A DNA stretch of 58,295 nt, filler included, from Sphacelaria rigidula (Eukaryota): NCBI GenBank assembly GCA_964200075.2. It is 3 parts of 3 records of this genome, joined end to end, with 100 filler letters (N's around TTAATTAATTAA, not from the genome) between each part and the next. Parts side by side here need not be neighbours in the genome. Positions count along the whole stretch, not along the records: positions 19,471 to 38,835 come from CAXNAA020000680.1; 2 more parts are not named here. One strand, given 5' to 3'. Positions 1 to 58,295 of this stretch are shown here, in pieces. Under the pieces are notes generated by a model. The model was not told where the DNA came from, made no database searches, and worked only from the letters and a program-made list of their open reading frames with translations. The translations under genes and the position numbers were made by a program. How positions within the stretch are numbered: position 1 is the stretch's first letter; each line of letters opens with the position of its first letter.

Positions 1-2645
1 GATTCGTCACGAGTCGACTCATCATACTAAAACCAAGTAATTTTCAGACGAATGATTATTTGTCCGACCCTTGGACCAGTGCGAACAGCTGGAGGATGAT
101 TTCCTCCGATTCCGCCAGGGGAAATATGGCCTTCTCGTTCTTGCAGTAGTGTATGCGAAGCACCGGCCAGACTGAGAGGATCACCTCCAGGACGTTGACT
201 AGGGTCAACCATCTGTGGGGCGCGTCGTTGACAAGCTTCACCTTTTCCCCCACCTTCTCCATCTGCACACACACACACACCACAGTACGGAGGGAAACAC
301 AGTACACAGTACACAACGGCAGTCAAGCAATGATGTCGAACAGGCAGGATGGACACGATGGAAACGAGCACTCCAACGCCTATGTTGCGAGTACGCTTTT
401 GAACTGGGTTACCGCATCGCAGCAAGAACGCTGCGTGACATGGTTCTCTGTTTTTGTTTGTCAACTTGCACTCGACTTCCCATCTCTTGCACATTTCTCG
501 ATATTTATTTTTACAGCCTTTGTATCGTTCTACTGAATCCGCAGTGGATCCGTATAGGTGAGACAATCGATCAGACCAACCAGTCTACTTCCGTACCATC
601 AGCTCGTCGAACTTCTGCCTCATTTTCGCTGACTTGTTGAAGTGCTCGACGGCGCTCTTCACTCTCTTGACCTCCGCCTAGCATGCCTGGTTCTTCGATT
701 TGGCCGGGTCAACGTGCGATCCCATCGCGCCGGCCAACGCACGATTGGCCATATGCGGCACGCACCATGCCCACTCGGCATCGAAGAGGATGTTCAGCAT
801 GCGCTTGATATCGCTGCCGCTGTCTGATGTCGAGCTGTGAACGTCGTCGACCTTCAAACCGTGCTCTGCGAGCACGCACTCCGTCCACTTCAGCAGCACG
901 TCAGAAGCCTTCAACTCCGTCAAGGTCGACGACGGGTTGTATACTTTCAACTGGTATGAAGAGAACGCCGCGGATGGGCACGGGGGCCCGTTGGCGAGTT
1001 CAGCTTAAAACCACGGCGCAACACGACCCATTGAGAAATTACGAGGCAGAGCCGAGGGTGCCCCCCCCCAAAATCCCAAACCCCACGCGCTTTCTTGGAA
1101 TCCTGGATTTGTGCGCAGGGGGGGGGGGGGGGGCTACCAAATCTCATACAAGCCGCAGCTTCAATGCTGCGTTTGTTTAGAAAAAAAAGTCATGAAAGAA
1201 ACAGTATTTAGCTTTGTTCAAAGTCGCTGTTGGCTTCGCAGTATTTCAGGTGCCGATCTACCAAGCATGACGTCGATAGCAATGAGTCAATGTGCCTTTA
1301 TCGTTCAATACATATCTGGCACAACTTCGGAGCCAAGTAAGGCCAAGTTATGTTCATAGGCTTTGGCAATACACTGCACATGACACTTCCACGACAAGAA
1401 CATGACCAGACAAATACCACAATGCTCTGCAGTGCTTGCTGAATCAAGCTAAAGGCGTCTATCTACACCGCCAATTTGCGTCCACCGTACGTCGCATCTT
1501 ATCGGGGCAGAGAGGGCCAACAATCAAAGGCGCTACCTCACCCAAGTCGCCCCCAAAGGGCTATCTATTGAGTGGTTCTCAATGTGGAGGAAAATGAATC
1601 CTACGACCGCCGAAGGGAGGCTTGGGGGGTGGAGGGTGGGATTTGTTTTTTTTTGGGGGGGGGGCATAGAGTCTGAGATTGTTTTTGGGCACCCTTGGGA
1701 GAACTAGTATGTACTCGTTCTCTCTCGATTGTTTCACAAGTTTCATTTATGGCAACCTCGTGACACAGAGGCGGCGTGTATTTTTGCCCCTCTCGCTGAG
1801 GGGAGCATGTAGCATAATTGAAGCGAAGCGACATGCTACAAAATGAAAAGAAGACCAGGCAAACTGCTCTCACTACAAGTACTCCCGTCTTGCTACGCTC
1901 ACCGCGAGGTTGGAGCTGTGGAGACTCCATTCTTCCACCCAGAACACCCTCACGCCCAAAAAAGCTCTGCCCGATCCCTCGTCGTCCCATTTGTCCACGT
2001 TGAGGTGAACACATGGTAGGCACGCCTTGTCCGCGAGGTTTCGCAGCCTTCCCGCCTCGGTCGCCTTCGTCGCCGAGTACATCTCGCGGAGTACACATGT
2101 TTCACCCCTTTCGCACTGAGATGCGGCGTCGGTTCCGACCTGCCTTCGGGGTTCATCATCATCGCTGCGTGGTAGTGTCGCACGTCCTTGTCCTCGACAT
2201 ATACATATATGAACGGCAGGAACCTCTTCACCAGAACGCGTGCTTGCATCACGTGCCTGTGTCTGCCGTCAGTTCGACACAGATATATGTAATTGGAAGA
2301 GGAAGCGTTAATGTCATATTCGAGAATAAACAGGAAATGGTGCTGCTACCAAGCTGCTACATCAAATTAAAAGCGGGGCCTACGAAAACGGCACGAGGCG
2401 ATGACGATTTTGCACCGTACGGCAGTAAGGTGCGGTACGACTGTACTAAGTACTACCATCGCTGTACACAACAGTATATCTGCAACATACGGTCTGCGGT
2501 ATCACCCCAGTACACGGATCACTCCAACGTACCCAGCAGCTGCAGACAGGGCTGCTGTAAACCGCGCAGTACATTCGTGCCCAGCACAGTACAGTACAGT
2601 ACAATACATTTCTCGTACAGTATACCAATACAGATTCGTAAATTT

Positions 2646-3075
2646 CAGGGAGGGATACGTGACACACGTGACACATTTGAAAAACCGGAAAAAAAGTAAC
2701 TTTGGGCCATTCAACGCTATGCAAGGTTTGATTTTTTGGACGGGACAAATGCAGCGTAACGTCATGTAACATTTGGACCTTGAAGCAGTGTCTCTTGGTG
2801 TTTTCCACATGTAAAAAAAAGGCTGTTTTTGTGAATTTTGAACGTGACACGTGACACGTGACACGTGACATATTCACAAAAACAAGCAGAGTTTTCGTCA
2901 CATTTGGAAAGTAAAACGCAATGTTAGGGTTCATGCGAAGGGCCACACGTTTTATCACGTTACGCTACATATGTCCCATCCAAAAAATCAAATCTTACGT
3001 AGCGGTAAATGACCCAAACTCACGTGTTTTCGAATGTGTCACGTTTAAACGTCACGTATCACGTATCCCACCCTG
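2646..3075. mobile_element. Non-autonomous hAT-like MITE (430 bp) in transposase intron 1
   Basis: TIRs CAGGGAGGGATACGTGA / TCACGTATCCCACCCTG; 8-bp flanks GTAAATTT / GTACATTT (1 mismatch); internal CACGTGA repeats. Confidence 0.8.
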
Positions 3076-3077
3076 GT

Positions 3078-3138
3078 ACATTTTGAATTTTGAATTTTGA
3101 ATTTTTGAATTTTTGAATTTTTGAATTTTTGAATTTGA
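3078..3138. repeat. (TTTTGAA/TTTTTGAA)n microsatellite
   Basis: About 8 tandem 7-8 bp units are visible. Confidence 0.85.
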
Positions 3139-3160
3139 TATCTGTGCACAGGCACACTAC

Positions 3161-3367
3161 TGTAATGCGTGACAGGACCGCGTGCTCAGACGACCGCATC
3201 GGCATTTGAATATCCGTATGGTTAGAGTTAGTGTTAAGGTTAGTGTTGGGGTTAGGGTCAGGGGCGTGGTCCCTGTGGGGACTGGCCGGATTGATTTCGA
3301 AAAACGTCGATCCTGAGGTGTTTCGAAATGCGGTCCTTTTAAGCACGCGGTCCTCTCACGCATTACA
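3161..3367. mobile_element. TGT...ACA MITE (Ginger-like) with internal telomere-like tract, copy 1
   Basis: ~26-bp TIR TGTAATGCGTGA(C/G)AGGACCGCGTGCT; 4-bp TSD CTAC; internal GTTAGA/GTTAGT/GTTAGG run; homologous to 32178-32402. Confidence 0.8.
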
Positions 3368-5044
3368 CTACAGAAGTGTTGTCAGGTATTGTAAGAATAA
3401 TATACAGTCAGTACAGTGACGCTCCCTGGTCGGAGTTTCAAACACAGTTTGTCACATAATGCGACATTCCGACAGCACAACTGTAGCGTAGCGCATTTGG
3501 TGGTATTCACGGCTAACACTGGCGACGGTAGTACCACATGTTATTGGAGGTACCGCATTCCAAACACACACATGTTGTGTGCTCGTGCAAATACCACTTC
3601 AAAAATCTGGTACTACAAACGTACAACAGCAGTACAATAGTCAACACAGACCGCACAGCACGAGTTCTGCACTGGCATTTGTAATTTTAATTTTAGATAT
3701 GCCCACACAAATGCAAGTAGTTTTTATTTTTGGCTGTATCACAAAGCAGTACCGCTGCATTTCATATACACATACAACAATATAGGCGGTGAAATTCAGT
3801 GTGTGTGTTGTCTAATCTATTCTGGACGTCGGTATACACCTTCCGGTTTATGTAGCCGCACACAGGAGGAAGGCCAACACGTCAACAAGAAACAGTATTT
3901 TTGGTTGAACCACAAAGCAGTACCACCGCATTTCATATACACATAACTATGTGGTCCCATCTTGAAGAAGTTGGACTTCGTGGCGGCTTCCAGCCTATCG
4001 CAAGCCTCTGCCTTGGTTGCCTTGGTCTTTTGCCCCCGGGTTGACTGCAGTCCGTGCGTGTTGAGATGCCTGATCCAGTTGGTGTTGCCCCAACTCCACG
4101 TCCTCACTTCCAACTCCTCTTCGCACTCGGCAGTGGCGAGGCAGATCCACGCCTCCTGTCGTGTGTCGACGTGAATGACCTTGACCCCCGCGAACCAAAT
4201 CAGCGATGTTGCGCCAAGAGGTATATCTACCTTGCAGTACCCGCTATGTGGGGGCGAAAACTCCTGAACACGTTGCCACACATCCTCAGGCACGCCGATC
4301 GGACAAAGTGCCGACTGCACCTCGCCTGGCGGCGTCAAACCTTTTGGACGGGACGCGCTGCCTCTCAGCATACCTGCTTTGGCCTTCGGTCCAGGCCTCT
4401 TCTTGTGTGCAGGAACAGATTCCGCTGCGCTGGTGCTGCTCGACGCGGGGGCCCAATCGGGAGCAGCTCCTTCGCGTACAAACGAGCCGATACTTGCCTG
4501 CGCTGCGCGGGGGCGTGGAGGCTTGTTGCTGCCATCGCCGTCCACCTCCTGGATGTCCACCTCCACGACCTCATCGTCACCCCACAATGTACCGTTGGGC
4601 ATCGTCTTTTCCGACGTCGTCTGCTCACTCGCGGTTGCTGGTTCGCCAGCATCTATACTCGTAGAAGGGGGGTTGCTCATCGATCGGCACCAAACGGCAC
4701 TGCTACTACATGTGAATGTAAATATACTAGTCTACTCGACAGATACTCTACGCCGCTTCAGGTTAAGTTTGATCTCTCTGTGTGTGACAGGGTGGGGGAG
4801 GGTGGGGGTAGGAGCTTGGAAAAATGAAAACAAGCTTTGGAGCTTGACGCTTGCACATGTGCAGATACTGTATGCGAATGAACTTGAAGATTCTTGGTTC
4901 AAGGTCGTCGAACATATGATTGATTGGTTGATTGCCGCACTTTAACTGATCCCCAGGGGTCCAGCTGTGGTCTCATGATAGACGTACCCAAGAAAAACGA
5001 AATTCAAACACGCTCTGAGGAAAAAAAAAGAAGAAAAAAAGAAG

Positions 5045-5103
5045 GAGCAGAAAAAAATAGGAACAGAAAAAATAGGAACAGAAAAAATAGGAACAGAAAA
5101 AAA
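5045..5103. repeat. 15-bp tandem repeat (AGGAACAGAAAAAAT)x3 in an A-rich tract
   Basis: Seen directly; lies within a purine-rich low-complexity region at about 5000-5320. Confidence 0.8.
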
Positions 5104-5489
5104 GAAAGAGGTGTCGAACAGAATGACATAGCAGATTAAGTCGTGACAAAAAAAAGTAAGAAAAATTCAACACAAGCAAAGCACAGAAAGAAATGGCCGA
5201 CCTAAGCAAAAAAAGGGAAAACAAGAGGAAAGTACAAAGCAAATAGAAAAATACAATAAAACGATGAAAAGGAAGAGAAAAGAATAAATAAATAAATAAA
5301 GAAGAGAAGAACAAAGAACTCATTATGATTATTTGCTCGTCGGAATGCTGACTCCTCCACTGAAGTCGTTCATCACGAGCAATGACTCGAGTGCTCGCCC
5401 TATTAACTTTTACGGCCAACGAGCAGCCCAACGAGTGCGAGGGCCACGAGTCACACGCATGCTCGTCCGACGTATGGAGTTTTCTATTG

Positions 5490-8400
5490 TTGACCGAACA
5501 CGGCTACGTTCGCAGTTCCAGGGAGAATTCGCCTTTGCAACACCTTCCTCATGGCGTCGCGGCGTATATGATAACGTTGTGGGTGAGCTCTGCGGTCTTT
5601 CCACGATGATATTCGCTGTTCCACGGAAGTATTCTCCTGTCGAGAATACCTTATTTGAGGTCGGGACGTGTATGATAACTTCCTAGGCGATTTTCGCGGG
5701 CTGCTATCGTAGTTCCAGGGAGTATTTGTCTGTCGAGGATCTCCCATTTGGGGTCCAGGCGTGTATCATGACGTTGTGGGTGGGCTCTGCGGTCTTTCCA
5801 CAACGATATTCGCCGTTCCAGGAAGTATTCGCCTGTCGAGAATCTCCCATTTGGGCTCCAGGGATGAATTATGACGTTGTGGGTGAGCTTCGCGGTCTTC
5901 CCGTGGCAATATTTGCTGTTCAAGGAAATATTTGCCTTTGGAGATTCTACCATTTGGGATCCAGGCGTGTATCATGACGTTGTGGGTGAGCTTCGCGATC
6001 TTCCCGCGACGATATTCGCTGTTCCAGGAAGTATTCGCCTGTCGAGAATTTCCCATTTGGGCTCCAGGCGTATATGGTAACGTTGTGGGTGAGCTTAGCG
6101 GACCGAACACGACGATATTCACAGTTCCAGGAAATATTCGCCTCTTCAAAACCCCCTTGTGCGGCCCCGGCTTATATGATGACGTTGCGGGTGAGCTTTG
6201 CGTTCTTCCCTCACCGATATATTCGCTGTTCCAGAAAGTATTTGCTACGATAGTTCAAAATCTCTTGGACTCCAGGCGTATATGGTAACGTTGTGGGTGA
6301 GCTTTCGGGTATTCTTACGACGATATTCGCCGTTCTAGGAAGTATTCGCCTGTCGAGAATCTCCCATATGGGCTCCAGGCGTATATGGTGACGTTGTGGG
6401 TGAGCTTAGCGGACCGAACACGACGATATTCGCTGTTCCAAAAAGTATTCGCTACAATAGTTCATAGTTTCTCATCTGGGCTCCAGGCGTATATGATAAC
6501 GTTGTGGGTGAGCTCTGCGGTCTTTCCACGACGATATTCGCTGTTCCACGGAATATTCGCCTGTCGAGAATACCTTATCTGAGGTGGGGGCGTATATGAC
6601 AACGTTCTGGGCAAGTTTCGCGGACTGGTTACTACGATACTCGCTGTTCCAGGAAGTATTCGCCTGTCGAGAATCTCCCATTTGGGCTCCAGCCGTATAT
6701 GATGACGTTCTGAGTGAGCTTCGTGATCTTCTCACGACGATATTCGCTGTTCCAGGAAATATTCGCCTGTCGAGAATCTCCAATTTGGGCTCCAGGCGTA
6801 TATAGTAACGTTGTGGGTGAGCTTAGCGGACCGAACACGACGATATTTGCAGTTCCAGGAAGTATTCACCTTTTCAAAACTTCCTTATGGCGTGGCGGTG
6901 TATATGATGACGTTACGGGTGAGCTTTGCGTGTCTCCCACGACGATATTCGCTGTTCCACGGAATATTCGCCTGTCGAGAATACCGTATCTGAGGTCGGG
7001 GCGTATATGATAACGTTCTGGGCAAATTTCGCGGACTGGTTACTACGATACTCGCTGTTCCAGGAAGTATTCGGCTTTCCAGGACTTGCTTATGCGCCCC
7101 CGGCCTATATGATGACGTTGTGGGTGAGGTTTGCGGTCTTCCCACGCCGGTGTTCGCTGTTCCAGAAAGTAGTCGCTAGAATAGTTCAAAATCTCTCATT
7201 TCGGCTCCAGGCGTATATCATAACGTTGTGGGTGAGCTTTCCGGTATTCTCACGACGATATTCGCTGTTCCAGGGAATATTCGCCTTTGAAGCATCTCCC
7301 ATTTGGGCTCCAGGCGTATCTGATAACGTTGTGGGTACATTATGCGGAGGGAACACGACGATATTCGCTGTTGCAGAAAATACAGTAGTGGGCGGTCTAA
7401 CTAATTATTTTGTGACATTTTGTGCTTTTTCGTAATTGTTTATTTTCTTGGGCTTTTTTCGCTTGCCACCGCTTGCCACATCGGGGATCTGAAGATATTT
7501 GTATCCGCTACACATTCCAAGAAAAAAAATCATCTGTGCTCAATACTGAGTGACTTGTGGGCTGACCGGTCATCGGAGGTCCTGCCGCGTTTCAGCCCAG
7601 ATTCTTACTCTTCGATATCGAGCCTGTCCCGATCATAGTTGTGAAAAATGTACAGTTTTGTTTTTTCGAAGTTTTACCTACTTTTTGCACTCGAGCCGAA
7701 AAACTGTGTTTCGCGGTCAAAAACATCCTTCTGATAAATGGGGTATTTACTCGTATCGCCCGATAACACCAACTTACACTGACTTGGGCACTGTGTTTCG
7801 AGGACGACCTCTTTAATGTACAAAATCTACCGACGGCAGCGATTTCGATTTCTATCGAAGAGGAGTACGCGAGGAAAGCCCCAAAACATCCCTGAAAGTC
7901 AGACCGCCCACTACTGTATTCGCCTGTCGAGGATCTCCAAATTTTTGGTCCGGGCGTGTATGAGAACGTTCTCGGCGATTTTCGCGAACTAAACACGACG
8001 ATATTCGCTTTTCCAGGAAATATTCGCCTGTGGAGAATATCCCATTTGGGCTCCAGGCGTATATGATTACGTTGTGGGTGAGTTCTTCGATCCAAACACG
8101 ACGATATTCGCTGTTCTCGGAAGTATTCGCCCGTCGACAGTCTCCCATTTGACGTCCAGGCGTATATGGTAACGTTCTGGGTGTGTTTTGCGGACCGAAC
8201 ACAAGGATATCCGCTTTTCCGGGAAGTATTCGCTACAATAGTCCACAATCTCTCATCTGGGCTCCAGGCGTATATGATAACGTTGTAGGCGAATTTCGCG
8301 GACGAAACACGACGGTGTTCGCTGTTTCCGGAAGTACTCGCTTGTCGAACATCTCCAATTTGAGGTCGATGCGTATATGATAACGTTGTGGGTGAGCTTT

Positions 8401-8792
8401 GCGGTCTTTCCACGACGATATTCGCTGTTCCAAAAAGTGTTCGCCCGTCCAAACAGTTCCTTGTGGGATCCCGGCGTATATATTAACGTTGTGGGTGAGC
8501 TTTGCGGTCTTCCCAGGAGGATATTCGCTGTTCCGGGAAATATCTGCCTGCTCAATATTCTCATTTGGGCTCAAGACGTATATGGTAACTTTCTTGGTGA
8601 ATGTTTTGGTCCGAACACGACGATATTCGCTGTTCCAGGAAATTTTCCCCTGTCAAGAATCTCCCATTTGAGGTCCAGGCGTATATGATGATGTTGTGGG
8701 TGAGCTTTGCGGTCTTCCCACGACGATATTCGCTGTTCCAGGAGATATTCGCCTGTCGAAAATGAGCAATTTGAGGTCCGGGCGTATACGAT
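5490..8792. repeat. ~103-bp unit tandem satellite, ~27 copies, interrupted by a MITE
   Basis: The anchor CGATATTCGC (or a close variant) recurs at 6010, 6113, 6321, 6424, 6532, 6635, 6738, 6841, 6943 and 7046. Conserved blocks are GCGTATATGATAACGTTGTGGGTGAGCT and GACGATATTCGCTGTTCCAGGAA.TATTCGC. Confidence 0.95.
7383..7916. mobile_element. Tc1/mariner-type MITE (534 bp) inserted into the satellite
   Basis: 20-bp TIR CAGTAGTGGGCGGTCT(A/G)ACT with TA duplication (7381-7382, 7917-7918). Removing it restores the satellite unit ...GAAAA-TA-TTCGCCTGTCGAG. Confidence 0.9.
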
Positions 8793-9842
8793 GAATCATC
8801 TTGACCCATTAATGCTTTGAGCTGTGCCTTCGAGAGCTTGTTTCCTACGTATATCTTGACGGAAAACCGTATTGCTATTCCCTCAGGTGGGAAAACAGTC
8901 TGGTATTGCCCGCGGGAACTCCGATGGTGGTGCTGGCGCGTCGGCGGTCGTTCGTGTTGGTGGCGTTCGACGGCTTCGCCGGACGAGAGGGAAGGGTACG
9001 ACTACATCGCAACTGCGTGTTCGTCGTGGAGAGGCTGAGCTGGTTCGACGTTGCGTTGGTTGCGGCTGCAAGGTGCGTTCTCTATGTTTGTACGATTAGG
9101 TGATTATCGCGGAATAGCTGATCCCCAAGGAATGTGTTTGGTGTGTATGCGTATCGTTATGACTACTTTGGTCGCACTTCTGTCAGGGTTTTCCTCGATG
9201 CTGTAAATCTGGATATCAGCGGATGTGATTTGGTGTGCACACGGCTAGAGTTGATCTATTGGCTTCAAAATTGGGCTATCTTATGTATATATCGGTATGT
9301 TCGGCGCATCTGATCCACGGATGGAGGCAGAAAAAGACGGACGCATCATATGCTTGCCCGGCAGACATGGTGCGAACCGGCAGCACAATTTTACAACAAT
9401 ACAAACAGTCCACCAAGTACATGACCAGCTGGCAATTGCGATGTGGCCTCGTACCAGCTGTGTTGCTGGTAGGATCCACAGAGCTAGCGGACTTTGAACA
9501 CAGTGAGTTGTCGCACTAAGTCTGACGGGGGTGCAGGCACCATCCACTGCTGTATTTGACAACCTCGTCACAACAACACTAGTAGCTGCGTGATGGCTGT
9601 TGGTAGTCGTTGACAATTAGGACTGTAATACAGGTCCGATGAACGATATTTGCGTACTTTTCGCGATTGTTGTAGTTGAGTAAAATGTGAGAGGTCTACA
9701 CCGCTTTGAAGATGAGAGTTTCACCTTAAAAACGGGGTTCAACATCGTGGTGAGGTCAAACCTGCTTTTAAAATTTTGCCAATTTCGTGTAAATAATTCG
9801 AAGAACGAGTGAAGTTTTGAACTTTCGGCTAGTTTCTTTGTG

Positions 9843-9952
9843 TTAATCCATCATTGACCACGAGGGTGATCCATCGGGATCATCCATACTTTTCTTCAAG
9901 TGAAATTGATGCTGATTCAACAGATGGCTAACACTCGCGGTCTAGGGGTTAA
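9843..9952. mobile_element. ~100-bp TTAA-flanked (piggyBac-like) MITE, degenerate copy
   Basis: TTAA at both ends; shares TTCAAGTGAAATTGATGC.GATTCA.CAGATG with 29168-29265. Confidence 0.7.
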
Positions 9953-10659
9953 ACACTGGATGGAATAGAATATAAATACTCTGAAAGTCCCAAAACGGCT
10001 GCGAAAAGCTGAGAAAACAAGCTTTTGTTGGGTTTCCAAGGGCGTGAAGAAAGATGATGCTGCCACTGTTCAAGCCCCTATAGGGAAAATTGTAAGGCAC
10101 AGGCACTTTCCCATGAATTGAACCCCCCGTTTTCACTTGTTTACTACAAGTTCCCAGCAACGAAATTTCATTTCAGAATCACGAAAAGTGCACTTCCGTT
10201 TTTCCGCAACACTCTTCCCTGTATATCATCTCCGGAGATCCATGAAAGAACTGTAGCGTCGTATTTCTTCACGTCGTTAAGAAGCCAACAAAAGCGCCTT
10301 CTTTCAGTTTTGTCTCAGATCGGTTTGAGGCTTTTGAAAAATAACATCTTCAATCCCATCCAGTGTTCTAGCACCAATGGACTGGCCGCAAGCGCTTTCG
10401 TACTTCAACCTATTTACCCGAAAATGGCGTGGTTCCAAAAGCAGGTTGAACCTCAGCGCGATGTTGAAGCCCCTGTTAGGGGAGACTCTCTTAGAGCCTA
10501 TGATACTTGGCGATCTCACCACAACCGTAGTAGCTGTAATGCATATCCACCGCGTGATCGGTAGTCTGCGTATACTGGAGGTGGACACGGCACGCGCTTT
10601 AATAAGGAGACGTGCATTTTACTAATGGCATGCCCCACAATCGGGCTTGTTCTGTCGAA

Positions 10660-12110
10660 ACAGACGTTCCGACACCTAGATATACACACTGGTTGTCGGT
10701 ATATTTCCTTGCCGAGTTTTCTTTGCCTCCTCTCGTTTCGAGTGAAGGTCGGTATACTTCCTTTCTCGCCATAAAAGGCCATGTTGGGGTGTGTGGTATA
10801 GGAGTCAGTGAGCATGTGCGGTTCCAACAATTGTGTAGCAGCACTGCGTGTATATATCAATTGCAGGCGTTCCGACACCTGCATACACTCGGGCCGTCGG
10901 AAGTCGGAAGGTCGATATTTTTCCTTTACCGTCATGAAAGGCCATGTCGGAGCGTGTGCTATAGGAGGCGGTGATTACTTGCGGTATGAACAGTTTTGTA
11001 GCAGTACCACAGGCTGATTCACGCCTACCACCCAAAATTGTCTCATCAACAAATGCCTTTCGCAATACCTACCCAATAGTCTCATACTTCGAAGTACATG
11101 ATGCCATACTGACCGCCACGGACAGCTGAAGAGCGTGACAGCCGGTTTTGTGTCCGGGGCCAGAGCGGTGGCGCTAAGGGCGAAAAAAGTGTCTCGACTA
11201 ATCAGCGCCCTTCAAATTGTTTTGCAACCATAAATACGAATTTGAAGTCCAATTTTCACCCGATCTTCACATGCTTTAGATCGTAGTAGCTGCCATCAGC
11301 TGGGGGATCTCACGGAATAAAACAGATTTAGAAACGTTTCCAGCGGGGCCGAATTAAACTCGAAACCGTGGTGTTTGTTGATGTGGGGGTTTGGCGTCAT
11401 CAAATTTCCACTGATGATACGCACGAAAAACCCAGAGTCTCGAGACGATTTCCACTGTGTCTGTCGCACACAAGCGCAGGTCACCCTCAAACTTGGCCAT
11501 TCCGTAGGTAGTGATGCTTTAAATGAAGAAAAAGTATTTTTTTTGACAATTTCTCAAAGTTTATCCTTTCCCTACTGGCTTCCGGGGGTCCCGATGTGAA
11601 CACCGCCTGGAAGCCGGTACACAATGCCTCATGAGAAACAAATTGAAATCATGCGTCCCGGGGTAGTACAAGAAGCGTATGCACAAAGTTTGGTCAAGAA
11701 ACTCGAAATCCCGATACAGTTTTTCAGGGTCCAAGTCCTAAAAACGGCGTGAAGTTTTGTGGATGATTGTTTTGAGGTTAATAAGCGTTTACCAGCCTGT
11801 AATTTTATATCAAATGCATACGTTCCGACACCTGCATACACTCAGCTCGTTGGTACATACCCTTGCCCTGCATTCTTTGCCCCCTCTCATTTTGAGGGAA
11901 AGTCGGGCGAATGTATCAGAAAAGGCCATGTCGGAGTGTGTGCTACAGGAAGCAGGAATTATTCGCGGTATCAAAAGCTGGGCAGCAGTACTAAGTACCG
12001 TAGTATATATTCAATGCAAACGTTCCGACACCTGCATACACTCAGTTAGTCGGTACGTCACCTTCTGGAGCATTCTTCGCCCTCTCTCGTTTCGAGCGCA
12101 AAAGTCGGCC
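10660..12110. repeat. ~200-bp diverged tandem repeat, 2+2 copies split by an insertion
   Basis: CGTTCCGACACCT...ATACACT at 10665, 10868, 11821 and 12021; GGCCATGT.GG.GTGTG motif at 10777, 10940 and 11924. Confidence 0.75.
11160..11760 (+). mobile_element. Dispersed non-coding repeat family copy (class unknown)
   Basis: Collinear motifs GGTGGCGCTA...AATCAGCG.CCTTCAAATTG...TTTCCACTGAT...CCTCAAACTTGGC...TCCGGGGGTCCC are shared with 32860-33340 and, inverted, with 35935-36400. Confidence 0.75.
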
Positions 12111-15100
12111 AAATGTTGATAAGGAGGCCTTGGCAACATGCTGCGCTCTCGTGCACCGTTCCAATTTTGTGCACTTACCGTGTAGATTCGACGAGAACTG
12201 ATGCGGTGCGGGGTTGCTGATTCAATCCGGGGGAGAGATGAGATACTTTCTTCCGAGACTACGGACTCGTACCGAGGGTAGGGCGGGGGGTTGAAAGCAC
12301 GACGAATCTTAGAACAAAAAATATATACCGCTGACAATAGGTCCCTGTGTATCGAGTGTTCGCCGATTACCGGAATAGTTAATCCAGTGCTGTACGGCAG
12401 TGTCATCACGATGGCTTTGTTTTGTTTTCCTTCGATGACGATTTGATCCGACTCTCCCACACGCCATCTACGGTGTCTACAACCATCGTCTTCATCACTT
12501 TCACCGTCTTCACCGAACGTCATCGCTTAGCTCTGCCTCATGGCTGTATCCGACAGATGAACACATCAACCTCCTACCTACCCCCTCTTTGCTCGATTCC
12601 GGTCCCTCTTTTCACCCACCTAGGCCGATTGATGCGTTGCTGAGGACGGACTCGGGCAGCTGGCTCGTGCGCAAGTCGCGGCCGCTGGTCGAGCCGGTAT
12701 TTGTAATGGCTGCGCCGATGTTAGCTTCTTTTCAGGTAGCTCTGACTACCGCCAAAGTGGCGTTCAGGGGCATGATCTTGGGAATACAGGCCTTGTATCA
12801 AGACGCTATAACGCAGTGAAGATGTACCGGGGATGCTATGGAACGTGTGTGTGGGGGGTAGCAAATAGATTCCCAGATTGCTATGCGTAAAATGTGGGAC
12901 GATCCTGTTTATAACGATAATCTTTTACGCCGTTGCAGTCGCTGGTGAGGGTTAATATATGTATATATATACATACTGAGGCGCCTCCATCGCCCTCCAC
13001 CGCTGCGTTAGCAAAAGAATGTCAGAACGGGCACTACGGATGGGCCATATCAAGTTGTGACTGGTTGCACGATATCTCAGATCGAAAACTCGGGTTACTG
13101 TAAGTATATGTATTGCGCTGCCGCGAAGACTTTGTTGTGTGTTGAGTGAGTCGTGTGTTGTACGCTCGTGGAAATGAGCCATCTCTTTGAGGGTGATACG
13201 TCGACCCAGCTTTGCTATTGGTGGTTTTAACTAGCACGAGGGGCCGGCGTGAGGGTTATCCAAATTGGTTCCCCCCTCAAATCTTGCTCCGTCTCGAAAG
13301 GGATGCGTGGTCAATGGTCAAATGACTAAGGCAAGCAACAAATGAGTACGCCAACANNNNNNTAAAGGTGCTAGCCCCTCTCGCGACGGAAAAAAAACGT
13401 CGCCCCCCCCCCCCCCCTCAAATCTCCAAGCCCAGCCGCGATGCCAGCGGCGTATGTCGCGTGTGCGGTTGCGGCGATGCTTGGTGCCCTGTTTCTGTTT
13501 CTCCAGTCTTGTAACACTGACGCCTATTTCCCCCGTACTCAGACTTGGTTCCATTGCGTCTCTTCAAGCTTCGTGGCACTTGTATGCACAGTATGCCATG
13601 ATCTCGTGCGCTCGATATTTGCGGGTGGTGAGTGATACTGCTGAGTCTTTGAAAGTTTGTAAATCGAAGCGGAGTACATTCATCATGTAAAAAAATATGC
13701 ATTTCATAGATTTGTGAGATTTTGAGTTAGTCGTGTGGGGATCCGGTGTGTGTGCGTTCGTGTCGTCGAAGTGTACCGAGTGTCCCAGACGTGCTTACAG
13801 TCGAGCAAGTCAGTCGTTCGTGTACGGTTCTGAAGTGTTGGCCACGTATGATTCGGGCTCGATGCGATAGGTACATGATCCACCACCACTTGCGTCACGC
13901 TGTGCTTGTACTACGTTCGGGGTTGTCAACCATCACGAACATAAGTGATGAATTGGTTTGATGTCGCGAGGTCTCTACTTTTGTCTTCAGTGACGGGGCA
14001 CGCAGCGTACTGCTGGTGATGATGGTGCCTGTGGCCTCTCGTTATGATGGATGTCGGAAAAGTCGAGCAACGTTTGCTGGAGACATATTAAAGCCTTGGA
14101 CTAATTTCATGTTCCTTGGTATTAGGGAAATTCTGTAGCCGAGCGCGGTGTCGCACGTCGGGTTGGCTATGAATGAGTTAGCTTCTTGCCTCCAGTGGGT
14201 GGATCAGTCTCATCGCGGGAAAAAATAAGGAACTTTGGCGTCGTCGTCGTTGATCTCCAACTGAAAATACGGGGGCTAACAACTCATCGAGAACGCGAGG
14301 AGGCGTTACTCATGCCGAAGAACCGTTCCAAACGCGATTCGAATGCGTAACCTCGCTGCCTCCCTGCAACAACCCCCCCAGCATCGCATCGGCGAGGAAT
14401 ACCGTTGCGCCTGAGGAAGGCGGGATGCCATAGTATGACTGAGGCTCCTTGCCCGTACTTTATCGTTGCGTACCAGTTCACCACGAGGTGTCGGACCGTC
14501 GTTGTGACCATCGCTTGAAAAGGGCAGCCGAAACCACGTGGAGGGGAGAACCCGGTGCAAGAGCAAGCATGCCCAACACCACCTGAGCGGTACTGAGGAG
14601 CTTGCCTGCAAGCAACGCTCACCGCGCTTATAGTCGTCTTGGTCTATCCAAGACCACACTTCACGTGCTTTGGCGTGTTTTGAGTGCTTTCACCTTCCCA
14701 TCTTCCAATACTCACCACATTGACCAGTCCTCGGTGAACATGCACGCTGCGTCCAATTTATCAGCTACGATCTAAATCTACCACGTATCCGGTATCTACA
14801 CATGTGTCCCATCTTTCCCTTGACTAGTGTACAAGTGAATTCACTCCCCTGGTGGCTCCGTGACACCATGCCCGAGCTGCGCAAGGTTTCGCATCCTAAA
14901 TGGGATCAGTACGTACCCGCTTTTCACCATGGTGTCCAGTCAAGCTACCTTGAACATCATGACCATCGACATTCCGCAGGAGACGTGGTGTTCATCTGTG
15001 TGCGAGCTTCTCTGCCAAACAGCAGTCGCAACGGAGTCTCTTGCGGAGGTAGGCGTGTAGAAAAGATGTCTTGAAATAATTTAGCGGAGAATGTTGTTAG

Positions 15101-16267
15101 TTGGGGGGAAACATGTCGGGATCCGAAGACGTGATCTTACAGCCGCCAAGTGCTCCATGCAATTATATCCACGATCATCGAAGAAATATTTTTTCGAGAA
15201 GCCCTGAAACGTTTGGAGAGCTCCAAGCGGCCCATTTGTATCAAGTTCTGCCGTTGCTATTAGATCTCTCATCACAGACACATTGATAATCTTATCGTTG
15301 GCTAGGCTTCGCCGGCCTGGGGATGCCACTTCCGCCAACCCACGGCGCTTTTTACTCTCTGACATAACCCAGGAGGTCACTAGCAAGGTACGTGATGACT
15401 CGAACTCTTGCAAACGCCGCGGCGTATACGCAAGAGCAGCTCTCCGAACTGTGCTGCGTTGCAGTCCCAATGTTTCGTCTCCAAACGTGAAGCTTCGGGA
15501 AAAAAAAATCAAGCCGCTTCATTTTGAAGAAGTCTCAACGTTGAGCCCGAAACATCCAAAAAATTCAGATATCCCCGAAAAAACAGTGTCGATAAAATGA
15601 TGGGCCTTCGAGTGATTTCCTCGTGGCGTCAATGAGACAGTACTCCACATTTGGATTACCGACGATGGACGCAGTGCTGCGTCTTGTCAGAAGAGCATTA
15701 ATGAAAATATGCCACAGTTGGATCACCTCCCGCACCGGGACAACCTCAGCAGGAGGACAAGTTAGAGCCCCTCACCTTCTTCATATCCACCAGTCGTCTT
15801 ACTTGACAAGTGTGTCATGTGTACACGTTAGTTGTATTTATACCTCTGTACCTTTGTGCGTATTGCCGGTACTTAGAAGGCACCCACCTGGCAACAAAGC
15901 AAACCCTACGGCTGATTAGCTTCACTTATTATGCCCTTCCGAGGGTGAAGTCAGCAAAAATTCGTGCGCGGGAGTGATACACGGTCAAGGTTAGGTGTGG
16001 TGAAGTCGTAACGCCTACTAGCGTAGGAGCACTGTAGCCATGTGATCGTCACTGTCGCAGCGAATCTGGTGCCACGTGAATGAGAGGCCGCCGTAAAACA
16101 ATTGAACAATATAAGAGCAGCTCATGACAAGTCTACTGCATCAAAATGGAAGTCAACACAAAAAACATTTGAGCAACACTATAGACCTGTGTTGGCTCGA
16201 GGTTTGGTTTGGTTGTGGTTTAGGATGAGAGGCTAGCACACGCGGCTATTTGGCTACTCCCAAAACT

Positions 16268-16520
16268 GCCTCCGGAGGGATGCGCGGCCCTACAGGGGCA
16301 GAATAAGCCTCCGGAGGCCTTCAATCCCTCTGGAGGAAACCAAACACCGCGTACCGACCTGGAGAGCCGCGCACCCCTCCGGAGGAAATTGGGGGTAGCA
16401 AAATGCCTTGGGAGGGATGCGCGGCCCTCCAGTGGCAAAAACACCTCCGGAGGCGTTTAATCCCTCTGGAGGAAACCAAACAATCTCCTCTGGAAGGCCG
16501 CGCACCCCTCCGCAGGCGTT
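16268..16520. repeat. ~138-bp duplicated unit rich in the palindrome CCTC(C/T)GGAGG
   Basis: GGAGGGATGCGCGGCCCT...AATCCCTCTGGAGGAAACCAAACA...GCCGCGCACCCCTCCG is present twice; there are ~8 copies of the 10-bp palindrome or variants. Confidence 0.8.
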
Positions 16521-19370
16521 TAATTCCTCAGTAGGCTCGAAAAGTTGACCGAACTGGAGGAATTTTGAGGGTAGCCAAATGACCGAGTTTTGGGTTAGTG
16601 AGACTGGGGCACTTGGTCGGAAAACATTTTAATCCCTAATTCCATGGAGGCACGTATATTATCCTCCAAACGTCAAGCCGTAGGCCTTCGGAAAATGCGG
16701 ACAGCATATCCTCTGTGGCCTGTGAGCAGCACTCGCCTTCCTTGCCGGCAGCTGACGGGTCTACACGTCGAAGAATGAAAACGGGCCTTCCGCCCGCGCC
16801 GCAGCATAGCGTCGCTCGAATTGTGCATGGGGTTGCTCGAGACGTCAGGGTTTTCTTATTTTCTCTTCTAAACAATATCGCTCCTGATTCATAGCTTCTA
16901 CCAGTGTTTACTACTCCCCACCCCCTCCCCGATACCAACTCCGAGCGTCGTCTAACGCACATACACACAACACCGAAGCAAGATTTACTACACTTACAGT
17001 TGGGAGAGGCCGGAATCCAAAGCCAACCCCGCGCCTGACACACACATATAAAGCGTTGATACTCCCCTTAACGATTGTTCTATCAAGCCCCCCCTGTCCC
17101 TTCCCACGTCACCCGGTGCAACCCTCGCTCTCTCCTGCCTCGTTCACCGATGCGTTTTAGTTCTAAGACCAGTAGTTACTTTCATAGCGTGACAGGTCAT
17201 TCTCGCCACAACATTCCGCCCAGGCAACGGGCATAATATGTTCACTGGAGAGCACGAAAAACAAACTCCCTCGCAGGACAAATTGCCAAAACTACGATGA
17301 TGTTTTGTACACGAGTAGTGCGTACGGCCGTGGTAGCCGAGACACCCTCAATTAAGTCAGGAGAAAGGCATGGCGAGCCATTAGGTATCAGCTCGACCTC
17401 CCCGATACCTCCGTCAAGATGCGCTGAGTCGAGGGCCGGTGCTGACCGTGCCATCACGTCATCACACATAACTAAACGCTGGTCTCATTAGTACCATCCC
17501 GATCTTTCTACTACTATGCCAAAATATCGCTTCTGTTTTTTGTGTCTTTTTGTGGTCATTATGTCCCCCATCACGCCAGGAATCCTCCACACCGAAACCA
17601 AGGTATCACGTGCGGAGAACGGCTTCTCCCTTCACCAGGGCGAGGTCCTAACTCGTGACACACCAACATCACCCACCGTCACATTTCACATAAACGACAT
17701 GTTTCCACACTCGACCATACGGTATACGATATGATAAACTCATATGCCCACGTTCCCTTGAAGAATGACGGGGATTCTCGTGACATATGGGATGTATTCC
17801 GGTCAGAATTTCCTGTGAAGATTTATGGGAACCTTTGCCATGAGGACGGGGCAGGGTGAGGACACTCGCCGGTCGTCAGACAATCGACGGGACGGGACAG
17901 AACGGAACGGAACGTGGCATTCTCCCGCCGCCAACAAAACGACGGCACATGACCGAAATTCCCGTCCCGGCCTGGCCAGTAGGATTTCTGGTGAAATTTT
18001 CTCCCGGTCGTAACACCCGGGGCATTCCTCTATCTGAGGTTCACGCATTTACCATAATCCACGAATGATTGCGAAGATGTTATCCAGCGTCCTGATTTTG
18101 ATTTTTATCCGTCATTGTTCCTCAATTGTGAATGAAATCGTGTGAAAAGTTGAGCAGTGCACGTAGTTGAAAATGCCCACATGCACATCCATCCTTCCAT
18201 ACGTTGCTCAAGTGGCCGGCAGCCGCCGTTTCAACTATCAAAATCCATCATTCCGCATAGAATGCTGGTCATATTTCAACCACATCGTTGAACACTGTAC
18301 AAAATCGATTGAAAAACTTGAAATAGAACCCACCACTCACTCGTTTGCAACGAAAACAATAAAATATCAAGCATCTGATACACCCAAAGGACAAAAATGC
18401 CCCCGTCAAGTCCTCCTCAAGGTGGTAAATACTTTGAAGCCACGCCCCACTGGTCCAACCTGCATGCACCCGACAGTAACCTATCCTTCGCCATCTTTTC
18501 CCCAACCCGCACTATACCTCACATCCCGCACTATGAAACCCATAAATCAAGAGTAAAACTCACGCAGGACGGAGGTATTTCGCCGGGCTCTGCGAAGGCT
18601 ATCTGAGCACACCCACACGAGCCATCTACCTCGAACAGCATAGTCATTGGTGAAAAATAAAAATACTCTTGTCCAGTTCTCCTCAAGATAGCGGATACTT
18701 CTGAGTCACGCGCCATAGATCCAACCTGCACGCACTCGTCAGTATGTTCTTTCTCGCCCTCCTCTCTCCGACCTTTCCCCTCTCTCAAACCATCCCGCAC
18801 GGCACAATTCCTGTTCACAAGGGTAAGCTTCACGCGGAGCGGAGGTCCCTTTTCCAGGGCCCTGTGATAGCTATCTGAGTAGGACCTACTCTAGCGCTCC
18901 GTCTCGAGCAATAATACCTTTAGTGATCAAAAACAAAAACGCTCCCGTCACTTCCAAACATTGTACAGCCTTGACACCCCCGCACCCAGCATGACGTACG
19001 GAAAATAGAACATTCCTTCGCCTTAACCTCAATTCTACCCCCCACCTATTAGTACACCAACATTGACAGCTAGGGCATGCGAGGAAGGGGTTGAGGTCGC
19101 GCTCCCGTCCTCCTGGTGCTCTCCCTGATCCCCTCACCGGTGGTGTCGAGATTGCCAGCCATTGATCGGGCTGTATGGGAAAAATAACGAAAGGGCACGC
19201 TGAAATAAGGTGGGAGGAACACGGGATTTTACAAATTGGAGATGTATTCTTTTTATTGAGGATGAAAACCCGGAGAAGTAAAACCTTCGTATTCCCATGA
19301 AATGTTCGAACTATAAACAGCCAATCATCTATGTTGAGGATGGTGCTTTTGATTGAGGATGAGAACCCGG

Positions 19371-19470
19371 NNNNNNNNNNNNNNNNNNNNNNNNNNNNNN
19401 NNNNNNNNNNNNNNTTAATTAATTAANNNNNNNNNNNNNNNNNNNNNNNNNNNNNNNNNNNNNNNNNNNN
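19371..19470. other. Assembly gap (100 bp, N-TTAATTAATTAA-N linker)
   Basis: N runs with a central six-frame stop linker. Confidence 0.97.
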
Positions 19471-19979
19471 CCCCCCCCCCCGACGTGGAAAGTGCCAAAC
19501 TATTAAGAAAAGAAAAAAAAAACAACCCCCCCCCCCCCCCCTACTTCTCTGACCAAAAAATGCTGGAAAAACGTCCGACGCTAGATTTTTGAAGAAATCT
19601 TAAGTCAGTCTTGAAATGATCTATTGTCTGAACGGGGTAAGAGGATCTGCTCTCACTTTTTTTCGGCAATATTATCTGGGGGTTAAGGAAAAAAAAACAG
19701 ACGCGTTAATTAGACCCGTTACGCCACAACAACCATGACCAGAAACGTTACTCGAGTGAATCAGATATCGAGATAAGATCATTTGGCGCGTTAGACCACT
19801 GGTAACAATGACAGTGGTGAAGCTGTGTTTCACGTGTATGCTGGTCAGTGTTGTGTTTCGCTTGCATGATCCTCACTCCGTGTTGGAAGGTAACACTCCG
19901 TGTTGGAAGGTCTAACAAATACAGTACCCCGTTTGTCTCCATCAGCAGTGGTGCACGGGGTAGGATGTGCTGTACCCAC

Positions 19980-22900
19980 CTGTCGACAGTGATCGGCCCG
20001 CTCTGCATGTAGGTCGGCCTCGAGTTTCTTGACCGCCTGCGTGGCTTCTTTTTCCCTCTTCACAAGCTCGCTCTGTCGACTCTGTGCCAATCGATCGTCT
20101 TCGACCATCGCAACCAGAGCCTGAAAAGATCGTGTCTGGAGCGAAAACATGCGTGAGAATCAATCACTCAGGAAGATCGTCGACTTGAGAAGCTCGTAAC
20201 AGTGTGCGGAAACAACTCTGATCTTCGAGGTTTCGGCCACGAGTGTGCTGCGGTAAACGCCGTCATCAATGGCCTCAGAGCGGCGAGTCTTGCTGCTGCT
20301 GTGGCTGCTGTTATTGTTGCTGTTGTTGTCGTTGTTGTTGTTGTCGTTGGTTGTCTTCATAATATAAACCGTTCCAGTATCTGCACACAGTATTTCGCAC
20401 TTCCGCACTGGGCATCTGATGCGAACGCCTTGAGTGGTCACACGCTAACCACCCTAAATGCGGTTTGGTCAAATCAACTGAAATTAAAACAGGACCCAGA
20501 AAAACCAACACAGACGCGACACAATAAAAAGAAACGATATCAACCCCGTAAGACCCGGTGTTGCATGCGAGCATTTTAACTGCTGGAGGTAGAACCCAAC
20601 GCTCTCACTCGACACGCGAAGCCAAACGGAAATAGAGCCAGAATCAAGAGCACCAGATCACTATCCATGGCAATTAAGATCTCATGATTTTATCTGCGTG
20701 CGTCTACTAGGTCGGGGTGTACTGACCGCCGGGTTTACGTCGCCAATGTCCTCCCCCACCCGTATCCACACATGCTTGGGGGGCCTCGAGAACCAAGACA
20801 CATATGCTACTTGTATACTCGATTCCAAGACAAAGGAACGAATATCCCACATTCTTATCATGCTGGAATACTCCATTTGATCGTTCAGGTACACCCCCAT
20901 CGTACGCAAACATTTGAGGGACAGCCATATGTACGAAAGCGTTGAGAAATAAGAAGATCGCGTGTATGTTAGATATGTCATGATCACGATGACTGCAGCG
21001 GTGAGAGCGCGGGTGGGCACTACCATTGTGCCGGATGGTATCAAACTTAGAGACAGCTCGCGAACTGCATCGAGAAAACGTTGGTTCTTACCACCATAGC
21101 ACACCGTATCACCTGTAGGCATCGACGCAGAAAAGAAGGTGGCGCTAGTCAACGTACCTCCGCAATCTGGCGACACGAGCTGTTGAGGAGGTCTATGAGC
21201 TCTGTCCGTTCCCGTTGGATCTTGAACAGGTTGCCACTGATGTTGGGGTTGTCTTTGAGATTTCGGCCAAGGTTCTTCGTGGATTCTCGCAGTGCCCTAC
21301 TAACCTCTTGGATCTCTGCTTGAATCTGAGGTCGAGGCGCGGAGCAGCCAACGTTTTCGTCACGGGCGCTTGTTTTTCGTCATCAGCGCTGCATCCGGAT
21401 CAGCTTACTTTAAAACAGATGGACTGAATTAGATACGCTACGATGCAGCTCAGTGCACATAACGTATCTTTAGATACATCAAAAGGAACGATCGAAACAC
21501 ATTAGACACAAACACAATTATACGCACAAGTCACCAAGCGTGTGGATCCAAAGATCGTCGCACCGTCGCCATCGCCCGCCTGTTATAACTGATTTGCTGG
21601 GGATTCAGGAAAAAGTGAAGAAAAATAGAGCGTGAATTCTACCTTCCGACGGCGGACTACACAACGTCCAAAACATCTGACCTAACCAAGTCTCCGTACA
21701 AATCTGAACGGGATACGAAAACATGGGTTCCTTCTTACGATGATGGCGTTGCATTTTCAGAGCAGTAGTACAAGTAGTACTTGCTCGTTGTCACAGAAAA
21801 ATGACACGCATTGTGTTGCCATTCATGCTCGAACATGCTGCTCACCCGAGGGTATAATACCCGTAGACTGAGATTTCGGGTACCCTTCCTTGCACTCCAG
21901 GATTGAAATTTCAAACTTTGGACACCTTGAAGTTGGAAAAAAATGAGATATTGAAATCAAACTGGGTATAGCGCAAGCAGACCCTAACACCGAATCAAAA
22001 CTTAAAGAAGGTGGTTCGCGATGTCGAAAGGGGGTCGTTCAAATATCAGTATCACGATCTAAGAATAAAGTAAATCCGCACATAACTCGTAACACCGACA
22101 CGAGTAACGGCCGGTACCATACAAAGCTATATATACTAGGACGAAGCAGTCTGTTTTATCACCGTGGAACCAGTAGTGTTTCGCACCGCACAAAATTCAG
22201 TATCGTGACTTTGTTAGTACTAAAAACCCAAGTGGGGAATATCAAATATTAAATGACTTGCGCCCATACGGGGGTACGGTATTCGTTGGACCCCATCATC
22301 TCTCCCCCTCGCCTGGTGAATTGTTGCGAGCCTTGTTCGGCGAACACCCGGCGTGCCCCGTCTCCAATTTTGTAGGGATGCGACGTCAAGGGTCTCATGA
22401 CTTCGGCATGTAAGATCAAGAGCATGAGTACACCCGCCTGAAAGCATTGCAGCTCCCAACCCCCTCTTTCGAGCCCCAACTCTCCTACCCAACATCAACA
22501 GGGGTAAAGGAATCGTAGCTTCAGTTTCCCGATATCCATGGTTCAGCTCACCTCTTTGTAGCGTGACTTATTAGCGAGTCCTTTCAGCGTACTCCGCTGC
22601 GCGATGAGCTTCTCATAGCGGGCCTCCAGTTGGCGTTGTTCCTGGGGGTATTTGGTGCCGACGGGGTACTCACGTAAGCCCGTGATTCACTCGGAACTCT
22701 TCATTCGCCATTTGTGTGATGGCCAGAAAAAGAGTCTTCGCCGTTGCGTTTGGTTTCGAGAGCTAAAAAGGTATCCTGAACGCCTTTTGACCACGGCTGG
22801 GTCTCTCGGGGGTCAGTTAATGTGCTGCAATCAATGAAATGTTGGCAGATGACATTCGTCATTGTGTTGCGCTTGCGTACGTGTATATTTGGCACAAATT

Positions 22901-25900
22901 ACACAGCGCCCCGGTGGCTCAGTTGGTAACCTCGAAACCTTCTGACGGTTGGGTCGTGGGTTCAAATCTCGGAGTCATCTGGGATTTTCTCTCACATCAT
23001 GCCCAACGGTGGAGAGCGACTATTGCGTGTGTATACAAAATTCGGCGTAACGGTCGACGAGGGAAAGGGTGTGCTGAGCCCCCCTCGCGATAAAAAATAA
23101 AAGGCAAGCACCGCAGAAGGAAGGTGGAGTACTAAAAACAAATAAAAAAGGAAAAAAACTCCCGTGTTGACCTCCCTCCTGTGTGACCCCGGCTGGTGCG
23201 CCCACATATACCGAAAGGTGTAGACCGGCGACCAGAATCGATGGGACGACAACACAACACACACTCATTTTATCTTGTTTTTACATTCTGTCCTGATTGT
23301 CGCACTTCGGGTGTGCACACACAATGACTATCGGGGTCGTAATTGATTCGCTCATTTTACAGCGCGTGCATAAATACGTTCGAAGGAAGCACAATGCAGT
23401 GCACTTGAGGGCAAGAAGGCAGTGGGAGCCCAATATCCCCACTTCCCGCGGTAGGGTACCGAGGTGTTCGATCTCCGCGGTAACCGCAATACTATGGTTT
23501 CATCACGTGGGTACCGCAGTTTTCCGACCCTCCACCGTGCCGTACCGTACTGCACCGTCGGGAAACCGTATGCCATGGTCGTGGTGTTGAGCGATACCAA
23601 GATAATGAAAACACTGCTCATACCGCATCGCACTCTGAAGGTACCGCGCCCTGTGTACCGCGGTTGTACTGCGAAATCATGCACCATGCTATGGACTGAA
23701 GAATAAAAAACGCTCGGGATGATCACCCCGAAACATCTCAACGGGCACCACAAGGACCGTGACCGAAACACGTCGAAAGTAACTGTACAAACGAGCCCGA
23801 ACAAGCACGCACAGACACAAACAAACAGCATGAGTGCATTGCGTCTAGCGCTAGGTCTTGGTCATCCATACACACGGGTGTTTGTTCCACGACGATCCGT
23901 TCAGTGTTAGAGGGGGGGCGACCGTATACATACCAAAAGCAGCGCTCACGACGCAGAAGTTGTCCATTTGAGCGTATTATATGGCGCGTGTCTGGCACAA
24001 ACAATCGGATCTCCTTCAATTTTGACTTGATTCGACCCAAGCGAAGAACGTGGTACTTGGCCGATTAATAGCTACGGGTCGAGCTATGCTTTGCCTATTC
24101 TTATACGGTGGGATCGGAAGTGGGTGTGTGGTTGTGCCTTGCGTTCGCGCTGTTCAATGCAGCCTATCTATGAGCATACACAAGCATTTGTAAGTGTGGA
24201 ATTACGGGGTACACAACGATCCAGGAATAGTATGCAAAATGGTCTTTGAGGTTGCAGAACGGGAAATTGTTGCTGGTTCTGCAATATAGAGTTGTTCAAT
24301 TGTGACTCGTAAATAAACCACGGCCAATCATTGTAGCTCGTGAGCCGACCGAAGATTATGGGTCATGGGCAATCGTGATCGGGCGGTGTTCCACGCTTGC
24401 CTCTCTTCACTCCCTTTGTACTCCTCTCTCCACCCGAGTTCCAGCGTGTGAATAATGACGACTTAAAACACATCGTTTTCTTTCACCTAAGACATATTGC
24501 AAGGGATGGTATTATGTCTGGGCACACAGCACGGGGCTTTTGTTGCCACACAATCTGATAAACACGGTCATCTGTATGCGTTAACGTGAAGTTCGATCTT
24601 CACTCACAGTTCTTCGATGGAGGACGAAGAAAAAATGGTTGAAGAAGTGAAGACTTCGCTGGAGACGCAGGCAGGGACCTTCGAAGAAAGGCTGTCCCAC
24701 ATTTGAGCCACTTGGGAGAATGCTGGCGGACTGCAATACAGATTCGTCGGTGGAGTACAGCCCAAATATTCTGAACTGGTGAGGGGGCAAAGACCGCTCC
24801 CGGTCATCGAGGTGGAGTCATCTTCGATGGCCTGCTGCCTGCTATCTGTGAGGTTGAGATTGCAAGAGGTAGCAGCCTCGCCGCAGAATCTCGGGCAGTA
24901 AGCAGCATCGAAAGTGCTGTTACCGAGCTTGGAAGTAGAGTAGAGTTTCCCTTGTGGAGTAGGCGTTTTGAGATTTTGCCCTATCGACGATTGTGGACAG
25001 GCATGTACTACAGTAACTGACATGTCGGCAGGCGATCCCCCCGTGACCTCACGGACCGCGACTTGCTAAGCAGATGTTTGACAACAATTTCCCCCATGCA
25101 AGTTGGCGTATGTTGTACGATTGGTTCTTGCCGAGAACCCTCTCCGAGAAGTCGAAATGGAAATGCTTTTTCAACGAATGAGAGATGAGGAAGAAGGAGC
25201 GCCCGATACGTTTTTCGGGCGAGTAGTCAAGATCATGGGGGTGCTAGGATAATCGAAGGTAATCGTGCCTGTGGAGAAGGTTAGCTTCAAGATGGTTGAG
25301 GTGCTCACGATCGACTATGAACACAAACAGCGCACAATCTTGTGCAGAGAAAACATCACTTGTGCCGGGACAGGGGCAAAGGCGAGAGAGACATACATGC
25401 TAATGTCTGGGAATTGTACGAAAATTCGTAGCGTATGGCAGGCTTTCGTTACGAGCAAGCTCACGCGCCGAAATCGCAATCAAGAGAGTGCTGCAGGTGG
25501 TGAGGGTATTTCCAGTGGTACTGTAGCCACCAAAAACGACCAAAACAAGCGTACGAAGAACGTAGGCAAGACGTTGGACGACATGCGGAACAAGCATCAC
25601 CGTTGCTTAGAGCCCAACGATCGATGGTTCAAGTGCACCACACACGTCATCCTCGCCGCGAAAGAGTCACAGAGCGACTCTCGTGAGACTATATAGCGTG
25701 TCTATCGACTGATACGCATGGTAAGAAGGGTGAGAGCGCGAGATTCGTAAGGATGGGCACTGACAAGTAGATAGCTGACAGTGGTGCGATCTTTCACATG
25801 GCTAGATCGCCTGACTTGCTCCGTGACTTGCAACCATCCGAGAATAAGGTCAAGATTAGTAGTGGCACTGTATCAACGTTGAGGGTTCCGGATCGTTGAC

Positions 25901-28900
25901 TGTTGGTTTCTCCGACAAGGCAGGAGGAATATCAGTAAGGCTTGATAAGGTGACATATGTACCCGACTTGACTTGTAACTTTTTTTCGTTTGATGGCTGG
26001 GCACACAGGAGGAGTAGAGTTCACGACTGATGATTCGGATAAGAGTGTAATCCTACAGGATGGGCATATTAAGTTTCGGAGTGATGGATCTGGATAGTGA
26101 ACCTATGGTAGAATAATTGACTCTGATGGCAACTAAATCCTTTCCCCCCTTGGTTTCCAAGGCATTCGAGAATTCAGTGCGACCTTTCCATCCTGTTCCT
26201 CCTGCTTTTCCTGTGATAGCCCCCGGTAGTGCTGACTCGCGTGAGACTGTCGTAGACATCAACGGTTTCAACTGCGTGCACAACCATGCTAACGAGTTTC
26301 CAGTGAGAGAGACTGCTAAGTCGCTAGGTATAGAGTCACTGGGTGAGTTGAGACCGTACACTGGATGTTCCATGACCAAGGGGTACCGTACACCGATTGC
26401 CAACAGCAACCAATCACGTGCCTCAAAAGAGCGAAGGGGAATTTTTGTTAATCTCAGTGGTCCTACAAGTACTCCTTTATTACTAGGAAAGGAGTACGTG
26501 ATGATAGTGAACGACGACTTTACCAGGTGCTCATGGGTATATATACTTTCTCGAGCGTAAGTCCGATGCCACTGACGCCTCCAGGCAGTTTTTGGATCAT
26601 TTCATGTGGATGTGTACCGCCGGAGGCAATAGTGAGATCTGACTACGGAGGAGAGAAATTGGTGCAGATTTTGGGGACTTGCGCAGGCACTACTGTATAA
26701 AACAGGAATTTACCTACCCAAAGAGTCCGGGATTGAACGACGATGCCGAGAGAGCTCTAGGTATCACACAAAGCGTCGCACTTGCCGCTCGCATCCAAGC
26801 CCGCACCCTCTTCCCCCATGTCGAATTGCCACCATCGGCGACCCTCTGGGCTGAGGGAGTACACTGGGCGTGTCACGCCCTGAACCGCATCTCGACAACC
26901 TCCAACCCAGGTAAGAAGTCGCCGTAGTAGATTTAGCATGGTAAGCAATATCTGTATCACCGCACCTGTTTCGTCGTTCGGGTTATTGTCGCTGGAACCG
27001 CCCGTCAAAGTTGTTCCCCAGGTGCGAGAGTATTGTAGCTTCTAACTCGGGCCCGGCATTTACCACCCCCGTGATTCATTGCGCATGCGGACGCGAGCGA
27101 ACAAGGTGGTGGAGACAAGGGACGTCGCCTTGGAGGCACAGCCGGTTATGATGATGCCATCGGTACAACTGCAGCAGCTGGCATCGCCGGAGCTGGCAGG
27201 GGCGGCGGAGCTAGGAGGGACGTGACAGCCGGGAGGGGCATCGGAGCTGGGAGAAACCCCGGAGCTGGGACGGCTGGATAATGTCGATTCTGGCCTACCA
27301 CCTCCATTACCGTGGCTGGGCAGAGGAATCCCCCATCAGCGTCGCGTGACATGTCAAGCGAAAAGTGCAGGCCATGAGGGTGAAGGTGAGCGGGGTTCTG
27401 TAGGCGGTGAAAATCAGTCGTCCCCCGACACCGGAACTTCTCCACCAGTTGTGTGTCACTGGTGAGCAGCGAGCCGTCTGCCGACGTCGACCTCTTAGTC
27501 AAGGGAATCGAGTCGTTTCATCAGACGAAGGTGGTCCCGTTCCGACGGTGGCGCGTACTGCGGCGCATCAACTTGAGTCGCATTTGGTTGGATGTCGAAT
27601 CGGCGAGGAGCGTGGGCGAATCGGAGCGCAGGCGCGAGCGCTCAATCAAGAAGCAGCTGACCTCGTAAGTGTGTTTGGGCCCGATGAAGGGGAGTAAAGC
27701 AATGCATGGGCTGCTGGCGGTACAGGTGCTATTCGTTGGCCGGGCGAGCTACCTAAATGTCTCGTTCAGGAAGCGGGGCCGGAGCCAGTGTCATATCCTG
27801 CGGCATACTCGTCGCAGTACTCGAATTGGTGGATGGAGGCAGTGAAGACAGAGTTCGATGGGCTCATGGCTCCCGGAACGCTCGCGGAGGTCACTGAAAT
27901 TCCTGCGGGTTGCAACATCATAGGCGCTAAGTGGTTGTGTAAGTGTAAGGGTACTGTAAGTCGCATGGTATGGTTGACCGAGAAAACCCCCGAATGATAG
28001 CTATGACGTACAGTCACGCAGAGGGAGTAGACCACTTTGAAACTTTTGCCCCAACGCCCTCCACTACTTCAAAGAGGTTGGTGGTGATTAGGGCATGTAA
28101 GCTAGACTGGGATTTGAGGCACTTGGGTGTAGGCCAGACTTTCATGCCGTCGGAGTCGGGCGCCGATCTCTACTTGCACCTGCGCCTCGGGTGTGGATAG
28201 ATCTGGAAGAGGCAAGGTAGTGCGTCCCAACAAGGCTTTTTACGGCCTGAAGCAGAGTGGTCGTGCGTGGTATCAACTGTTGTCATCAACTGGTAGAGTG
28301 CGGTTTCGAGCAATGATTGATAGATCCCTGTGTGTTCGACCGAGGGCCGCTTGTGAGGTTGTGGCGATGATCGTCCTTCACATAAACGGCATCAAGATTG
28401 CAGCTGCTGAGGAGATGACTGAGGCGACAGTCAGTGCCCTCGATCAGATATTTTCCACCAAACATCTGGGGGGGGTAGAATGAATGCTACATGGGGAGTG
28501 AGTACAAAGGGGACGGAGAAAAAAGCGCTTTGGGGGTTTCACAGACCCAGTTCAGTCGGAGTGTGATCAATCGTTTCGACTTCTCGAAGACCAGCTCCAT
28601 CCCCGACACCCCTTCCGTAGACCTCAGGCACGCAAGCGAGGAAGAGACCGTGGTGGATACCTCTTTCCATGAGATCGTGGGGAGCCTAATACGGATAGCG
28701 GATCAGACGAGGCCCGATATTGAGAATGCAGTTGGGGAAATCGCTCGGTTTTCGCATGACCCCAAGCCGATTCATCATAAGGCGACGCAGAAGATACTCG
28801 AGTATCTAAATGCTGCATCGGATTTAGGTTCACTTTTGAAGGGAGGTAGCAACTTGGAGTCTATTCAGTTGGACAATAACTTAGATACGTACGTAGACGC

Positions 28901-31900
28901 CGACTACGCCCATAAGGCGGAGGGCCGACATTCTGTTTCCTGTGTAGCCATTTCCTGTAGGGGTACGCTAGTGTGTTGGTTATCTAGGACGCAGAAGTGC
29001 GTCGACATATCCACCAGTGAGGCAGCATATGTAGCAGTCAGTGGCAGTTGGAGTCAAGGAGGCTCTATCTGTGAGGGGGATCCTAATGTTGCCCAGTCTG
29101 GGGCCGATGTGCGTTGGCGTTTTTGAGGGAAACAAGGGGGCGGTAAACTTTCCTAAACACCCATTAACCCTTAGACCGCGAGGGTAGTCTTATCTGGATC
29201 ATGCGCACTTTTTCAAGTGAAATTGATGCGGATTCATCAGATGATCTACTCTCGCTGTCCAAGGGTTAAGCTCGTCCAACATCAAGCACCTTCACGTACG
29301 CTACCCTTTTCTAGGAAGCTGGCTGCCGGTGGTGGCATCTCGATAAAGTATCTTTGATCAATAACCAGTATGCGGATATTTTCGCGAAAACCACTGGTAA
29401 GTAGGTCTCGAAAGACACCGCGATTTCCTCTTGGGCAGGGGCTAGGGTTAACTCTATTTTTTCGTAGTGGACACTATTATTTGAGGTAGGCGATGATAGT
29501 AGGGAGTCCGACCTACTGTAGTTTCTTCGATAGCAATCAGATCAGTGCTTACGCTCGTTAGCCGATGCACGCAGGGGAGGTGCTCAATATAGCTCATCGA
29601 CGAACATCAACCAACATTTGTGAAAGAGAAAGTACGGGATGCACAGTAGTCCGGAAATATTTTCCGAAAGTTCTTCGTGGTTGGAGAACAGGAAATTGTT
29701 CCTGTTCCTAGAATCAAGAATTGTTAACTTGTGGGTCGCGAATGGACCACGGGTCGTGGCTCGTGAGCCGACCGGAGGTCATGGTTCTTGGGCAGTCGCG
29801 ATAGGGTGCTGCTCCACGCCCACACCTACTGACTTTTTTCCTACACCCCTCTCCACCCAATTTTCTCCGTGTGGATAGCAATACTAAAGACTTGAAACGC
29901 ACGGCTTCATCTTCTTGAGATACACTACAAGAGGGCAGTATTTTGTCTGGGCACACAGCACGGGGCTGTCGTTGCTACACCGCCATTTAATCAGCAAGAT
30001 AATCTAAGTATGTGCTGTGTGACGGACGTGTACCGCACTCAGGACCATTACCGTACGCCGCTGTTAATGTTCGCCTTCACGCATCTGTTTCGCCAAATAT
30101 CTTAACTTATTCTTCGAGAACTCAATGATCATTTTCTGAAAAAGAGGCCATCAATCAGACAAAACCCTAAAGCTGCTCCTATAGGAGAGCTACTACAGCA
30201 AGCGTATCAGGCCTCGTGGAGGGGCATTTTCTGAACTGAAACGATTGATTCATTAATTGACAGCTTCGTACTCTCAACCGTGTCCTCTACTCTCAATCTC
30301 ACGAAAACCTTGTAGACCGTGGGTAAAAATATTTCCCGACCACAACCGTTTTTTCGGAAAGGAAAAACATTTCATCAGAAGCAATGACCGGTCTTTGTGG
30401 GGAATACGGACAAAGCTGTGGACACAGTTAGTGGCTCATCTCGCTGGGGACAACAAAAATTTGGCATGCAGTCTCACCCGCAAGCTCTCCTGTGGGAGAG
30501 AGACGAAGACTACTTATACGAATAGTATACGGCGCTTGGAAGGAAGAAAGTCAAAGATATAATGAAGAAGAAATGTTTTTTGCAGTACTTTATTGTTCAC
30601 TACATCGTAGTTGTACGACGTCATCACCTCGGACTACCCAACAATCGAACGATTCAAAGCACAAAATGCAGAGGCTGTGAAGTGCGGCAAGATCCAGTCC
30701 CTCTCACAAGCTTGTCCACAGATGCCTGCAGGAGCCTCGTCCCTGACCTCCCGCGTAAAGGCTTGTTCAAGTGCTTCGCGGGTGTAATACCACCTCTAGT
30801 GGGTACAAAAAACGCATATACTATCCAAAAACGCTTAAATTGGCGATTCAGCGCAGATTTTCGCCGGAATAAGGGGCTTAAAGGATTGTGCCACCTTGGA
30901 AAGACTGCCGGGTCGACGAGGGAAAGGGACCGCTTGACCCTTCTCGCGATGAAAAGGTACGGAAGAAGAAAGGTGGAGAACTGAAGCAAAACAGAAAACT
31001 CCTGAGCTGCCCTTCCTCCTGTGTGACCCCGGCTGATGCTCCCACACAGACCATGAGGTGTAGACTGGCGTGTATAACAGACGAGATGACTTATCACACA
31101 ACACAACCCATATCGTCGAAACCGCTCGGCAGCGTGCGCGCAGGGTGATGCTGGAGGCGCCGATTTGTCGAAGAAAAACATACACACACACTTCGCCCAA
31201 GACACCATCTGCACCCCCCTCGTCCGAGGGTTTTCCGTCTGCGTTGGGTTGGGATTGGGTCAGGATTACCATTATAGTTTGGTGACAAGAAGAATATATG
31301 TCAAGACTCGCTTACATTCGACCGACTCGAGGGGGGTAAACTCATCTCCAGCAATCGATAGTGTGCCACGAGAAAAATCGTAAAAGAGTGCATCGAAGTA
31401 CAGATAGGGAAACGCCAACTGCACACGCAGAATGGGAGTCCTAGTCTGCAAGTTGGGAGCAACACGCCGACTCTTTTTAACACGGTTTCAAGCACAGTAT
31501 GTGGCAGCTATTTGGGGCGCTTCTTGTGCTGCGAAAGAAATGTCTACTAAAAACAGTCGATCATCGAAATTTAGGATGGAGCTTTTCATCGAGAATGAGA
31601 ACCTGGAGGATTAAAATCCTCGTCTACACACCAAATCTTCAAAATATGGTTCCATTCCTTCACTCACTGGTAGCTGTTGACAACTGATACACGCCCTACA
31701 AATATGGATTTCGATAACCGAAATTTCGGGGTCCTAGATGAAGAAAAATATCTGGGGAATTTAGGTGATCCGATAGGATCGCCAAAGTTCACTGAAATTG
31801 ATTCTTCATCTAGGACCCCAACATTTCGGTTATCGAAATCCAAGTTTGCATGGCGTGTAGTACTTGTCGACAACTACCAGTAGATGAAGGAATGGAACCA

Positions 31901-34900
31901 TATCTCGAAGATTTGATGTGGATACGAAGATTTTAATCCTCCGGGTTCTCATCCTCAATGGAAAGCTCCATCCTGAATTTCGATGATCGGCTGTTAAAAA
32001 AATCTATTTTGGCCCAGCCGAGATTTGCCAGGGTACGGGGCTGAGCGGGTTCTACCACCTCAGAATGACTTGCTGCTGTTTACTCTCCAAGTTGATTCTT
32101 GCGCACATTCCCTTCGCCGAACAAGCGATTTCTCAAACGACCCCAGAAATACAGCACCGTGTCTCTGAGATCGGCATTGTAATGCGTGAGAGGGCCACGT
32201 GCTTAAAGGACTGCATCGGAATTTAAACATCCCTATGGTAAGGTTAGGGTTAGGGTTAGTGTTAGTGTTCGTGTTAGGGTTGTGGTCAGGATCGTGGTAC
32301 CTGCAGGGATTGGCCCGATTGGTTTTGAAAAACGTCGATGCTGAGGTGTTTTGAACTTGTACGGCGCGGTCCTCTAAGCACGCGGTCCTCTCACGCATTA
32401 CAGGCATGTGTTTTATGGAAGAACTCAAAGGTTCCTGCGAGATGTGTGATGAATCGTTTGACTGACGAAGAGTCGCAGTGGGCGTAAAAAAGATGAGAAA
32501 AGTGCAGTGGAATAATCTCGGAGAGTACAGCCAATGAAATCGACTTGTGTGTACCCACGACAAACAAGTTGCTCTCCACTGTTGGGCGTTGTATGAGAAA
32601 AAAGCTCACATCGTTTGACTTCACCGCGATTCGAACTCACGTCCCAACCCTCAAAATTTTTCGAGGTTACCAACTGAGCCACCTGAACAACCGATTGCGT
32701 AACCTGGAAAGATTCGAAGCTGATTCAGAGTGAAAGCCCAAAAGTTGTTCCTCACTAGATACAGAACGCAAAACTGACCCGACATGAACATATTTGGTAT
32801 CTTAGTGACCCCCACGAGCAAGCGAACAGTCTGACATGCTCAGATTTTTCTCGTGTCCGCTGCCGTGGCGCTATCAGTGGAAACGTTTCTATTGTAGGCC
32901 AATCAGCGGCCTTCAAATTGTTCTGAAATTAAAAATGCAAAGTTCCGACTCAATTCCTACCCATTCTCATCACGAATCAAACAGTAGTAGCCGCCATCAA
33001 CTCGGGAATCTAACGCAAAAAGACATGTTTAAAAACTGTTTGTATGGGATCGAGTTAAACCCCAAAACGTGGTATTTCGGTGGTGTGGAGTTTTGGCGTC
33101 GTCGATTTTCCACTGATAATGTGCATCGAAGATCCAGACGGCCTCTTGACGTTTTCCCTTGTAACTCTCGTAGAAACGCGACGATCATCCTCAAACTTGG
33201 CAGTTTGGGAGATATGGGTGTTACGAACGGAAAACAAAAACGTCGAAGAATGCAATTTTTCTATCCGATCGCTACCAGCTTCCGGGGGTCCCCGCATGAA
33301 GACCTCTAGAAGTCGGTACAGATTGCTTGAAAATGTATATATTTCACACCCTGGAAAATACAATATGTTTCCAATATATATTAGTCGATCATATTGGAAT
33401 TTTGCGATATATTGCCGGTGTAGTATATATTGGTACCCTTAGACTGTACATGTATTGCGGGCCCAATATATATTGATGTCGTGGGACTGCATACATATTG
33501 TCCGCCCGATATATATTGGTACTATTGGGTTGAACACGTATTTGTCCCATCAATATATATTGGGGCAGGGTGGGCGATAGCATATTGCACGACCAGTATA
33601 TATATTAGGGTCGCATTGATGAGAACATATTGACCGGTCAATATATATTGGGGCCGCGTGGGTGCCAATGTATTGGCCGGTCAATATATGTATTGGATAT
33701 TTTAAGTATGGTGTACGCTTTAAGAGAGATCCAGACGCGATGGATGCCGGAGCCCGTGCAGATTGGGAAAAGCTTCGAAGGGAGCCGCAGAAGTTCGCAT
33801 GCATTACTCTGGGAAGTTGTCGAATGCGTTTGATATATATATATATATATATAGATATGTATATCGGTCAGAAAATATGACCCGGTATATATGTCTCCTG
33901 ATACCTATCTGGCCACCAGTGCGGGGCCGCCCACCCCCTTTCCAGCATGTAATATTAATATATTGGCTAAACATCACGACGACACAAAACGAGGGTCGAT
34001 ATGCGCCTTTTGGTACCCCTGTGGTCACCGGGGCTGTGTTGCTTATACCCTGGACAATATAATATATTGCAATATGATACCAATACTTCGCATTGGAGCC
34101 AGCGCAAATATTTTCCTTTCAATATATGTTGTGTTGAGATGCCTTCGGAGATATTGAAGCAATAACATATATTGCTCGTGTCATGATCATGAAGTAATGT
34201 ATGTCAATATATATTGGACATGCAGTTGCTCCGAGAATAAAACATTCAATATGTATTGCGCATGGCGGCCGTGTGTGTATTGAAGTGTCAATATATATTG
34301 AGTCGAAGCGATGCGTAGCATATTGTTACTATAATATATATTGAACGCAAACCAAGCAGAAGTATTGTTTTTCCAATATATATTGCGCACGCTGATCGGA
34401 TAGCTATTGTGCAGTCAATATATATTGAACACGCTTGCGGAGGAGTACATGAGCTTTTTAGGCATGTAAAATACGTCTTTGAATGGCGCCCACGAACAAA
34501 GGACTGCCCACGATACTAATTCCAATACACTTTCCAATCTATATGTCGAAAATCAATATTTTGCTACACCAACATGTTGTATTGTGACCGTCGGTTCCCT
34601 CGTGTATTGTCTGCCCAGTATACATTAGACGCATTGACGCACGACATATTGGGGCGGCAATATATATTGGCGCTTCGGGTGTCGAGTATATTGAATCGTC
34701 AACATGTATTGACCTCGGGTGGCAGCCAATATATTACTCGACAAACATATATATATTATTGGTGCCTTCTCGCACCAACATATTACTCGGCCAATATATA
34801 TTGAGGTGACGCGTGTCGTGATATATTGTTCGGTCGATATATATTGCATGTCGCAAGCCTTGACATATTGATGGCACAATATATATTGACCCTCTCTCGT

Positions 34901-37687
34901 GCCATCATATTGCTCGCCCAGTATATATTGACCACCCGACGCGTCGATATATTGAGCGGGCAATAATATGTATTACATTGGTCTTGTCCAGGGTGTGCCA
35001 TATTTCGAGATGATTCGCCCCGAGGTAGTCCGAGGAATGTTTGTACAAAGCTACCTTGCGTCACAAGGAAAGCTGATCCCAAACGGTCGATTTAAGCTCA
35101 AGCGCACATGGAAAACATCGGTAGAATACCATAATCACGTTTTTCAGAGGGGGGGGGGGGGGGGTGAGCGTACTTCTGTGTACTTGAGCGCACCAATGGC
35201 CCACTGCTTACGCCGTTTATTGGAAGTAGACCTTTAAAATTTTGGATACGGGTACTCTGAGATATATATATATATATGTATAGAAGGGCTGTATGAATGG
35301 TATATTTTGGTTGTTTTCCGCCAGATATCCAGAGTCCCAGGAAGGGGGTACGCCGTAACCCCCCCCAAAAGACCTCATTCATGCAGCCCTTCCCAACATC
35401 TGAGTACCCGTATGCAAAATTTCAGGGTCTACGAGCTGGTTAAGATTGAATGCCCCAAATTCATTCCCCGGGATTTCCTCACGCCGTTTTTTCGAGCTAG
35501 ACCACGAAAACTTGCACACATGTTCTTGAAGCACTATCTAAAACTCGAAAACCGTTTTTGTTGTTGTTGGTGTCGAGATAGTCGGGAACTGACCCCTCCC
35601 CCGGTCAAGTAGGTCAACTGTGACCTTGGATAAAAAGCTACCAACAAAAAAAATAGAAGTAAAACCCGGTCTTCGAGTCGTAGATAGTGCCTTCAAGAAC
35701 ATGTATGTGTGCAATTCTTCGTGGTCTAACTCGAAAAAATAGCGCGAGGAAATGCCAAAACGTGCGCTGAAGTATAAAAAAGTATGCAATTACTTGATCA
35801 AAGCACAGAATCGCCCTCTTGGGGGGTTGTTTCCACGCAAGACCCAGCCGGTTCAGTTTTTTTAGCTGAGCAACGAAAATAGGTACACATGCTCCTTGGG
35901 ATACCACCTAACCCTGAGATGTCAATTTTTTGGCGTTGGTGCATTCTGTACCGGTTTGCTGTTTTTTTTTATGCTGGGACCCCCGGAAGCCGGTAGAGAA
36001 CGGAGATAATTTGAAATCTTGCCAAGAATATAATCTTTCCAATTGGAGCATCAATACCTACGGAACTGCCAAGTTTGAGGATGATGTGAGCTTTTCTCCA
36101 ACAGATATAAGGGGAATCGTCTCGAGGCTCCGTGGGTCTTTCGCACGTATCATCAGTGGAATTAGACGACACCCAAGCTCCACATCACCGAAACATTACG
36201 GTTTTGGGCAAACTTCGACCCCGTTGGAACCGTTTTCAAATCTGTTTCCCCCGTTAGATTCCTGAGCTGATGACGGTTACTACGATTTGAATCATATGAA
36301 CATTCGGTGGAAATTGGGCTTGGATACGTGTTTTCAATTTCGGAATAATAAGTTGAAGGCGCTGATTGGTCGAGACATATTTTTGTCCATGGCGCCACCA
36401 CTATAGCCTTGACCAAAGATCCAGCCATGTCACCCTTTTCGTCTGTTCATTGCGGTCAGTATGATATCACATTTGTGCATATTGGCTGGGTATTACGTTC
36501 GCCATTAGCCGGGGAATAAAGTTTGGGTATTCAATCTGACCCAGCTTGTATAACACCAAAAAACGGCGTGAGCAATCGCCGGGGAGTAAATTCCGGTCGT
36601 TCACCTTGAACCAGCCTGTATGACAGTCTCGACCAGCGTTTCAGGTAGACCTCAGGCCGTTGTTGCAGCAGCCGCAGTTTGCCGCAAAAACGGAGGACCG
36701 CCAGAGGGTAATTTTTGGGGATATACCATAATATAAGCAATATGCACCAGAAATCGCTCAAAAATGAGTGCTTTTCAGGTTGATTCGGGCATTTTACCAA
36801 TTTGTCGCCTTCGGCGACAAGAAAGGGCTCAAGCCTGTTCTCGTCTTTCGTGAGAAATAACGTACCCCCCAATTTTTATTACCGCCTACGGCGAAATTAC
36901 GTGCGCTTAAAATTGTCCCCTTGCGGCAAAGCTGCAACAGGGATATCCGCGGGACGTGCGCCTCTTCAGAATCTCCATCAGTTTGTTGCGGTGCCGCAAC
37001 GCCGCATCATCTATCTGAATGGTTGGTCGACTCCAACCAAGTATACAGTCAACCATTGCTTTAGCTCGTTGAACCGGGTACTGTTGTTGTAGGTCTGCTG
37101 CAGGTTGGAGCATTCCTCTGCAGGAGCCATTTCACAAACTAGATGAAAGGTTCCCGATCGCAGGAAGCAATCTTCGGCAGTCAGCGCCATAACTACAATT
37201 ACTCAGCGTTGTATGTTCAGTAGAACGGTACGGACAGACAGCACAGACAGTACAGCCCAGCAGGATTGGAGCACTGCCGCCATATCAGGGAACCAACAAG
37301 TCAGGGAAGGACCTTCGCAAAGGCAAAATGGATAAGAAGGTGGATCCGTATACACTACTTTCCATACTACAGTAGTAGTCACACCGACGGCTAGAGGCAG
37401 CGTACCTGAATGATGCGCGAAATTTCATCGCCTACGAATTTGCTCAGCTCATCTCGGTGCTGTAGAACATCCGGCATAATGCTCCCCAAGAAACCCAGTC
37501 TCTCGGTGGCATCTTCCAGCATGGCGATAATGCGATGCGATTGCTCCGGCCCCAAGGCAAGATCGTCCCCCCTTGCCACCACAACCGCGGAAGCACCAGC
37601 ATTACCGGTTTTCATTCGATTGCTGCTTGGGGTTTCGCCGAGGACTGCCGGCCCCGCCGCCACTTGTTGCCGGACTACATCGGTCAT
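19980..37687 (-). CDS. DRC9: Dynein regulatory complex protein 9 / IQCG-like, 5' part; join of exons 37687-37406, 22641-22552, 21325-21158, 20135-19980
   Basis: All four exons have canonical splice borders and join in phase 0: ...SHRIIAMLEDATERLGFLGSIMPDVLQHRDELSKFVGDEISRIIQ|EQRQLEARYEKLIAQRSTLKGLANKSRYKE|IQAEIQEVSRALRESTKNLGRNLKDNPNISGNLFKIQRER...|TRSFQALVAMVEDD...VKREKE. From memory this resembles the IQCG motifs '[21 protein letters not shown]' and 'KIQIDR'. The C-terminal IQ motif is not in the window; the paralogue DRC10/IQCD is not fully excluded. Confidence 0.8.
22908..23264 (+). mobile_element. tRNA-derived SINE, apparently full length
   Basis: Pol III A box TGGCTCAGTTGG (22915-22926) and B box GGTTCAAATC (~22959); no cloverleaf; ends in an ACAAC-like tail. 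The head is shared with 32567-32684 and the 3' part with 30910-31108. Confidence 0.75.
24151..24550 (+). repeat. 5' LTR of the copia element (~400 bp)
   Basis: TG...CA bounded and collinear with 29581-29979; shares GCTCGTGAGCCGACCG and GTCTGGGCACACAGCACGGGGCT. Confidence 0.8.
29168..29265. mobile_element. 98-bp piggyBac-like MITE inserted into the copia RNase H region
   Basis: TTAA duplication (29164-29167, 29266-29269) and CCCTT...AAGGG termini. Excision restores the RNase H-like reading KHPLSSSNIKHLHVRY. Confidence 0.88.
29581..29979 (+). repeat. 3' LTR of the copia element
   Basis: Starts with TG directly after the polypurine tract; collinear with 24151-24550. Confidence 0.82.
30910..31108 (+). 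mobile_element. Retroposon 3' end homologous to the SINE tail
   Basis: GGTCGACGAGGGAAAGGG...CCTCCTGTGTGACCCCGGCTG...GGTGTAGAC.GGCG...CACAACACAAC is shared with 23051-23262. Confidence 0.7.
31554..31993. repeat. 440-bp fold-back palindrome (MITE-like)
   Basis: ~215-bp arms are reverse complements (e.g. GGATTTCGATAACCGAAAT / ATTTCGGTTATCGAAATCC); centre GATCCGATAGGATC at ~31773. Confidence 0.92.
32178..32402. mobile_element. TGT...ACA MITE (Ginger-like) with TTAGGG tract, copy 2
   Basis: TIR TGTAATGCGTGAGAGG...; 5-bp TSD GGCAT; internal GGTTAGGGTTAGGGTTAGTGTTAGTG. Confidence 0.85.
32567..32684 (-). mobile_element. tRNA-derived SINE head, second copy
   Basis: The minus strand reads GGTGGCTCAGTTGGTAACCTCGAAA...GAGTTCGAATC...GCCCAACAGTGGAGAGC, matching 22912-23020. 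Confidence 0.75.
32860..33340 (+). mobile_element. Dispersed repeat family copy, interrupted at 33345 and resuming at ~34998-35055
   Basis: Homologous to 11160-11760. Sequence after 34997 (GAGATGATTCGCCCCGAGGTAGTCC...ACAAAG) matches the continuation at 11645-11690. Confidence 0.72.
33345..34997. mobile_element. TIR-bounded non-coding element carrying ~25 units of a ~43-bp conserved-motif / variable-spacer array
   Basis: TIR CACACCCTGGA / TCCAGGGTGTG; CAATATATATTG or close variants recur at 42-45 bp intervals in three blocks; the element interrupts another repeat. Confidence 0.8.
35935..36400 (-). mobile_element. Dispersed repeat family copy, inverted relative to 32860-33340
   Basis: The minus strand reads GGTGGCGCCA...CCAATCAGCGCCTTCAA...TTCCACTGATGATACG...CCTCAAACTTGGCAGTTCCGTAGGTA. 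Confidence 0.75.
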
Positions 37688-38078
37688 CGCAGCGGTGCGG
37701 GGGTTGAAGCGTAGTGTCTTTATACATCTAGCCGCACGTGTGCGTATGCGGGGTGCGCCGCCCCGTGTTGCACTGTACAGTTGTTGTGACACGCCCACGC
37801 GACCAGACAGACACAGTCAGTAGTACTGTAGTGCAGTACAGAAGGAGTGCTCAAAATACGCCTCGCAGGTGACGGTTACATAACGCCTCCAGGAGATATG
37901 TCCACACACTCAGGCTAGGAAAAAAGTCGCCGGCGATCCCCACGCAGGCAGGCTGATGTGGACTATATGGCACGTTTGGGGGTTCAGAGCAGCTGTTTCC
38001 TTGCTACACAAACCTCCCGTATTCATAACCATGTGGATGTTGGGCATCTATATAGAAAATAGTATCGGAGATCACCTG

Positions 38079-38196
38079 ACCTCACGGGTGGACACTGGGG
38101 TGCCTGCAACCTCAAATTTGGACGTTGCAGACATCGCACAAGGTATGTAACGTCCAAATTTGAGGTTACAGGCACCCCAGTGGCCACCCGTGCGGT
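38079..38196. repeat. 118-bp near-perfect hairpin upstream of the DRC9 start codon
   Basis: 51-bp arms with 4 mismatches and a 16-nt loop. Confidence 0.9.
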
Positions 38197-38835
38197 TTTG
38201 ACCGCGTGCAGTCTGTTTCGTCTAGAAGAGGCACTATGTGTGCTATACAACAGTGTCTTCACAGGATACAACGGCAAGAGGGAGTCAGCCATCCATCTCC
38301 ACCGAACACAATCTACTGCACGCTGGTGATTCAGATGGCTCTGCTAAGTTTTCCATAACAACGCAACGGGTAGTGTGAAGCTATGCTGGCAACACATGAG
38401 GGGTCAGGAACGTGGCACAGACGATGAGCGGAGTAAAAAGCACGCGTTGTTTGTGCCCACGCAATCTTTCAATTTGCTTGAATTATCACGACCAAAATTA
38501 GAAACAACATGAAATATCTGAGCGAATAAGGGTATGGCATTCTTGCATGCCATACCCTTTGGATCGGATCCCCATGAAGGTTGAACACGAATCACGCACC
38601 AAAGAGCCATCTGGTATGGATTACGGATGGTAATAAACTTGTACGCGTTCAAGGTTGACACTTTCTACGATAGCCCCCCCCCCGAAATCAGCTCAAAAGT
38701 GTCACGAAAAAAATGGCCATACTGCGCCTGATGTTTGGGTTCAGGCTGCATAAACGCCTCATATTGGCGACATCGGCTAGAACGAACCCAAGCGTGTGAA
38801 TTCCCATCTTCTCGTTGTGCTCGGCTTTTCCCATT

Positions 38836-38935
38836 NNNNNNNNNNNNNNNNNNNNNNNNNNNNNNNNNNNNNNNNNNNNTTAATTAATTAANNNNNNNNN
38901 NNNNNNNNNNNNNNNNNNNNNNNNNNNNNNNNNNN
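38836..38935. other. Assembly gap (100 bp, N-TTAATTAATTAA-N linker)
   Basis: Same layout as 19371-19470. Confidence 0.97.
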
Positions 38936-39098
38936 CCCCGGAAGAAAAATCAGGCCCCTCCCTCATGTCAACCCTCTCATCTCTACCCCCCCGCCCCCCC
39001 GCCCGACGTCCATGAACACGGTGACTACCACTATGTCCCCCGCCCCCCCCCCCACCCGCCGGCAACGCGGTTGCCTGATGGGTAAGATAGCGTCTCAC

Positions 39099-42000
39099 CC
39101 CCTCGTGGCGAGTGGAGGTGTCCATGTCCAAGAAGGCGGTGTTGGCTCCTTCCCCCGGAAACAGCCGCTCCAGCGTTACGAACTCCCCGGTAGCTCCGCG
39201 CCGCACCGGTAGGTTGGGCTGTTTCACATACCAGATCGAAATTTTGTGTTGACGTTGCGTTTTTTTTTTCCAGCCGAAGATACAGAAACACAAGAAATTC
39301 AAAGGAACGGAACAAAACAAAACAAAACAAAATGGGAGAGAGAGGGCAAGGGAGAGAAAGGGGGGCAAGGGTTTACACGAGGATATGACATGATACAAGG
39401 GTCAAGTAATGGGTGCGAGGGAAGGGAAGGGAAGTGGACAGGGGCGGAAATCCTTGAGAACCTCATGAGAATACTTGATATGCACTTGATATATGAAATA
39501 CTGTGCGGGAGAGGCATTTAGAATGTCCTGTTCAATAATCCGGTGAAAGGTAGGGCAGCGAAAAACGAGCCCGAGGGATGGGGCACAGGTCGTGGTTTCG
39601 TGACCCCAGAAGTGTGAATCAAATAGACGAGGAGAAAAAAAAAAGACGAAACATTACAAGTATTCAAGAGAAGATACAACCATTGAACAATTCAGGCAAA
39701 AGGCTACAATTGAACATCGGGTGCGCGAATGGAAATAAAACGGAGAAAGGGTAAAAAAATAGAGCAGAACAGGGTGTTCACGCTGCACTTCACGTACGCA
39801 CGAAGGGACTCTGAAGTCGTCCGTCAAACGCAAGAAACGAAATATATATATGAATATATGGGCTAACCGCCCTGGAAAAAGGAACACATTCAAACTGTTG
39901 TTTGGAAAACACCAAGTGTCCCCTCCACTTCAGCTTTACCCTCAATCCTCGAGAATGAGTAGGGATGATCACCTGGAAGTAACCTGCCTCCAGCCAAGAT
40001 CTCATCTCGGACCCCTCGAACGGCCCCTGCACACGCATCTGCGGGTCCAAATAGTACCACGATGCTCCCCCCCCTGCTCCTGCCCGTGCCGCAGCCGCTT
40101 GCGCGACTTCAGCCTCCTCCCTCTGCTGTTGCTGTTGCCTCCTCTGCAGAGCCTCGACCTGTGCCTGGTGTTGTTGCTGTGCCGCCTGCTGCGCCGCCTG
40201 TTGCAGCAGCTGTGCGTGCTGCAGGGTCGGTTGGGCGTGCGGTATGGACGGACGCTGAGAAGCCGGTGTTCCTGGGGCAGCCACGCCCAGATCCGAGCGC
40301 AACGCGCCTACACCCTGTTGTTGCTGCTGTTGTTGCTGTGCCTGGCGCTCCAGCAGAAGCCTGCGGCGCTGCTGCGCCAGTTGATCTTGCGCTTGTTGTT
40401 CCGCCCGCTGCAGCTGCTGCTCTTGCAGCTCGTGCATCTGTAGCTGTTGTTCTTGAGCAAGCCTAATCTCTCTTTCTCTGGCCTCACGCTGTTGTTGTTG
40501 CTGCTGCTGTTGACGTTGGCGGTCCTATTTTTTTTGTGTGTTTTTACGAACGGTTTCAAGAGACGTTGATTGAGTTTTTTTCATTACAATGCGTGGGTGA
40601 GCACACTAAAAAAAGCACGAGTACAGCATTCGTTTTCGGAGCAATTCACGACAAAAAAATGAGGTAGGGGTGGGGTCTCTCAAGACTCTCGCATGCCCTA
40701 GTCACAGGACCACTGACCTCGCATCTCTTCAAAGCCGGGACGAAGCACACCTGGCTTTCGCTGGACAGGGTTCTATATCACCGGGACCCAAGCGCCGTTA
40801 TGTGTTAGGCGAGTCGTTCGAAGGATAAGCCACATTCTACCAAGATTGTTAGACCTGAAGATGTCCTAATCATTTGGAAATTGACAACAGATTATATGAT
40901 GAGCTGCTTCATTCTCTGGTATCGCCACTTCTAGAAGGCCATGGATTGCAAATTGCCTCCATGTGTATTTCACCATAATAACACCGCAAGGTGCAATCAT
41001 CCCCTTTGCACGAAGTTGAAACTCTCTACCCCGCACGGTGTCATGTAACTCGACCATCACCATGATTACCGCAAGAAAACGCCAGCGAGAAAAAAAGGTA
41101 AACTTGTTGGCTAGCTTACTGAGGGGCGTGTTTTACAGTGTCGTTGCCAACCGACGTCAATCCTCAAGGGGGTCGGTGGGGTGTTGGGGGGCACACACCC
41201 CTTCCCCCCCTCACGGAAACACCTCATGTTCTTGATGAGACGACCATTCAACAACACGGCATGTGTCGCGACGGCAGGAAAACCCATTACGAAGAATGAT
41301 AAGTACGCTGCGTAACATATTCAACACGTACATGGAGAGTCGTCTCTGCTTGCATCTGCTGGGCCAGGTGTAAAGCCGCCTGCTGCGCCTGACGCTGCAA
41401 TCAAACATACAGCAACAGACAACATATTCACATCAACGGCAGGACAAGGTGAATATATAATACAGGCACAACTAAAAACATTAGGCTGGCTTGAAAAAAA
41501 TAGGCATCTGTTCGATCGCGTTCCCGCGCTCCGGACGACGAGAGCCCCGGGCCGTGGGCAGAGAGGAGAGTGTCCTAGACACTCCCCAGCACAGAATCAT
41601 CTTTCAAAATCCACAAAATCAAACATCACGACAGCCTTACACTTCGCAAGCGCTGTCAAAACTTCAAGTCTTCGTGCACCCGCGTCCTGACTTGATTCCC
41701 TTGCAGTTGTTGCCCATCATAAAACTTAGATTCGGCCTACGCGATTGGTCTGACATATTGGTCGGAGACACAGCACAATACAGTGACTGTCGATAGGAAC
41801 TACGAAAGTGCGACGACCACATGTCAGTGAACATGTCACAGTCTGACCATCCACATCGGGACGTAAGGGCGGTCGTGCGGTGGAAGCCAGACAAATAGGC
41901 TGCCACGACAGCATACAACGGTCAGAACAGCACTCTAACTGAAACTGGTATATTGCTCCCTGGAATAGTATCGTCTGACCACAGACGATGCACATTTATC

Positions 42001-45000
42001 GGTTTCAAGTAACTGTCCGTTGATCAACGGCACACCACGGCTCGGCAACGAGTGGGAACGATTCTCCGTCTCGAAAGGGACGCGTGGTGAGTTGTCAAAT
42101 GAAAAAATGCCAGCAACAAGTGAGTACACCCTCCCCCCCCCCGCGATCACCTGCTGCTGCTCTACAAGTTGCTGCTGCTGCTGCTCAGCAAGCTGCTGCT
42201 GCTGTCGTTTTCGCAGCTGCTGCTGCTGCTGTTGCTGCTGTTGCAATAGGTGTGCCTGGTGCTGCACCCTCTGTTGCTGCTCGTACATGTCGCGATGCGG
42301 CTGTTGCTGCTGCGTAGTTCTCAGACGGGCAGCTTCTCCCTCGCGCTGCAAACGCTGAACACGAGGGGGACCCAGCAAACACGTGCATGGTGAATACGCG
42401 AGCGAGGAATCAAAAACAGATGAAATCGGGTATGATATATTCGGCCCGTGGTCTGTTGGGGGCACGAAGGTGGAGAGGAGGGAGAAGGGAGCCCATCAAC
42501 ACATCAAATTGATCAGTGACACGAGAACACTTATTTTCCATAGAGGGAACAAACTACACGCGTGAAATAACCTTGGCAATAAAGCCTTTGATCACCGCGG
42601 CGGATCTGTTGAATCGCTCTGTTCACTCCGAAGACTCGTATCCAAGACCTTGATTCTTCCCCCTGGTGGCTGAGGATGTGACAAGGTGAAACGTGGACAC
42701 GAGACAGGACCCACCACAAGCGGCGTGAAAAGCCAACACTTCATGGCGGACGAGAAAACACGTTCACTCACCGAGGCAAAGAGAAAAAAAAAAAAGGCGT
42801 CAATGACGACGACGGAACGTGGCACTACGCGAAACTTCCCGCACATCTTCTTTGGATAAAGTCGTCATAATCTCACCTGTTGCTCGCTGAGGTCAAGCAG
42901 CTGCTGTTCCCTGCTTCTCAGCTCCGCGGCGAGTTGCTGCTCCCTCTGCTGCTGCTGCTCGGCGTGCAGCAGCTGCTGCTGCTGCAGCAACAGCCGCTGC
43001 TGCTGGATGCGGCGCTGCATCACTTCTTGCTGTTGCTGGTCGACTTGGTCAGGCGGCTGCTGCCGCTGCTGATCCTGTCTATGAAGCATGGAAAGCAGGT
43101 CTGCTGCGGCATCTCGACGAGGTTGCTGTTGCTGTTGCTGCTCCTCCTGCTGCCGCTGCTGGTACTGAGAAGTGATGACCACAGTAAAGTATAGTGCAGG
43201 TGGTGTGGTATGGGTCGACAGCGGAACGAAGAAAGGAATAGGCAGGGGGTGTAGGTCACACAGGCAGGCCGTCATGCGCCAGCAGACAACGGAAAAGGGC
43301 CTCAGGCTACTACTGGAGAGAATAAATACAACACGAATGTCGCGTAATCGTACATCGATAAATATTGGTTCATCACAACGATACGGTGCAACGGGGCACG
43401 ATACGTCATGTCGGTAGTTGGAACCGATGATAGTCGCACTTCGTCCGTCCCCGGTTACAAAGCACATTCTACAACGGCAAGTAACATGTGCACCGATATA
43501 TCAGCTGTGGTACGAAGCAGCAGTGGTGAATATCAGCGACCCCGCCATGCTCACAGTGTGATGGCTGATCGCCTGTAAAATCGCAGCCTGCAAGCCATTT
43601 CAGTGTATCAGTCGCACGACTCCACATTGCCACGACACAAGTGGTAGCCGACCACATGCTCATCCTTTTCTTCAATTGCTGTGATTATTGCATGCTATTG
43701 GAGGTGAAGCTGAACCGAAAATGCCTTTTACCTTGGATGGCGCTTCCGACGAGGACACCCCGACAACGAGTACGGGGGTAGGGGGGGGTTGGCTTGAACT
43801 GCGCGTCTCGCTTGTCGACGGCAGCCCAACAGCAGGTACTTTTGAGACAAAAATCCTTCCTGTGCCGACACACAACCCCTGGCATACAGCGACGATCCAC
43901 CAACACACCTGCAGTACGCCCTGCTCCTTGAAAAGAAAAAAAACACGCAACTATGTTCCTTCCCCTTTATCCTCGCGACTACCCGCACCCCGTCACGCAA
44001 GCGTGTATGTTGATGTACCCAAGAACTCACTGCTTCTCTAAGCACGGCCATCCGTTGTCGCTGATGCTCATACAAGGCGGCATCAGCCGCTGAGGGCCCA
44101 GCAGCCGTCGCTGTCGCTGTCGCCGCCGCCGTTGCTGCCGTCGCCGCCCCCGGCAAAGGTGCCGCGGTTCCCGTCGCTCCCGAGGGGGCTGCAGCTGGGG
44201 ACGGGAACAAGCCAAGTTCTGCCAAAATGCTGGCGCGTCGCGACGCTGTCGTAATCGAAGGCTCGCCCGCCGGTGCCATTGCCCACGGTTCCTGTCAAGA
44301 CGAGAAACATTGATGACCACGACGATAAAATTGGCCTGAAAAAGAAAAGCGTCCGAGTGGTACATCACAGCTTTTCTCGTTCGAAACTCTTGGGCATGAC
44401 TTTTGCGATAGCTTCGGATTCTCGTTACTACTAAAAAAGCAGTTTTTAATACAGCGACATCACAACCAAGTCAAAGATAGTTTAGTTGGCAAAGGTGGGC
44501 CTCCCCTGAAAAGTGACCAGTGTGTACTCCTTGGTAGTCGAACGGTTATACCGTGAGCAACCCGTGGGGGCAAAAACGTGCATCACCGGCGCCAACAGCT
44601 CAGATATAATGGCTGAACCTTTGCTGGCACCATCGTCAAAAGTTCGCTCAAGAATTCTTTCGAGTCACCGTGGGTTTTTTCCATCTGCCATGCGTTATAT
44701 TCAATCACGTCACACTTCATACTATAGGTGGCACACGCCCCCTCACTCTTGTTTTTGGCCTCAGGCTGCTCCTTGTGGCAAGCAAAAGAAGCAATCTGGA
44801 TAAAGAGCCTTTCATCAAACTTCTCCATCGTTTCACGCTCCAAAAAGGAGCTTTCCAACAAATCTCAGATTTTTGGGGAAATTGATAGATCTCCGAGAAA
44901 AAAGCAAGTTTGAGCAAAAAAACTGCGGCCATCGGAAAAACGCACAGGTGCGCTGGAACTGTCTTATCGAGTGCAGCGAGGCATTCCAGGGTGTCAAAAT

Positions 45001-48000
45001 CCGCCCAGCTTTCTTTCACGGTGTAACACGATGTAAAAGCTCCAAGAAGGCACTTTTCCAGATTTTTATTTTGTCTGCCATAAGGAGCACCCACAGGCGG
45101 GGCTTTTTCGTATTATTTTCTCGATCGTAAAAAATGCGACGGAAAGAAAAAAAACGATCTTCACGTCGCCATTCCAACATAAGTGACGTGGACATAAATG
45201 ACGACCTTCCCGTACTATCGGATCGAATTTCTTATTTCCGCCCCATTTTCAAAGTCAAATTCGTTCGGTAAGAGACCCTCTCATGTTCGGTTACTGCACA
45301 TCGGCGAAACCACCAAATGACGTCCTTTACTCACAAGCGGCTGCACGCATCACCAGCACACATAAGTCAATCTCTTGGGTGATCTGATCATTTCGATTAT
45401 CACAGTTCACTCAACAACAGTAACCATCCTTTCTTTGGTTCTGGCAATGCACTCAACCCGGGGACCCGGTTCAAGTTAATCTGTCTGTTTCCTCGTTCGG
45501 CATCTGCACCACTTGAATTGATAAAACCCCTCCACCTCACCGCCGAAATTCGGGCGCATGAGAATACGCGAGGTGTAGTGCAGTTGTTCAGCTCCATCAT
45601 GAAGTAACCGCCCATCAGTTCGGGACGTTCGATAAAAGTAAGGGTAGAAAACACTCGCAGCAAAAACTTGATCGATGAGTGCGGATGCGTCATCATTGCG
45701 CTGCTGCTGGAGCGACCCTGGGGCTCTTCATCCCCCAGGGGCAAAACAAACAACAACGTTCCGTGATGAGATATGACGACGCTGCGCAACACCAGAGTCA
45801 CGCGGAAGGATGTACGTTTCCAACCCTAGTACGTACTCCAACTCAGTCTCCGTGAAAAGGAACGACAGAAAGTCACGAGTCTGTGGTGGATGCGTAGGCG
45901 GCGCAACTTCGGAGTGGTGGGACGACGGGTCGGGCTGTTTATAATCCGAGTTGTCTTTCATCTCTCCCACGGGGATAACCGAGGAGTCATGAAGGGGAAT
46001 CCAATTAGCATCGTCATTCCCGTCACATTTCTCCCCTCACAAACCGAAAACCAGATACGAGAACACAGTATCATCACACGCACGCGAGAACAATGAAAAA
46101 CATCTCCGGTGAAATATGAATGTGTATATCCATCTCACCATCAACCAACATACATCCTACATCTATTCGGACGTCCCGAAACAACACTGGCGTGATGATG
46201 CGCGGATAGAACATGGCCAGGATAAATAGGCATATATGGTCTCCCGTTGCCCCTACACATTTGCCAGCAAAAAGCAGAGCAGCGATGTCCCTCCTCGCTG
46301 TTATAGTCCAAGCCAAGTCTGGGTCTCATAGACGTATGCTGCGCTGCACGACTTCATTTTACAGTAACTACGCGGAGCATGCATATACCATCGTCGGGAA
46401 CATGGCTGATGCGCATTGACGATCCGTTCAAAACTTACCCGAAAAACGTGTGAGAAGATAGTTTCGAAAAGGAGATACCCTCCATTGGTACAAGGGCTAC
46501 TGAACAGCTCATTATCACGATAAAATGGAGAAAAAAATGATCATTTCATGTGCTCGCTTGCATTTAGCCCAAACACCTCCCCAAACCGTCAAGTCGTGAT
46601 CCGCACCAACCGAATGGCCTCGACACTACAAACTTGCCTCCACATCCGCTGCGACCAACTCCAACAGCATACTCGCGGTGAAAAGGACTTGCAGGAACTC
46701 ACCTCGGGCGGCGAATACTGCCCAACGACCGTCCGCGCCTCATCGTCGGACCTGGTGGATAATGACGATGTAGCCTGCGGAGGCAGCTGTTCCTCATCGA
46801 CATCAGGGTTGGGCTCATGACGCAGCGCTTGCTGCTGTTGCTGTTCCTCCCGCTGCTGTTCCTGCGCAGCAGATTCGCGACCAGGTTGTTGTTGCTGTTG
46901 CTCTGCCGGCTGTTGCTGACCCGCGGGGGTGGCGGTGGCGGTAGCGGTGTTCGCTGCTTGGCGCTTCCGTTGGAACTCCTCGTCTCTTGCCTTGCGCCTT
47001 GCTTCCTCTTCCTGCTCGTGCAGCTCCACACCCTCCTGTTGAATAATGGTCGATGTTATTTTGACTTGAGTTTTTTCGGGTTGTGGAGTGCCTTCGTCTA
47101 TAAAAGGTATACTGCTTTTTTGTTCATATCCAAAAAGTATGATTTTGCGCCAAAAATGTGGAGTTGAGAAAAAGATCCACAAACATCGCATGAGATCAGC
47201 AAGACGAAGAGAACTTCGTCGCTAGTAGATTATGCCCGCCGGTGAATGGGCAGATTCGGAACTGGCCATAGGCAGTTACACGAATTAGAAGGTGAGACAC
47301 AGAGAGAGAGAGGGTGGAAAACAACACAATTGGTACATACCTCTCGAGACAACGTCACCGAAGGGCACATGGCGTACGGTACAACAGCGGGAATTTCTCT
47401 TCACCTGGGTCCAACACTTGTCCGTCTCTTCTTGTTTCTCGTGACTTTGATACTTCATGACGGTGGATTTCATCACGGGCTTCATCTAGACACGAAGATG
47501 GACACAGACACAATTCAAAAGTCTCTTGTTGCTGACTCGCAACCCTCACCATGCGGCGAGCCATAGAATCCATCTGTTCCTGGAACTTATCCGCCGCTTC
47601 GGCCATCGCATGTAGGTCCATGCCTGTGTCGCAGTCGATTGAAAAAACAGCATACACAAACAGCAGCGCATGAAGCAACCGTAGAAGTAAAACGGGTGAA
47701 AAAAACACACCACACCACACTCCACTCCATGACATACATGATGTGCCGCCGCGCCCCATTGATCGGACCGCTACACGAACACACAAGAGTGTGAAGACAT
47801 CGTGTGTGCTCGAATCTCTCAACAGACAAGGTGCATTTTCCTGTTTTTTTCGTCCCTCATACTCGACAACGACAGTCTCGGAAAAAAATCACGACAATCG
47901 GCCACAGGAGTGCTTATGCTATGCTCGATAATGAGCAGCACGGTCGGTACTCGCTAAATCTTCGGGTGTATTATATACAACTAGCACAGAAGATATGAAG

Positions 48001-51000
48001 ATATTCCTCAGGTTTTGTACATACGCCACAAAAACGCCCAATCCTCGCGCGTCTTACCCCCGAGGACTTATTTGTTACCTTGGAGACCCCCACCATGGTC
48101 GACAGCAGCGGCTCCGTCCGTCGGCAAGTCGTCCCATAGGTCGTCTTCATTTTCTTGCCTTCAACAAACACAGCAATGAAGGAGGAAAAAAAATACGAGC
48201 GCGCAAACAAGAATAGGAAAGGGCAAAGCCATACATACGTATGCAAAAATAAAGTCATCATGCCATTCATTTCTTCGCAAAAGTAAAAAGAAAGCAAAAT
48301 CGAAAGTCGATATCAGGAATCAAGATATGCAAGGATGGGAGTAAGCATACCTCAGTATCCACGGAGAAATACCAAGCGCACTGGAAACGGAAACATTCCA
48401 TCACATACAATGGGGTCCCATAAAATGGAAAATACATCGCGAAAAAAGAATTGAAACAACTGAACACAGAGGTGCACATGCGAACACCAACTCCCTCGAC
48501 CCTTGAGTCGCCAATAGTTTTACACATGCTGTACGGAACTTTGTCAAACACAACGTATTACTTTACTGGCGAGCAAGAAATCGCCCAAGTTGGCAGCGCA
48601 GACACATGTTTGCTGATCACACACAGGGAAAGCTCAACCCTTGCCCAATCTTTCACGAAGTAATATTTGGTAGTTAGAGACTAGACAACTCCGATGACTG
48701 TTGAAATGTAACAGTCTGCACACTGTAATATACACATACCCCTTTTGACGACGCGTGAGGGATTTACAAAGTCCGTGACAGATGACATGAGGACGAATTA
48801 TTTAAAAGAGCGACGACCCTCAAGTTACGTGACATCTCTAGTTGTCAGCAGACGTGCGGTACAGTTTTCCCAATATGGTGATTTATGCTTAGTTTCCGCG
48901 TTTAGATTCACTTTCGAACACGTATATTTAGATAGATAGAGAAAAGGGCTGAGAGGATGGACACGAGGATGGACGCACTCGTAGGTTGACTTCCAATACC
49001 AATCCTGCACGAGGCAGGCGGGAACTTTGGCGGTACAATTTATTTTGATTCAAACACAACACATGCACAGAGACTAAGGATTCCTGCACAACCAACAAGC
49101 ACGTAGGGCACCCATCAACGCAGCAAGGTGAAATTTCCAGCTACAAGGCATAATCCTTACATCCGCCACAATCACGACACTCCACGCACATATCGCCGCC
49201 ACACCCGAGATCAAATGGCCACACAACTAGCACGCCTGCAAAAATCATACTCCATTATATTTTGAATGACAAACGCGAAGGGAAGAGGGCGGGTAGGGGG
49301 AGGGGAAGATTTGACCTACTTCTTGCACAGAGGAGTCACTTCAACGTATATTTTCTAGCGGCAGATTTTAATCCTATGCTCTCGGAGAGCTTCAACCATA
49401 TAATATACATGAAATCTCACAACCCGTGCTTCATCCAGCGAAATTTCCCCCCTCCCTCCCCCGCCAGCCGTGCATCTAATATCATTCCCCTGCCCACCTA
49501 CAGTACGTACAACACGCTCTCACCTGATCGCGCTGATGCGTTCGCCGACCCAGCGGCCGCCGGCCCCGCCCCCGCCGCCACCACCACCACCGCCCCCTGC
49601 TTGCGAGCCATCCTCACCCCCCAAAGACCAACGAGGGCGTCGTGATCTTGCCGCGCCACGTTCGGTTGCCGCTGCCCAAAGCTGCGACGCAGCACACACG
49701 GCAGCGAACGCGTGGGACTTGAGCAAACGCCCTGTATACTCATAGCATGATACCAGACGAAACTATTTCGGCCCACCCACGACGAGGTGAAGAAAAGAAA
49801 AGCAACATCTCTCTTCCAAGGGAACAATAACGTGCACGATGACTCTTCTTTCGGAACAGTAACGCTTTCGGCAAATTGCACGTACAATGCAATTCGTGGT
49901 CTTCACCCCGATGGACATTTCTTGATATAAACAAACAGGTGCTCCTTTATGTACCATATTCCCAGTGGATGATTCAGGGTGAATCTCAGGCATTCAGAGC
50001 CTAAGGGTGTAAAAAAAAAAACAAGAGCGTGACAAATAACATTCGCTTCACCTGTTACCATTCTCGCGTGAATTGCCGTCCACCACTCAACAGTAGTCAC
50101 ACTTTTCTCGGAACCAAATGTCGACATGGGGGGGAGAGGGGGGGAGAGGGGGGGGGGGAAGTCGCACCAACGGTGCGAAGCACCTTTTGACCGCCCAGGG
50201 ATGGTACATTTCTTGAACATTAATAATCTTCACTCGTGAGAATACGGGTAAAACCTACTAATAGGTGACTCATCGTAAGGATCAAAGGCTCCATCCCTCG
50301 GATTGCTCATGGCTTCCGATAAACAGACCTACACGCACTGAACATTATCGACCAAATCAATCGAGGCAACGGGGGGAACGAACACATTTATTTTTCGACA
50401 ATACAAAAGCACATGTTAACCTTGTTGATCTCCTCTTGGTTGGGCGGCACGGCTGTGACCGGCTCCAGTGGTTCTTCCGACACGATGACCGAAATATCAG
50501 AGCCCAGGATGGGCATACTGCGCAAGGGGCGGGTCGGCGCCTTCCTGAGTGCCAGAAGCTCCTCTGGGGTGAAGCGCTGTCCGTCACAGCCAAGGACGCA
50601 TTACGGAGGGGGGAGGAATTTTGCAAGTTGGTTACAGGTGACATTACGTGCCGTCGAGGTGCAGCGATGAACAGCCTAGATAGGAAATTTCCAGCACGTT
50701 TCACGTACAGGTTGCTATGTGCGCAAGAGTGTCCCTGCTTTGTAACTCCTGGACCACAATCGAAAAATAAATGAAAAGAGTATCTCTCCACCCCAAATGT
50801 CAAAACCCACGGGTAAAAATAATCAAAGCCTTCTCCATCACAACACTTCCGACGAAACTCACCCTCCGCGGCTTGTCGGGCGTAACAGTAACGGCTGCAC
50901 TAGACGGTGTCCTCGACTCCCGCTCCCATCTCCCTGACCCTCCCAGCCCCAGTCCGCCACCGCCATCAGCCGCGGGCGCTGGGGGCGGGGGGCCGGCGGC

Positions 51001-54000
51001 GATCCGCACGCCCCCCACGGTTTCTGCGGCCGTGCCCCCCCCAGTCCCACCGCTTCCGTCCCTCGGTGCGAAGCCAGCGTTGACACGGCCCATCCCCGTC
51101 GAGGCGCTGGCTAGTGCCTCAAGGCCTCCTCTTGCCTGAATGTGAGGAGAACAGGCAAAGAAAAATATCTTGTTTTTACATACGTGAATGATCATGGGTT
51201 TCCAGTTGATCGACATCCCATTGTGCATCCTAGACATCGCAGCGAGGACGGGGGGGGTAATAGTACTGGTCGACTGCTTTTAGCTTTCATGCTGCTGCTC
51301 AGTAGCCTCGTTCTCGTTCATCTGTATAGCGGTCTGCCATGTTGCTCATGATACGATTTCACAACAGATTTCCAAGAATTGAAGCTGCCACCAGTGTTTG
51401 TTTTGCACGGAAACATAGGGGAGATCATTCATTATTCAGAGGAAAACGGGGCGATAACACTATATAGGCAATTTTTTGTCAAACACAGACTGTATCGTGC
51501 CTTCACCAAACCTTCGCCCCTGCCTCTTGCACGAAACGCTGTTTCGCTTCACTAAATTCTCACCTAACGCTCATCCCATGGGGGGGGGGGGAGATAGGAC
51601 ACTTGATTTTCAAGTATGGGCACGAGTTCTTCGACCCCTTTACTGTCATGGGTTAGTTGTTGAATCCTGATCATTCCCGCTCGAAAATACGTTGAAGTAT
51701 ACCAAGACTTAGACGACACAGCTCCTGGCGGTCAAGGGTGTAAGAGGTTTCAAAGGCCAGTTGGCCGTAAGGCTGGGGAACAGATGAAGGAAACAGCTGA
51801 ACTACTTCAGTGCGAGATAATCCATGTAGTCGCACATCAATCACGAGAAATCAACCTTGAAAACAACTGCTCAGGCATAACGCTGTTACACGAGTCCGAT
51901 ATGTTGACTTGGGAATACTGGATAACAAGCGTGTTGCCGTTACGAGTTCCGCTCGCACGTCGGTGGGAACCCTCAAGTCATATCGCAGCGTCCGCGTCAC
52001 GTGGTAATTACAGCCAGCCGGCGCAACTGTTTCAACACGCGGTTTCGCGACCACAGGGTACGGGGGAAGGAATTTCAAACACAAAGCATGGCCCATCTAC
52101 ACCACTTAACCCTTTGATCACGAGGGTAGGTTACTTGATGAATCGGCATCAATCTCACTTGAAAATTATGCGGGTGCCGGATGGACTACCCGCAACGCGG
52201 TTTAAGGGTTAACTTATCATCAGCTGTTAGAGAGGGAGGAGGGGGTAGCATCGGATAAAGCAAAGTGACGAATATCAGCCAGGCTTCGAGGCTCTACGAG
52301 ACTTTGTTGGACCACACATGCTCTCATATTCATGTTGTGCTGGATCTGACTGGTACCCATTTCGTCATTGACTAGTGACTGCAAGTGTGAAGAGGTGATG
52401 AAACACATACTTGCCAATCGTACCGCTCCGTCGCGACAGGAACGATCGATCGAAGTGAACATGTCACACCGACTTATGGACACAATCCGTTAGGTGGACG
52501 AAGTATTTGTGCACAACCGCTGTGCAGGTGCGGCACACGGTCTTTGAGGCAATTTCAAATGTCATTCGACTTCGCTGTTTTCCTTCTCACCACATTAGTT
52601 CAATCTTCCGTACTCGCGATCCGTACCAATCTCCTGACCAGTAGGCATCCTTGCTTTGAGTTCCACAACCCAGTCTCAACACGTGCACCAACTATGGGTC
52701 TGAGGTCCGACTGACGACGTCTGGCAGCGCAACGACCAGAATTCCAACAACCCCTTTCCCCCACCATTTGTTTTCTACAAGTTTGAGCTCGGATGAGAAA
52801 TTGTATGCGCTGCAAGTTCAAATTTGTATTCCCTCGCGCGTTAGTGGTCCAAGTGTTGCGTCGTAAGTTACGGTGAGGATGGGAAAGATGATTAGGTTCT
52901 CGGGTATGTGTATGTACCGTGGACCGCGAGGGTAGTCCATGTGCATCATACACACTATTTTCAAGTGGAGATTGATTGTCGACTCAACATACACCTGCTC
53001 TCGCCGTCCAAGGGCTGGCCCACTCCACGATACCAGAAATGCCACGCACGTGTCAGGGGAGCTATCGGAATAATCCCTAGAGGACATAGACTCTTCCCGA
53101 GGAGGAGCAGAGGTTGAAATTCAAGCATGACTGGAAAAAGACGCCACCCTTCGCATGTATGCAAAAGTTCCTCCGAGCATTTTTCCAAGACTTTCCTGGC
53201 TCACTTCAATAATTGCTAATCCCGGTAACCCGGCAAAGCGTCACACAAGGCGTTTGAAACGATTGAACAAGAAGTGCTGGAATCTTCGTATAAATCACGT
53301 CTAATCTTCTTCAAGGAGGCACCGTCCGTCAGGCCCGTCCTTTTCGGTCAAGACTCGGTGCCAAAAAACGCCTCCCCCACCCCCCCTCCGCCCCTCCCCC
53401 AAAAGGCACACTTCGAAGTTTCTCCTTCTTCTCCGAAGGATGGCAAGCGGTGTGGACATGCGGCTCTGCAAGAGCCAAGCGTTGACGTTGTTCCGCACAA
53501 TCCTTCATGTAGTCAACTTGGAAGGTAGGTAACTGTATGTACTGTCCCTGGCGTTTCGACTGACGTACCGCGTGCCCGAAGACGGGTGGCGCCTTTCTCG
53601 GGGAGGGTGGTCCAGCCGCTGTCGGAGGTCCTCTGGCAGTGGTGCTTCTTCCGGTGCCACCGGGGGAGGCGACGGGTGGCGGGACAGTGGCGTCTGCCTG
53701 CTGTGACGAAAACGTTTCATTTGTTTGATTTACGCGAACGGCAAACAGGCAAACAGGCAAACAGGCAGACAGGCGGGCAAGGAGAGACAAAGAGAGCGAC
53801 AGAATTGCAATCGACGTGATGTGGTGGGAATAGGTCTCGGTGTAGGCGTGAACAACCGCGACTAGCTTCTGGTGGGCACTTGGTGGAATTTCTCGAGTTT
53901 TACTTATTTTCTAGAAAATTGCAACAGCTTAGGTTGATCCTTCACCAGGCGGGCGTTCTTTGCCTTCGTGATTCGAACACTCAAGTGAACCGTGGTCGGC

Positions 54001-54971
54001 CTCTCCTGCTCATCTCTCGATGCCACAAGCTCCTGCTTGGGCAGCACGTGTTCGTGAGGGGTAAACGTTCACACTGCAGTTCCCTGAGCGTTGCTTGTGC
54101 ATGTGTCAACGTCTGCCCATCTTGCTTCATGAGCTGTAGGAGGAACCCCCACCAAATAACACCTTCCGCAAAAAATTAGAGCGGCACCCAACTACATCTG
54201 CGCTCGCCATCTACAAAAAGTCTGCTTCCATTCAACAACTACGCCGCGCCGGTCAGCTGTGCAGCGAAAGCTGTGTGTGCTGGGTTATGTGTGTTGAAAC
54301 ATGAATGACCAAAACTCTTGTACTACAGTACTGGTGGCGCTAGGGCCAACTCTTACGGGGGTGTTTGAAATTATATTTTGCAACAGTTTCAGAGGAGTAT
54401 GTTTTTAAAACTCTTGTACTACAGTACTGCTGGCGCTAAGGCCAACTCTTAGGGGGGTGTTTGAAATTATATTTTGCAACAGTTTCAGACGAGTATGTTT
54501 TCTTCTTTGTCACCATGGTGAACGGGCACAAAATACACAACTACGGCAAAGAAGAAAAAAAAGCCGTTTGAAATTATTGCAAAATGAATTTGTAAACGCT
54601 CCCATAAGAGTAGGCCCAACACATCTAATGTATTGTTCCGTTTTCATTTTTTTTTGGCGGAAAAGTCGAAGGTGAGCCGATACAGATATTTCGGACACCA
54701 ACATTTACTGCTGCGGATAGTACGTTCAACACAAACAGTTGTTATGCAGTGCAACAGAAGTCAGGTGCTCTGTTACTCGAATAGTTCAGGCATGTGCAAT
54801 GAGCGTCTGAGCATCTTCTTCCGTTCTACTCCTCTCACTCACCCCGTCAACAGCAGAGTCTCCCTGGGGACGCTTAGGAGGCTTGAACATGCCTCCGCCT
54901 CGGCTCCAAGTAGGGCCCAAGCGAGGCATGTCCTCCTGCGGCAGTGACCTCTCCGTGCCGGGGTCGGCCAT
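39099..54971 (-). CDS. GIGYF-like (GYF-domain, polyQ) protein, at least 936 aa; exons 54971-54843, 53700-53569, 51135-50863, 50576-50421, 49681-49524, 48158-48094, 47623-47550, 47035-46703, 44291-44031, 43164-42877, 42354-42151, 41394-41332, 40524-39973, 39218-39099(?)
   Basis: All exons have canonical splice borders and compatible phases (0,0,0,0,2,1,0...). GYF domain: [36 protein letters not shown]. The N-terminal RFTPEELLAL...IVSEEPLEPVTAVPPNQEE resembles the GIGYF1/2 4EHP-binding region. The 3' end is uncertain because it abuts the gap at 38836-38935, and small exons may have been missed. Confidence 0.88.
52110..52208. mobile_element. 99-bp piggyBac-like MITE in a GIGYF intron
   Basis: TTAA at 52106-52109 and 52209-52212; CCCTT...AAGGG ends; internal GAATCGGCATCAATCTCACTTGAAAA is the reverse complement of the core of 29168-29265. 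Confidence 0.85.
54311..54617. repeat. ~96-bp tandem duplication overlapping the left end of a small TIR element
   Basis: 54311-54405 is near-identical to 54407-54501; GGGCCAACTCTTA...TTTTGCAA occurs inverted at ~54577-54617. Confidence 0.8.
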
Positions 54972-57648
54972 CGTTGTAACAGTCGCCCCAGCAGCGGCAA
55001 TCGCGATGGCAGCAGCAGCAGCAGCAAACCAACCTGTGTTTTGAACGGAGAAATACGTGAGCATTCATGTTTGGAAAGCGAGCAACACGAGAGGAGACGC
55101 TTCGATGACACGATATCGTTCGGGCGAAGAGTGCTTTCATGGATCATGACCGGAGTTTTATCAAACGGCATGAAAGAATGTTGTCGCTTACATAGCAAAG
55201 GGCACGGCGTGGAGACTACGACACTACACACCTGGAAGTGTCAGGAAGTACCCAGTATACTCGACGTTCGACACAGAGGAGAGAGAAAATATCGTGAGAC
55301 TTCGATAAGCGGGATTAAACGAAGCCCAACTGGGGAGTCCAACGTCATCGCGTAGGGCACCGGGCCGCATGACGACTTCTTGTATCTGCACTGCAATTGT
55401 ATCATCTGTGGTACTGCACGAAGGGTCTGGTGTGGACACATGTACTAGTGCTACCCAGAAGGACACCCTGGTACAACATGCCTTGGAGGGTGATGATGTA
55501 TGCGGGAAAAGCCGGGGAAGGGGCTGAAACACATGGGCACGATCTATTACATCATGCTGCCCTGCGGGCGACGCATGCAGCCTTCGTGCCACACGCACCT
55601 CTTCAAGTGCTCACTGTGCACAACATACAGCATACATTCGCGCAATATCCCGATCCCTTGGCAGTGATTATTTGGATAATACAGGCAGTCCACAAATTGG
55701 AAAAAAAAATGGCATGGCCATGATTATATGCTGAATGCAGGAGGAGACTTGCAACTTTGTCCCTCGACGACCCGGGGTGGACATCACAGGCATTGCTTTC
55801 CATCGCTGATTTCAATCTGACCTGGTGAGCAATGGGCACTACAGGACCGTACCAGGGAGCCCGATTCGCGAAACCAAGACCGGTGCACGACCCGGGAACC
55901 AGAAACACTCGCAACGAGGGCGGATTTGCGGCAGGTCTATGACGCCGTTGTTCCGCGAGATGTTGCGAGACACGCCCGTGTAATGGCACATTTCGGGCGT
56001 CACGTTAGAAGCTATGAAGAAAAAACACAGAAGAAGGAAAACACGACAACCTAATCCGTTGCTACCCAACGTATTACTAAACGGCAGCGGGCGTTATGTC
56101 ACACCAACATGGAGAAAGCTGCTCATCAAGATGATACTAGTCGTGCGGATGCAGCATGTACTGCGCTGTGCAGGGACCCACTGCATGCTCGAACCAACCG
56201 CTCGGGCATCCACTGCGTATGAAACTCGGTGTTCAGGGAACAGAGCAGGAAAACATATTTGGGGTGTTCCAGGTTCCCCCATGTATTATGCGCATTTTTT
56301 AGGTTACGCAGACACCTCAACCTCGTGCGCGTCTGTAGCAGGTAGAGGGGGTGACAAGGGCGTCTTCACTGCAATATAGTGCAGTACGTGGGCGTCAATC
56401 GAGGGGCATAGAGAGGTGATGTGCACAGGCCGACAACGTATCGAGGCAGGACAGCCGACATAATGACACCGCACTCTGCGCCACTAGAAAAGAAAACGCG
56501 AAAGGAAACATGTCCCTTGATCGGCGAATATCCATGTATTCGCGTGAGAAAGAAGGGGGAATAGCCAGCGATACAATGCACTAAGGGTCAGGCTGAATAC
56601 AGCTAGCTTCTTGCATGATGGGGGCTCATGCCCAATGCCCTTGTGTACGTGCGCATGCCTGCATCTGTCGACCTGCCTGCACGTTCTTCTTGGCTGCCAA
56701 CAAACGCTCATTTTTCCATCATGTCTCGCCAGTAAAAAAAAAAGTTTGGGCCTTGACAGATGGCAATTGAAGAACGAAAGGGGTAGAGAAAAGAGAGTCG
56801 TTTGTGATTCCCGACCATGAAAAGGGAACATGGAGGAGGATTAAATCAGAAATGGAAAGTAGTAGTTGCATAGCAAGCATGCACACATCGGGAACAAGCT
56901 GCATATTGAGCATAATATCCACCAGTGTGTGACACAGGGTGACATTCATCTCCACCCATGCCTCATCTGCTGCTCTCTTCACCTCACCTCAACGAGAGCT
57001 GTGGAGGAGCTTCCTCCAAGTGCAGCCTCTAACTTTTCCAAAACGGTTTTTAGGTTCTTTCTTTACTATCCACCCACGCGTTCGACCTAGAGCAGCCGGA
57101 GCGGAGGAAATCGTTTCCACCCACGGGACAGAGCCTGCACTTTCACTGACCGTCTGCTGTTTTTCGATGCAATAAGGCGTACCAGATCCTTTTTTCCTGG
57201 CGATGATGCAAGTGAACTCAGCTGCTGATGACTATTTTGCTCCGTCATTTCCCATCGGTGTGCCTTTTTCGGAATTGTTCCACATTCGTTCAGTGACGTA
57301 CAATGAGTTGCCGCTGTCCCAATAGATCTTCCCGATGCATTATTCTCTCACGGAAAAACAAATATCGAGTATTCTCAATCCCGACAAGCACGAGACAGTC
57401 ATGCTACTTGTATGGTTCTAGTTTCACAAGAAATAATTCGCTTGCTTTCTCTTCAACTCCTGTCTCTTGGTTCCATCGGCGGTACTCAACACACAGCACA
57501 TGTATGATGTTCTTCAAAATGTTACCTGGACCACTGATCATTTTCCAAAACTGTGTCCGCCGCAGCGTGGCTCGAATCTGGTGACAACCATGCCCACTTC
57601 CTCTCCCTTTTTGCATTTCTTTGTCGTGGTGTTGACAAGTACAGTACT

Positions 57649-57924
57649 ATGACAGACCGCACGGATGAATTTCGTGGCGCGGTGAAGGTCTTCAGGCCGA
57701 CGGTCTTGCCCCAAAAAATAGATAATGCAGGAACACGAGGAGTCGCTCCGCACCATTTTGATCAACAGCAGCAACAGCCACCACAGCAACTTGCATTTTT
57801 CGACGAAGATGGTGATGGTAAGGATGAGGCTGGAGCGCTGCCGCGATATGCAAAACCTGAGGCATCTGATTTTTTGCAGATGGCTGCCAGCGTGGCTGTC
57901 GGTTTCGAGGGAACAGCGAAACTT
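57649..57924 (+). CDS. STX5: Syntaxin-5 / Sed5-like Qa-SNARE, first coding exon (92 codons)
   Basis: N-peptide MTDRTDEFR (RDRTxEF-type Sly1-binding motif) and SDFLQMAASV...TAKL resembling the start of the Habc region; ends at a GTGAGT donor. The SNARE domain is outside the window. Confidence 0.72.
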
Positions 57925-58295
57925 GTGAGTTATTTATATACCCAGATTGCTGCAGTAGAAGTAGTCAAGAATACAGACAACACAGTGACCAGTATTATAA
58001 TTAACAGTTAACCCCTTGACCGCGGGGTGTTTTGATATCTTTGCGACGGGAGCAGTCGTTGTCGGTACGAGTAGTCGATATACGAAGTGGTGCAGTGCTA
58101 TCCATGGTCGAAGGGATAGGACTTTTTTCCCTTAGCCCGACAATATTCTGGACGGCGAAAAATGCAGCGAGAAAATAGAAGACCCGCTGTGATAGATCAA
58201 CGTCATATCTATCATTATTTTCTGCAACTTAACCCTTCGACGACGAGCGTCGCCTCGGAACAGTTGTACAGGCGGACAGTCCCGAGACATCCAGG

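What the first reader, a model, noticed from the sequence alone, without database searches (positions are those of the whole stretch)
33345..34997. TIR-bounded element with a phased repeat-spacer array: conserved palindrome plus half-site separated by unique spacers
Seen: unit = CAATATATATTG (12-bp palindrome) + 17-19 nt variable + (C)ATATTG/GTATTG + ~6 nt variable, period 42-45 bp. Unit starts are 33421, 33464, 33507, 33551, 33594, 33639, 33682; 34120, 34160, 34205, 34247, 34289, 34332, 34374, 34416; 34616, 34658, 34700, 34792, 34835, 34877, 34919. The spacers are GC-rich and look mutually unrelated (GGGCAGGGTGGGCGATAG, AGTCGAAGCGATGCGTAG, CGCACGCTGATCGGATAG, ACCCTCTCTCGTGCCAT, ACCACCCGACGCGTCGAT), unlike an ordinary minisatellite that decays uniformly. 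All three blocks have the same polarity, whereas subterminal transposase sites are usually mirror-imaged at the two ends. The array lies between 11-bp TIRs (CACACCCTGGA) and splits another repeat, so it moved as a unit; the flanks ATATATTT/CCATATTT may be a decayed 8-bp TSD. Inference: motif and spacing (~4 helical turns) are constrained while spacer sequence is free, consistent with a phased protein-binding scaffold, a recombinase-site array or, more speculatively, a processed guide-like RNA array. No cas or other effector gene is in the window.
Basis: partly seen in the sequence, partly recalled or inferred. Interest (0 to 1): 0.8.

Follow-up and report, generated by a model that had tools for sequence, protein, structure and literature searches.

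The report
Algal hAT transposon with phased repeats
This is a common broken-down jumping gene (a non-autonomous hAT transposon) of a brown alga; its evenly spaced short repeats are most likely landing sites for the transposase, not a CRISPR-like memory, because nearly every copy carries the same spacers in the same order.

Summary
The element and its 42-43 bp motif array are real. It is a high-copy non-autonomous hAT DNA transposon: 24-bp family TIR, 8-bp target duplications (19 of 24 full copies within one mismatch), and a relic of a hAT transposase BED zinc-finger exon at 33698-33826. It is a deletion derivative of a 2.7-kb parent. A transposase-encoding 6.8-kb relative in the same genome shares the first 16 bp of the TIR. 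The 'phased scaffold' idea is supported: between master lineages the motifs changed far less than spacers (7/414 vs 37/388), and sister hAT families carry the same 42-43 bp grammar, same polarity, with different spacers and degenerate motifs. Best reading: subterminal BED-finger binding sites (palindrome plus half-site, as in Hermes) repeated every four helical turns; binding is inferred, not shown. Abundant 135-bp MITEs with a related TIR lack the array, so it is not universally needed. A new variant of a known feature; modest interest.

The parts
33337..33344 (.). left 8-bp target-site duplication (ATATATTT)
   Evidence: family TSD is 8 bp, exact in 11 of 24 and within one mismatch in 19 of 24 copies
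33345..33368 (+). left TIR (family TIR 24 bp, starting CACACCCTGGACAATA; its inner part holds one CAATA half-site)
   Evidence: 242 exact matches to the 19-mer in the genome, reversed control 0
33372..33693 (+). array A: a first palindrome at 33372, then 7 palindromes at 43-bp period, each unit = 12-bp palindrome + 19 nt + RTATTG half-site + 6 nt
   Evidence: lag-43 autocorrelation z = 15
33696..33697 (.). breakpoint where about 1.07 kb of the 2.7-kb parent element was deleted
33698..33826 (+). relic of the hAT transposase first coding exon, ending inside the BED zinc finger (both Cys kept, His pair lost)
   Evidence: translation; continues into a full C-x4-C...T-HL...H finger in diverged relative L121; aligns with N-terminal exons of hAT loci L193-L198
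33833..33864 (.). (AT)n microsatellite at the end of the transposase relic
34044..34119 (+). internal second left end (TATACCCTGGACAATA..., TIR-like head in the same orientation as the true left end)
   Evidence: TATAC-type termini also occur on a sister family inserted in L194/L196
34120..34427 (+). array B: 8 palindromes at 42-43 bp period
34616..34972 (+). array C: 9 palindromes at 42-43 bp period running into the right TIR, same polarity as A and B
34975..34997 (-). right TIR (decayed in this copy beyond the outer 14 bp)
34998..35005 (.). right 8-bp target-site duplication (CCATATTT, 2 mismatches to the left one)
32945..33336 (.). left part of the unrelated host repeat that the element interrupts
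35006..35080 (.). right part of the interrupted host repeat

Best explanation
A non-autonomous, cut-and-paste hAT transposon of a brown alga. SHOWN: it moved as a unit with 8-bp TSDs and a palindromic AT-rich target preference (RAATATTY); it descends by internal deletion from a longer hAT element and keeps a scrap of the transposase BED exon; its arrays are fixed in content and order within the family; motif and 42-43 bp period are conserved between lineages and across sister hAT families while spacers drift. INFERRED: the arrays are subterminal repeats bound by the transposase's N-terminal BED finger. Each unit offers a palindromic double site and a third half-site (CAATA/TATTG, also present inside the TIR), repeated every four helical turns so that all units lie on one DNA face and can be bound cooperatively by transposase oligomers or bend the end around them. 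The arrays arose by old tandem duplication; selection on the mobilised master copies kept motif and phase; one polarity along the element makes left and right ends unequal, as hAT transposition requires. After insertion each copy decays neutrally.
For: TSD, TIR, copy number. Deletion derivative with transposase N-terminus. BED-like query finds 16 other places (17 matches with self, of 20 candidates), two of them upstream of PF05699 hAT dimerisation hits on the same strand (C18261, C4237); L195 is a 6,779-bp element with TIR CAC(A/T)CCCTGGACAATAG, 8-bp TSD with one mismatch, and BED, second Asp, CxxH, RW and catalytic Glu motifs in order; its last exon matches Pfam-positive L193 at E 2e-18 and brown-algal proteins, 15 of 23 tested hitting PF05699 at E<=0.01. 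Fixed spacers 495 of 498. Motif constraint: 7/414 vs 37/388 changes between young and old consensus, p = 6e-7; L121 10/79 vs 31/95, p = 0.002. Sister arrays: lag 42-43 peak at both L195 ends (z 4.5, 6.3), L194a, L194c and 7 of 21 sampled sister ends (z >= 7.4). Known biology: Hermes BED domains bind a quasi-palindrome plus a third site with crucial phasing (PMC10368747); Ectocarpus hAT-2_Ec32 has CACAC-GTGTG termini and 21-bp TIRs (PMC12477816 supplement).
Against: No binding experiment exists. The direct autonomous partner of this family was not found: L121 is interrupted by an LTR element and ends with its contig; L195 is a sister family with a different motif. L195 exons themselves did not hit Pfam at E<=0.1, its first catalytic Asp motif was found only in L194 and L193, and one decayed parent copy (L151) showed no BLASTP similarity to L195. 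9 of 20 sampled sister loci are 131-171 bp MITEs with both TIRs and no 42-43 bp array, so the array is not needed for mobilisation in every family. In Hermes, internal BED sites beyond 50 bp were largely dispensable (PMC10368747 section 16), so the binder of a 300-bp array could be a host protein. The L121 comparison is a local alignment that motifs help to anchor, which inflates the contrast.
Confidence: 0.75

Rival explanations
1. Same hAT element, but the phased array is read by a host factor or by DNA shape (AT-rich blocks every ~21.5 bp bend the end or position a nucleosome), not by the BED finger.
For: A/T-dinucleotide periodicity peaks at 21.25-21.5 bp in arrays A and C. Hermes needs ~200 bp ends although its internal BED sites are mostly dispensable, and the authors propose a DNA-bending host factor (PMC10368747).
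Against: The A/T periodicity is weak in the sister arrays (power 1.4 and below vs 7-13) although their 42-43 bp period is strong, so what is kept is a sequence motif, which is also part of the TIR; the motif differs between families as the BED fingers do.
Confidence: 0.13
2. The array is a neutral old minisatellite; motifs look conserved only through slippage or gene conversion among AT-rich palindromes.
For: Spacers keep traces of tandem duplication; whole-unit deletions occur (41-42 bp gaps in 3 of 24 copies); after insertion motif and spacer columns decay at similar rates (4.4-5.6%); array-less MITEs thrive.
Against: Motifs are 5-6 times more conserved than spacers between master lineages; the same period and grammar recur in sister families with unrelated spacers and non-slippery motifs.
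Confidence: 0.09
3. A CRISPR-like array processed into ~43-nt guide RNAs, or an array that acquires and loses spacers.
For: Repeat-spacer look and single polarity; a block C stretch folds better than dinucleotide shuffles (z -3.1) and blocks B and C slightly better than spacer-only shuffles (z -1.6 to -2.3).
Against: Spacers fixed in content and order; no new spacers apart from diverged lineages among 100 listed of 247 pattern matches, judged by eye; no compensatory changes between master consensuses (0 two-sided, 10 one-sided, 18 broken) and no covariation in 18 copies (term +0.32); a loop-less 12-bp palindrome suits double-stranded dimer binding; the related coding elements carry hAT transposase motifs.
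Confidence: 0.02
4. A KDZ/Zisupton, P or recombinase-linked element rather than hAT.
For: KDZ elements of Ectocarpus also make 8-bp TSDs and have complex repeated termini (PMC12477816 supplement).
Against: Their listed termini are GGGG- or CAGTA-type, P elements there have CAAGG and 7-bp TSD; the internal relic is a BED exon homologous to hAT loci that share the TIR.
Confidence: 0.01

Closest known systems
hAT-2_Ec32 / Repbase hAT-2_ESi of Ectocarpus (PMC12477816, supplement MOESM3, read in full)
   Same: CACAC-GTGTG termini, TIR of about 21 bp, hAT transposase in a spliced gene, 8-bp TSD assumed; brown alga
   Different: Listed as a single intact autonomous copy of 8,945 bp; no subterminal array is mentioned in the annotation row. 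Its sequence is in FASTA supplements that could not be read, so identity and presence of an array there are untested.
Hermes (hAT) subterminal repeats (PMC10368747; abstract, passages, section 16, first part of Discussion)
   Same: BED finger; quasi-palindrome bound by two BED domains plus a third single site; exact phasing matters; sites antisense at the left end and sense at the right end
   Different: Hermes has one such functional cluster within 35 bp of the left TIR and scattered 4-bp sites; here the palindrome plus half-site module is repeated 7-9 times at a fixed 42-43 bp period over about 300 bp at both ends and once inside
Ac, Tag1, Tol2, Herves subterminal repeats (Herves: PMC3143072 passages; Tol2, Ac, Tag1 as cited in PMC10368747)
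   Same: short repeated transposase-binding motifs at both ends, asymmetric ends, 100-250 bp needed
   Different: in the passages read, motifs are scattered or clustered; no strict four-turn lattice with free spacers is described
CRISPR arrays (recalled)
   Same: conserved repeat alternating with unique-looking spacers, one polarity
   Different: no spacer turnover between copies, spacers related to neighbours, a second fixed motif inside each 'spacer', no cas gene, eukaryotic transposon context

Membership tests
hAT superfamily (non-autonomous member) | 8-bp target-site duplication | tested here: met
   11 of 24 exact, 19 of 24 within one mismatch; at most 1 exact for any other length 2-12
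hAT superfamily (non-autonomous member) | short TIR (about 5-27 bp; recalled range) | tested here: met
   24-bp TIR in family consensus; 242 exact 19-mers
hAT superfamily (non-autonomous member) | descent from or TIR shared with an element encoding BED + RNase H-like DDE core with CxxH and RW motifs + C-terminal dimerisation region | tested here: met
   BED relic in the element; L195 shares the 16-bp TIR start and carries BED, D2, CxxH, RW, E; dimerisation region by homology
hAT superfamily (non-autonomous member) | intact autonomous partner with this family's own ends | tested here: inconclusive
   L121 is interrupted and cut by contig end; L075 (8.66 kb between TIRs) holds nested repeats and no recognisable transposase ORF
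hAT subterminal repeats (Hermes/Ac type) | motif bound by the cognate BED domain and needed for transposition | not testable with these tools
   needs EMSA or excision assay; indirect support from motif constraint
CRISPR-like array | spacer content or order differs between copies (acquisition, loss) | tested here: not met
   495 of 498 cells match same-position spacer; the 3 misses sit at whole-unit deletions or slippage
CRISPR-like array | spacers mutually unrelated and foreign | tested here: not met
   adjacent spacers 41% identical vs 28% in shuffles; foreign origin of single 18-mers not searched
CRISPR-like array | transcribed and processed into unit-length RNAs | not testable with these tools
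   no run on record as RNA, contigs only
CRISPR-like array | conserved RNA structure with covariation | tested here: not met
KDZ/Zisupton | KDZ transposase linked to the ends | tested here: inconclusive
   PF18758 found nothing in the genome but the control never rang either; linked coding relic is hAT-type

The most novel reading that the evidence does not exclude
A brown-algal hAT clade builds its ends as a regular lattice: a three-site BED module (palindrome plus half-site) repeated every four helical turns in one direction along the element, with the right-end lattice made as a direct copy of the left one (87% identical over 282 bp in L195). Sister families keep the geometry while motif and BED finger change together. 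If several transposase oligomers load along this lattice, or wrap it, it would be a natural ruler for hAT transpososome geometry and a set of co-evolving finger-site pairs.
Probability: 0.35. Interest if true: 0.5.

Novelty: new variant of a known kind. Interest (0 to 1): 0.3.

Why it matters
It removes a tempting 'eukaryotic CRISPR-like array' reading and explains the repeat-spacer look as selection on protein-binding sites inside an old tandem repeat. The residual interest is for transposon biochemists: why hAT elements need 100-250 bp of end sequence is open (Hermes internal sites are dispensable yet ends are not), and these strictly phased arrays with family-specific motifs give a clean system to test phasing, polarity and BED specificity.

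Tried and rejected
KDZ Pfam search of the genome: nothing, uninformative. Ten top PF05699 loci: no 42-43 bp array in the short flanks held. L075, an 8.66-kb TIR-to-TIR copy, looked like an autonomous element but holds nested repeats. Two word-seeded protein searches (BED exon, core exon) found no scored relatives; Pfam missed the BED fragments. The two-unit array pattern has 0 matches in viral and in metagenome contigs. Rfam: one chance hit, E 0.58. Expression: no RNA holder listed; four runs laid were contigs only, no verdict. RNA folding: z -3.1 against plain shuffles shrinks to -0.7 to -2.3 with motifs fixed, with no covariation (one search timed out). Single 18-19 nt spacers were not searched in virus collections because chance hits are expected at that size. 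Earlier scan findings: none returned. Literature searches for a phased hAT array or for brown-algal hAT subterminal repeats listed no paper whose title or abstract start describes one; most listed papers were seen as listings only, subscription journals and Repbase are not covered.

Full report
Observation. The stretch 33345-34997 is as described. The palindrome CAATATATATTG occurs 17 times within one mismatch in the window, all inside the element, against 0.06 expected. The 11-bp TIR is exact at both ends. Of 22 listed unit starts, 21 carry the 12-mer with 0-3 mismatches; 34160 should be 34163, and units at 33372, 34743 and 34961 were missed. Joining the two flanks restores a host repeat that aligns across the junction to 5 of 5 other copies tested.

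Family. The genome (244 Mb, eukaryote; nearest named relatives of the transposase are from brown algae) holds many copies: 796 candidates, 40 scored, the best collinear at 83-91% identity; 242 exact matches to the 19-bp TIR start. Of 30 loci fetched, 24 had both TIRs and a length of 1.5-1.75 kb; 6 truncated ones were dropped. In these 24 the TSD is 8 bp (11 exact, 19 within one mismatch; at most 1 exact at any other length), the consensus TIR is 24 bp, and the period is strictly 42-43 bp. Over 134 distinct TIR junctions the target is a palindromic RAATATTY; 6 junctions lie inside other copies of the element and 3 are the internal second end.

Spacers do not turn over. In 495 of 498 copy-by-unit cells the spacer best matches the consensus spacer of the same position; 6 cells were deleted. 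Changes in unit number are whole-unit deletions (41-42 bp gaps in 3 of 24 copies). Among 100 listed of 247 genome-wide matches to a two-unit pattern, all but a few were, by eye, variants of the consensus spacers. Spacers are weakly related (0.324 vs 0.284 +/- 0.006; adjacent 0.41; block A 0.45), the trace of tandem duplication. After insertion, motif and spacer columns decay at similar rates (4.4-5.6%).

Origin. Following an odd long copy (L075) led to an older family; 17 loci give a 2.7-kb parent of which the 1.65-kb family is a deletion derivative, broken at window 33696/33697. The parent holds the start of a reading frame; window 33698-33826 is its last part. A diverged relative, L121, continues it into a complete BED-type finger. 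That finger finds 16 other places in the genome, two upstream of hAT dimerisation hits. L195 is a whole 6,779-bp element with TIR CAC(A/T)CCCTGGACAATAG, an 8-bp TSD and hAT motifs in order. Against this: L195 exons do not hit Pfam directly, and one decayed parent copy shows no BLASTP match to L195; but the L195 last exon matches Pfam-positive L193 at E 2e-18, 15 of 23 of its database relatives tested hit PF05699 at E<=0.01, 8 over the cut-off, and the parent frame aligns with L198 and L194 (phmmer E 1e-8 and 3e-7 in a four-sequence set). The Ectocarpus library lists hAT-2_Ec32 with CACAC-GTGTG termini and 21-bp TIRs (PMC12477816; I read part 2 of section 5, passages and the whole annotation table; the FASTA supplements could not be read and may show whether it has an array). 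The direct autonomous partner of this family was not found.

The phasing is under constraint. Between young and old consensus, motif columns changed at 7 of 414 sites, long spacers at 37 of 388 (p = 6e-7); for L121, 10 of 79 vs 31 of 95 (p = 0.002, alignment partly anchored on motifs). L195 has 42-bp arrays at both ends with a degenerate motif (CRAT-n4-ATYG plus a YATTG-like half-site) and spacers unlike ours; its right array is a direct copy of the left, 87% over 282 bp. A sister TIR 17-mer has 346 exact matches; of 20 loci sampled from the 100 listed (21 ends), 7 ends carry 43-bp arrays (z >= 7.4), while 9 loci are 131-171 bp MITEs with both TIRs and no array, and the rest are truncated or expanded forms. 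So the grammar is clade-wide but not needed by every family. Polarity is the same along each element tested.

Mechanism. hAT transposases bind subterminal repeats through the BED finger. In Hermes two BED domains bind a quasi-palindrome and a third binds a nearby single site, phasing is crucial, and sites run antisense at the left end and sense at the right (PMC10368747: abstract, passages, section 16 and first part of the Discussion); Herves binds a repeated motif asymmetrically (PMC3143072, passages). I infer that each 42-43 bp unit is such a three-site module, set four helical turns apart, and that single polarity supplies left-right asymmetry. Binding is not shown. Hermes internal sites are mostly dispensable, so a host bending protein or DNA shape is a live rival; A/T periodicity peaks at about 21.5 bp here but is weak in the sister arrays.

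RNA reading. A block C stretch folds well against plain shuffles (z -3.1), less so with motifs fixed (z -0.7 to -2.3), with no compensatory changes. Rfam, viral and metagenome scans were blank. Expression could not be tested.

Verdict. A non-autonomous hAT element: membership well supported. The strictly phased, single-polarity palindrome plus half-site lattice is a variant of hAT subterminal repeats that my searches did not find described (mostly listings, open-access library only). Interest 0.3.

Noticed in passing
L195 579-7357 (G000:C9129): Whole hAT element whose right subterminal array is a direct-orientation copy of the left one (87% over 282 bp), an LTR-like duplication inside a TIR element; transposase exons in order, intactness not assessed.
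   Followed up: partly
L199, L202, L207, L209, L211-L214, L217; L197 227-363: Abundant 131-171 bp near-palindromic MITE with the sister TIR, 8-bp TSDs and mirror-symmetric CAATAG/CTATTG sites but no 42-43 bp array.
   Followed up: partly
L194 131-541 and 3047-3520; L196 3115-3500; L201: Further sister families with 43-bp arrays (19+24 bp sub-spacing); one has TATAC termini like the internal end of the window element; an L195-type element sits inside another sister copy right after a CTATTG half-site.
   Followed up: partly
L131, L190, L155, L055, L065: Copies inserted into other copies of the same family; the preferred target RAATATTY resembles the element's own motif, which may favour self-insertion.
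   Followed up: partly
window 34792-34972 and array B: Neighbouring spacers are partly reverse-complementary (fold z about -1.6 to -2.3 with motifs fixed) without covariation; unexplained, possibly chance or old fold-back events.
   Followed up: partly
window 5487-8819: 103-bp satellite array (about 25 copies, 72% matches) with higher-order 311-314 bp period.
   Followed up: no
window 19371-19470 and 38836-38935: N linkers containing TTAATTAATTAA: the window joins separate contigs here, so context across them is not contiguous.
   Followed up: no
window 31552-31995: 220-bp inverted repeat pair (83%), MITE-like; another copy end at 19316-19370.
   Followed up: no
window 22913-22972 and 32624-32683: tRNA-like 60-bp heads, probably a SINE family.
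   Followed up: no
window 39763-46916 (minus strand): CAG-rich, glutamine-rich reading frames, probably exons of a host gene.
   Followed up: no
L121 7800-10000: Gypsy-type LTR retrotransposon (integrase frame) inserted just after the BED exon of the diverged relative.
   Followed up: no
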